This document shows positions 1 to 64,000 of a DNA stretch of 64,000 nt, one piece after another. The stretch is from Penicillus capitatus (lineage: Eukaryota > Plantae > Chlorophyta), in the NCBI GenBank assembly GCA_965649825.1, contig OZ287704.1, positions 604,301 through 668,300 of the forward strand, read 5' to 3'. The notes under the pieces were generated by a model that was not told where the DNA came from, ran no database searches, and was given only the letters and a program-made list of their open reading frames with translations. Every line of letters begins with the position of its first letter. Within the stretch, counting starts at the first letter, position 1. The position numbers and the translations under genes are program-made.

Positions 1-3000
1 CCGAAGACTCCTGCATCGGGATCAGCGTCGTCTTCTCCTTCCCTCAGTATCTGCTTCAAGTACTCGACGACGAACTTCAGAATGTGATATGCGAAAACGA
101 TAAAAACGACAAGATTCAGCAAGACACAGGCGGCGGTGAGCAATTCTCGGGTGGTGTTATCTGTAAAATCCTCTTCCTTGAGCATGGCTGCGGCCAGTGT
201 TGTCACCAGGGACGCAAACAGGGACACGACTTCGAATCTGTTCAGATCTTCGAATCTCCGACGGTAGGGCGCTGTCGCGATTTGTGCGACGATGGCGAGT
301 ATGATGAAGTGGGCCAGTCCTGTGATCGGCAGCACACTGTCGAAGAGGTGTGCGCAGAACACGAGAAAGGCAATGGACACCTTTCTCGCAACGACAGCCA
401 CCTCCCAGTATCGACGGCGTCCCAATCTGTAGCTTCGATACAGGAATCCCATCGTTTCGTAGACCCAGCCGTTCTTGTCCTTGAGGCACTCGACGGGACT
501 GCTGAGAAAGATACCGAAGAGGATCAGCAATCCGCCGTACACAGGACACGCGTATGCCAGGACGACGAAGTAAAGCAGTTTGAGATGATCGCCTTCGTAG
601 CACTTCAAACTCGTATCCACCGCCCAGTACTTCGTCGTGCTGCTGTCTCCGACAGCTGGAGAATCGTAGACGCTGATGCAGAGGCCGACGCTCAATGCCG
701 TCTTGAGCACTGACACGAAGGTGATGTACCACAGCACCATCAACGACAAGAGCCATCTCTTCTTCATGTAGTATCGCGGTCTGTTTGTTCTCAACTTCGC
801 CGATTTCATCGCCCAGAACGCGATCCAGAAGAGCAGTGTGGCTGCTGGAATGACACAGACATTGACGACGGCGGCTGATATCGTCGGATGCAGGGACGGG
901 TTATCGGAGCTTAGGCACACGACTGAGCGGCGATTTCCGTCAGACGCAAGGCCGCTGACGTACTCTACAACGCGAATGACTGACTCGCGCAGAGTGCTCG
1001 ACTCTTGATCTCACCTGCAGCTTCTGCCACGACGATCAGAGGTATTGCCCATCCCACATCCAGGGAAGAAAGCAGCACAGTCACCTGAACGTAGCTGAGT
1101 GTGATCTGAGGAAACATCGATCATCCGTCAGAGAAGCGTTCGATTGCACATACCTTGAACATTTCGACGGCCTTCCACTTCGTGAGGACCTTCTCGGATA
1201 CCGGGACTCCATCGGCCGCCCGATCCTGCTGCACTCAGTCGATAGAGCGCAGAAGATTCATTGAAACTTGCCTGTTCTTCCAGTAGTGGAGCATCGACCT
1301 GTCCGGCAGACGACGGCATTGCTCGCTGGCGGTGAAGCAATCTTTCTCTTCCGCGCGGAACGCTGAGGGTGCCGCGGATGGTGATGCCGGTCAGACCGAC
1401 CAGAAACAACACCGACAGCAAAATGAAGAAGACACTGAAGAAGCCTTCGAAGCACCTTTTGCACTTCGAGGACAAACCCGTCCCGTAGCCGTGCTCACAA
1501 GATCCACACAGTGGACCAGTGTAACCCTGCAATAAACGAACCGACGATCTCCCGAATCCGAGACCCGAAGACGATTGCTTGCCTTTGCACACTGGGATTG
1601 CGTGTAGTTCTGTATCCAGGCTTCGTCGGAGGGGCAGCTGTCCAACTCCTCAGTAAGCTTCGTCAGTTCGTCTGAACGGCCTTCGAATCTGCAGGCATGC
1701 GACGTCAGACACTTCCGCAGATGCGCCGAGCACGGTGTCTTCTGCCAGTATCCTTCGTCTGGTAGTATAATACGACCCTCGCAGTTGCCATTCATTGGAC
1801 ATGGATGGCAGACGTTCGCCGTGTGAACGAAGTTGTAGGTTGTGCTGCTGCAATCGGCGCAGAGGGAACCAGCGGACACCACTTCGCCGATCGAACAGTT
1901 TCTGACGCTCACGACAATCGATATACTCTCGACCGCCTCATCATCGAACTGTAAGGTCAGATTGTGATCTCCTGCCGGGACGAAGCCTCTGATGCCGCGG
2001 AAAGCTGCAGTTCCATGTTTCATCTCTATGGTAACGGTTCCGATCAGGAAGTCGTCAAGTGAGGACAGGCTGGCTTTCACTGGACGACGCGTTCGTGCAG
2101 GTCCCTGTCTCAGTTCATCCAATAGCTCTACCAATAAGGTAGGCATCTCCTTCCCGCTTCGATGCTCTTCGAACACATACTCTTCTCCACTCTCGGTCTT
2201 CGATTCTTTGGAACCTTTGATTGTCATTTGCGCTATTGCTGGATAGGTCCCGACGTCGGGACCGTAGTTTGTGGCTTGATTGTGCCGCCAAGACCAGCAT
2301 ATGTCGTCGATGGATTTGAGATGGAACAGGGATTGCCACTCTCTCTGTCGGTAGAAGACCAGATCAACATCTCCGGCCGCCGAGCAACGAAATCGGATGG
2401 CGTCTAAGTAACCTGTGTGAATGGCTCCTCCGGCAATCTCAGCACTGTTCCTCGAGAACGTTGTGTTTGTCACGGCAATGAATGGACAGTCGGCGCTCTC
2501 TTTGAGGCATTTCTTTCTCTTTTGGCTGCAATCGTAGAAGAGTCCCCCTGAGGAAAGTTCTCAATGGCCCGGTGTCCACGGATCGGATGCTTACCCCCAA
2601 GAGTGGCTCTGTTCAGCAGTATTCTGCTATGGACCAATTGGAGCGCGAGAACCTGATCGGCGCTGGCTTCAAAGAAGATAGCACCGCCGTTACCATTCGC
2701 TGCAGAGTTCTCTCTGAGCGTGCAATTGACACAGAGAAGCGTCGAGGATGTGCTGCCCATGATGGCACCACCATGCGAGTGCGCATCGCAACGAACAACG
2801 TCAAGGCTTTTTGCCGTGAGATCAGATTCTGTCAGCGCAATTGCTCCCCCCTTCTTCGATCTCCCATGCGTCATTCGTGAATTGCTTATGAGAATCGAAC
2901 TGTTTTGTTCTCCAGAAACGAAACCACCGGAAACCTGCGCTTCGCCTTCCGAGAAGAGTGAACCAGTGTCGTTCACCGTCGAGTCTTCGGCACATACAGA

Positions 3001-5218
3001 GCCTCCCAGATTGGCAGTATTGTTACTTGCTTTCGTGCCTGTCAACTCAAGCATTGAATCTCTTACGTGGATGAAACCACCACGCTTTGCGCTGTTGCTT
3101 GTGGCCTGCGTTTCTGCGAGACGGACTCTTGAACAAAAGGATTCGAGGAAGCCTCCCCTATCCGCGTAATTGCCAATTGCTTTTGTTCCCTTCATGTCGA
3201 GTGTCGAGAACAAAGTCATGACAAGGCCTCCGCTCAACGCAGTGTTGTTGACTGCCTTTGTCCTGGCAAACTCAACTGTGGAGTTCCTGGCCCGGATAAA
3301 TCCTCCCAGTTGAGCAGTATTGTTGATTGCCAAAGCTTGATCCAAAGAGATGGCAGATTCGATTGCATGGACGAAGCCGCCCATCCCGCCGTTCACTATT
3401 TCATATGTCTTGCTTCTTGATTTGGATGGAACCTCCTCTCTCACATCTGGGATGATCGTAAGATAAGGAACTTGGTTGTTAATTGCACGTGTCTTCACAA
3501 ACGAAAGTGTCGATCTGTCGGCAAAGATAAAGCCGCCAGCCACTTTGGCACGATTGTTATATGCCTTCGTCGATGAAAGTTTCAGATTTGAGTTCACTGC
3601 AAATATAAATCCTCCTCGATAAGAAGCACGATTGTTATATGCCTTCGTCAATGAAAGTTTCAGAGTCGAGTTCACTGCAAATATAAATCCTCCATCGCGA
3701 TAAGCTCCGTTTTCTGTGGCTTCTATCGAAGACAGCTTGAGAATTGATCGTTTTGCATGAATGCAAGGACCGTTGTCTGCACCGTTCCCATGGAAGGTAG
3801 AATGGGACAAAGTGACAGTCGAGTTTGTTGTTTGGATGACGGATTCAGAATCTTGAGGATGGTTCTTCATGAAGCGGATATTATCCATTTCGGCAGATGA
3901 TTCGATAAATACCAGGCAAGGAAGTCCGTTCTCATTGAACGACGAATTCGACATGGAGATGAATGCATCTTCAATTCGAAAGATATAACATTCGTTTCCA
4001 GCTGCTGTTAGTCTTTTGACCTTCGTATGGGATCCAGGGGCACCGAAAACAGGGCTGTAGATTGTCCCGGTCTGCCAAAGGTCATTTTGGTGACTGTGCA
4101 ATTCTCCAGTCGGTTCTTTGTTGAGAGAATGGCTCCACATGCACTACTTGGGCATACCGTGTTATGGAAATCGACGTTAAATAACTCCGACTCGGAGCAA
4201 GATGGAGAAGCCATTTGAATACCTCTCACATCCGTGCCATTTTGGAAGACGACATGGTGCAGACGCACCTGGCCAGTTATGTCTCCAGCACCACACGCTC
4301 CAACCTCGATTATTGAGTCCCGGAGCTGACATTGTTCGAATATCAGATTAGCAAACGTTACACTCTTTGTCCTGCAGGAATAGATGAAGGTGGTGAGTTT
4401 TCAGAGAATTCTTACTTCACGAGGAATATGCTGGTTCTGGAGTGCTGTGGGCATGTAAATCTCGTCTTCGTTTTCGAACGAGGAACCATTTCTCCGAAAC
4501 GGATAGGTACGTCGACGTGTGCACTCAGGGTTAGTTCCCAAGGAATGGTGACTGTCGATCTTGACTCGATGATGCAGCTTACATTGAACAGGATGATGTC
4601 GCCTCGCTGAGTGCAGTCGATCAAAGATTGCAAATCGTGATCAATACCGCTAAGGAAGGTTTCATCCACAAACCACGTTCTGCTCTCCTCTTCCAAGTAT
4701 CTGTCGATGGCATCTTCTGTTAAGTAACACTGAATAGCAAAAGGACCAGAACCCAAGAAGCCTGTCTGTCTGTATTGAAGAGAAGTTAAAACAATTCGTG
4801 CCTATGGGATATTTACTCATAAGAAGGAATGTCTGACAGCAGTGAAAATCTCCCCTACAACAACAAAGAAATGAAACTGCCACACTCTTTGGCCCAGACA
4901 GATTAACCGTTGGCTCTGAGTGTCCATATTCGGCATACTGGACTGAGATCCCGGTGGGTCGAAAACAGGTCTGTACGTCGAATATGACAAGGCGTGGAAG
5001 CTGACCTGTTTAATAACAAAACATGAAGGAAAGAAACCAAGGCAGTGGCAGAATACGAGCAATAGTCGACGAACCCGTTAGACCAAAATGACCTCGAAGA
5101 ACCAAGCTCGAACAGTCTGGGTAGCGCGCCAACGCCTCCAGACACATGCATAGCAGCAGAAGAAGCCTTCGCAGCGTTAAGCAACCAACATTTTTTGCAT
5201 TCGTTTGCGAAACATCAT
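1..5218 (-). CDS. Pmp-like right-handed beta-helix + Cys-rich + multi-pass TM receptor-like protein, copy A (multi-exon; 3' end runs ~100 nt off the left edge; start codon uncertain)
   Basis: Exons in ORFs 4662-4883, 4412-4756, 4008-4268, 2470-4140, 1391-2473, 1128-1592 plus the TM region 1-950. Repeated GG(A/F)I and xxNxA motifs. Cys-rich block CADCSSTTY..CHPCP..C.G..LPDEGYW..C..GYTGPLCGSC. TM part has YWEV..RK and P.....LN..E motifs typical of TRP-like (PF06011-type) domains. GT-AG and GC-AG introns join the frames. Confidence 0.8.
3551..3706. repeat. 78-bp tandem duplication (2 copies) encoding one extra 26-aa beta-helix rung
   Basis: CGATTGTTATATGCCTTCGTC starts at 3551 and again at 3629. 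The protein shows GGFIFAVNSxLKLSxTKAYNNRA twice, whereas copy B has it once. Confidence 0.9.
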
Positions 5219-5562
5219 CTCAAATAAGGCCGCGGGATGCGAAAACGTAATCACTTGATCGGTTTTCGTGACAAGATGGAGCGACAAGACCCAACACGCA
5301 CTGTCTTACTACCACTGAATCCTCCCCTTGTCTTCATCTTTTTGTCCTCCTTGCGTTAGAGAGCATTTCTCTCTGTCGCTGTTCCAAACGTCCTCTTCTC
5401 GAATAATCGGCTCATGACAACAGCAACGTCGTCAACGAGTTCTGCAAGTGGTCCCCGACAGGAAGGCAATGATGAGGTGGAGCATTTTTTCAGGTGAATA
5501 GCAGGTGAACAAACTCTTCTTTCACGAACATTGTGTCTTCGAAAGCCATCTGCGTCTGGAAT

Positions 5563-7493
5563 TCAGATTGCCGCTCCATGTACAGCATGTGACGAAAACC
5601 CAAGAAATGCGACAACGCATCTCTCTTCGATCTGAAGTAGAGACGACGATGGCCGATTCTTAGTCATTCTTGTCTTCGCGTCGCGTCTTTGCGTTTCGTT
5701 TCCGCTGTGCGCGCTAGTCCGACTTTCCACGGCCTGCGGACGACACCTTCTTGCTAGCTTCGCCGTTTGACTTATTCTCCACAGCAGAACAGTCGTGTGC
5801 ATATGACCTGATCACTTCTGCCTGAACACGGATGCAGCAGTTCTCCGCGATCTCCTTGGGATCCTTGTGCGCCGACGAGAGAATCTGCTTCCTGTCCACC
5901 AGATACTGATCCTGAGACTTCGCTGTTGCTTCGCGCTGATCCAGATCTTGGCTACGCCTGCAGATGCATTCAAACTGTTCGATCACAGCTTGAGGCAATG
6001 GACAAGAAGTACTGTGTGGATTCCTGCATCAGGATGTCGTGTGTCCCATCAAGCTCCGCTTTTCTGCTTGGGCGCGCGAGGTGACAGGAAAGTGGTGCGA
6101 GAGAGAGACTACTTGTTGTCCGGTGCTGTCTGTTTTCCTTGGCTGCACGCTCTCTTGTTTTGCATCCCTGTCGACTAATAGAGCTTGTGCGTTGCCATCT
6201 GGAGCTTTGTCCGTTCCGAAAAAGCATCTTCATTGACGATCATATCTTCCGCCAGCTCTAGGAAGAAGTTATGCCTGCATTCCAGTTTGCGCACTTCCAT
6301 TGCCGACAGCTCTCCGTGTGAAGAATCCCCACGCGAGTAAATCGATCTGTTCTTCACGCTGAGTGAGAGACATCCCTGCACACATGACCCTCAATCGAAT
6401 CCTCCAGATAACGAGATCAGATTGATTGTGTCTCATCAAGCCTCCTCTTCTGTACATCCAAGAAAATTAGACGTCGCCGGATGCAGTCGTTGCGTGTCTT
6501 TACTTTATCTCGACAAGCATTGGCGAATCCTGCCTTCTTGCTTTCAAACTCCTCTTGCTCTTCTTTGAGTTCCTTTTCTCCATAGACAGACATAGCAGAG
6601 ATTCTCTGGATACGTGATCGAATTCCAACTGACTCTCAACTAAGATCTAGATTCTTTTGGGCGAGAGCCTCCCCGGTAAAGTTCACCGCGGCCTCTATAT
6701 CCAGCAACCCTTGATTCCGGACTTCAAGCTCATTCTTGAAGCGGAGAACACGTAGTCAATCGCGTCTGTGAACTCCGATTGCTTTTTTAGCCTGTTAACA
6801 TGTGCTCGGGGTTCTTCGTGCATGATATTCTTATAGATGGTGTAAGTGTCATCGAACGCTTCAGTGCGTGATGAGTGCTTACTGCGGTGCGCGGAACAAT
6901 GCTCGCTCCTAAATCGTTTATTTCCAGAAACACGATATCTGCTGCGAGGAACGAACACACAGCCGAGTGTTCATCCATTCGTGCGCGGTGTCGAAGTGAC
7001 GGGACGTTTGCCTCAGTCATGTCTCTTGTCGCGGTAACCTCAATGTGGGGACATGAGATCTCGTCTCCGTCTCAGAATGCTGAAACCCTCCAAAGCGAGC
7101 ATTCAGACGCCGTGCTCTTCGTTCCAAAAGTTCTGCATTTAACTGATGAAGATCCTGTGCAAAGAAAAATTGAGTTGTGATCAGATTTAAGAGTGTGCGA
7201 TATCTTCAATGATCAACGCTGTCTTCTTCTACTTTTTGTAAAGCTGCAGAATCTTATCTGTGCGGTCTGCGAACTGACAGCGGCGTTTTCTGAACGAAGA
7301 GGACTGTGAAGAAATTGTACATTTCTACACGGGTTTCCGTGTTCCACATGGCGAGTTTATGTTCACCACGACACGACTGACGTTTTGTGACCTTTGCAGT
7401 TTCACCTGTACTAGTCGTCGGGACAAGATTCGGAAAATAATCTATTCCCCTCTTCTTGCAGACTGCTCTGCCGATTCCCGTTTCTTTTTCCAT
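5563..7493 (-). CDS. Hypothetical multi-exon helical protein, copy A (boundaries approximate)
   Basis: Clean exon 7039-7154 (TTTCTTTGCACAG acceptor, GTTACC donor) reads DLHQLNAELLERRARRLNARFGG. Three of four A/B substitutions checked in this frame are synonymous. Further minus-strand frames at 7254-7493, 6695-6958, 6175-6381, 5970-6233 and 5714-5998. Confidence 0.55.
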
Positions 7494-7692
7494 ATCAAAT
7501 AGTAAACCGTACTTAAGGAGGACTACTTTCTTTGTCTCCTATTGTGACGTCGAACGGAAAGTGATACGTTTCTAGGATGACACGATTGGCACTCGGAGAC
7601 GTCTCGCGTGTCCTTTGAGTCAGTCAGTACGGTCGACGCGATCCAACACAGGTGAGGAAGCAGAATGCGTGAATGAAATTAATGCTGATCGT

Positions 7693-10367
7693 TTAATCTG
7701 GCCCCAGTTTGTCCAGAAGAGTGACCTTGATGATGAGGCTTAACCAACCGTTCTTCACAAAACCGAGTTTTTCGTCCTCCACTTCGAGACAACTCAGCGA
7801 CCAATTGAGATGTTGACCGCGCTCTGGAGAAATCACCAGCTCCTCTACATGAGATCTGTCAGTGGACCGAGGTAGCCGGTGGCGTATTACCTTGAACACT
7901 TTCGTCGTTTGGTTGTGTGTGCCTGACAACGCGGAGTTCGACAAGGATACGTATCCTCTCTTTTGACCAGTTGCCAACGGTCAGTTTCGTACTCTTCGTT
8001 TTCGAATCGGTATCGGGAGACCGAAGTTCCAACGCTCTGCTCAATGCAAACAGCTCAAGAGCTAAAAGTCGAAGAGATAAGGGCGAGTAGGTAATGCTTA
8101 CATGGGGATGTCATTGATCCAGAATTTCTCTGGAATCATGCAACCTGGGTTCAACTGTGCGTATCTCACTCTCCACTAGAACACAACTTCAGTCCCTGGA
8201 AGAGATGAGGAGGCCAATCATGCTGTGCAATTGGCAGTCTTTCCGTCAATGGCATAACAAAAGTTTTCGTTGTCTTCAAGACGAAGCCTCAGATTCAAGC
8301 GGACAAGGAAGAAATCGTGTTTCAGGAACCCAGAGGACGAGTCCATGAGGTCCTTGACGGTGGTGCACAAAGTAGACTTCCCGATGAAGCTTTCAGGGTG
8401 TATAATGAAACGGTAATCTTTAGCAGTCAAATCGGCACGTCAATGCTCGAAGAATGTGCAAAAACGATTGCTTACTGCAGGTCTTGTTCTTTGTTGCGTC
8501 TTTGAAGTTAACGACCTTCGTTGTGGAATGAACCCAAGCCTCCGGCCCCTGCGTAGCACCAATAGAGAGTCCGATGTCTGCATTTTCTTCTCTCTTGATG
8601 TCGAACTCCCTGGTTGGCAGCATGACAGTGTGGGATGTGACATGACAGAATCGCCTACCATGTGCGGTCGTTCATCACAAAAGACTTAGAGAACAGTCCC
8701 TTCGGATTCTCCAACAGAGACCGGTGCACACAGCACTGGGAAAGACTACCAGTTTGCGATGAGAAGGGAAGCAGGCTGAATTACCTCGTAGTAGGCGTAC
8801 CACTTAGACTTGGCGAGCAGATAGGCATGCTCAACGCCGTTATCGACACCAGTACCCTCTGCATTTCAAGCACATCTCAGAAAGAGCGGAGCAGAAAGCA
8901 GACATCGACCTTCGATCTCTACGCTCATCCTGTTGTCGATCTCCAGAGAGCTTCCTTCTTTCTCTTCCACCTCTCTTCTTTGGCGAAGTATCTCCAGCGC
9001 GAACTGTCTGCAGCTCATGAAAGAGATCCTTGCGCACAGCGTGATCCAACCATCTTGCACGAAGCCACTTGTCTTGTCTTCAAGCTCGCTTTTCTTTGCG
9101 AGGTGGATCCAGTTTGTCTGGGATCCCGGGCCCCGCAAATAGAGCATCTCTGCGAGCAAAACAGGACTCATCAGAGCGAGAGAGAGGCAGAAAATGGTAT
9201 CACCAAGAGAAGAGCTGGCTCCAGTGACTTCGCGGTTCAGGATAGAGCACAACAAGCGTCCGTAGAGGGGACTGCCTCCCGTGTGTTGCATCGACAGATC
9301 CAGGTCTGTCGAATGAGAATTCGATCCATGCGGTCGGATTTCTAGGCTCCTGTGTGACCAACCGTCAAACAAGAGTAACAATTGCGAGTAACGAGTATCA
9401 TACAGTGTGCAGCCGCCTGTGTCAAAGTCGTCTGTCGTTAGAGTAAATGGGCTCATCTGTTTGAGGTGTCTCAGCTTCCACTGACGTACACATAACCTGT
9501 TCCGAAAAGAGAGGAAACAAGAGAAGAGGCAACCTCGCACACAGCGTCCCCTCCCTGGAAGGAGAGCTTCCAAAGCTCGCTCTCCTGACATCGGATTCTC
9601 AGTTCCAGGCGCAGCGTGAAGTAGTCGCCGTTAAGGAAACGTGTGCATCGATTCTTGACGTCATCGATCCTCGCCATGTCACGAATTCCGTGCCGACAAT
9701 CGAACGGACGGAAGACACAAGAGACATCTAGACAAGGAATAGATACAGTTCAGGAACTTGGAGACGTCAGTAAATCCTCTTTTGGCAACTTTCGCCGACG
9801 TTTCGCTTCTCGTCCTCCCAGTTGACGAGAGTCAGAGAGAAGTAAGCCTTGACCAGTTTTCCATTCCGAGAACAGAGACAAGCTCTGAGGTTCCCTGTCG
9901 TCAAGTTCTCGACTTCGATGCACCTTCATCACAGAAGACGAACACGAGTACTCTGAGATGTCCACCGTGTCCTCCCTTACCAATGATGACCATTGACTTC
10001 GAAGTTACACGAAAACATTCTCGTGTTCTTCTTCTCCAAAAAAGAGTGATGCACACGCCACTAGCAGAATGCATCACGTAACGATTTCAACGAGTCTGGC
10101 GACCTTACTTCGTAAGTCGCGTACCACGCATGCTTCTTCAACGTATAAGCGTGAGGGATGCCTTTCGTAACTTGGTTTCCCTCTGAGGGCGACTTCAGTT
10201 CACGCGCCGTGCAAACGTGGCACACCTTCAGCGTGTATCGTCGTTCCATCCGATAGTTTTTTAATGTTATGCGCTCCGAGGTTAGCGTCGCATTTATAGC
10301 CGCACGGCTGAACGCTGAGCCCGTCGTTGACGCACGGCAACGGCCATTCTTGTTTGTCTCGCTCCAT
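7693..10367 (-). CDS. Tandem MATH/TRAF-domain protein (4 MATH-like domains), copy A, multi-exon
   Basis: Four MATH-type C-terminal strands: RIDDVKNRCTRFLNGDYFTLRLEL, SELEDKTSGFVQDGWITLCARI, VKDLMDSSSGFLKHDFFLVRL and LEVEDEKLGFVKNGWLSLIIKV. N-terminal WKLRHLKQMSPFTLTTDDFDTGGC/SLEIRPHG matches the MATH pattern W.I..F...S..F..GG..W.L.I.P.G. Introns 43-55 nt. Confidence 0.75.
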
Positions 10368-11770
10368 TCTGCTAAATAATAAACAGTGTGGCGGCGTTCT
10401 CAGATGACACGGAAAAAGGAAGTCGAAAGAAAGCTTAATACAGCGCGACTCTTTGACTTCCCCTTTTATGGAGCTGGAGTGGGCATCCATTTATCACGTC
10501 TGTGTCTCTTGAGCTGTAATCCGACACGGAAAAATGGCGACACGTAGAGTCTAATGGCAGCTGTGCGCAATGCGCGGTCTTCTAGATGTGTCTCACTGCG
10601 CAACGAAGGCGCGAGATTAGGACGTGGCAGTTGGCCTTGAGCAAATCTTGACGAACGACAGTAAAATTAGCGCTATCCGTGTCTATAGCATTGAAGAGAT
10701 CGGCCTTCACGTCGGAACCGCTTTTTCTGGATCACGGCAGCCGTCGACTGTTCTTTAAAACAGAGATCCATCTGCATTCTGCGCCTTTGATCAGAGCTGA
10801 GAGAATAGGAGATGTACTTTTCAGCTATGTTGGTTCGCTGAATGCATGCGGAGTCTTGTGTTTCCTGCATGCTTTGGGTGAGAGGTATGGCATTCACTGC
10901 GTTGGACAGACCACGATTGACTCTACAGATGGTGTCCGACAATTGCTCACCTCTTCCATCTTGCAGATGAAGCATTTGAAGATTGAACTGTTACAAATCA
11001 TTAGAAGAGGTTCTATGACATATCAGATGACATGCACATTCAACAATGAGTTACTGCTTTCTTCCACGAATAATTTCGAAGCGAAGCAGAGCCGAGCTTT
11101 TATGTGCCGAATAGTTCATGCAGAGATTCCGTGGTGTTGCCTGCGACTCGTGAGGGGAGGCAGAACATCCGATCGACAAGACAGCTCGAACTCTGCCGCT
11201 GCCGGGACCGCTGTTTTAATGATCCTTTGTGCGGGATTCTCTGACTTCGACAGATAGACCATGCCATGCAGTGGGGTGAAATGGGGCTGGGAAGGTTTGC
11301 CTAGTCATCTGTAGAAGTGGGTTTGAATCCAGAACCGCAGAACGAAGACTCGACTAACCAAACGACTGCGTCACCACATAATGCAGAAAAACGCAATATC
11401 CCTTAGCGACATAAAGACAAGCGTACATCAAGACTCGAAACAATCATTGCGCGGTACATGAGCATCCAAACAATCGTCATCAGGGCCACAATGGATCGGC
11501 TCTGTTTTGGTAGACAGCAATGTAAATCGAGAGGAAGAGAATAACCCGTGTGCACTTTGCCTCGTCGAGATCAGAGTACTGAAAGCCAAGACGAAATATG
11601 ACACAACCGAAAAGCTGCAGCTGATCATTTGTGCAACTTACTTATCGCATCAGTCCACGCACTGATCATCTCTGCCATTTATGCAAGAACTGCATAGAAG
11701 GCTGAAGGTTAGCTTATCACAAAAGGCTATGACTGCAGTTTTCTACTACACTGTGAGGTAAGCCATACGC

Positions 11771-12830
11771 TTACAAGATCTCAAAGTTCTTGTGGACCAG
11801 ATGGCGCCACTCTCTGTCCGCTTTTGCTTGAAAAAACGAACATACTTCGTCATCTGTAGGAACTGGGCTTCTACTTGACCTGCTAAACTTACTCTTCTTG
11901 TTGATCTCGGCAATATGCTCTTTTAAACTCGAGAGAGGCTTCCTGTATACTTTATCGACTCCCTGTACTTGCTCGTTCGCTTTTTTGAAGATGGCAGGTG
12001 TGAACTTCAATTCAAGTACCGGATTCAGTGTTATGCTTCAGCCGGGACACTGTCCTCGCAACGAACTGTAAACATACATCTCGAGAATGCAGACCTCAGA
12101 ATGAAGTTGTCGACTGCCGCCGGATCTATAATTCATGTTTCCAGATAGAGATTTCTACAATCCTTAGTTTGTCGTTTTCTAGGTATCTTTTTCGATGCGT
12201 TAAAACCGCTGCCAAAGTTACCCGTTCAATTGCTGGCACTCGATTACTGTTTATCATCAACATAGAAGAGGAGAAAGGATGCGCCACGTTGGCATCTCCG
12301 AGACTTCGTGACTTATGTGTTTCAGCAACTGCTGAGACCATCGAAGATGAAGCCATCTATTCTTCGTTTCCACCGGTAGCGTTTGGTGTTGCGTTGAAAA
12401 CGACATTGATGAGAGTCTTCTGCAAAGAAGCTGCTAAGCGAAGCGTTCATCGTTTCGATCGCTGTGCGGACCAATTGATCTTCGGCGTTTGCGTGCGACT
12501 GCGAACTTTTCTATGCGGCAGCCAACGCAGAAAAGATTGCCTTACCGAGATGAGCCCATTGACGAATAAGGGTCCGTTTAAAAAACTGCATTTCATGGCA
12601 TGTCAGCTCTGTGTAAAGACAGGATTGTTCGGAAGTAGGACATCCGTGGCTTACGTATCCACGCGAGAGACAACAGAATAGCCGCGTTACGATGCCGAAA
12701 ACGATCGAGATGCTCTTAACACCGTGGCTTTCGTGCGTGTCTATTGAATCTGTCTCTGTCTGTGTTTCTTCGTGACGTGACGATGCGCAGTGAGTGAGTG
12801 GCCTTCCTTTAGCCAGCACTCTGTACAATG
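11771..12830 (-). other. Possible degenerate or multi-exon coding fragments of unknown function
   Basis: Protein-like minus frames at 11771-12010 (KEHIAEINKKS..DREWRHLVHKNFEIL), 12126-12356 and 12511-12828. I could not assemble a convincing splice path. Confidence 0.25.
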
Positions 12831-13250
12831 CGCGTTAGGAGAGCGAGTTCGTCCTATGGCAGATCGAAGTCTGAGACTGAGTCGACAGACGCTTGGTTAG
12901 CCACTGTCTTTCCGATTTGCGGTGTGGAATGGGCTCGGGCGTTTTCCAAAGGCCGCTCTGAATGCAGCGTTGCAATAGGAAACTGCCACACGGGAGAACC
13001 GTTGTTCTCCGTTATCGACTGCACGTGAAGCGACGACTTCCAGCGACGATAAAAACAGCAGGAATGCCTTCTTTCAAAAAAGGTTTTTGTTCGTGCAACC
13101 GCCTCTCGAATCTAACGAAAGATGCTGATGAAGTGTACAGCTGAATTCGTCTAATCGTTAATGAAAGCGAAAAAATAATCGAATGATTGATAATCTGGCA
13201 CAAGGCTTCAGAAGCGTCGTTTAGCGGAGATGGCTCTAGCTGTGACGCCG

Positions 13251-14363
13251 TCAAACTTGTGAAGAAGGATGTACTCGGCGATCCTTAGGAAGCTCTAGAT
13301 AGTAAAGCATGAATGAGATCAAGATGAAAACGCCGACCCAAACTGGGACGACGATGGCGCAGGCCAATGTCCCGCCCCAAATAGCGACTCCTATCAACCA
13401 CGGCAGACAAAACAGCGGAGCAAGAAGCAAAAACCCGAAAAACAGGCTAAAGTGCTGTCGGCAAATTTCTAACAAACAAACAATAATAACAGGAACAAAT
13501 GTTTCTGCACTCACCACAAGCATCAACCATATCACGTTTACTTTTAAACATCCGGCATCTTCATTAACGCGATTGGATTGAACAAACCAGGAAAAGAAAC
13601 CTGTCAGTATTAAGAAATAGAGTCCGAAGCCTCCTCCAACACCAACACCAATCTCAATGCTGCACCATCCACCGTAATGAGCAGCGCAGCGAATCATGGA
13701 CCTCTCTCGGCATTCCCAGTGCTTGCAGAAAAGCTCTCCTCTTGTAAAACACTCGCAAACTGATGACGCGATCTTGTAACTGGATGAGATGTTGCCCTTC
13801 CAGCGATAGCAATACTCTCCTGTGACGTCCTCCTCCAGACATTTGTAGTCCCCTTTCTTGGGATCGATTCTGGAGCTGTCCTCTCTACACGACCACTCTG
13901 AACAGTATCGCCGATTCGGAACTCGCGAGTGGCATGCACACGTCAAGGTGTTGTTGCCAACACTCGCACACCTAGTGGATTCTCGGCTGGCTGTGCAGTC
14001 GTCACGTTCGTCGACATCGGTCGTCGTGCACTCCCAGTGGTCGCAACAAGTTAGGTCCGTTGCGCCAGTACAAGTGCAGTTGTCGTATTCCCCTCTCTTT
14101 CCATTCCCCTCCTGCATCGACCAGTGGCGACAGCGACTGCTTGCGTCTTCGAGACAGTCGTAAATTTTCGCTTTCGTTTTGCTGGCGACTCGCCACAGAC
14201 CGCCTCTGTAAACACCGGACTCTGTGTAATACCCGGCCACACGCTTCATGCGATTCCAGGACTGCAGACCTTCGTTCAAATCGTGAGCTGTCTCATTGGA
14301 CTCTCCCAGTGCCGCAACAACGAAACAAGCCGCAGTACAGAAGTAGTATACAGATGCAATCAT
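13251..14363 (-). CDS. Signal-peptide Cys/Trp-repeat membrane protein, copy A (intronless, intact)
   Basis: 370-aa ORF: hydrophobic N-terminus, about five C-x-C-x(6-9)-C-x2-W-x-C-type modules, then about four hydrophobic segments. Paralogue at 48568-49611. Confidence 0.8.
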   Translation of the reverse strand: MIASVYYFCTAACFVVAALGESNETAHDLNEGLQSWNRMKRVAGYYTESGVYRGGLWRVASKTKAKIYDCLEDASSRCRHWSMQEGNGKRGEYDNCTCTGATDLTCCDHWECTTTDVDERDDCTASRESTRCASVGNNTLTCACHSRVPNRRYCSEWSCREDSSRIDPKKGDYKCLEEDVTGEYCYRWKGNISSSYKIASSVCECFTRGELFCKHWECRERSMIRCAAHYGGWCSIEIGVGVGGGFGLYFLILTGFFSWFVQSNRVNEDAGCLKVNVIWLMLVVSAETFVPVIIVCLLEICRQHFSLFFGFLLLAPLFCLPWLIGVAIWGGTLACAIVVPVWVGVFILISFMLYYLELPKDRRVHPSSQV

Positions 14364-14440
14364 GGCTCAAAACGTGACGCTAAACACGGACGGCGCTCGT
14401 GCACTGCTACCATGCAGCTCTCGTACAGCACAGATGATGT

Positions 14441-14448
14441 TATTTATA
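14441..14448 (-). promoter_or_regulatory. Possible TATA box (TATAAATA) about 80 nt upstream of the Cys/Trp-repeat gene
   Basis: Motif and distance only. It is not conserved upstream of the paralogue. Confidence 0.25.
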
Positions 14449-15410
14449 CTTCTCAATCAGCGACGAATCGCGAAGATGACATGAACGTCGAATCTCAGAT
14501 CGCGGTGATCGGAAAGCAGTTGCTGGCGACTTACCCGCGACAGTGCACGCGTCCGCGTCGATCGCAGATGGCCATCGAGATATTCGCACTTCCTATCGCA
14601 GCTGCGGATTCCTTCCATCGACGTTCTCCAGAGGCCGCTGTGACGGTTCTTCGTTACGGACAGCGAAAAGCAATGACATCCTCGGAATGTAACGGATGGT
14701 CTCGTTGGCGAGATCTGTCCATCGCCTGTATTACACTTTCGCCTCTTTCTGAAGAGTGCAAGAGACTAGGCAAGGTAAGATCTTACACCGAAGAAGATTC
14801 GTTCGTATAAAGATCAATCGCTTTTATTATCTGGCGCTTCCCGCGATCAAAGAAACGATTTCGGCATTCGGATGCAAAGTACCCGCTCAAATGAAGCTCG
14901 AGTCGGCTGACTCTCGTGTATTCGCCGGTCCGAGTTCGCCGTCTCCGCACGCTCGACAGCACTACGAGGATTCGACGAAGCTGCATCGGCAGTCGTGCCA
15001 ACTGCGAGCTGCTGCACATCCGTCCCGCTCTTCCGCTTCTGCTGAAACGCGACGGCCACTTCTTGGCCGTCTGCACACGGCATCAAACGCGCAGCCGTAG
15101 CAGCAGCAACGCACACCGCCGTCGAACACGCCTTCGCTGCGAGTGACGAGACGAACACGAGAGAGCGAAGAAAGAAATGGTCTGTCGAAGCTCTCGGAAA
15201 GGCGATCGCATCGCCTCGGCGCCGCGAGAGGCAAACGATCCGAACGCCGCCTCGAACGCTGCCGAAATTGCAGGCGCCGTCCCGTCCTACCTCGTTCTCA
15301 CGGACGAGCCACACTAACGCTCGCGAATGCGTTGCGCGAGACGACGGAGGAACAGGTCGAAACGGCCGAAACCGATCAGCGATGTCGCCCATAGTCGGCT
15401 TTCGAGTACA

Positions 15411-17015
15411 CTACTGTGTTTTGTCCAGTCCGACGCCGATGGCTGCCAGTCTCTCCGGCACCGGGGGATGCGAATAGTGGTAAGTCGAGTACCACGGATC
15501 CACGTTCAGCGATCCCTTGTTCGAGTTCTCCAGGGTGATCAGAGCCCGCCGCAGAGCCGGTCCCATGCCCAGGTTCACGGCGAAGTTGTCTGCCTGGAAC
15601 TCGAACCTTCGGCTCAGTATGTTCTGGAAGAACTCCACGATCTGAGCACACACCATCGCCTAGCTGGGAGCCGAGGTCCACTTCCGACGTCTCGCACCTC
15701 GTTTAAGGGAGCGCTGATGAACGAGAACAGCACGAAGGAGACGAAGGCGGGACGGTCTTCGGCAAACCCAAAAGACACGTAGAGATCGTCCGACGTGCGC
15801 ACCAGACTGAAAAGGAGGAACTGAGTGAGGAGGAAGACCTGAACTGTGACGAAGTTGCAGAGGTTGTGCGACAGCTTCCAGTGACCTGGGAACAGAGGAG
15901 CTCTGCGCCTGCCGCAGTCCGCAGCGCGAGACGCACCGAGCTCGTGGGCCAGCACGGCCGCGATCTCGTCCTCGGTGCACTGTTCGATCAGGGTGTCGTA
16001 CAGGACAATGCGCTTGTTGCCGAAGAGCCCGTACATGTACGCATTGGAGTGGCCGCTTCGCTTGGAACCGTCGACCTTGTACAGCTTCTTCAGCGGAAAT
16101 CCCAGACGTGATGCCAGGGCCTCAATCCGATCTCTGAGCGATCCCTGTTGCGCGCACCCGGTCGCTCTGCGCAGCCAGAGGGGAGGGAGCCTTGACCTGA
16201 TCGAGCGGCTCGAATCTGTTGAAGAGCGGGGCGATGACGGTGGGATAGATCGTCATCATGAACAGACTCAGCACCAGGCAGAACAGCCACAGGTAGACGG
16301 GCAGCCAGTGGTCCGAGTGCAGCAGAATCCAAGTGAAGCTTCCGACGATCGGCGGCAGGAAGATCGCGCCCAACATCCACTGCACAGCAGGAGAGGGTCT
16401 CGCGCGATCGATCGACGGAGCGGGCATCCACTCTGGTCAGTGTGTCGGAGACGAACCCCTCCCCCGTTTGCTTGTTGAAGCCGTGGCTCTCCTCGAGAAC
16501 GAAGGTCCGGTAGATGCTCCACGGTATGTCCAGGACGGAGGAGATCCACAGCAGCACGCCGATGTAGACAACCGTGCAAGGGATCTCTCCGGAAAGGGCC
16601 CTCGGCAGGTACAGCATCCGAGAGCGGACGAGCCTCCACGCGAGGGGAAGCCATTCGCAGTAGAGCACCAGACACGTCTGGAACACGGAGCAGAATCCGT
16701 AGACGATGCTGAACCACCTGCGAGACGCCCCTCTTGGGAACAGACGTCGGATGCCGTGACTTGCCATTTGTCGATGGAATAGGAACGGGACTTCTGGAAG
16801 GTCTCTTGCGAGAAGACGGATGCGAGCGACTCTGGCAGGTAGGTGCGCCGAATCGCCTAGAGATCTTTGCTCAAGACAGAGTCCGAGACCGCGGGCGTGT
16901 TCTTTACGCGGTACTGACGCAGGTCGAGGTAGGTGTGGAGAACGTAGACAGCGACGGTGAACTCCAAGACGAGAGACGCATAGGGAACAATCGCTCCCGA
17001 CTCAGACGCCGTCAT
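15411..17015 (-). CDS. STE24: CAAX prenyl protease 1 (Ste24/FACE1, peptidase M48), multi-exon
   Basis: Spliced N-terminus MTASESG..TYLDLRQYR/AIRR..SYSIDKW/WFSIVYG. Also FVLEESHGFNKQT, SNAYMYGLFGNKRIVLYDTL, the HELG/HWK zinc motif split by an intron, EFQADNFA and YHYSHPPVPERL. Confidence 0.95.
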
Positions 17016-17923
17016 GTGGCTGCACTGTCACGACACTCGCGAGAGCGGAATGAAAGGAAACAGCTCGATGGCGACACAGACGTCTTGTCATGCAATTCCT
17101 CCGCCATAGAAGACAATACGACGACTTTCAGAAACGCAGCTGCACGAGAGCCTGCTGCAGAGCATCGAACTCTTTAGTTTCCTGAGCAGTGTAGCATTCG
17201 ATGAGAAAGGAAAGTGCAGAGACGCGCACTTTGTCGCTCATGCGGATGTGTTTGCGTCGGACTTGAGTAGAGTGATAGACAAATCCACGACAGTTCGCGA
17301 ACCGACCTGCCTCGTTAAGCGAGATGTCCACAAGAGAAGGAAGGGAAGAAATCGAGACGACCCGAGGTCTTGACGTGTCTGATCTCGATGTCTTCGAATC
17401 CAACGTGCTTCACGCCACAGCAGGCATCGCAGACCTGCAGAGATCACACCATTGATTCGGCTCTGGATCGCCGATGTGGTCCGCCGGCACCTCTCTGTGT
17501 CGATCTCTCGCACATCGGACGATGCAGAGTCCCGAGAAGGGATGGTAGTGCAGCACTGCGTCACACAAGGTCTGCTCCTCGACGAGACGCGAAGCGAAGA
17601 GGACACCTTTGAAGTGCGAGAGTCCGGCGCCACATTCGCCCATGCGCTCTCGAATCGATCGACGCATCGCCTGCGACAGATCTGACGACCCTGGACGCAT
17701 CACTCAATCGAGAGACGTCCGTCCGCTTCAGCAAACCGATTCGTCGATTTCCCTGCCGCGTGACGGCCTCCATGACGACGTATCTGAGAGCGGCAGTCGA
17801 GACGCGGATAGCAGAGGCGATCGAGCGAAGGGGACGAACCTGAAGTGCGGTCGAACCATTTCGACGTCCACGGATCATTAGTCGATTTCCGCAGCAGACG
17901 AGCGAGATCGATCCGTCTGAAGG

Positions 17924-18603
17924 ATGTCAGTCTTCACCGCCTCCAAGCCGCTGCAGCTGGCACTGCCGTCGCGTCTCTCCTGCAGTACGCCGACAAGGAG
18001 CAGGCTCGCTCCCGCCAAGGCCCTTCGCGGCAGCCTCGTCGCCTACGACGGCCTGCACACGCACGGATCCCTCCTGACCTGCGAACCAGGTAGAGAGACT
18101 CGTCGGCTACCGCGTTGGGTCTTCGAGCGTTCGCTGTTGCAGTCGTCGAACACGCGCTGCCGAGCGTCGTTTCGAATGGCGCCACCGTCTTCGCCATGCG
18201 TCACAGGCGCAGGGTCAAGAAGCTCGGCCGTCCGGCGGATCAGCGGAAGGCGTTGATTCGAGGTCTCGTTACAGAAATCCTCCGTCACGGAAAGATCAAG
18301 ACCACTACGGTACTCCCTATCGCTCTGATCCACCCATCGTTCACAGGTTCCCCTGCTGCGCAGCCCAAGGCCAAAGCCATTCGTTCCTATGTGGACAAAA
18401 TGATCGGCCTGGCAAAACGGGGAGACCTCCATGCGCGAAGACAGGCTCTGGCGTTCATATACGATCAGGCACTCGTCAGAAGCCTCTTCGAGAAAGTCCC
18501 CGAAAGATACGCCGATCGCAACTCCGGCTTTACACGCATCAAGAAGGAGATCAAACGTCGGCGCGGTGACAATGCAGAGATGTCCAGTATTGAACTCGTG
18601 TAA
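17924..18603 (+). CDS. RPL17: Plastid-targeted 50S ribosomal protein L17 (3 exons)
   Basis: Ser/Arg-rich transit peptide from 17924. Introns 18090-18142 and 18310-18363. [37 protein letters not shown]...[14 protein letters not shown]. Confidence 0.93.
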
Positions 18604-18721
18604 GAACAATCTCTGCTAGTAAGTAAGGCAAAAACGCATGTACCAACCAACTTGCAGACGGAACTCTTCGCATCAACGGGTTCCGTCTTCCCGAGCGAGT
18701 GCTTCGTTTGTTTGCTGTCTG

Positions 18722-19969
18722 TCACTGACGGGCGTCCATCGATAGACTCGTCGACAGGACGTAGATCAGCGGAATGGCGCAGAAGAGGAGAAATTCGAAC
18801 AGCAGAGAGCCCAGATGAACAACGCAGTCTGTACAGATCCTCCTATGGAACCACTTGAGGAAATCGGACAGCAGGATCTTCGCAAGGTCCGTGGACGCCC
18901 GTCCGCAGAACTGGTAGAGGAGATGCCGGTGATCTTCGTCCTGAGCGACCACAGCTATAGATTCCGCCAGAGACGACACGATCTCCTTCGTCACGCTGGG
19001 CAGCAGTGGTTCGGGTCTCGGACGCCTGACAGGGACAGGCACTGGAGGGTCGGAGTAGTCCACTTCAGGCTGGATCTCCGGGCACACCGGGGCGTGTTGG
19101 CTTCCCCGCGGTCGCGTGTCCGTCAGCGCGTGGACAAGGGATCGGGCGAACTCCCTCGACGACACGCCCGCCAGTTGGCTGATGAATCGCATGTTGTTGG
19201 GACGCGAGATGACGCGGAAGATCTCGTCCCACGAATCCACTCCTTGCGACTTCTCGATCACGACCGTCACGAGCGTGGAGGCGAACGCCGTGACGATGGA
19301 CGACATGACGCATCGGCCGTTTGGGGTGGACATGAGCGAGAGCATGAGATCGATCGGCGTCGACGCGTGGCCCGTCTGACTGCCGATCAGAGGCGATTTG
19401 AAATCGCTGAGGACCTGCAGCAGCTCCTCCGCGCCGTGTCGAGTGGCCAGCCGAATCGCGAGCGACAGCAGATCAGGACGCCGCGTTGCCCGAACGATGA
19501 CGCGCTCGACGAGATTCTCCAGGACGTCGTGACTCTTCAACGATGTCTCGTCGCCACCACTGACGGCCATTCCTTCGAAGAAGGCCATCACCAGGGAACG
19601 GGCTGCCGTTCGGAATTCTGGCGTGGTCATCAGTTCCGTCGTTCGACTGATGCTTCGCGGAATGCACTTCGCGTCGGATTCGAGGTAGGTTTGGATGTCC
19701 GAGACCAGTGTGCCAGAAATCTCGGCGAGTCTCGACACGGTGTCCACGGCGTTGAGTCCTGCTCGGACGGCTCTCCGCAGCTTCGTCGAGAATTCGTGGA
19801 TGCGCTCCTGCTGGTACAGAGCGTACAGCCCGAATCCTGTCACCGAAAGGGCGACGGACAGACTCCATAGTCTGCGATTCTGCAGCGTGGGGACGTGGGC
19901 GAGGCCGAAATAGGCGACAATGGCACTTCGCGCATCCATCGGAATGTGAGAAGGGAACGTCGCATGCAC
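18722..19969 (-). CDS. PHLOEM PROTEIN 2-LIKE A10-like protein (single exon; start may be 19939)
   Basis: 415-aa ORF. The N-terminal TM 'LSVALSVTGFGLYALY' followed by 'SDIQTYLESDAKCIPRSISRTTELMTTPEF' resembles the plant PP2-A10 pattern (recalled family similarity, not searched). Confidence 0.7.
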   Translation of the reverse strand: MHATFPSHIPMDARSAIVAYFGLAHVPTLQNRRLWSLSVALSVTGFGLYALYQQERIHEFSTKLRRAVRAGLNAVDTVSRLAEISGTLVSDIQTYLESDAKCIPRSISRTTELMTTPEFRTAARSLVMAFFEGMAVSGGDETSLKSHDVLENLVERVIVRATRRPDLLSLAIRLATRHGAEELLQVLSDFKSPLIGSQTGHASTPIDLMLSLMSTPNGRCVMSSIVTAFASTLVTVVIEKSQGVDSWDEIFRVISRPNNMRFISQLAGVSSREFARSLVHALTDTRPRGSQHAPVCPEIQPEVDYSDPPVPVPVRRPRPEPLLPSVTKEIVSSLAESIAVVAQDEDHRHLLYQFCGRASTDLAKILLSDFLKWFHRRICTDCVVHLGSLLFEFLLFCAIPLIYVLSTSLSMDARQ

Positions 19970-20041
19970 GAACGCACACGCCTGTTAGGAAAATGGCGCA
20001 GCAAAAGATGTGACGTCTGTACGAGGGCGACAATCCTAAAG

Positions 20042-20980
20042 ATGAGCGACGTCGAATCCCTTCGCATCAGATCGAAGGTGCGACGGACGCGTCCGGTTCT
20101 CGATGACTCTCGGAAGCTGAATGCAGGTCGTCGTCGGTCTGGTAGGAATTGACGGTTCCAGGTGAGACGCCGTTGGCAGAGGAGCCGGGTGGACGGTGCA
20201 GATGCAGTGTTCAGTTTCTCTACGGGCTGATGACGGCGCGGCGATTGACGCCGATAACGCCGCCTTCGTTGTCGCCCAGCTCGGCGGCACTGGTCGTCGA
20301 TGACTCGGTGCATCATGCGTTGCCTCCTGTCATGCTGTTCGACGATGGAGAGGTGCGTCGATCCACGCAGACGCACCATGCCGCGAGCCTCACTGCCGCA
20401 GATCTCTTTCTTGCTGCTGAACGTTAAGCCGAGAAGCGACTCGTGCGTTCACTTCGTCTCCTCGTGCTTTGATCTCCTCAGGGACAAGTGCGAGGTCGAT
20501 CTCCTCGGCGAAAGCCGTCTCATCATCTTGACGACCTTGCGAATGACACGGCCTCCCGATCCGGGTGAGTGCCAACAGAGCGGCATTCGATGTGACGGAT
20601 ATGCAGGCCTCTATTGCATCGAACTCCACGGCCAGGGACAGGGCCAGCCACCCGGCCGTCCTCTTCCCGAGAGCTTCGAGATTCCCGATGCGATGTTCGC
20701 ATCATGGCTGCATTTCGCGGACGTTTTGCAGATCCACACCACCTGCCTCCTGACACCAGGTACCTCCGTTGTCCGTCTGCACACGCCGGTCATGTTCTTT
20801 TCAGGCTACCGTCCGGACCTTTCTGGCAGTCGTTCAGTGGAGACATCGTCGGACGCCGTTCTCCTTCGAGGCCTTCGCGATCTGCTGTCGATCGACGCCC
20901 CGTACATACCGATCGCACTCAAAATTGCAAAAAGCGTGTGGTCTGCCTCCACGGAAGACAACGATGTCCTCTACACGTGA
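20042..20980 (+). CDS. Hypothetical protein (probably multi-exon; 5' structure uncertain)
   Basis: Long GC3-rich frame 20300-20980 (LLNVKPRSDSC..IPDAMFASWLHFADVLQIHTTCLLTPG) fills the gap between two genes. Weakly reminiscent of proteasome assembly chaperones (inference only). Confidence 0.5.
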
Positions 20981-22786
20981 CTAGGTCTGTGTCCTTTCTG
21001 TCTGGTACGGCAGGATCTTGATGTTGCCATTCTTCACGAACCACTGCACCACCTTCGCGTTTTGCAGAACTTCCCGTGCCATTTCCTCCAATCGATCTTT
21101 GTCGTACGACTCGCCCATGTCCTGCGCGATACCCCTTGCGGACGGCTGTGCCGCCGTCGTGCCATACCTGAAACTCGCTCTCGGCCTTCGCAACCTCTGC
21201 CTCTATCTCGTCGTCGCTGACGGACATCTCTTGTTCCGCAAAGACGGCCTGCATGGCAGCGATCCCCTTTTGGTCTCTCTCGATCTCGGTCCGATGCGAC
21301 ATCATGTAGTTATTGAGCATCTGCTCCGTCGCGAGACTCTCCAGGGCGGAAGGACCCAATTTACCCTTCAACCATGTCTCGGGCCGGAACGATTGCTGCT
21401 GTACTCGGATCGCACTTTGGATTGCATTTCGAGGAGCATTGTCTGGTACCTGACCTTTGCCGTCTCCATCAAGGCTGCTTCCGGGATCTCCATGTCGACG
21501 ATGGCAGCCAGTTCGTGCAACAGAGCATCCTGAATGGCGTCCTGCAGTCTCTCTGCTCTTCGACTCCTCTCCGCCAGGATCAGAGAGGAGCGCAGATCGT
21601 CGACCGTCTGCAGCGTCGGCCGGTCGAGGGCCTTGACAAGGCCGTCCGTCAGCTCGGGCAGATCCCAAGCGAATAGCTCGCGACACGTCACAACAGCAAT
21701 GGCTTCAACGCCCCTGCAGGATGCATGGATCGAGGACAGCCACTGCTGGGCAGGGTGGACAAACCGGTAGACTGGCGGCTCCCAGTCCTGCGGAAAAGTG
21801 ATGTCGAACTCGCGAACGTCTCCAACTCGGATGCCCGTGACTCTGTCCGTCACACCTGCACAGCCCGGATGAAGGGACACTTCGCAGATCCGCGGGGTAC
21901 CGAGTGCATCAGGAAGGTCTGTGTCGAATCTGAACTTCTCCTGCTTCAGATGGGGCAGGTCTTCTCGATTGTCCGGCCGCAGAAACTGAAAATCGAGGAT
22001 CGCGACGTCGCCTTGTTCCAATCCTCGTTCGACGACCACGCGCTGAGAGCCCTTCTGTTTGCGCATGGTTCGGATGTAAGACTCTGCGTTCCTGGCATCC
22101 GACTCCTCATCTCCCTTCTCCAGTATCTCCACCTACAGTACCCTTCTTGCAAGAAAGCGAGATCTCGGGATGACTTTGAGATCACGATAGGGGGAGGCCC
22201 ATTTCACTTCGGACATGACGTCGAAAGAGATGCGAAACTGCAGTGCCTCGTCTGGGGAGAAACTCTCGGCAAGTTCCGTTGGGCTGGTCTCGAGTCGATC
22301 GCTGTCTTCGATCGCTCTGCCCTGCCAATCGCGCAGCGCCTTCTCGGCGGCCGTCTCGACAAGCTGTTGCAGCGCTTCGCCCTTGAAGGCCTCTTCTCCG
22401 CCCCTCGACCGCATCAGCAGAGGCAGAGGAACTTTCTGTCCCCTGCGAAACCCTGGAAGATGCGTTTCGGATTCGACTTTGCGAACGAAGGCATTGTAGT
22501 TTTTCTGGGTCGCTTCGGGGGAGATCGTGAGCGTCAGTTCTATCCGACTGTTCGGCAGCTCTCGATGAGTGACCTGCACAAGCGGACTGCAAACGGCCTG
22601 ATCTGTTCGATGGGGCACTTTGAGATCGTTCGAGGCCCGAGCTTGACAGAGAGTTGTGACAGACGAAGGACGGCGAATCTGAGCAGCGAGGAGAGGGATC
22701 GAAGAAAAACGGCAGACAAGGAGAGCGTTTGCCTTGTCGGGTCGGGGGAAGAACGCAGTCGGCTTCTGCGACGTCGAGATGCGCAT
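20981..22786 (-). CDS. TIG: Plastid trigger factor-like protein, multi-exon
   Basis: Transit peptide from ATG 22786. SRIELTLTIS..LPGFRRGQKVP signature, FKBP-like region ERGLEQGDVAILDF..GIRVGDVREFDITFPQDW and a C-terminal helical domain. Introns 42-51 nt. Confidence 0.92.
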
Positions 22787-23822
22787 CGAGAGGATATCGC
22801 TAGTGGGTGGGCCGAGCCGGAAGTCCCCGCGACGGAGACGAGCGCGATCTGCTGCGAGAAGGAAGTCTGTCGTACAACGCTCTCCGTCCGTCAGGTCTTG
22901 CATGTCGCCATTCGACTGAAGTTCGCCCTCCGCGGCTGACGGGCATCGACTCGCCGCTGTTCAGAACGCGGGTCGCGGGCATCGTGGCCTCGACAGTGGG
23001 ATCCGGTGCGGCTGTTCTCTGGACTGCCGGGGATCAGAGACGCGTGGCACGGGACGGTTGACGTCTGCATCGACAGGTACAGCGAAGGATGATGCGTCTG
23101 GGAGAATCCGGTGTGGGCCATGCAGGTAGCAAACTGTCCGCGACGCGATGGACAGGGACATTTTAGAAAAGGACAGTGGAATGGGCACCGTGTCGTGGTA
23201 CGGCGCCTGAGGGCGTTCTGACGGTTGACGGAGCGCCATGCAGATGCAGAGGGTCGCCGTCGGATCCCCGTTTTTCGATGTCGCTGTTGACGAGATGATT
23301 GTCGTCCGTTTTGCTTCCAGCCGGCTCAGACGAACGTTTACGGCGATTCCCCGGACGAAAATTATCTCGTCGCCGGGAAACGGGGTATAGGCAACCAAAT
23401 GGCAGAGCGCCAAGGTACGTTCGTTCGCGAGCAAACCTAAAACGGGTTGCGTTTCTCGAACGAAGCTCTTGGGTCGGAAGCCACCATCGAGAAACGACGA
23501 TTCGCGTTGCGTAGGTGGCGCTTTATGACGGATGCCAAGACAACGAACTTCATCGAGGCCGACGGGTGTAACACAACAGGTCAGTAAGAAGCCGCGTCGT
23601 TCGATGTCTTCCAACACGTTCTTTGTTCGACAGGGCTACGGGAGCATCTGACACAGGCGGGATTCTATAAGACGCGCTGTTACAAGGGCTAAGAGACGCG
23701 GAGCTTTCGACCGGAAATCAGATTGAATGGCGCCCGTCTCAGAATTGGATATTCGGTGCGGTCTCTGTTATGGGTGGCGGTAGCGTGGAGAAGGTGTTGT
23801 GTGCTGAGTAGGATCTGGACGA

Positions 23823-24530
23823 GTGCGTTTGTCGCTCAGCAAAAGCCAGGGTTCGAATAGGCAGCGTATGTGGCGGATGAGCTGCGTCTTCCTGGTCGTC
23901 AGCTCGACGGATGGCCAGAGTTCGTGCGTCGTGTGCACAAAAAAACCTCAAGAACTCGCTCCTCGTGCTTTTCTGAGCGAGTCGCGTCGGAGATGGAGTG
24001 AGCGATTTGGCATTCTGCCGAAAACAGGACTGGAAACGCCGGGCAGTACTCCGAGTCGACACACCGGGACTTCCTTCAGTGCTGGCGAGCCGCGGACGTC
24101 ACGAGACCGGTCTGCAGCGACAGAGATGTATACTGATGGACCGGAAGCTGCCGAGGGTCTGATGAGAAGCGACGCCGGCGCCGAACGACACGCCGTCGTC
24201 AACAGCGACGCAGCGCCAGTGGCAGGTGATGATGTAGACGACGGCAAGCAAGATCCGATGTTTCCTCTGCCAAGCGACGATGATGGAGACTGCGATCTGT
24301 CGCTTCCTGGATGGGCGAAGGCGACGAAGGTAGGGATGGAGCCGTCGTCGAAGTCACTGCCTCCAGATCGACTCCTCCATCGCAGGGAATGGGTCCACTT
24401 AACCCTGTCCCGCCAAGTAAGTCTTTCGATGCATTCTTTCATGCATCTAACCGCCGTCTGCTTGCAGGACCAGCTTCCCCCAGTGGGGAGCTGGCGCCCG
24501 GGACGCTTTAAGGGCGTCAGGGGGGTGTGA
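23823..24530 (+). CDS. Hypothetical acidic protein with one canonical intron (24417-24467)
   Basis: 235-codon ORF containing GTAAGT...CTAAC...TTGCAG (donor, branch point, acceptor). Start codon uncertain. Confidence 0.4.
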   Translation: MRLSLSKSQGSNRQRMWRMSCVFLVVSSTDGQSSCVVCTKKPQELAPRAFLSESRRRWSERFGILPKTGLETPGSTPSRHTGTSFSAGEPRTSRDRSAATEMYTDGPEAAEGLMRSDAGAERHAVVNSDAAPVAGDDVDDGKQDPMFPLPSDDDGDCDLSLPGWAKATKVGMEPSSKSLPPDRLLHRREWVHLTLSRQVSLSMHSFMHLTAVCLQDQLPPVGSWRPGRFKGVRGV

Positions 24531-24659
24531 AACCAGTGCCGAGGGGCGCCTGCGTTGTCCAGGTACCGGGAGCTGTTGGTCGGTACTCCGCGGGCAAGCG
24601 TAGCGAGGCGAGCCCTGCCTGCGGCCTTTTTGAATTCGGGTCCGCGCGCGATCGTTCGT

Positions 24660-25210
24660 TTTTTCCACTGGCCGTCTTTTACTTTTTTTCTATTCTGGCC
24701 GTGGGCAGGGTCATCTTTTTCTGCGACAGTTTCGCGGGCGCGCTATTTTCACCTTTCTTTTTACTTTCCCCTTCTCTGACTGTTTTTTATGCCACCATCG
24801 CATCTTTTGTTCGATGCGATGGTGCCTTCATGACATGTTTACGCGTTTTTCTTTGTGCTCTGATGTGTCTGGGACATGGACCTGTCCCTTTTTCTCTTCT
24901 TTTGCAGTTTTTTTCCTTACCCGCGTGTTTCTCTTCTCGTTTTTTTTTTTGTTTTTTTTCTTTTCTGTTTTGTGTGTTCTTCCTCTTCCTACCTTTCTGC
25001 ATGTCCGGCTCCGATCTCCGATGCGTTCTCTACGTTCTGCGCGGTGCGTTTTTTTGTTTCGCCGAGAGACGCCCCTAAGGTGGAAAGCCGTTGCGACTGT
25101 GTCGAGTGGCACGTGGGACTGTTTCCGGAGCCTGGGGGATCACTCTCTTGATGCAGTAAGTTCCTCTCTCATCAATTTCTCACATTTACTAACTAATTTT
25201 GTGTTTTAGA
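24660..25210. repeat. T-rich low-complexity tract
   Basis: Multiple T runs, e.g. TTTTTTTTTTGTTTTTTTTCTTTT at ~24940-24965. Confidence 0.8.
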
Positions 25211-25309
25211 TCCACCTAATGGGTCCGGGCTCTAGGGACGGGGTTGAGATTGGACCCATCGACCCTTTCGGACGTCATGAGTCACCCGGGTCTGTGGCAG
25301 CGACTACTT

Positions 25310-26050
25310 TTGATGATGACGAATACCTGCCCGATCAGACATCCGAGAGCCGATATGAGGACGACTACCTGATCTGGCATCCGACATCCTGTGATGAAGC
25401 CGAGAGCCGATTTGATGACGACTACCTGATCTGGCATCCGACATCCTGTGATGAAGCCGACTGCCCAAGATGATGACAACTGCCTGCCCGATCTGACATC
25501 CGAGAGCCGGCGATGAAGCCGACTACCTGCCCGATCTGGCATCCGAGATTCGAGATCTGCGATGAAGCCGACTGCCCAAGATGATGACAACTGCCTTCCC
25601 GATCTGACATCCGAGAGCCGGCGATGAAGCCGACTGACTACCTTCGAAGAAGACGACTATGTGCGATGACGACGACTGCCTGATCTGAAGACGACTACCT
25701 GTGATGATGAAGACGACGACTACCTGATCTGACATCCGAGAGCCGATGTGAAGACGAATACCTGCCCGATCTGGCATCCGAGATCCGAGTTCTGCGATGA
25801 AGACGAATACCTGACCGATCTGGCATCCGAGATCCGAGTTCTGCGATGAAGACGAATACCTGACCGATCTGGCATCCGAGATCCGAGTTCTGCGATGAAG
25901 ACGAATACCTGCCCGATCTGGCATCCGAGATCCGAGTTCTGCGATGAAGACGAATACCTGCCCGATCTGGCATCCGAGATCCGAGATCTGCGATGAAGAC
26001 GAATACCTGCCTGATCTGACATCCAATTATCTACGATGAAGACGAACATT
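25310..26050. repeat. Minisatellite X: six near-perfect 49-bp units (25749-26042) preceded by degenerate variants
   Basis: Unit TGAAGACGAATACCTGCCCGATCTGGCATCCGAGATCCGAGTTCTGCGA. Starts at 25749, 25798, 25847, 25896, 25945 and 25994. Confidence 0.95.
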
Positions 26051-26089
26051 TATGATGAAGCTATCTAAAATTCGACTACCTGCGATGAA

Positions 26090-27320
26090 GACGACCATAA
26101 ACGATGAAGCATCCAGCAGCAGCAGAACCATGAAGAACCACGAAGCCTCCAGCAGCAGAAGAACCATGAAGAACCACGAAGCCTCCAGCAGCAGCACAAG
26201 AACCAGAAAGCCTCCAGCAGCAGAAGAACCAGAAAGCCTCCAGTGTGCATTTCAGTTGTTGTGGGAATTTCAATTACCTCCACAAGCGTAACCGTGTAGC
26301 GTTTCTGCAAGTCTCTGTTTCATTTTATCTTTGAGCTTTTAAGAATGCTGGACCTGCACCAACTGGATTATACAATCTTGATGATGTAGTATTAAATCGA
26401 TCAACATTCTGTCCTCGTATTTTTTCATAAAAAGATTGTGAAGCTGTTTAGGCCATCTTTATGGCTATTGTACAGACACATGTTATCCTGTTTAGGCCAT
26501 CTTTGTGGCAATTGTACAGACACATGTTTAAGCTGTTTAGGCCATCTTTGTGGCAACTGTCCAGACATCGTAGACGATGCAGCTTGCGATAACGAACGCG
26601 TCGAAAACGCAGAATAGGATGTCCCTTTTGCATCCATTTGCAGGTTGCTAAAGCTGATTTCGATGGACTCGCTTAAAACCTGCAGGACTAAGAAGACCAC
26701 AAAGAAGCTCAGTTGTGTACTACTACCATCCCAATGTCATCTCTTGCTAGCTGTCATTTAAAATGAAAGAAAGAATATCCAAGACTACAGAAATTTCATG
26801 AACGCGTGCGCAGGTTCGGCACTAACCCAGTGTGGGGGAGAGGTCGTCGGCACAGATGGATGCTCCTGAATGCACAAACAGTTCAAGGACGAACAAGAAA
26901 GATCCGTACTCGCCCATATCATCTCACAGCACTTTTTGATGTCAGGATAGCCTTTGGAAGGTCATCCCAAACCTTGTCAGAATCAAGAGCATCGACGCCA
27001 ACATCGCATCTAGCAAAACGTCGCGTTTTCAGACAGCGCCAATTGCCAAAGATCAGCACCAGCGAGAGTGAATGCGTCTGTTGCTGCGTATTTCTGCGCA
27101 CCCAGATATGTATCCCACAGAGCCATCTCTGCCTGGAAGCACACACGGCTGATCTGATGCTCCAGTCGGTGGATGATACTCTAATTTCTTCGATCTGCTG
27201 TTGAGCATGTTGTTTTTCCAGTTCCTCTGTGACACGATTTGGATGCTTCCTGCTGAAATGCAGATCGACAGCCTACCATAAGATAAGTGCAGTTTCGTTG
27301 CTTTATATCTGTCACAATGG
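26090..27320 (+). repeat. Element X tail, inverted copy of 42325-43740; includes a CAG-rich AAGAACCA(C/G)-AAGCCTCCAGCAGCAG repeat (26100-26245)
   Basis: ORF translations match (26065-26310 with 43294-43644; 26806-27204 with 42486-42815). Direct reverse-complement match seen throughout. Confidence 0.9.
26444..26567. repeat. 44-45-bp tandem repeat, 3 copies (2 copies in the Y counterpart at ~43080-43160)
   Basis: CTGTTTAGGCCATCTTT(A/G)TGGC(T/A)ATTGTACAGACACATGTT repeated. Confidence 0.9.
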
Positions 27321-29693
27321 GCGATCGGACAAATCGACGATGCCAAAACGTGCGCGGATTGAACATCGCGAGATCGATCTTTGCCATCGGGCGCTTCCGA
27401 GTTGGCCGCGGTCAGGCAAGATAGAGATCGATCTCAGCAAATCTTGGTTGTGGCATCAGTAACCCTGATACGTGATACTGAAGTTTCAATCTTAGCTTGT
27501 TATTGCAGTGCAGTCCGATCTGCGATTGAACGGATCGACGGTGCAAGAGTTGCACATGTGTGATAAACCGGTCGTTGCCGTCTGTCAGATTGTTTGGTGT
27601 GCATCTGACAATATCCTTGGCCCCATTACTAAATATACTTGTTCCTTTTTTGCATTCGTGAAATCGCCGTGCCAAATCTGTCAAGTACAACTGGATATCA
27701 TGACATGACTATAGTTCCGAATGACGAACGACTTATCTGCAAGGCGGACCCTCTCTCATTGCCGATTCGTAAAATCATGTAAGGCAATCACGACGATCGC
27801 AACGCCGATCTGTAGTTTCCGATCACACGGCACGCGGATCATCGATCAGTGTTCGGTTTGATTCTTGATGATTGTGTCGATGCTCGGATCAGCATCTCAG
27901 GATTGCGGCAGACAAGCCCATCCTGCTGTGCCCCCATCCGATGAAGGCTTCGTCCAGTTCGTTGACTTACTGAGCTCCACTGTTCCTCTGACATGACAGC
28001 AGAGATGTGTTTGTAAGCGCACGCGTCGTTTCCACGAGTCGATGGCGTATTCGAGACGCCTGACACAGCTCGGTGGGTTTCTCTGTTGATCGATCGATGC
28101 GTAGGCGGCCCATCTGGATGGATCTCGTTCGAGTGCGAAAGATGCCACTCGGTTTTGGCAATCGGTTAGTTAAAAAGTCGCCAAACAGCAAAACAATGTC
28201 AACATCTAATTATTGACTTCCACTCTGTTTCGAGAATCTTTTTGCATCCTAGTTTTGCACGACAGTCACCAGATGAATGCCGTCTTCTCTGCTGCTCGTT
28301 GCTAACCTCAAAGTGCAAAACGACACATCTAGTGCCTTCATTGGACCAGGCCATCTGTTTTTCGCGATAAAGCATCCTCTTGTGTGGTCTATCGCTCGAG
28401 CAGTCAGTCAGGGACACGCACTTTGAGCAGCACATGCACATTCCGGCATCAAACCGGCTCCACAGTGACCTCGACGACTGACAATGCTACCGGCGCACGG
28501 AATGATAAAAGAGCCTAGAAACGCATCGGCAGTTTTTCAATTTGTGTCATATCTCGTCTACTCTTCCGGCACTCCGAACCTCGACAAAGCATAGTGCACA
28601 CAAGCAGTCATTTTCTCTCCTCTCGATTGAGAATGCCGTCCGGCAAAACAAACCAATCCGTTTGTCGTCTAATGAATATCATTCGTGCCCGTGTGCCTCG
28701 CAACGATTCCTTCTGAGTTAAGATGGATGCTTGTCTTTTTTTCACGAAAGGATGATACGTTTTTCTGCATTGTGTGGCGGTTTCGTTGTTTTGATTGTTG
28801 TGTTTTCTCTGCCGTTCTTAATCCAAATCCATTCTCCACGGATTACTGAACAAGCCTCCTTCCTCGGTTCACCTTACTTCGCTGTGTGGCCTATTTTCTT
28901 GTACTCAGTGACATCCACAAAGAGGATCATTAAAACGGCAGTCATGCTGGAGTTTCATCTGTTATGTCTATCAGGTGCTCTATCTCTCTGCACGAGTTCT
29001 GCGATATACCAGATGACATGCGCATTCGACAGTACCCCGTTTTGCCACATATGGTCTGGAAGCAAAGCAGCAGCAAAGCTTCTGTGCAACAAAAAGTGCA
29101 CGCAGAGATTCTGGTTTTGTTTTCAGCGACTGCCTGGCGTTTATCATTTCCGCGCAAGAGCTTGTTTATAGCCTATTCAGTCGTCGTTACCTTGCCTTAA
29201 TCAGTATAACCTCTTCCATTGCGTACACGGCTCAATCTTCAAAACACCATCTGTAAGATCAGTAGTGGTCCGTCCAAAGCTATGGTATGCGCCTCACTCA
29301 ACGGACATCCAGGAAGGAACCACTGGACTCTTCATGCATTCACCGAGCTGATACAGCTCAAAACTGTATCTCCTATTCTTTCATTTCTGACTGAATGACG
29401 GCGAATGGATCTCCGTTATTGTGGATCGGTCAACAGCTGCCTTGACGCAACAAAGAGGTTCATGACGTGAAAACCGATCCATTTAATGTTTTTGATACGA
29501 ACAGCACCAAATTTAGTGCCTTTCGGCAGGCTTACGTCCAGGCCCGTCTTTTTAGTCCCAACTTTACGTCTTTGTCGCGCAGCGAGGCACATCTAAACGA
29601 CCGCATTCGGCACCACTGCCATTAGGCTCTATGTGCCGTCATTCTCCGTGTCGGTTTATATCTCAAGAGACACTGGGATTTGTTTTTCGCAGA

Positions 29694-32374
29694 ATGGAGG
29701 GAGAGAAACGACCATTGTTGTGGTCATGCGTCAACAGCAGGCTTAGTACTCGGCAGTATGGCTACGAACGCGACGCTCAGCTCGAAAAGAATAGCATCGA
29801 AGAACCGTTAGACGGCACAAAAATACACGTCGAAGGTGTGCCGTCAGAGTTCGTGGCATATAAACCGAAGTCGCGTTCAGGAGGAAACCGAATTACAAAA
29901 GGCATTCCCCAAGCTTACACGTTAAAGAAGCATGCATGGTACACGGTTTACGAAGTGAGCTTGCCCAGTGTGTCAGGAATACTATTGCGCGCAATCCCTA
30001 GTGGCACGTGCATCACTCTTTCCTGACGAAAAAGGACATGAAGATGTTCTCGGATAACTTCGAAGTCAATGGCCACCATTGGTGAGAGAGGACGCGGTGG
30101 ACATTACAGAATACTCATTATCGTGTTCTGTAAGTGAAGGTGCATCGAAGTTAGGAGCACGCGGATGGGAAACCTCAGATCTTGTCTCTGTTCGCGAAAC
30201 AGAGAATTGGTGAAGACGCATTTTTCGTTGACTCTTATAAACTGGGAGGACGAAAAACACAACGTCTGCGAAAGTTGCCAGAAGAGAATGCACTAAAGTC
30301 TTCGATCTTCTGAAATGGCCCTATCTGTTCTTCTAGATGTCACATGTGTCTTCCGCTCGTCCGATCGTCGGCAGGGAATTCGTGACATGGCGAGAATCGA
30401 TGACGTCAAGAATCGCTGCACACGTTTCCTTAACGGCGACTACTTCACGCTGCGCCTGGAACTGAGAATCAGGTGTCCGGAGAGCGAGCTTTGGAAGCTC
30501 TCCTTCCAGGAAGGGGACGCTGTGTGCGAGGTTGCCTCTTCTCTTGTTTTCTCTCTTTGGCATATGTTTTGTGTACCACAGTGGAAGTTGAGACACCTCA
30601 AACAGATGAGTCCATTCACTCTGACGACAGATGTCTTCGACACGGGCGGCTGCACACTGTAAGAACCGCGGCGCTCGCAGTTGTTCCTCTTGTTTGACGG
30701 TCGGCCACGTAGGAGCTTAACAGTCCGAATGCCTGGATCGACTTCTGATTCGACAGACCTGGATCTGTCGATGCGACACATGGGAGGCAGTCCCCTCTAC
30801 GGACGTTTGGCGTGCTCCATCCTGAACCGCGAATCCACTGGAGCCAGCTCTTCATCCGGTGGCAACTTCTCATCTGTTCTCTCGCTCTGATGGGCCCAGT
30901 CTTGTGGGCAGAGATGCTCTATCTACGTGGCCAGGGATCCCAGACGGACTGGATCCACCTCGCAAAGGAGAGCGAGCTTGAAGACAAGTCAAGCGGTTTC
31001 GTGCAGGATGGCTGGATCACGCTGTGCGCAAGGATCTCTTTCATGAGCTGCAGACAGTTCGCGCTGGAGATGCTTCGCCAAAGAAGAGAGGTGGAAGAGA
31101 AAGAAGGAAGCTCTCTGGCCATCGACGACGCGCTAAGTGTGCAGATCGAAAGTCGATGTCTGCTTTCTGCTCCGCTCTTTCTGAGATGTGCTTGAAATGC
31201 AGAGGGTACTGGTGTCGATAACGGCGTTGAGCATGCCTATCTGCTGGCCGAGTACAACTGGTACGCCTACTACGAGGTAATTCAGCCTGCTTCCCTTCTC
31301 ATTACAAACTGGTAGTCTTCCCCAGTGCTGTGTGCACCGGTCTCTGTTGGAGAATCCGAAGGGACTGTTCTCTAAATCTTTCGTGTTGAACGACCACGCA
31401 TGGTAGGTAATTGTGGATTCTGTCAGGTCACATCTAGCACTGTCATGCTGTCAACCAGGGAGTTCAACATCAAAAGGGAAGAAAATGGAGACGTCAGACT
31501 CTTCGTCAGTGCCACACAAGGGCCAGAAGCTTGGGTTCATTCCACAGCGAAGGTCGTCGACACTGAAGACGCAACGAAAAACAAGATCAGAAGTAAGAAA
31601 TCGTTTATGCGTGTTCTGCGAACCTTGGCACGCCGATGTGACTGATAAAGTTTTTTGTTTAAAAGCACATTCTGGAGAATCTACTGAGAAGTTTGTATTA
31701 TACACGACCGTGAATGACCTCATCGAGTCGTCCTCTGGGTTCCTGAAACAGGATTTCTTCCTTTTTCGCTTGGATCTGAGGCTTCGTCTTGAAGACAACG
31801 AAAATTTCAAGTGCTTCAAGGATGGGAACACCGTACATTGCATAGTACGCTCAGTTCCATCTTCTCACGGTACTGAAGCTGTGTTCTAGTGGAAAGTGAG
31901 ACATGCACAAATGAACCCAGGTTGCATGATTCCAGAGAAATTCTGGATCAATGACACCCCGATGTAAGCACATATCTACTCGCCCTTATCTCTTCGACTT
32001 TCATCTCTTGAGCCGTTTTGCGTTGAGCAGAGCATTGGCACTTCGTTCGCCTGATTCTGCTTCGGGAACGAAGGCAACGAAACTGTCTGTTACCAACTGG
32101 TCGAAAGAAAAGATTCGTGTCCTTGTCAAGCTCCGTGTGGTCAAGCACACAAAACCGAACGGCGAAGGAGTTCTTGGTAACACGGCACTGCCTCCCACCG
32201 TCTACTGATGTATTTTCGGTAGAGGAGTTGGCGATTTCTCCAAGGTGCTATCAACGCCTTAACTGGTCGCTGAGCTGGCTCCAAGTGGAGGACGAAACTC
32301 TTAGTTTTGTGAAGAACGGTTGGTTAAGCCTCATCATCAAAATCACTCTTCTGGAGAAATTGGGGCCAGATTAA
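29694..32374 (+). CDS. Tandem MATH/TRAF-domain protein, copy B, multi-exon
   Basis: Same four MATH-like motifs and the same intron positions as copy A. No lesion found in the exons I traced. Confidence 0.72.
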
Positions 32375-32574
32375 ACGATCAGCATTAATTTCATTCACGC
32401 ATTCTGCTTCCTCACCTGTGTTGGATCGCGTCGACCGTACTGACTGACTCAAAGGACACGCGAGACGTCTCCGGGTACCAATCGTGTCATCCTAGAAACG
32501 TATCGCTTTCCGTTCGACGTCACAATAGGAGACAAAGAAAGTAGTCCTCCTTAAGTACGGTTTACTATTTGATA

Positions 32575-34517
32575 TGGAAAAAGAAACGGGAATCGGCAGA
32601 GCAGTCTGCAAGAAGCAGGGGAATAGATTATTTTCCAGATCTTGTCCCAACGACTAGTACAGGTGAAATTGCAAAGGTGACAAAATGTCAGTCGTGTCGT
32701 GGTGAACACAAACTCGCCATGTGGAACACGGAAACCCGTGTAGAAATGTGCAATCTTTTCACAGTCCTCTTCGTTCAGGAAACGCCGCTGTCCGTGTGTG
32801 GACCGCACAGAGAAGATGCAAGAGCTTTACAAAAGTAGAAGAAGACAACGTTGATCATTGACGATATCGCACACGCATAAATCTGATCACAACTCAATGT
32901 TTCTTTGCACATGATCTTCATCAGTTAAACGCAGAACTTTTGAAACGAAGAGCAAGGCGTCTGAATGCTCGCTTTGGAGGCTTTCAGCATTCTGAGACGG
33001 AGACGAGATCTCATGTCCCCACATTGAGGTTACCACGACAAGAGACATGACTGAGGCAAACGTCCCGTCACTTACGACACCGCGCACGAATGGATGAACA
33101 CTCGGCTGTGTGTTCGTTCCTCGCAGCAGATATCTTGTCTCTGGAAATAAACGATTTAGGAGCGAGCATTGTTCCGCGCACCGCAGTAAGCACTCATCAC
33201 GCAGTGAAGAGTTCGATGACACTTACACCATCTACAAGAATATCATGCACGAAGAACCCCGCGCACATGTTAGCAGACTAAAAAAGCAATCGGAGTTCAC
33301 AGACGCGATTGACTACGTGTTCTCCGCTTTAAGAGTGAACTTGAAGCCTGGAATCAAGGGTTGCTGGAGAGAGAAGCCGCGGTGAACTTGACCGGGGAGT
33401 CTCTCGCCCAAAAGAATCTAGATCTTAGTCGAGAGTCAGTTGGAATTCGATCACGTATCCAGAGAAACTCTGCTATGTCTTGTTTATGGAGAAAAGGAAC
33501 TCAAAGAAGAGCAAGAGGAGTTTGAAAGCAAGAAGGCAGGATTCGCCAATGCTTATCGAGATAAAGTAAAGGCACGCAACGACTGCATCCGGCGACGTCT
33601 AATTTTCTTGGATGTACAGAAGATGAGGGTTGATGAGACACAATCAATCTGATCTCGTTATCTGGAAGATTCGATTCAAGGGTCATGTGTGCAGGGATGT
33701 CTCTTAATCAGCGTGAAGAACAGATCGATTTACTCGAGTGGGGATTTCTTCACACGGAGAGCCATCGGCAATGGAAGTGCGCAAACTGGAATGCATGCAT
33801 AACTTTTTCCTAGAGCTGGCGGAAGATATGATCGACAATGAAGATGCTTTTTCGGAACGGACAAAGCTCCAGATGGCAACGTACAAGCTCTATTAGTCGA
33901 CAGGGATGCAAAACAAGAGAGCGTGCAGCCAAGGAGGGCAGACAGCACTGGACAACAAGTAGTCTCTCTCTCTCTCGCACCACTTTCCTGTCACCTCGCG
34001 CGCCCAAGCAGAGAAGCGGAGCTTGATGGGACACACGACATCCTGATGCAGGAATCCTCACAGTACTTCTTGTCCATTGCCTCAAGCTGTGATCGAACAG
34101 TTTGAATGCATCTGCAGGCGTGGCCAAGATCTGGATCAGCGCGAAGCAACAGCGAAGTCTCAGGATCAGTATCTGGTGGACAGGAAGCAGATTCTCTCGT
34201 CGGCACACACGGATCCCAAGGAGATCGCGGAGAACTGCTGCATCCGTGTTCAGGCAGAAGTGATCAGGTCATATGCGCACGACTGTTCTGCTGTGGCGAA
34301 AAGTCAAACGGCGAAGTTAGCAAGAAGGTGTCGTCCGCAGGCCGTGGAAGGTCGGACTAGCGCCCGTAGCGGAAACGAATCGCAACGACGCGACGCGAAG
34401 ACAAGAATGGCTAAGAATCGGCCATCGTCGTCTCTACTTCTGATCGAAGAGAGATGCGTTGTCGCATTTCTTAGATTTTCGTCACATGCTGTAGCTGTAC
34501 ATGGAGCGGCAATCTGA
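32575..34517 (+). pseudogene. Hypothetical helical protein, copy B, probably disrupted
   Basis: Extra C at 32616 relative to copy A, and the acceptor AG is changed to AT at 32911-32912. Confidence 0.5.
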
Positions 34518-34857
34518 ATTCCAGACGCAGATGGCTTTCGAAGACACAATGTTTGTGAAAGAAGAGTTTGTTCACCTGCTATTCACCTGAAAAAATGCTC
34601 CACCTCATCATTGCCTTCCTGTCGGGGACCACTTGCAGAACTCGTTGACGACGTTGCTGTTGTCATGAGCCGATTATTCGAGAAGAGGACGTTTGGAACA
34701 GCGACAGAGAAATGCTCTCTAACGCAAGGAGGACAAAAAGATGAAGACAAGGGGAGGATTCAGTGGTAGTAAGACAGTGCGTGTTGGGTCTTGTCGCTCC
34801 ATCTTGTCACGAAAACCGCAAGTGATTACGTTTTCGCATCCCGCGGCCTTATTTGAG

Positions 34858-37800
34858 ATGATGTTTTCGCAAATGAACGCAAAAAATGTTGGTTGCTTAA
34901 CGCTGCGAAGGCTTCTTCTGCTGCTATGCATGTGTCTGGAGGCGTTGGCGCGCTACCCAGACTGTTCGAGCTTGGTTCTTCGAGGTCATTTTGGTCTAAC
35001 GGGTTCGCCGACTATTGCTCGTATTCTGCCACTGCCTTGGTTTCTTTCCTTCATGTTTTGTTATTAAACAGGTCAGCTTCCACGCCTTGTCATATTCGAC
35101 GTACAGACCTGTTTTCGACCCACCGGGATCTCAGTCCAGTATGCCGAATATGGACACTCAGAGCCAACGGTTAATCTGTCTGGGCCAAAGAGTGTGGCAG
35201 TTTCATTTCTTTGTTGTTGTAGGGGAGATTTTCACTGCTGTCAGACATTCCTTCTTATGAGTAAATATCCCATAGGCACGAATTGTTTTAACTTCTTTTC
35301 GATACAGACAGACAGCCTCCTTGGGTTCTGATCGTTCTGATGTTCAGTGTTACTTGACAGAAGATGCTATCGACAGATACTTGGACGCGGACAGCAGAAC
35401 GTGGTTTGTGGATGAAACCTTCCTTAGCGGTATTGATCACGATTTGCAATCTCTGATCAACTGCACTGAGAGAGGCGACATCATCCTGTTCAATGTAAGC
35501 TGCATCATCGAGTCAAGATCGACAGTCACCATTCCTTGGGAACTAACCCTGAGTGCACACGTCGACGTACCTATCCGTTTCGGAGAAATGGTTCCTCGTT
35601 CGAAAACGAAGACGAGATTTACATGCCCACAGCACTCCAGAACTAGCATATTCCTCGTGAAGTAAGAATTCTCTGAAAACTCACCACCTTCATCTATTCC
35701 TGCAGGACAAAGAGTGTAACGTTTGCTAATCTGATATTCGAACAATGTCAGCTCCGGGACTCAATAATCGAGGTTGGAGCGTGTGGTACTGGAGACATAA
35801 CTGGCCAGGTGCGTCTGCACCATGTCGTCTTCCAAAATGGCACGGATGTGAGAGGTCTTCAAATGGCTTCTCCATCTTGCTCCGAGTCGGAGTTATTTAA
35901 CGTCGATTTCCATAACACGGTATGCCCAAGTAGTGCATGTGGAGCCATTCTCTCAACAAAGAAACGACTGGAGAATTGCACAGTCACCGGAACGACACCA
36001 AACACCAAGAAGACTTCTGAAGCACTGTTTTCGGCTCCCGCTGGATCCCGTACAGTCGTAAAAGGACTAACAGCAACCAAGAACAGATTTCGCATCTTTC
36101 GAATTGAAGACGGATTCGTGTCCATGTCAGATTCATCGTTTAATGACAACGCAGATACTTGCCTGGTATTGAACGAATCATCTGTCGAGATGGACAATTG
36201 CCGCTTCAGCCACAACCGTCTTCATTTTCCTGAAGCCGTCATCCAAGCAACAAACTCGAGTGTCAGTTTATCCCGTTCTATTTTCCATAGCAACGTTGCA
36301 GAAGAAGGTGCCTGCATTCAGGCAGAAGGATCAACTCTCAAGCTGTCTTCGATAGAGGCAAGCGACAATTATGTCTTTAGACGAGGAGGATTCATATCTG
36401 CCGTGAACTCAACTCTGGAACTTTCGTCGACGAAGGCATACAACAATTCTGCTACAGAGGCTGGCGGTTTCATCTTCGCCAACAAATCGATGCTATCGTT
36501 TGTGAAGACACGTGCAATTAACAACAGGATTTCTGTGTACCTTATGCATGCGAGAACGGATGATCTGTCTAGATCAAGGGGCAAGGCATATGAAATAATA
36601 AACGGCGGGATGGGCGGCTTCGTCTATGCGACCGAGTCTGTCATCTCTTTGGATCGAACGTGGGCAATCAACAACGACGCTGTTCTGAGAGGATTTATCA
36701 TGGCCAAGAACTCCACACTTGACTTGACCAGGACAAAGGCAGTCAACAACAATGCCAGGAGAGGAGGCTTTGTCATGACGTTGTTCTCGACACTCGACAT
36801 GAAGGGAACAAAAGCAGTTGGCAATTACGCAGAATGGGGAGGCTTCCTCGAATCCTTCTGTTCAAGAGTCAGTCTCGCAGAAACGCAGGCCACAAGCAAC
36901 AGCGCACAGCTCGGAGGTTTCATCCACGTAAGAGATTCAATGCTTGAGTTGACAGGCACGAAAGCAAGTAACAATACTGCCAATCTGGGAGGCTCTGTAT
37001 GTGCCGAAGACTCGACGGTGAACGACACTGGTTCACTCTTCTCGGATGGCGAAGCGCAGGTTTCCGGTGGTTTCGTTTCTGGAGAACAAAACAGTTCGAT
37101 TCTCATAAGCAATTCACGAATGACGCATGGGAGATCGAAGAAGGGGGAGCAATTGCGCTGACAGATTCCGAATTCGTGGCACAAAGTCTTTACATAGATC
37201 GTTGCGAGGCGCGCTCCCATGGTGGTGCCATCATGGGCAGCACATCCTCGACGCTTCTCTGTGTCAATTGCACGCTCAGAGAGAACTCTGCAGCGAATGG
37301 TAACGGCGGTGCTATCTTCTTTGAAGCCAGCGCCGATCAGGTTCTCGCCCTCCAATTGGTCCATGGCAGAATACTGATGAACAGAGCCACTTTTGGAGGT
37401 AAGCATCCGATCCGTGGACACCGGGCCATTGAGAACTTTCCTCAGGGGGACTCTTCTACGATTGCAGCCAAAAGAGGCAGAAATGCCTCAAAGAGAGCGC
37501 CGACTGTCCATTCATTGCCGTGACAAACACAACGTTCTCGAGGAACAGTGCTGAGATTGCCGGGGGAGCCATTCACGCAAGCTACTTAGACGCCATCCGA
37601 TTTCGCTGCTCGGCGGCCGGAGATGCCGATCTGGTCTTCTACCGACAGAGAGAGTGGCAATCCCTGTTCCATCTCAAATCTGTCAAAGACATGTGCGCGT
37701 CTTGGCGGCACAATCAAGCCACAAACTACGGTCCCAACGTCGGGACCTATCCAGCAATAGCGCAAATGACAATCAAAGGCTCCAAAGAATCGAAGACCGA

Positions 37801-40088
37801 GAGTGGAGAAGAGTATGTGTTCGAAGAGCATCGAAGCGGGAAGGAGATGCCCACCATGATGGTAGAGCTATTGGATGAACTGAGACAGGGACCTGCACGA
37901 ACGCGTCGTCCAGTGAAAGCCAGCCTGTCCTCACTTGACGACTTCCTGATCGGAACCGTTACCATAGAGATGAAACATGGAACCGCAGCTTTCCGCGGCA
38001 TCAGAGGCTTCGTCCCGGCAGGAGATCACAATCTGACCTTACAGTTCGATGATGAGACGGTCGAGAGTATATCGATTGTCGTGAGCGTCAGAAACTGTTC
38101 GATCGGCGAAGTGGTGTCCGCTGGTTCCCTCTGCGCCGATTGCAGCAGCACAACCTACAACTTCGTCCACACGGCGAACGTTTGCCATCCATGTCCAATG
38201 AAAGGCAACTGCGAGGGTCGTATTATACTACCAGACGAAGGATACTGGCAGAAGACACCGTGCTCGGCGCATCTGCGGAAGTGTCTGACGTCGCATGCCT
38301 GCAGTTTCGAAGGCCGTTCAGACGAACTGACGAAGCTTACTGAGGAGTTGGACAGCTGCCCCTCCGACGAAGCCTGGATACAGAACTACACGCAATCCCA
38401 GTGTGCAAAGGCAAGCAATCGTCTTCGGGTCTCGGATTCGGGAGATCGTCGGTTCTTTTATGCAGGGTTACACTGGTCCACTGTGTGGATCTTGTGAGCA
38501 CGGCTACGGGACGGGTTTGTCCTCGAAGTGCAAAAGGTGCTTCGAAGGCTTCTTCAGTGTCTTCTTCATTTTGCTGTCGGTGTTGTTTCTGGTCGGTCTG
38601 ACCGGCATCACCATCCGCGGCACCCTCAGCGTTCCGCGCGGAAGAGAAAGATTGCTTCACCGCCAGCGAGCAATGCCGTCGTCTGCCGGACAGGTCGATG
38701 CTCCACTACTGGAAGAACAGGCAAGTTTCAATGAATCTTCTGCGCTCTATCGACTGAGTGCAGCAGGATCGGGCGGCCGATGGAGTCCCGGTATCCGAAA
38801 AGGTCCTCACGAAGTGGAAGGCCGTCGAAATGTTCAAGGTATGTGCAATCGAACGCTTCTCTGACGGATGATCGATGTTTCCTCAGATCACACTCAGCTA
38901 CGTTCAGGTGACTGTGCTGCTTTCTTCCTTGGATGTGGGATGGGCAATACCTCTGATCGTCGTGGCAGAAGCTGCAGGTGAGATCAAGAGTCGAGCACTC
39001 TGCACGAGTCAGTCATTCGCGTTGTAGAGTACGTCAGCGGCCTTGCGTCTGACGGAAATCGCCGCTCAGTCGTGTGCCTAAGCTCCGATAACCCGTCCCT
39101 GCATCCGACGATATCAGCTGCCGTCGTCAATGTCTGTGTCATTCCAGCAGCCACACTGCTCTTCTGGATCGCGTTCTGGGCGATGAAATCGGCGAAGTTG
39201 AGAACAAACAGACCGCGATACTACATGAAGAAGAGATGGCTCTTGTCGTTGATGGTGCTGTGGTACATCACCTTCGTGTCAGTGCTCAAGACGGCATTGA
39301 GCGTCGGCCTCTGCATCAGCGTCTACGATTCTCCAGCTGTCGGAGACAGCAGCACGACGAAGTACTGGGCGGTGGATACGAGTTTGAAGTGCTACGAAGG
39401 CGATCATCTCAAACTGCTTTACTTCGTGGTCCTGGCATACGCGTGTCCTGTGTACGGCGGATTGCTGATCCTCTTCGGTATCTTTCTCAGCAGTCCCGTC
39501 GAGTGCCTCAAGGACAAGAACGGCTGGGTCTACGAAACGATGGGATTCCTGTATCGAAGCTACAGATTGGGACGCCGTCGATAGTGGGAGGTGGCTGTCG
39601 TTGCGAGAAAGGTGTCCATTGCCTTTCTCGTGTTCTGCGCACACCTCTTCGACAGTGTGCTGCCGATCACAGGACTGGCCCACTTCATCATACTCGCCAT
39701 CGTCGCACAAATCGCGACAGCGCCCTGCCGTCGTAGATTCGAAGATCTGAACAGATTCGAAGTCGTGTCCCTGTTTGCGTCCCTGGTGACAACACTTACC
39801 GCAGCCATGCTCAAGAAAGAGGATTTTACAGATAACACCACCCGAGAATTGCTCACCGCTGCCTGTGTCTTGCTGAATCTTGTCGTCTTTATCGTTTTCG
39901 CATATCACATTCTGAAGTTCGTCGTCGAGTACTTGAAGCAGATACTGAGGGAAGGAGAAGACGACGCTGATCCCGATGCAGGAGTCTTCGGTGTCTTGCC
40001 GCACTGGATGAGCTACGAGTACAATCATCTGATGAACAGGTTCAGAAGGAGACGTGAGCAATCTGAGAATTTGTCATCAGAAACATAA
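34858..40088 (+). pseudogene. Pmp-like beta-helix/Cys-rich/multi-TM receptor-like gene, copy B, with a frameshift and a nonsense codon
   Basis: Signal-peptide-like exon LRRLLLLLCMCLEALA. G5 instead of G6 at 37143-37147 shifts the frame at KKG. TAG at 39582-39584 replaces TAC of the conserved YWEV motif. Confidence 0.8.
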
Positions 40089-40089
40089 G

Positions 40090-42020
40090 CGGATCGACAT
40101 CAGATTCGTTAGAAGTTTTTTCTCTTCCCAAGCGAACCGAAGACATAGTTCGGGTTAGAATCAGTGACGTGACTTTTTTGTTTTCGGCGTAAATAGCCAT
40201 GACTCGCAGTGTGTTCTGCGCAAGAACGATTCTTGTTCTTGAAGACGATTTTAATTCTTGACGTGACGAAAACACGTGTCTGCTGCCGCTCGCTATGTCT
40301 GCTCTGTCGATCGCCGTTTCGAGGCCGTGTCTTCTGGCGACTTGGAAGGCGCATTGGAGGAAATGACACCCTCCAACGCCATTGCGGCGTGCTCGAAGCT
40401 CGAGAACGGCTTCATCGGTGCACCTGTCGAGTGCCTTGAACTGCACAGGTCAGCCGATCTTCGAACCCGCTTGCATTCCGTTGGCGGATCTCGTCTAATC
40501 GCTCTCGCATATCTGTCGATGCAGAGGCTCACTCGGTCTAGAGCACTCTGTTTTGCGTGAACGAATTCTCCCGTTCAAAAGCGAGCGAGTCCCATCCTCG
40601 TCGCTGTCCCCCGGAGAGTTCGGGGATCAAGACAGTGGACAAGTGGTTCAGGTTGTCCCGGGGAAAAGAGAGCGATTAACAGCGGCAACCCGCCATGACA
40701 GATCATTCACTATCTTCCGCGCCGAAGCAGACGTAGCGCGTAACCAGGAATCTTTTTGGCAGACTTTGCGACGACTCGTTCATCCGTTTGCTGCTGTCTT
40801 TCTCTGGGACAGGATCTCAGATGCTTACAAAGGTCGGCACGGTATCAGAGCCTGAAAAGGGAGTCGATCGCGGAATCCTGCACACACACCAGAAGCCTCG
40901 GAGAATTATAACATTAACGTCCGAGTCAGAGATGCGTTCTGTGACTTGGATACGCGTCCTAGTGCCTTCTTTGGTACTCCGTAAGCTGCACTGTTATCTA
41001 TTTAACGAAGAGCTTCAGACCTGGAAGGATCGAGAACTGGCAGCGAATCGCTTTGGAAGATTGGCTCCGGGAAGAACTAATGTGCATGCAGCATCGGGCA
41101 GATGGAAGGTGTGTGAAAGCGATCGAGGCATTGCGTAAAGTGCGGCGTTCTGATTTCGCGCAGCGCAATGTTCAATCCGTTCAGTGAATACCAGATTGAT
41201 GGGAAACTGTAAAAGTACTGTGGATGACTTCGTCCCCTTCTGCTTGACCGTCGAGCATCCGTTCCTCTCGGTCGCCATCTCACAGTCTCCAGTTCAAATG
41301 ATTGAGTTGCCGCTAGTTCTCAGGATTGGATCGTTTTCGCGGGGTCGACGCCGCGGTGCGCGTAGCACGGAAAACTGCCTGCGTCGTGCTGCCTGCCTAT
41401 TTGGAAGATTAAGTTACTCAGGTTGGTCGAGTCGACGACAAAAGACATACGAGTAGTCTCCTCTTATGCATCGCGCGATCCCTCCGTCTGCACGGCCTTA
41501 TCCCGAAGGGCTACCTGTGTCTTCGAGAGCAGACGAGGAACATATCCACAGCTGCCTTGCGAACTTCCTGTTTCGCACGCAGCTGGCAAGGGGCGATGTC
41601 AACCAAGGTGTAACAAGAGAGAGAACTGGAATGTACATGGCTGCTCTCCTGTACATAGAGTTCCCCGATGTGCAGTGGTAGGACGATGGCCGGTCTCGAA
41701 GACGCGTGATCTGAATCCTTTTCCAGATCTGACCATCTGCGAAGGTCATGGATCAATAAGCTGTCCAGATTCGGAGCTTTCCAAAGAACGTCTTCTCTCC
41801 TGGGTAGTGCGAAAAAGCCTCCTTCCTGTTCCGCCGCATTGCCATCAGACTTTTCAGAAATTGATGCGTATTTACCGTATCCTCTTAGAATCATTTGAGC
41901 GTCGAAGAATCGCGAGGGCGAGGGCGCATGACCGTTTGATTTACTGGAGGTCAGGATCTGTCTATTGCTGTCGAGCGATGACCGTCTTGGAAGAAAAGTG
42001 GCTTTCGCGATAGGCAAACT
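40090..42020 (-). other. Possible orphan multi-exon gene convergent with receptor copy B
   Basis: Protein-like minus frames at 41511-42017 and 40042-40446. No recognisable domain and no splice path confirmed. Confidence 0.2.
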
Positions 42021-42324
42021 CCTCGAATTTTCTAAGAGTCACGTTCTTCACCCCATCTCTGTCGCAGACAACATGTTGTAAAATCTAGAGGAACACAAAT
42101 CACCAGTCATCTCATTGAATCCGAGAGGACAACTTCCAACGTTTAGAGATGGAGATGTCGTGCTGACGAATCGGATGTCATCGTCATGTACTTGGAAAAT
42201 CAGTACGCCGAAAACTGCTTCTCCAGTCGGATCCGATCGAAAAGACAAACGTCGTTATTGCACGCATATCCCCTATCCTTCGATAGATGCTCGGGCCTAG
42301 GTGTTACAACGATGCTTCGATGCC

Positions 42325-43740
42325 ATCGTAACAGCTGTAAAGCAACGAAACGACACTTATCTTATGGTAGACTATCGATCTGCTTATCAGCAGGAAGCAT
42401 CCAAATCGTGTCACAGGGGAACTGGAAAAACAACATGATCAACAGCAGATCGAAGAAATTAGAGTATCATCCACCGACTGGAGCATCAGATCAGCCGTGT
42501 GTGCTTCCAGGCAGAGATGACTCTGTGGGATACATATCTGGGTGCGCAGAAACACGCAGCAACAGACGCATTCACTCTCGCTGGTACTGATCTTTGGCAA
42601 TTGGCGCTGTCTGCAAGCGCGACGTTTTGCAAGATGCGATGTTGGCGTCGATGCTCTCTTGATTCTGACAAGGTTTGGAATGACCTTCCAAAGGCTATCC
42701 TGACATCAAAAAGTGCTATGAGATGATACGGGCAAGTACGGATCTTTCTTGTTCGTCCTTGAACTGTTTGTGCATTCAGGAGCATCCATCTGTGCCGATG
42801 ACCTCTCCCCCACACTGGGTTAGTGCCGAACCTCGCACGCGTTCATGAAATTTCTGTAGTCTTGGATATTCTTTCTTTAGTTTTAAATGACAGTCTGTAA
42901 GAGATGCCGCAATTTGGGTAGCAGTAGTATATGCTTGAGCTTCTTCGTTGTTCTCTGAGTCCTGCAGGGTTTAACCGAGTCAATCGAACGCGGCTTTAGC
43001 AACCTGCAAATGGATGCAAAAGGGACATCCTATTCTGCGTTTTCGACGCGTTCGTTATCGCAAGCTGCATAGTCTACTGTGTCTGGACAATTGCCACAAA
43101 AGATGGCCTAAACAGCTTAAACATGTGTCTGTACAATTGCCACAAAGATGGCCTAAACAGCTTTAGAATCTTTTTATGAAAAAAATACGAGGACAGAATG
43201 TGATCGATTCAGAACTACATCAACAAGATTGTATAATCCAGTTGGTACAGGTCCAGCATTCTCAAAAGCTCAAAGATAAAATGAAACAGAGACTTGCAGA
43301 AACGCTACACGGTTACGCTTGTGGAGGTAATTGAAATTCCCACAACAACTAAAACGCACACTGGAGGCTTTCTGGTTCGTCTTCTGCTGCTGCTGCTGCT
43401 GGAGGCTTTCTGGTTCGTCTTCTGCTGCTGGATGCTTCGTGGTTCTTCTGATGCTGCTGCTGGAGGCTTTCTGGTTCGTCTTCTGCTGCTGATGCTGCTG
43501 CTGCTGGAGGCTTTCTGGTTCGTCTTCTGGTTCTTGTGCTGCTGCTGCTGGAGGCTTTCTGGTTCTTGTGCTGCTGCTGCTGCTGCTGGAGGCTTTCTGG
43601 TTCTTGTGCTGCTGCTGCTGCTGGAGGCTTTCTGGTTCTTCTGATCCTGCTGGATGCTTCGTGGTTCTTGTGCTGCTGCTGGATGCTTCGTGGTTCTTCT
43701 GATGCTGCTGCTGCTGGAGGCTGCTTTACTTCTTCTTCTT
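42325..43740 (-). repeat. Element Y tail (inverted copy of 26090-27320) with an expanded CTG-rich repeat (43365-43740)
   Basis: Reverse-complement match to X. The CTGCTGCTGGAGGCTTTCTGGTTC units are more numerous than in X. Confidence 0.9.
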
Positions 43741-45965
43741 TCGTTGCCGGCTTTCTTCGTTGCCGGCTGTTAGGTGCCGGCTGTCTTCGCCGCCTGCTTC
43801 TGAGTACCGGCAGTCTTCGCCGGCGGCTGTTGGGTGCCGGCAGTTATCTCCGCCGGCTGTCTTCGATGCGGCTTCCGAGTACCGGCAGTCTTCGTCGCTG
43901 GCTGTTAGGTGCCGGCAGATATCTCCGCCGGCTGTCTTCGATTGCCGGCTTTCTTCGTGGCTGCAGGCCGCTTCGTCGCCGGCTTCTGGGTGCCGGTTTT
44001 CTTCATGGCTACCAGCTATTCAAGGCCGGCTTTCTTGGCCGCTGGCTGTCGTCGGGGCCGGCTGTCTGGTGCCGGCTGTCTTCGCCGGGCTGTCTAGAGC
44101 GTGGCACTGGGTGCCGGCTGTCGGGTGCCGGCTTCTTCGCCGCCGGCTGTCTTCGTTGCCGGCTTCTTCGCCGCCGGCTGTCTAGAGCGTGGCACTGGGT
44201 GCCGGCTGTCTGGTGCCGGCTGTCTTCGTGACCGCCGGCTTCATCGTTGCCGGCTGTCATCGTCACCGGCCGCTTCTGGGTGTCGGCTTTCTTGGCCGCT
44301 GGCTGTCGTCGGGGCCGGCTGTCTGGTGCCGGCTGTCTTCGCCGGGCTGTCTAGAGCCCGCTTCTTCAGGGCCGCAGGCTGTTGGGTGCCGGCTGTCTCC
44401 AAGGCCGGCTTCCTTCGCCGCCGGCTGTCGTCGTGGCTGGCTGCTGGGTGCCGGCTTCCTTGGCCGCTGGCTGTCGTCGGGGCCGGCTGTCGGGGCCGGC
44501 TGCTGAGTGCCGGCTTCCTTGGCCGCTGGCTGTCGTCGGGGCCGGCTGTCGGGGCCGGCTGCTGAGTGCCGGCTTCTTCTCCGCCGGCTGTCTTCGTGGC
44601 CGCCGGCTTCTTCGCCGCCTTCTGTCGGGTGCCGGCATATCTTCTTCGCCGCCAGCTTTCTTCGATGCCGGCTGCTGGGTGCCGGCTGTCTTCGTGGCCG
44701 GCAGTCTTCGCCGCCGCCGGCTGTCGGGTGCCGGCTTCTTCGCGGCCGGCTGTCGGGTGCCGGCTTCTTCGCGGCCGGCTGTCGGGCGCCGGCTGTCTCC
44801 AAGGCCGGCTTCCTTCGCCGCCGGCTGTCGTCGTGGCTGGCTGCTGGGTGCCGGCTTCCTTGGCCGCTGGCTGTCGTCGGGGCCGGCTGTCTGGTGCCGG
44901 CTGTCTTCGCCGCCGCCGGCTGTCGGGTGCCGGCTTCTTCGCGGCCGGCTGTCGGGCGCCGGCTGTCTCCAAGGCCGGCTTCCTTCGCCGCCGGCTGTCG
45001 TCGTGGCTGGCTGCTGGGTGCCGGCTGTCTTCGTGGCCGCCGGCTTCTTCGCCGCCAGCTTTCTTCGATGCCGGCTGCTGGGTGCCGGCTGTCTTCGTGG
45101 CCGCCGGCTTCATCGTTGCCGGCTGTCTTCGCGGCCGGCAGTCTTCGCCGCCGCCGGCTGTCGGGTGCCGGCTTCTTCGCGGCCGGCTGTCGGGTGCCGG
45201 CATATCTTCGCCGCCGCCGGCTGTCGGGTGCCGGCTGTCTTCGATGCCGGCAGTCGGGCGCCGGCTGTCTTCGATGCCGGCAGTCGGGCGCCGGCTGTCT
45301 TCGATGCCGGCAGTCGGGCGCCGGCTGTCTTCGACCCCGCCGGCTTCGTGGCTGCCGGCATATCTTCGCCGCCGCCGGCTTTCTTCGCGGCCCGCGGCTT
45401 CTGGGTGCCGGCTGTCCGGTGCCGCCTGTCTTCAAGGCCGGCAGCTTCGTCGCCGGCTTTCTAGAGCCGGCTATCTTCGCCGCCGCCGGCTTTCTTCGCG
45501 GCCCGCGGCTTCTGGGTGCCGGCTGTCGGGTGCCGCCTGTCTTCAAGGCCGGCAGCTTCGTCGCCGGCTTTCTAGAGCCGGCTATCTTCGCCGCCGCCGG
45601 CTTTCTTCGCGGCCCGCGGCTTCTGGGTGCCGGCTGTCGGGTACCGGCATATCTTCGCCGCCCGCGGCTTCTGGGTGCCGGCTGCTGAGCGCCGGCTGTC
45701 GGGTGCCGGCATATCTTCGCCGCCCGCGGCTTCTGGGTGCCGGCTGCTGAGCGCCGGCTGTCTTCGTGGCCACCGGCTTCATCGTTGCCGGCTGTCTTCG
45801 CCGCCGCCGGCTGTTGGGTGCCGGCTGTCTTCGAGGCCGCCGGCTTCTGGATGCCGCCTTCTGGGTGCCAGCTGTCGGGTGCCGGCATATCTTCGCCGCC
45901 GCCGGCTTTCTTCGTCACCGGCCGCTTCTGGGTGCCGGCTTCCTTGGCCGCTGGCTGTCGTCGGT
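43740..45965. repeat. GCCGGC-cored GC-rich minisatellite array (~2.2 kb) with higher-order units
   Basis: GCCGGC occurs every ~10-25 nt. A 30-bp unit x3 at 45231-45330 and a 111-bp period at 45381/45492/45603. A is rare on the + strand. Confidence 0.95.
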
Positions 45966-45970
45966 GGTGG

Positions 45971-46085
45971 CTGTCAATGCAGACGTCAACCGTTCCGTGC
46001 CCCTCGACCTGGACAGTGCCGAGTCGATGCGCTTTCAGTCGTGGAGGGTTGAAATTCGTCACCTGGCGACTTGCATGACGCGGAC
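45971..46085 (+). repeat. Decayed inverted copy of the trigger-factor upstream sequence (22890-23076)
   Basis: 45971-46001 matches the reverse complement of 23046-23076 at 29/31 nt. A second, looser block GAGTCGATGC..GGAGGG..TGGCGAC.TGCA.GAC follows. Confidence 0.8.
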
Positions 46086-48567
46086 GACCGTTGGGGTTGG
46101 TCGTGTGAAGAAGTTGCCCACGAGGGCAGGAGGAGAGATTCGACTGGTTGTCGAAGGCTCGCACAACCGGAGTGCCGAATGGTCGGAGTCGGCATCCGAC
46201 CTCTCGAGCAGATGGCTTCGGAGGGCGAGAGCGTCGAAACAGCAGGGTCTTGGACGTCGATAGGTGGAAGTCGTAAAGAGAGTGGCAACCGGAGGCGATT
46301 CAGCTGAAAGGGTGGACGTACCGAAAAACGTCCAAAAACCTTAAGAAACGAAGAAAGGAACACAGTGCAGAATCGCCGATGGTTTTGTACCGCAAATGGA
46401 AGTCGCAACCGTGTGAGGCAGTTGGCGATGGCGACGTAATCACCAACGACGAAACCGTCGCGCAATAAGCAAGCGCTAGGTGTCCCGATTGAGAATGATG
46501 CCGACACCCAAAGGTCCTGCTACGGAACGGAGTGTGCCGTTATCCTGTCTGGGTGTGAAGATATGTTACTTCCTGAGGATGCAGAATTGGCGGTTATGGC
46601 TGATCCATAAGAGGCCGCGGGTAAAAATCACTTACTCTTTCACAAGGTTAAATGCAGTCTGAGGTGTGTAGCATAGTCAACTTGGACCTTCGCACCCTGT
46701 GTGCCGCATTAACAATGTCTTTAAACTCTCAAAAGTTGGCTGCTACCGAGACTGACATAAGGCAACGACCGTTATCCAATCTCAGGATGAATGGTCCTTG
46801 GAGAAGCAGAACTGCTAACTCTGCTGTGATCGAGTACAAAACCCACCGCTACTGCCTAGCGGCCTTAACAAGAGATGAGCAATCCCGGTTACAGGTCGAG
46901 TCATTGACTGTTCAAAGATGATCCCAGAAGTGTTCCACAACGTGCTGCAGTGCAAAGAGACAAGGGCCATCAGATGACAGCGATCGCCCAGAAAGGCATC
47001 CTCCAAGAGACACCAAACAAAGATTCCAGCGCTTGAACTTGGATACTGTTGATTCCGAGGCCACTTGTCGTCGGCAGCAGTTCTCGGCATTTTCGGCTGC
47101 CATCGATGAAGCCCTGTATGCCAACGATCGTTATCCAGTGCGCTTCTGATCACCAGGATGGATAATCTGTTATCTTCTGGGTGTGTCCTTGGGTCGCTTG
47201 ATACCCATCGATCACATGATCCGTTTCATCTGTCTGCGTTGAGAATGTGGATGGAGTCACTGCATCGGAAGGACAGCATCTCTGAGCTGCTTCCAAATTC
47301 TTTACTTCGCTGTCCAAACGAAATAAACAGTCGAGGCGGCCGCCAGTTTCGGACGCTTCTATCGCGAACGCCATCGAGAATGCGTTTTCGTCGGTGTAAC
47401 GCGTATCGGTTTCGGAGTTGTCTGTGGTCCTAACTCCCTCAAACGTGGAAGGCAGAGCAGAACGGCCGACCTTCACTGCTACGCTGCCCCTGGCGAAGAG
47501 GTCGTCGTGTGCACGGCATCAGCTTCTCAATGGATAAACACACGTCGTCTCCTTTGAGTCAGAACGTCTTCGAAGGATGCATACATCAGTGGCAACGCCG
47601 ACGAACCAGAGAACGATGGCCTTCGCAGAGCATCCGGAAATTCATGGCATTCCTTGGTGTCCGGCATCGAATGGAACGGCTGTGTGCCGTGAGATGGAGA
47701 TGTTTATCTATGTGCATCGTGAATCCGTGTCGGCAGCAGTTCACTGCATGAGTCTTATTGCAAAAAAGACGATGTTTAAACTGGTTCCAAACAGAGAGCG
47801 ACTCTCGTGTCTCTCTTTTCAAAGACGCGCTAGCAAAATGTGTCCGAACATCAAAAGGCAAAAATTCTCGGATCTCATCCGGAATGAAATGAGCATAGGC
47901 CGTGCGTGAGAACCCTTTGCCCGTGCCGCTGAATCGCACTAGAAGACAAAGTTCGCAGCCGGTGGCGGCGGATGGACATCTTCAACGCCGTCTGTCGCAT
48001 ATTCAGACGAAAGGTTAGCTGAAAGCCTCGCTGTTCATCAAACACAGCATCGATCGTCTTCGGTCTCAGTCCAGTGATCATCCTGGCACTATCGACACCA
48101 ATGAGGCTCGAAATCATGGATGACGATGACAAACGACCGTTTGCTCAAGTCTCGGGCCCTCGGGAGATGGATGGTCTTACCTCATATCAGCACTTGCAAG
48201 GCGCTCTGTTAAACCTTTCACCGCTAGGGACCGAGCTTTGGTGACATGTCAAAGCCTTATTCTATTCTTTGTCAGACTGCTGAGATTTGAAGGCAACGAT
48301 ACGTGGCGGATGAGTACCGACAAAAAACGATCGATCGAATAGGTTTTGGACCATTGTCGCCGGTTCACTCTGTCTACAAGTGAAGCACTTCGACACTGTC
48401 AATAAGTGTGACCCTCTTCATCGGTCAGTCATCAACGCTCGACGGCTGCTCATAGAGTGTCATGACAAAAACCGCCAGCAACCGCTTTCCGACCCCTGCA
48501 TTCTAAAGCACCAGGTTGGCGTCGTTCTCAGCGGTGCATTCTTTAATATTGGGCAAACGTTTGAACC

Positions 48568-49611
48568 ATGGGTGCATCTGTATACTACTTCTGTACTGCG
48601 GCTTGTTTCGTTGTTGCGGCACTGGGAGAGTCCAATGAGACAGCTCACGATTTGAAGCGTGTGGCCGGATACTACACAGAGTCCGGTGTCTACAGAGGCG
48701 GTCTGTGGCGCGCCGCCAGCAACACGGAATCGGAAGTCTACCATTGTCTCCGAAACACGAGCAGTCAATGTCTCCACTGGTCGTTGCAGGAGGAGAATCG
48801 AATGAAAAGGGAATACGGCAATTGCACTTGTGCCCCGACGGAACTGCCTTTTTGCGATCACTGGGATTGCACGACAAAGAGTTTTGACGAATATGCCGAG
48901 TGTGTGGTCGGCCGAGAGTCGATTGAATGTGTGGGTATTTCTTTCACGGAATCCCTAACCTGTGCATGCACCTCGAGGGCCCCGAGTCAGAGGTACTGTT
49001 CAGAGTGGTCATGCAGAGAAGACAGCCCCATAGACGACTCTGAGAACGAGGACTACCAGTGTCTGGAAGAGGACGTCACTGGAGAGTATTGCTATCGCTG
49101 GAAGGGCAACATCTCATCCAGCTTCGCGATCGAGTCCTCCGTGTGCGAGTGTTTTACAAGAGGAGAGCTTTTCTGCAAGCACTGGTAATGCCAAGAGAGG
49201 TCCATGATTCGCTGCGCTGCTCATTACGGTGGATGGTGCAGCATTGAGATTGGCATTGGCGTCGGAGGAGGCTGCGGACTCTTCTTCTTTCTATCAGTCG
49301 GATGCCGCATTCGAAATCCACCTGACAATCGCCTGCCGAATGACGGAAGGCGCGAGATGCATACGTTCTTGTGTTCTTGTTTGCCAGTGAAACAGTCCGA
49401 CTGTTCTCTTCACACGAATTGGATCATTCTCAGGAGGTTTCGCAATCAAGTCGTCGTGGGTTTGTTCTTGACTTTGTTGTTTTGTCTGCCGTGGCTGATT
49501 GGAGTGGTTATTCGGGGAGGGGTATTAGCCTGTGTGACTGTACTCCCTGCTTGGATCTTCGTCTTCATTATCATCCTAGTGACGGTTCGCAACGAAAACC
49601 GCCGTGAGTAG
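48568..49611 (+). pseudogene. Cys/Trp-repeat membrane protein, copy C, with a premature stop
   Basis: The first ~90 nt are nearly identical to copy A. TAA at 49186-49188 sits where A has GAA (KHW*CQERSMIRC versus KHWECRERSMIRC). The frame continues to 49611. Confidence 0.8.
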
Positions 49612-50085
49612 CGTCCAGCGCATCCTTCTTCGGAAGCGTTGTCGCAACGACGTTCGGAGCTATCACTACCAGGCAACGCCTGGGAGAGACTCTTGCCATA
49701 TCGGACCGTTGGACATTCCAACTTGATGTCCCTCCCATCCATTGAATCCTTTGACGCACCCGGGTACGAGCTTTGACATCGTCCCTCCCTCCTCTCTGAT
49801 TGCCGATGGAGATCACTGTATCCAGGTCGTTTCTGGCGATCTGCGACAAGATGAAAGACGCTGCCTTCTTTACGGAAAACAAGAGTCATTGTCTTTGCCT
49901 CATTTACAGACGATCATGCCTTTATCTTCTGTCAGTGCAGGAACGAGATGAAACCGCAGAAAAGAAAGAAAAGAAATCTCAGACATTCCGTAGATGGTTT
50001 CTTCTTTTCGCGACGCGAGAGCTCTTGAACAGAATAGAGGCTGTTATTGATAATGAGTGTGCTAGTTTAAATAGAGTCCGATCAC

Positions 50086-51729
50086 TTAGTGTCCACCATC
50101 GAACAAAAGGGCTGCATGCGTCATGCCAATGAAAAGATCTGTCGGCTTGCAGTTCGGCTCCAGCTCAATCTTCACTTCTCTGGGGAGTGGTTCTTGATGG
50201 TCTTCGCCGACTGGGTGTCCCAGACGATGGAAGGTGTTTCTGCCCCAGGTGAACACGCTTCCGTTGCTGCCGATGGCTCCAGAGGCAACCTGAATAACAG
50301 AGACGGTCCAGATGCAGACAGGTACAGCCGGCATGAACTCACGTATCCGGCTGCGATGTCGATCATCTCTCGACCCTGGAAACGGTCGACCGGCTGAGGA
50401 TCGGGCAGAATGCTTCCGCCTGCCATCGTCGACATCGCGTCGCGACGCCCAAGGACCCCGTGCTCGGAGGATCCCCACGAGTACACGGCTCCCTCCTCCG
50501 TCAGGCCGAGACAGTGATCTTTTCCGCCGACGATCTTCCTGAGCTTCAAGGCTGTGAGGACTTCGACCTCCGTGGGCTGGGTGACGACGATGTTGGCACG
50601 GATTCTCTCCTTTGCATCGGCCAGTTTGTCGATGGACAGTTCTTCGGGATGAATGGCCAACTGTCCACAGTCGTTGAGTCCACAGGCAAAGATGCGTCCC
50701 GAAGTGTCCTTGAGGAATGTGCAGAAGTCTGTGCAGAACGCGTCGACAATCACCGTCTTCTCTTGGAAGACCATGGCAGCAGGGGTGAGCCCTTCAACCG
50801 GAGTCTTTGGCGCATCCCCACGAATCGAGGTCTGAGGCGGTCGGCCAAGTTGGCCGAGATCTCCGGATCCCCACGAGAGAACCTGACCACTCTGCAAGAC
50901 AAGCACACCATAAGTGCCACACTTGTTTGCTTGATCCAAATTCACCTTCAGAACGGCAACGATGTGGTTGGCTCCGGCGGCAATCTTCACAACGGGGTTG
51001 CGTGGTCGGGCATCGTAGATGACTTCGCTGTGACAGGTGGTCTCGACGCCGTCGATGAATGCCCTGCTGCCGTGGATGTCACGGAACGTCCCCCATCCAT
51101 AGACGCAGCCCATGTTTGTCAGCACGAAGGTCGCGTAGAATGTGCACACGATTTGGACAATCATCTCGGCGGAGGAGCAGAAGAGAGGGCTGAACGTCCT
51201 CGGCGAATTGAAGTGCTCGTCGGAACGGTGGCGATTTCCGTTCTCCGTTGGCCACCTGAGCTGTCCGTAGCGGTTATATCCGGATGTGTAAATTCTGCGG
51301 TCATCCACCTGGACCGCCGTGTGCATGCAGCCGAGTGCTGCGTTGAGAACCTGCAGTCGACGGGAGCATATGAGCACGTCGACATTGGGGCTGACGTTGC
51401 CGCTCACTTGAGGCCTTTCTTCGGAAAATGGCTCGAATGGGACACTCCAGTCTGCGGAGTTGCTCCCGTCGCGCCAGGCTTGGCCACACCCATTGTCGCC
51501 CCAGACCATCAAACGGCGAGGGACGGGTCGCTGCGAGAAAAGAGTGACTTCGGAGTTGAGAGGGAAACCGGTCGCTTACCGGAGCCTGGGAGTGCGGTTG
51601 CGCGCGGCGTCGGGGTTTTGAAGGTCTGGAAGACTGCTTCTTCTTGTTCTTCTCGGCGTTGAGCTTCTTTCTCGGCGACGGTTCCGCGAACGCCTCCCTT
51701 CTTCTCTTCTGGGAGCGCGTGCTAACCAT
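50086..51729 (-). CDS. RCC1: Regulator of chromosome condensation 1, multi-exon
   Basis: Basic N-tail MVSTRSQKRRR..PRKKLNAEKNKKK. RCC1 repeats include the diagnostic VYGWGTFRDIHG, plus VLSWGSGDLGQLG and GGKDHCLGLTEEGAVYSWG. Introns 50290-50342, 50892-50945, 51351-51407 and one at ~51530-51579. Confidence 0.88.
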
Positions 51730-52616
51730 GTTCGAACTGTGCGTCGGCGAGTAAGGTACGGCTTCGTTTGCCTTTGCGGCGTGTGCACTATCGCTTGAAG
51801 CGGCAAGACTCGAGGAGAGTTTGTAAAATGCACGAATGAAGAACGACGAGTGAGCAGAATGCCGTAAATGGGTACTTGTCATTTAAATCCGTGACCTTCA
51901 ATCTCGGAACAAACGGTTGCCCACGTGGCAATTCGTCGATCCACTGCTGCATCCCTATTGGCCTTTGGAAGGTACCCGGTGCCAACGCCACAGAGAAAAC
52001 CGGCGAAGATGGTTCCCACTGTGGCATCTCGACGCCGCTTGTCCTCGATCATCGAGCGTCGACAGAAATCCCTTGGGAGAAAAACCTCTAGACATTGTCT
52101 TATCACCAGAGGACGACAGCTGGATATGAGTACATAAGTTGTCCGAAGAAACCACTCTGTCAAAGAGTGTCCAACTGGTTTGACGAAGCGGCGCCCTCGT
52201 GCTGATGTGTTTCGCAGGAATGTAGAAGCTTAACCTAGTTCTCCGGCTATCGGCTCCATCTTCGCCCACTCATTGGCTACGTGAAGTGTGATTTGTCTAC
52301 ATAGAATACTTGATGCACTCTATTCGGCTCATCTGGCGCAGACAGCTAACTTCACTGTATAATCTGCCCTTCCAAAGACCATGGCAGTGTTCCATGCCCG
52401 AATGTTAACTGGCTCCGCAGTGAGAGTTCCGGCCAGAGGCTTGGCTTCGCATCACGTTGGCCAAAAACACTTACCAGGTTTGTTTTTTTAGATTGCTTGC
52501 TTTTACAACTCCTTTTTGAGAAGATCAGGAGTGCATCTGTACATAAAGAGTAGCAAACAGTGTTCAGTCTATCCAAACAGAAAGGCCCAGTAGGGAGGCA
52601 TGTAATGAAATGTGGA

Positions 52617-53966
52617 TCAGGAAACTCCTCGGGGGGCGCTGGGAAACCGTGCAAACGAGCGGATAGGTAGTATCATGTAGTCTAACGTGGCGAACGCGGT
52701 CTTGGGGTCCTTCAGTTGCTCGTAGAGAGTCTTCGACACGAAGACCTTCAGGTTCCTGCTGGGTGTCCATTCCGGAAGAGGCTGTCCGGCAGAGTCACGT
52801 TTGCGGCGGTTCATTCGGTGTGGAGCTGCAAAGTGCTCTTCTTCGAGTTCGGGCGCGGGGATCTGCCAGCGAGAAGCATTCTGTTCGGCGATGGCTGCGA
52901 TTGCGGCTTCTGGGTCTATGTCCAGATCGACATTGCTGATGACCACGGGGACTTTGTCTTTGGTTGGCGAGAGGTACGGATTGTTCACTGTGAACGTACC
53001 GATATCCGGCAGTTCTAGGTCCCAGGCATCTCCTGCACATTCCAGGCAGCGATCCAGCGATTTCTCGAAGGACTCCCGCAGATCGGCACTGATTTGCACG
53101 TAGTAACGGCCTCCGTGATCCGTACGGATGTCTTCCACGTAGTCCTTGAGGTTCCTGATCTTAAGCTTTCGCTCCAGACTGATTCCGAGCTGACGGAACG
53201 ACGGGCGATCTCCCTTCAGTTTCACTGGACAAAGCTGGAAGCTGCGCTCATCGCATCTGATCTGATCTTTAAGCTCCTGGGTTTTCCTCCTTAGTTCTTT
53301 GGCCTGGGCGTTCCGTTGCTGCTGTGCAGGGGTCTTTGTGGGCAAGGCCTTTCGGGCGGCATCCCGGTACGGTCGAGGAGCAGCGCTTCCGGATTCTGTC
53401 GCTGCTTGGTCTCTGTCCGCAGGGGCAGGGGGCGTGGAGTGGGCGGCGGTCGGTGTCCAATCCGTGTTGCTGTGGTAAAACAGCATGCATGTGTGTACCT
53501 CATGCATCGTGGAAAGAGCCTCGGAAAGACGAGTAGCAAGCGAGTGTTCCTTGGGTACGAAGGACGGGGCGATCATCTCTATTTGAGCGAGAGACGAACG
53601 GATGTCATCGGAGAGTGCTCTGAGGAATTCGCTCGGCGGCACCGAGTGTCTTGAGCGGCAGAGAGTCGTCGTGTTGGTTTCTTCCCCTTTGGGCCAATCT
53701 GGGGCTTCCGGCGCCAGGAGGAGCTGAGTACGTACGTTGTCGAGTCGGTTCACCAAGCGTAGCTGAGCTTCGTCTTTCTTTTCGTGCGCCGACAGGTAGG
53801 CGCGGATCTTTGCGATGAGCGTGACGGGTTCCACGGTCGCCGCTATGTGCGTGGGGCAGACTTGGAGGGCAGTGTTGACGAGGATGAGCTCCTTCTTGCT
53901 CATCGCTTCGAGGACCTCTGAAGACAGGCGCAGGTCGCGTCTGTACCTGACCGTGTCCGCGGCCTG
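52617..53966 (-). mobile_element. Non-LTR retrotransposon ORF1 (gag-like) internal fragment, no ORF2
   Basis: Intronless 428-aa ORF with PYRDAARKA, a coiled coil, YVEDIRTDHGGRYYVQIS and PVVISNVDLDIDPEAAIAAIAEQN, which is typical of R1/LOA/Jockey-type ORF1. It stops where the CCHC knuckles should begin, and the frame is open back to the junction at 53967. Confidence 0.7.
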
Positions 53967-56900
53967 ATGGTCTATCTGTTGAAGTCAGAGAAGCCCGCAC
54001 AAAGGATCATTAAAACAGCGGTCCCGGCAGCGGCAGAGTTCGAGCTGTTATGTCGATCGGATGTTCTGCCTCCCCTCAGGAGTCACAGGCAACACCACGG
54101 AATCTCTGCATGCACCATTCGTCACATAAAAGCTCGGCTTTGCTTCGCTTCGAAATCATTCGTGGAAGAAAGCAGTAACTCATTGTTGAATGTGCATGTC
54201 ATCTGATATGTCATAGAACCTCTTCTAATGATTTGTAACAGTTCAATCTTCAAAAGCTTCATCTGCAAGATGGAAGAGGTGAGCAATTGTCGGACACCAT
54301 CTGTAGAGTCAATCGTGGTCTGTCCAACGCAGTGAATGCCATACCTCTCACCCAAAGCATGCAGGAAACACAAGACTCCGCATGCATTCAGCGAACCAAC
54401 ATAGCTGAAAAATACATCTCCTATTCTCTCAGCTCTGATCAAAGGCGCAGAATGCAGATGGATCTCTGTTTAAAGAACAGTCGACGGCTGCCGTGACCCA
54501 GAAAAGAGGTTCGCGGCGTGAAGGTCGATCTCTTCAATGCTATAGACACGGATAGCGCCAATTTTACTGTCGTTCGTCAAGATTTGCTCAAGTCCAACTG
54601 CCACGTCCTAATCTCGCGCCTTCGTTGCGCAGTGAGACACATCTAGAAGACCGCGCATTGCGCACAGCTGCCATTAGACTCTACGTGTCGCCATTTGCCG
54701 TGTCAGATTACAGCCAAGAAACACAGACGTGATAAATGGATGCCCACTCCACAAAAGGGGCAGTCAAAGAGTCGCGCTGTATTAAGCTTTCTTTCGACTT
54801 CCTTTTTCCGTGTCATCTGAGAACGCCGCCACACTGTTTATTATTCAGCAGAATGGAGCGAGACAAACAACAATGGCCGTTGCTGTGCGTCAACGACAGG
54901 CTCAGCGCTCAGCCGCGCGGCTATAAATGCGACGCTAACCTCGGAGCGCATAACATTAAAAAACTATCGGATGGAACGACGATACACGCTGAAGGTGTGC
55001 CACGTTTGCACGGCGCGTGAACTGAAGTCGCCCTCAGAGGGAAACCAAGTTACGAAAGGCATCCCCCACGCTTATACGTTAAAAAAGCATGCATGGTACG
55101 CGACTTACGAAGTAAGGTCGCCAGACTCGTTGAAATCGTTACGTGATGCATTCTGCTAGTGGCGTGTGCATCACTCTTTTTTGGAGAAGAAGAACACGAG
55201 AATGTTTTCGTGTAACTTCGAAGTCAATGGTCATCATTGGTAAGGGAGGACACAGTGGACATCTCAGAGTACTCGTGTTCGTGTTCTGTGATGAAGGTGC
55301 ATCGAAGTCGAGAACTCGGCGACAGGGAACCTCAGAGCTTGTCTCTGTTCTCGGAATGGAAAACTGGTCAAGGCATACTTCTCTCTGACTCTCGTCAACT
55401 GGGAGGACGAGAAGCAGAACATCTGCGAAAGTTGCCAAAAGAGAATTTACTGACGTCTCCAAGTTCCTGAACTGTATCTATTCCTTGTCTAGATGTCTAT
55501 TGTGTCTTCCGTCCGTTCGATTGTCGGCACGGAATTCGTGACATGGCGAGAATCGAGGACGTCAAGAATCGCTGCACACGTTTCCTTAATGGCGACTACT
55601 TCACGCTGCGCCTGGAACTGAGAATCCGGTGTCCGGAGAGCGAGCTTTGGAAGCTCTCCTTCCAGGGACGGGACGCTGTGTGCGAGGTCGTCTCTCCTCC
55701 TTGCCTCTCTCTTTTCGGAACAGGTTATGTGTACGTCAGTGGAAGTTGAGACACCTCAAACAGATGAGCCCATTTACTCCAACGACAGACGACTTTGACA
55801 CAGGCGGTTGCACACTGTATGATATTCGTTACTCGCAATTGTTACTCTTGTTTGACGGTTGGTCACACAGGAGCCTAGAAATCCGACCGCATGGATCGAA
55901 TTCCCATTCGACAGATTTGGATCTGTCGATGCAACACACGGGAGGCAGTCCCCTCTACGGACGCTTGTTGTGCTCCATCCTGAACCGCGAAGTCACTGGA
56001 GCCGCCTCTTCTCTCGGTGATACCATTTTCTGCCTCTCTCTCGCTCTGATGAGTCCTGTTTTGCTCGCAGAGATGCTCTATTTGCGGGGCCCGGGATCCC
56101 AGACAAACTGGATCCACCTCGCAAAGAAAAGCGAGCTTGAAGACAAGACAAGTGGCTTCGTGCAAGATGGCTGGATCACGCTGCGCGCAAGGATCTCTTT
56201 CATGAGCTGCAGACAGTTCGCGCTGGAGATGCTGCGCCAAAGAAGAGAGGTGGAAAAGAAAGAAAGAAGCTCTCTGGCGATCGACAACAAGATGAACGTA
56301 GAGATCGAAGGTCGATGTCTGCTTTCTGCTCCGCTCTTTCTGAGATGTGCTTGAAATGCAGAGGGTACTGGTGTCGATAACGGCGTTGAGCATGCCTATC
56401 TGCTCGCCAAGTCCAAGTGGTACGCCTACTACGAGGTATTTCAGCCCGCTCCCCTTCTCTTAAATGATGGTCTTTTCCAGTGCTGCGTGCATCGGTCTCT
56501 GTTGGAGAATCCGAAGGGTCTGTTCTCTACGGGTTTCCTGGCGGATGGCGGCGCATTGTAGGCAATTCTGAATTCTGTCACGTCTAGCAATATCATGCTG
56601 TCAACCAGGGAGTTCAGCATCAAAAGGGAAAAGAATGGAGGCGTCAGACTCTTCTTTAGGGTCACGCTGGAGTCAGAGACTTGGATTCAGTCCACAACAA
56701 AGATCGTCAACTTTAAAGACGAAACAAAGAACAAGACCTGCAGTAAGCAATCGTTTTTGTGTATTCTTCAGGCATTGATGTGCCGATGTGACTGCTGAAG
56801 ATTCCCGTTTCACAATAGATCCTAAAGGATTCGTTGTGAAGTCTACCTTGTGCACCACCGTTAAGGACCTCGTGGACTCATCCTCTGGGTTCTTGAAACA

Positions 56901-57800
56901 CGATTTCTTCCTCGTCCGCTTGGATATGAGGAAATGTCTTCAAGACAACGATTACATTGATTGTTCCATTGACGGAAATACTGCACATTGCACAGTATGC
57001 TTGGCATCATCTCTTCCTGGTACTGTAGTCGAGTGTTCTAGTGGAAAGTGAAACCTGCACAACTGAACCCATGTCACATGTTTTTAGAGAGCATCTGAAT
57101 CGATAACATCCCCATGTAAGCACGTACCCGCTCACTCTTTTATGTCGACTTTCATCTATTGAGCCGTTTACGTCGAGCAGAAGATTGGGAATTGTGGCTA
57201 CCAAGTCTGACTCGAGGACGAAGAAGACGAAACTGGCTGTTCACAACTCGGCCAAAGAAACGGTTCTTGTCCTTGTCGAAGCCCGTGCTGTCAAGCACAC
57301 ACAGCCAAACGACGATAGGATCCATAGTAATACACCACTGACAACCTTCGTCCGCCGACAGATTTTCTGTAGAGGAGGAGATGGTGATTGGCCCAGGAGT
57401 CTGTAAATTGCTCAAGCAGTCACTCGGCTGTTTAGAAGTGGAGGGCGAGAAGCTCGGTTTTGTGAAGGACGACTGGTTGACTTTTATCGTCAAAATCACT
57501 CTTCTGGAGAAACTGGGGAGCCTAATTAAATGACTAGCTTTGCTTCTTTTATTCATATGTTCTGTTTCCTTACCTGTCTTCTGTCGCGCCTACCGTATTG
57601 ATCGACTCAACTGACGCTCAAGACTTTCTCGAGTTTTGTGATGCGCGTCATACTGGAAATGTATCGCACTTCGTTCGACATGACGGTATTAGTGAACGAG
57701 AAGCTACATCTTTAGTAACAGTCTGCTGTTTGATGATGGAAACACCTGGTCTATTGTGCTCTGATCTGAACAGAGAAGATGCCACTGAAAGGAGTTTACC
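53967..57800. repeat. Segmental duplication arm C (inverted copy of ~7600-11262; direct paralogue of B 28900-32600)
   Basis: Very high identity to A 8690-11262 and lower identity beyond. Sharp left junction at ATGGTCTATCTG (53968). Confidence 0.92.
54853..57533 (+). CDS. Tandem MATH/TRAF-domain protein, copy C, multi-exon
   Basis: Same motifs and introns as A and B. The last exon reads LEVEGEKLGFVKDDWLTFIVKITLLEKLGSLIK*. Confidence 0.72.
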
Positions 57801-59197
57801 AGCTTACGGCCCCGTGCGGTCATGGATGCAGGAATTGAGAATAGCAAGAAACGATTGGCAGTAAGTACCAAGTAGAATCTGGTATGGCAGAGGACAGCCG
57901 GTAGCGCGCTCTTATGAAAGACCTGGTTAATCTACCAAGTTCTAGCAGGAGTGAAACATCTAGTTTCTGCTTGCATTATTCGCTGTGTCGATTTCTTAGC
58001 TAATGCTCCTTCTACATGCTTGCATCTTCTTGACGATTTCGACGGATGACGTCTGTTCTTATGACATGCCATCGCATTGTTGTCCTACCCTGGTGGGTCG
58101 TGCCATCGCCACCGTGTTAACAGATCAGGGGATTTACGAAGATGTGATTCAAACATCTCTTCTGAATAACGACAAAGTCCTCTCAGATGAAAACTTCTGC
58201 CAATGCACATCAACCGAGGTTGAAACCAGGCAAAGCGTGGAGGCTTTGAGATATATCGCTAAAGGCTTTTGTTCTCGCTTTGAGCCATGGATCATCGTTA
58301 CTCTGTCCCCGTGCAGACAATGATAGTGATGCTCTGCGCATCTTGGCCAATCGATCATAGAGATGCAACAGCCAGAACATCCACGAGATAGATTGGCATC
58401 GACACATGCCGTCACGATTGCATCGAATCGACTAGGGTGCGTGTTGTTCTGACTGCACCACGATTTGTTTGGTTCTTTGTCCACTCAGATCTGGCCATTC
58501 CTTACAAGTCTTGCCCGAACGATGCAAAACTTCGTGCATGAGGTCGCAAAATTCCAGGCTTTATATCGATGCTACTCTGCCCAATAGGACAGCTGGTTCT
58601 GTAAGGTTGTGTTACAGGTAAGATCTGAAAGCCCTGCCACAGGACAGCAGTTCCAACATCTTCCGAGACTGCAAGAGTGTCATACATTTTCAGGTGAAGG
58701 TCTGTCGATAGTATTTATCCGCCTGAAAGTCGAACAACGCATCTAATCCGTTTATGCAAAGTAGTCATTTGTAAAAGTGCCATTTATGTGTTTAGGCAAT
58801 AACCACGTTTGAGGTAGATAACCAAAGGTGTCAAAGAAAGCGTAAGGCTCAAGGAATATGCAACAGTTCTCGAATCTATCTCCAACAATTTTAAGCGAAC
58901 ATCGAAATCACAAAACAAGGACTGGACAACCTTGCCAATAGCATACTGCCATGGATTGATCCATCACGAGAAGAATACGAGGCGTCTTCCTCGAAAATAA
59001 ATAACTACGAGTCGACAAACGAAGCAAGCTAAACAGCTAAACGAGCAATCTCATGTCTCTCTTGCCTTGTGCTTTAGCGCGACAGACAATGGGAGTCAGT
59101 CATAAACGAGAGACATATTCTCAGAAGCATCCGACAAAAGTCATTGCGATAGGGGACACCGTCTCACGCCGACTGAACGCGAAGGCGGATGTATCCT

Positions 59198-62100
59198 CTA
59201 CTCGATGTCCTGATGAATTTGTGTATCTTTCCTTCTGAAACGAAGGATGCAGTTTTTGAGATCGCAGATTGTCTTCGACTGTTCTCTGACCTCCTTGAGC
59301 AGCAGACTCTTGGTTTTGGCATCGTTGTTTTCATTCCTCTCCATCAAATCCGTTGCTGCATGTCTTTTCTGTCTCGCCTTCTCCATTTCGAACTCTTTTA
59401 ATCTCTGAAGGCGTACACTCTCTAGCAGTTCCGTGTTCGTCTTCGTCTCTTCCATCAATCGCTTTTCCGTTTCTTGTATTTCAAGCTCAATTCTCTTCAG
59501 TTCCATCCTCAACGAAACATCCTAGGATCCCATTTGATATAGATGATGTCTTATGAGTGTATGCAAAAGGAAGACCTCATCGTCAACAGTCGCTGTCGTT
59601 GTTGGACGTGGCCTCGGTGTTCGGTTCTCGCGAGCACGATCGAGTTCGTCCAGATCGATCACTTGACCAAATCGCAACATCTGCATCTCTTCCAAGCGCA
59701 TTTCGAGATCAGCCAGATTTCGAGTCTTTGTCTGTTTATCGCGTGCCAGTTCACAACCGTCGCGCTTCAGCGACTGATAACTGGATTTCAACTCAAGCGT
59801 TTCCTCTTCGAGCTTCTAGAAAGGTCATTTGTGTAATCACGCCATCTCCATTCTTAATAAACATACTTTGGGCCTTTCTGCTAGTGTGTCTAACTGCTTT
59901 CGATTGATCGCCACGATCGATGGGTCACAGATTCCGCTATCCATATTCGATGATGCCATCTGACTGGGTCGTAGCACAACAGCCACGCGAATCTCGTTGA
60001 GTTTCGCCTGTTTCTCCCTCTGACATTGCTGCATCTCGGCCTGTATCATTGTCAGAGACGCATCCACTGTCTTCAGCTTCTTCGAATGCAGATCTCTCTC
60101 TTTGCGAATCGTATCCACCTCTTTTGTGTACTGTGCATGCTTCGTTTCCATTTGTAGGCGTTCGTCTCTTAGCTGCCCAACAGTAAGTGCCAGTTCCTGT
60201 CGAGACAGATTGCAATAGGCGTAACATTAAGAGGATGGCGATGTGACCTTATCGACTCCCTCAACAGCAGCATCGTCCACGTCATCGTTGTTATCGACAG
60301 AGTCTTCTTCATCGCTATCGGAAGATTCATCGCAGGATGCCTCTGATGGCGATCCATTGTTTTCCTTCCGTGCTAAGAAGCGTTTCATAAAGTAGTCTCG
60401 GTGCGGATGCTCATCGGGCACAAGTTGATAAAATCTTGCCAGCAAAGCGCTGTGGAGTGCTGGAAACGTGTCTGATTTGGTTCTTGCATCCAGCCGCGCT
60501 TCGCATTCATTGACCAGGGTTCGCAGTCGTTGCCGCTCCCGGAGCTGTATACCGAGTCGTTGCTCTATTCCATCCTCTTTCTCTTGGAGGCTGTCCAGGC
60601 ATTGGAGTTCTTTTCGTTTAACTGCTCTCACAATCTCTGCATGCTTCAGGTCGCAATCGAGTTTCAATTTCTCCCACGCGAGATTGTAGAGGCGCGCATC
60701 GAATGATTGAACGGCGTACTCGCGTCTGCGTTCTATCAGTCGGATCTCAAATTCCGTTGCCAGACGCGATCGTTGTCCAGGCTTTGCGTCGTCGTACACC
60801 TGAGGGCAGCACTTTTATCCCATGCATCGCATCAGGAAGTGTTCTGACAGTGACCGAAGGAGAAGCTTCAGCAAAACTGTCTTCTTCTGTCTGTGTTTGC
60901 ATTTCTGTGTTTTCCAAAAAAGCACGCGCTTCTTCGAGCAGACGTTGTGTTTCTTCGGAAAGCTGCTTCATCTTGTCGCCTTCGCTCGCCTCTGTGGCCT
61001 GCTGGAAAGCCGCCATCGCATCTTGAGCCTTGCTCACTAACGACAGCCGTATGCACCACGTTCTTCGCCATACGATTCTGGCCAACCTGATGTGCCGATT
61101 CCTTGACAGAGAAGGTTCACTTGTGCGTCGCAGTGTCGAATCTCGTCAAGCAGCTGTTCTCTGATTGTCTTCAATGTCCTGAACGTGGCATTGAATTCCT
61201 TCTTTCGTCTGTCTATTTCCTCTTCCAATTCAATCAGCTCATACTCAGTGATCACTGGATGCTTCCTCTCTTCCTACCACGCACTCAGACTGTTGTCGTC
61301 TGACCAAATATCTTAGGAGTACTGGTGAAGGTGTGTAATCATGGTCGGTTTTGAATTTCCACTCTCCGATCGTTTCTTTTGCCATTCGAATGGCGGCCGC
61401 ATCCTCCTCGTTTTCTGCATCGTCGCTGGGCTTCGTCTCTTCATGCTTTCGGATACGTTCCTCGCGTCTTTTTCGGTCGGCGGCTTCTGTCGAGATTCGC
61501 TCTTTCATCTCGACGACAGCGTCTCCAGACAGCAGTCCTTCTTCATCACCTGCTGTGTCCTTGTCCGGTGCAGAGAGGGAGAACTCGGTCGATAAATGGC
61601 AGGGACGAGGGCACAGGGATTCGGTAACGCCTCTGCCATTCCGTAGATCCATCACTCTTGTCTGCAGCTCTTGCTTTCGTTGAGTTAGAGACATGTCCAT
61701 CGTCTTGATGGTATACGATGTCACCGTGAACGGAGATTTAATTGCTGAAAGCGTTTCAGCAAAGTACGCGACATCTTCAAAGAATCTCCCGCGGAGTTTC
61801 TTCAACCCCAGCATCTGCTTCTCGAGGTCGTACTCAAAAATCCGACGCGCTTCGGCAATCTTCGCCTTCAGTGCATTCTGCATCTTCGCGCTCAAATCTT
61901 CAGGGACACAGAAAAGTCGAATGCTGAACTGTGCGATGTGTTTTTGTCAGAGCTTACGGTCGTCCACCTCAAAGCAGGCATCCGGGAGTCGATCGTCCTC
62001 AGATCGCTCAGCATTTTCGCGTTTCAGGTCATAGAATTGTTCGCGAAGATCCTCCATGTACCGTCGAATGCGTTTCTTTTTCTGCAGGGCGTGTGCTTCG

Positions 62101-64000
62101 GCGAGTTCTTGCGACATCTTGCTTTGAGCTTCGTCAATCGAATATGTCTCACGACCAATGATGTCCTGCGCTTCTGGGCTGGGATCTTGTGACTTCAGAG
62201 GCAGCCGTCGCTCAGAGAGGATCTGTTCGGCAATGTCCATCCCTGTCATTTCGGCCTTCTGCATGGAGAGCAATAAAGTGACGCGAGCAACATTCCGAGA
62301 AGGCCTTGCCGTTGAAAAAAGAGTGCCATTGTGTGCGACGCTCACGATATGATGATGGTCCATTGACAGACCTAAACCAACAATGGCCCCGTTCTCTGAA
62401 TCATGCAGCATCCATCGTTTTTCTTCGTGCCATCCAGATTCTCTTTCAGCATTTGTCGCTTCCATACGGCCGATGCAAACGATGCCGTCTTTGGAACCCA
62501 AGATGAGACGGTTGGAAGAGGCGCAGACCCTGATACATGTCACGAACAAGCCGTTGTCGATCGAGGTCACCCATTTGAATGTACTGTCTGCCAAAGAAGC
62601 GACGATAACCTAGAAAGAAACTCCAAATAGAAACAGAAAAGACGCTGCCCGGTGTGTACCGTATTGAAACTCCGTCCACCGAGCGATACAATCAGCCAAG
62701 GATCACTGCTGCCTTCAGTAAACATATTTTCGATGGCCAGAATTGAAACGCTCTCGCAATTTGCGCCGTACAAAGATTCTGCTGGTACAGAAGCAAAGTA
62801 TAAGACGCCAGAAGATGTGATGTTATGTACCTAGCCCTATTTCGACTGGTGAGCAATCGAACTGTTGTATTTCATTAGCGTGACATGGCTCCGACTGCTC
62901 CAGGAACTGCAGATCGATCCTGAAGAGCTTTCCATGTCGTGTGCCATGATAGAGTTCTCTGTTTCCCTTCGCCAAACACCCAGCCGTCATCTCGTCCGCA
63001 GGAAGAGTACCCGCTGCGTCATCCAAAGGCACAGCACCCTTTCCAAGGGGCAGAAGATTGCAGCTTGAAAGCGAAAAGAAGAAAAGACTGCCATCTTGAG
63101 AGACGGTAGCCACGGATTCGTGCAAAGCATGAACAGCAATGACCGGCGCCTAGATGGACACCATTGGTAATGCCATCTCTTCGGCAATTCATGTCCGTGC
63201 CTTGTGCGGTTTGACAGCAGAGATGAGTTTCCATCCGTCGAGGCATCTCTTCAAAACACGCACCGTCCCATCTTCAAATCCAACGATGCAGTGTCGGCCG
63301 TCCAAATCTGAAGACAAAAGCATCGATCCCATGCACGTTGCGCCCGCGGAAAACGGAGCACTCTTGTATAGCAACCTCTTCTCCCTAAATAACAGCAGTC
63401 GTCTTTTATGTGACAGGGACGTTATATCTCTCACTCAATCGCGTACAGACAGATCGTTCCATCTCCAGCAGCAACAGCACAGCAGTCGCCTTTCTCAAAG
63501 ACGACCAATCCGCCGATTTTTCCCGAAGGAAAATCCCAGATCATCTCTATTTTCAGCGTTTTTTCGTTGGGATGTTGTGTCGGTGACGCCAATGAGAGCA
63601 GCCCTCCTGAGGCGAGAAACACAACCCAGGTGCGTTCTAGTTGGATCAAGCTCTCGATGCGATAAATCTTTCCCGCTTCTGATCCGTCCTGATCTTTTAG
63701 ATCGACAACGCGTAGAGGGATGACTTCCACGTAAGGAATGCCTCCGACCTCAGCATCGGGAGAATGCAACAATTGCTCCGGTGCCCAGAACTTAATACAT
63801 CCATCCGAAGCAGCTGTGATCACTTGATGTGATTTCATGTCCAGCTCCACGTGGCGGATGGCATCGTCGTGGCATTTCTTGCCACCAGGGCATCGGAATA
63901 CTGCCTGTGCGAAGCAATGGATTTCAAGACACCCGTTTGCCATAGCAACACACCTGAACCAGGCATTCCCTCCAGAGAAGCAGTTCGCCGCTGTCTGTTC
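59198..64000 (-). CDS. CFAP44: Cilia- and flagella-associated protein 44 (WD40 repeats + coiled coils), 5'-partial, multi-exon
   Basis: WD repeats (CHDDAIRHV..ITAASDGCIKFW, VATVSQDGSLFFF, VGFEDGTVRVL). CFAP44-type motifs DIIGRETYSIDEAQ..KKKRIRRYMEDLREQF, AKETIGEWKFKTDHDY, MLRFGQVIDLDELD and terminal LKNCILRFRRK. Confidence 0.8.

Follow-up and report, generated by a model that had tools for sequence, protein, structure and literature searches.

Concerted evolution with a divergence peak over the predicted beta-helix ectodomain in a probably decaying paralogue cluster of a green alga

We analysed a window of 64,000 nt from Penicillus capitatus that contains two inverted copies, A and B, of a gene encoding a membrane protein with PMP-type repeats. 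The flanks of these genes have been homogenised by recurrent interlocus gene conversion, while the core of the helix-coding region consists of old, unconverted sequence. In the explanation that we consider probable, the copies belong to a cluster of paralogues encoding a PMP-repeat beta-helix membrane protein, which undergoes gene conversion, is decaying and shows a peak of divergence over the ectodomain. Selection for diversity at the T3 turns of the helix is possible, though short of proof.

Results

Copy A occupies positions 1–4756 of the minus strand and includes exon 2 through the last exon (4756–4416, 4371–2595, 2547–1583, 1526–1272, 1228–1154, 1105–1015 and 964–1). Its 3' end, comprising about 30 codons, lies beyond the start of the window, and its putative signal-peptide exon or exons would lie upstream, up to ~5184. 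The exon model has GT/GC-AG splice sites and introns of 43–56 nt, and it yields a CDS of 1473 codons devoid of stop codons in the copy of the sister species (L005). The inverted paralogue, copy B, is located at 35321–40088 on the plus strand and is full down to the stop codon. Both copies reside in the arms of an inverted segmental duplication (1–11600 on the A side, ~28400–39991 on the B side) with patchy identity of 55–100%: positions 1–3618 match 39991–36382 at 95.7% identity, and a further inverted match connects 3625–10389 with 36453–29670. The earlier note had spoken of a pair of copies, but at least five were found, namely the loci A, A', B and D as well as allele E of A. Copies A, B and A' share one 593-kb contig, on which A and B are inverted around ~29 kb of unique genes. 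The sister species carries a single copy at the syntenic locus. An Rfam scan of the window gave no match. One ORF encodes a trigger-factor gene, and its database matches are same-lineage metagenome proteins only.

In the encoded protein, an N-terminal beta-helix of the PMP type (FxxN...GGxI-like) is followed by a stalk with Ig-like and Cys-rich parts, by a single TM helix and finally by the conserved multi-pass domain. Based on AF2 modelling and Foldseek, exon 3 of copy A (2595–4371, minus strand) is predicted to encode an N-terminal cap followed by ~17 right-handed beta-helix rungs of the PMP type, each 25–26 aa long. At least nine rungs are regular and conform to [LVI]x[LF]xxTxAxxNxAxxGG[FL][IV]. 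An Asn at the PB3/T3 junction of the ~25-aa coil is followed 4–5 residues on by GG-x-[ILV], as is characteristic of the PMP-repeat motif, and the spacing of the motif agrees with that of Pmp coils (PMC11166332). For the allelic ORF, AF2 gave an all-beta model (pLDDT 85.3, pTM 0.84) with three strands per 25 residues, and Foldseek matched it to Ag43, pertactin, Vag8, tailspikes and PL6 lyases. The model thus predicts a three-sheet parallel right-handed beta-helix, in agreement with the fold that the earlier note had assigned.

Pfam scans of the window ORFs detected no significant family, and the classification therefore comes from remote homologues and the fold. PF02415 either reached 16–17 bits (E = 0.007–0.014) with window and allelic ORFs, below its cut-off of 20.6, or gave no match. 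HMMER retrieved 3881 homologues at E <= 1e-3, which carry PF02415 and PF13229, and the closest named relatives of the helix are from Caulerpa and Cymbomonas, which makes an algal host plausible. The TM domain, encoded by the last exon (1–964, minus strand, in copy A), shares 58% identity even with paralogues that match in the helix at only 36–38%, and a homologous region is present in the TM part of the Caulerpa protein P0199 (E = 1e-19). A TRP-like nature of this domain is a lead: the homologous Caulerpa protein scored 27.0 bits with PF06011 (TRP-like channel; cut-off 28.5), but the TM exons of the window, L004 and L005 gave no match to this family. The AF2 model of the domain, built from a 6-row alignment, was too poor for fold comparison (pLDDT 46.6).

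Copies A and A' possess an extra rung of 78 nt (3586–3663, minus strand), a tandem duplicate of 3508–3585, which allele E and copies B, D and C lack. Furthermore, an omega-loop of ~30 aa is inserted in T3 of one rung (3382–3474, minus strand, in copy A). It is highly variable, with indels among the copies, and the model shows it as disordered (pLDDT <50 at residues 227–242). T3 side loops are also carried by chlamydial Pmps (PMC11166332). An intron hidden in this long loop (candidate GTGAG...ATAG, 49 nt) was rejected, since splicing creates a stop codon and A, B and C all keep the loop in frame.

Outside the helix, A and B are 99–100% identical, including introns, stalk and TM exons. The near-identity described in the earlier note is confirmed in this respect, but mosaic patches remain outside the core (e.g. 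A 2880–2790 at 87%). Within the core, A–B identity drops to 63–85% (A ~4100–3190), or 63–89% when measured over A 4078–3282. A, B and D each differ from one another within this same segment (3190–4100, minus strand, of copy A), where comparison of A with B and D gives 63–85% nucleotide identity and dN/dS of 0.5–1.0. Its counterpart in copy B lies at 35990–36800 on the plus strand. Between A and B, dS amounts to 0–0.05 in the flanks, where introns are identical, vs 0.33–0.39 in the core, the latter approaching the 0.44–0.9 measured against the sister-species copy. The N-terminal half of the helix is diverged diffusely, as had been noted before, with pN = pS = 0.27 and a dN/dS of ~1.0 at 4100–3750. 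As dS in the core is as high as dN, the contrast between core and flanks reflects age and gene conversion rather than accelerated protein evolution.

The phylogenetic signal switches in blocks. The 145 informative 2:2 sites fall into 22 runs vs 77 expected, the minimum over 10,000 shuffles being 59, and sites outside the core form 20 runs vs 47 expected (p < 1e-4). Three incompatible topologies are backed by 93, 26 and 26 sites; in the core, 75 informative sites in succession join A+A' against B+D, and D and A' are visibly composed of patches like A and patches like B. The non-coding DNA upstream (7600–5400) is 94–99% identical among A, B and D and unalignable to the sister species. Additional unconverted patches are present in the adjoining block (7880–10400). 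Taken together, signal switches block-wise, and silent sites and introns have become uniform in the flanks while silent sites of the peak remain different, i.e. the cluster exhibits concerted evolution with a divergence peak.

The enrichment of differences in T3 is strongest in a transition zone formed by rungs 3–6 (3052–3351, minus strand, in copy A; 36643–36942, plus strand, in copy B). T3 codons (registers 12–15) of these rungs are at 3307–3318, 3232–3243, 3157–3168 and 3082–3093 of copy A, and those of rung 2 at 3538–3552 (all minus strand). The earlier note had listed five pairs of A/B turns, all of which are correct (TAQL-GG/DAVL-RG, TALS/NARR, YADR/YAEW, SAKR/SAQL and NNRAKVAGG/NNSATEAGG), as is its DNA example (ACTGCGTTGAGC vs AATGCCAGGAGA). 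The stretch from Asn to GG recurs as a turn, namely T3 of the PMP-type rungs, and carries a disproportionate share of substitutions. In rungs 3–6, 9 of 12 T3 codons differ between A and B vs 13 of 88 other codons (Fisher p = 3.8e-5). Concentration in the turns hence holds as an enrichment, but 13 of the 22 differences are found elsewhere, at other outward-facing registers (1–7, 9, 20, 22). T3 accounts for 38–41% of amino-acid differences vs 15% expected (family-wide profile, 903 rungs; p = 0.003 for a share of 41%), and the omega-like ratio is ~1.1 at T3 vs 0.33 at the remaining rung positions (p = 0.008). This T3 value, obtained by change counting (23 N : 6 S), is not above neutral (p = 0.34). 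The proposal of CDR-like hypervariable turns in a diversifying receptor, for which dN/dS >1 at the turns was to be the support, gains no significant support from it. Stacking of the turns on one face, the second proposed support, is uninformative because it holds for any register of a beta-helix.

A rival explanation, which takes up the receptor proposed in the earlier note, invokes diversifying selection on a ligand-binding face: T3, perhaps together with the T1 side, would be the recognition surface, and conversion tracts that erase differences would be rejected, as in the model of Teshima and Innan. Several observations argue for it. Pairwise dN/dS at T3 among A, B and D is 1.3–2.6, calculated on at most 2.5 synonymous differences, vs 0.33–0.5 elsewhere. 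The same T3 codons were replaced repeatedly and independently in multiple steps (AGG AGA -> TTT AGA -> TTG AGC; CGT/ACT/TCT/AGT), and the T3 patches of B form small islands that also carry linked synonymous changes. Three relatives, P0033, P0036 and P0003, contain internal rungs that are nearly the same and whose differences lie mostly at T3 (23 N : 2 S; p = 6e-4) and PB1/T1 (26 : 5; p = 7e-3), compared to 40 : 33 at other positions. Finally, the peak coincides with the ectodomain within >7 kb of homogenised DNA (PMC3924837). However, pooled T3 changes (46 N : 8 S) are close to the neutral expectation of ~43 : 11, and omega is not significantly above 1. The ratio at T3 in the three relatives does not significantly exceed the neutral ratio either. 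Among the youngest variants (A, E and A'), 24 codons of exon 3 are variable, 4 of them in regular rungs and 0 at T3. Moreover, entropy across the 903 rungs of the family is maximal at registers 14/15 and 22/23; T3, which would face the solvent, is simply one of the two least constrained spots, the T1 side being the other. Unconverted patches also occur next door at 7880–10400, and every copy in this genome is disrupted, which, along with the lack of T3 changes in the youngest variants, likewise speaks against the receptor reading. We regard diversifying selection as unlikely, though possible.

The disruptions, which the earlier note had overlooked in A and B, are of two types. Copy A is frameshifted by a 1-nt deletion at 4037–4040 (minus strand; a C4 run vs C5 in allele E, B, D and C/C'), which is common to A and A'. 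Copy B has a 1-nt deletion at 37143–37147 (plus strand; G5 vs G6 in all other copies) and a premature TAG at 39582–39584 (plus strand) in the TM-domain exon, where all other copies possess TAC. In allele E, a Glu codon is replaced by TAA and a Trp codon by TGA. In sum, A, A', B, D and E each contain at least one frameshift or stop codon; C' is intact; the sister-species orthologue is open over 1473 codons. It weakens the case for decay that consensus errors might account for the 1-nt deletions in A, A' and D, but this does not apply to B and E, whose stops are substitutions. Reassignment of stop codons was rejected, as the sister copy lacks in-frame TAA, TAG and TGA in all of its codons, the other copies contain no further such codons and the frameshifts would be left unexplained. 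An apparent TGA of B at A-coordinate 3702 and apparent frameshifts of 37 and 34 nt in E turned out to be alignment artefacts of the 78-nt tandem rung.

These lesions in five of five copies could also be read as neutral decay of redundant pseudogenes, in which unselected mutations accumulated and the T3 excess reflects noise or mutational clustering. The GG->RG change in rung 3 of B, which hits an otherwise invariant Gly, and the dN/dS of ~1.0 between A and B at 4100–3750 point in the same direction. Nonetheless, this explanation is improbable, given the omega of 0.33 at rung positions other than T3 and the pN/pS of 0.22–0.52 among copies in exons 4–8. In addition, the core is free of stop codons despite ~27% divergence at both site classes (pS = pN = 0.27), and the lesions are few and copy-specific, indicating that pseudogenisation is recent relative to divergence. 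The values for exons 4–8, which also weigh against the explanation that we favour, imply that constraint persisted until very recently or that sequence was received from a functional copy. No such copy was found, and database proteins of >60% identity included no acceptor locus.

An equally doubtful but more far-reaching scenario would be an algal diversifiable recognition module, composed of a PMP-type ectodomain and a conserved TRP-like multi-pass domain. Specificity would reside in the 2–3 free T3 residues plus the T1 side, comparable to LRR or TALE-like repeat codes, selection would keep the cores of paralogues different against conversion, and the disrupted copies would serve as a reservoir of cassettes shuffled by conversion into functional genes. 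Least credible of all is an assembly artefact, in which the metagenome assembly mis-joined haplotypes or strains of a single locus as A and B and the indels stem from consensus errors: coverage of the metagenome contigs at 20x, 31x and 44x and the location of A and B lesions in homopolymer runs would fit, but A and B flank unique genes in inverted orientation on the contig that also carries A', A and allele E differ by only 2 net 1-nt indels over ~7.7 kb, and the stops in B and E are substitutions.

Discussion

The decaying, gene-converting cluster that we favour could have arisen as follows. The ancestral locus would have been single-copy, as it is in the sister species today. Duplication of a block of 15–20 kb may then have produced at least four loci (A, A', B and D), with E as an allele of A. 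Recurrent interlocus conversion would have evened out the block for the most part, down to its introns and 2 kb of non-coding sequence upstream, whereas the N-terminal half of the helix presumably escaped and retained near species-level divergence, leaving a peak on a concerted background. At the 3' edge of this peak, rungs 3–6 would have been mostly homogenised, the leftover differences being enriched in the three free T3 residues (N-x-A-x-x-GG), which are predicted to face outward and appear about neutral (omega ~1). In Pmp coils, it is T3 that is known as the variable turn (PMC11166332). As all copies of this genome carry disabling mutations, the cluster now appears to be decaying or redundant.

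The core may escape conversion because selection keeps the paralogues different or because its divergence passively exceeded what recombination tolerates. For a large tract to skip nothing but the helix core in all three lineages would be a somewhat unlikely coincidence, which leaves room for selection. Theory on divergence peaks under gene conversion supports our reading of core and flanks (PMC3924837).

The supported part alone represents a clean, textbook-type case of concerted evolution in an alga, with the peak located on a surface protein's ectodomain. The case also calls for caution, since identical flanks around a different centre are mainly a sign of gene conversion and age and not of accelerated evolution. 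Beyond this locus, the protein belongs to a large eukaryotic family with >3800 detectable relatives, in which a PMP-type beta-helix is coupled with a conserved multi-pass TM domain. If the T3 turns were selected contact residues, algae would possess a new type of recognition system on a repeat scaffold, whose position code would be simple and readable and which could bear on cell-cell or cell-surface recognition.

Among known systems, the repeats resemble those of chlamydial Pmps (PF02415) in their ~25-aa coils, in the Asn (FxxN-like) at the PB3/T3 junction and in the GG-x-[IV] that ends T3 (PMC11166332). As in Pmps and autotransporter passengers such as Ag43 and pertactin, conserved residues point inward, variability resides in T3 (omega-loops) and T1, and the genes form multigene families (PMC11166332). 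In contrast to Pmps, the gene studied here is eukaryotic and contains introns, position 8 of the rung is Ala instead of the Phe of FxxN, and the C-terminal 12-stranded beta-barrel of the chlamydial autotransporters is replaced by a Cys-rich stalk and a helical multi-pass TM domain. The Caulerpa lentillifera protein EP00210_P007403 (g7075.t1) shares the signal peptide, the PMP beta-helix, the CxIGE/EGF-like Cys-rich modules and the TM domain, including the motifs YWAxDTxxKCxEGxH and YRxY...WEV. This protein and KAK3283965.1 of Cymbomonas are uncharacterised green-algal PMP-repeat proteins, and identity is only 24–29%.

With regard to evolution of the cluster, silent-cassette systems (VSG, msp2, vls) employ one expression site and truncated donors, whereas the copies described here are full-length with point lesions. 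Clusters of MHC genes, plant R genes (LRR) and immunoglobulin V segments similarly combine pseudogenes, conversion mosaics and variation at solvent-exposed repeat positions, but in our case omega does not significantly exceed 1, no intact acceptor was found and nothing ties the family to immunity or self-recognition. Compared to the peak at exon 5 of the red/green opsin genes, the copies here are disrupted, the peak is ~900 bp wide and neutral escape is possible. Nevertheless, the opsin genes provide a parallel in that paralogues are homogenised along with their introns and a local peak is located at the functionally discriminating part (Teshima & Innan 2008; PMC3924837).

Arrangement and integrity of the helix genes

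Copy A of the helix gene lies on the minus strand of the window (region 1–5400), whose sequence is also present in ENA metagenome sample ERZ25074695, and forms an inverted repeat with copy B (34680–39991), both being enclosed in an inverted segmental duplication (1 to ~11.6 kb versus ~28.4 to 40.0 kb). The exon model consists of seven exons, with tiny introns (43–56 nt in copy A). Two of these (minus strand, 1527–1582 and 1229–1271) are GC-AG introns with GCAAG donors kept in all copies of this genome; the corresponding sister-species donors are GCGAGC in one and GTAAGA in the other. The model was validated by the sister-species copy C' (locus L005, sample ERZ26696514), whose spliced CDS is open over 1473 codons under the same exon structure.

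The earlier note had described A and B as a receptor pair. The cluster actually holds at least five copies, both genes in the window being pseudogenes, and no copy from this genome is intact: A, its paralogues A', B and D, and E, an allele of A with 99.7% identity, all carry lesions. Copy A suffered a C5 to C4 deletion (4037–4040), which recurs in A' together with another 1-nt deletion. Copy B carries G6 to G5 (37143–37147) and TAC to TAG (39582–39584) and has lost an invariant glycine (GG to RG), while D has a 1-nt deletion in the loop. Allele E exhibits GAA to TAA and TGG to TGA and has one rung less than A. Since A and E differ by just 2 net 1-nt indels across ~7.7 kb, assembly error is unlikely to explain the lesions in general; homopolymer errors could not have produced the stop substitutions. 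The pN/pS ratios among copies in exons 4–8 (0.22–0.52) indicate that the lesions are recent relative to divergence, or that selected sequence was imported by conversion.

Upstream of the gene in allele E (ctg335664; L004 1277–7728; window ~6483–6487), a 6.4-kb retroelement (RVT_1, rve) represents an insertion polymorphism between haplotypes. The sister-species sample contains two near-identical loci, C (L001) and C' (L005), on 368-kb and 1.6-Mb contigs; C lacks 579 coding nt (part of exon 4, exons 5–6) and thereby the first TM helix.

The variable turn corresponds to T3 of a right-handed beta-helix

The encoded protein starts with a cap and ~17 rungs of right-handed beta-helix. An Ig-like/Cys-rich stalk containing CxIGE...C..C and GYxGxLCxxC modules comes next and leads to a single TM helix and, after a loop, to a conserved multi-pass TM domain. 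AF2 modeling of the intact allelic ORF (pLDDT 85.3, pTM 0.84) yielded a regular three-strand fold with a 25-residue period, and Foldseek matched the helix to autotransporter passengers (Ag43, pertactin, Vag8), phage tailspikes and PL6 lyases. The rung register reads L at 1 and 3, T at 6, A at 8, N at 11, A at 13, GG at 16–17, F at 18 and I at 19, placing the turn under study at registers 12, 14 and 15. In the published Pmp nomenclature, T3 extends from FxxN, at the PB3-to-T3 junction, to GGA (PMC11166332), which identifies this turn as T3. The earlier note had both fold and turn right, and all its quoted turn pairs as well as the DNA example were correct on A/B comparison.

Gene conversion and age account for most of the A/B pattern

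That A and B are identical outside and different inside the helix proved real; the main cause is gene conversion plus age. Synonymous divergence follows amino-acid divergence along A–B: dS is 0.00 at A 4268–4100, 0.33–0.39 in the core (A 4100–3330), 0.16 at A 3330–3060 and 0.05 at A 3060–2598, and pS is 0.03 in exons 4–8. Core dS among A, B and D (0.28–0.44) is near the sister-species level (0.44–0.89, same core windows). The 145 informative 2:2 sites of A, A', B and D are split over three mutually incompatible groupings (93, 26 and 26 sites) and fall into 22 blocks versus 77 when shuffled; with the core excluded, the figures are 20 versus 47. D and A' are visible mosaics, A-like and B-like by stretch (e.g. 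DSEFVAQ versus LDVVRCDAHSH). Upstream, ~2 kb of non-coding DNA has 94–99% identity among A, B and D but no alignable counterpart in the sister species. Hence, the copies evolve in concert via interlocus gene conversion, divergence peaking in the N-terminal helix half.

Peaks of this kind have been described as a mark of selection that resists conversion (PMC3924837). The peak may also be passive, as the fastest-evolving segment may exceed the divergence tolerated by recombination; between-species omega is 0.5–0.6 in this segment versus 0.26 for the rest, and further unconverted patches occur in the neighboring block (7880–10400). The helix gene is preceded by a block that occurs three times (7549–11262, 29670–32518, 53967–57679); that of D is 92–100% A-like, yet its helix core is nearer B, reflecting large-scale mosaicism between loci.

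T3 enrichment is real but partial

The proposed concentration of differences in the turns held for rungs 3–6 (A 3351–3052), where A and B differ at 9/12 T3 codons versus 13/88 other codons (p = 3.8e-5); the majority of differences reside at other outward-facing registers. T3 accounts for 41% of the A–B differences versus 15% predicted by a profile from 903 rungs of 174 relatives (p = 0.003); its share is 38% for B–D, 29% for A–D and 20–27% against C'.

Pairwise NG86 dN/dS among A, B and D is 1.3–2.6 at T3 versus 0.33–0.5 at other rung codons, with only 2.5–3.5 synonymous differences. Minimal-change counts (A, A', B, D, C') gave 23 N : 6 S for T3 (omega-like 1.1) and 40 : 41 elsewhere (omega-like 0.33); the T3 ratio differs from that of the other codons (p = 0.008), whereas its departure from neutrality is not significant (p = 0.34). 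A significant excess over neutral, which the earlier note had named as support, is therefore not seen in this count. The youngest variants (A, E, A') have 24 variable codons in exon 3 and 0 at T3, and CDR-like hypervariability is not established. Synonymous changes adjoin the T3 patches of B, so these resemble small islands in which older sequence survives.

Diversifying selection on T3 is a live but unproven rival, which we consider improbable. In the codon tables, multi-step replacements recur at the same T3 codons across separate lineages. Internal rung arrays of three relatives agree with the above counts, with N : S of 23 : 2 at T3, 26 : 5 at PB1/T1 and 40 : 33 in the rest. Entropy maxima across the family fall at registers 14/15 and 22/23. 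Altogether, the turn bias matches the constraint generally seen along PMP-type rungs and exceeds it modestly, T3 being one of the least-constrained positions and possibly a selected one.

Neighboring loci and related proteins

Downstream of copy B lies a 2.2-kb degenerate tandem repeat array (43735–45975; 71% GC, strong strand skew) with units of 15, 30 and 62 nt based on GCCGGCTGTC, which may encode a minus-strand low-complexity Ala/Gly/Pro-rich protein; counterparts follow the copies in L003 and L006. Two short arrays (25343–26024; units of 57 and 49 nt) have 96–97% matches. A trigger-factor gene (21368–22903, minus; PF05697 N-domain, then a PPIase-like ORF), for which the homologue search returned same-lineage metagenome proteins only, suggests a plastid-bearing host. 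A Cys-rich ORF of 370 aa with C-terminal TM helices (13251–14363, minus) has a diverged paralogue at ~48560–49289 and is conserved in the sister species, where it again neighbors the helix gene, flanking C' on either side.

HMMER retrieved 3881 relatives (E <= 1e-3), many with PF02415 (Chlam_PMP) or PF13229. Two of the relatives, P0033 (L007 3001–4881) and P0036 (L008 3001–4917), contain arrays of 8–10 near-identical 26-aa rungs with evident multi-rung duplication, varying almost only at three residues before GG and four after GGF[IM], which gives them a TALE-like look. The closest named proteins belong to two green algae, Caulerpa lentillifera and Cymbomonas. The Caulerpa protein, whose TM part scores slightly below the cut-off for PF06011 (TRP), has its entire architecture in common with the protein described here.
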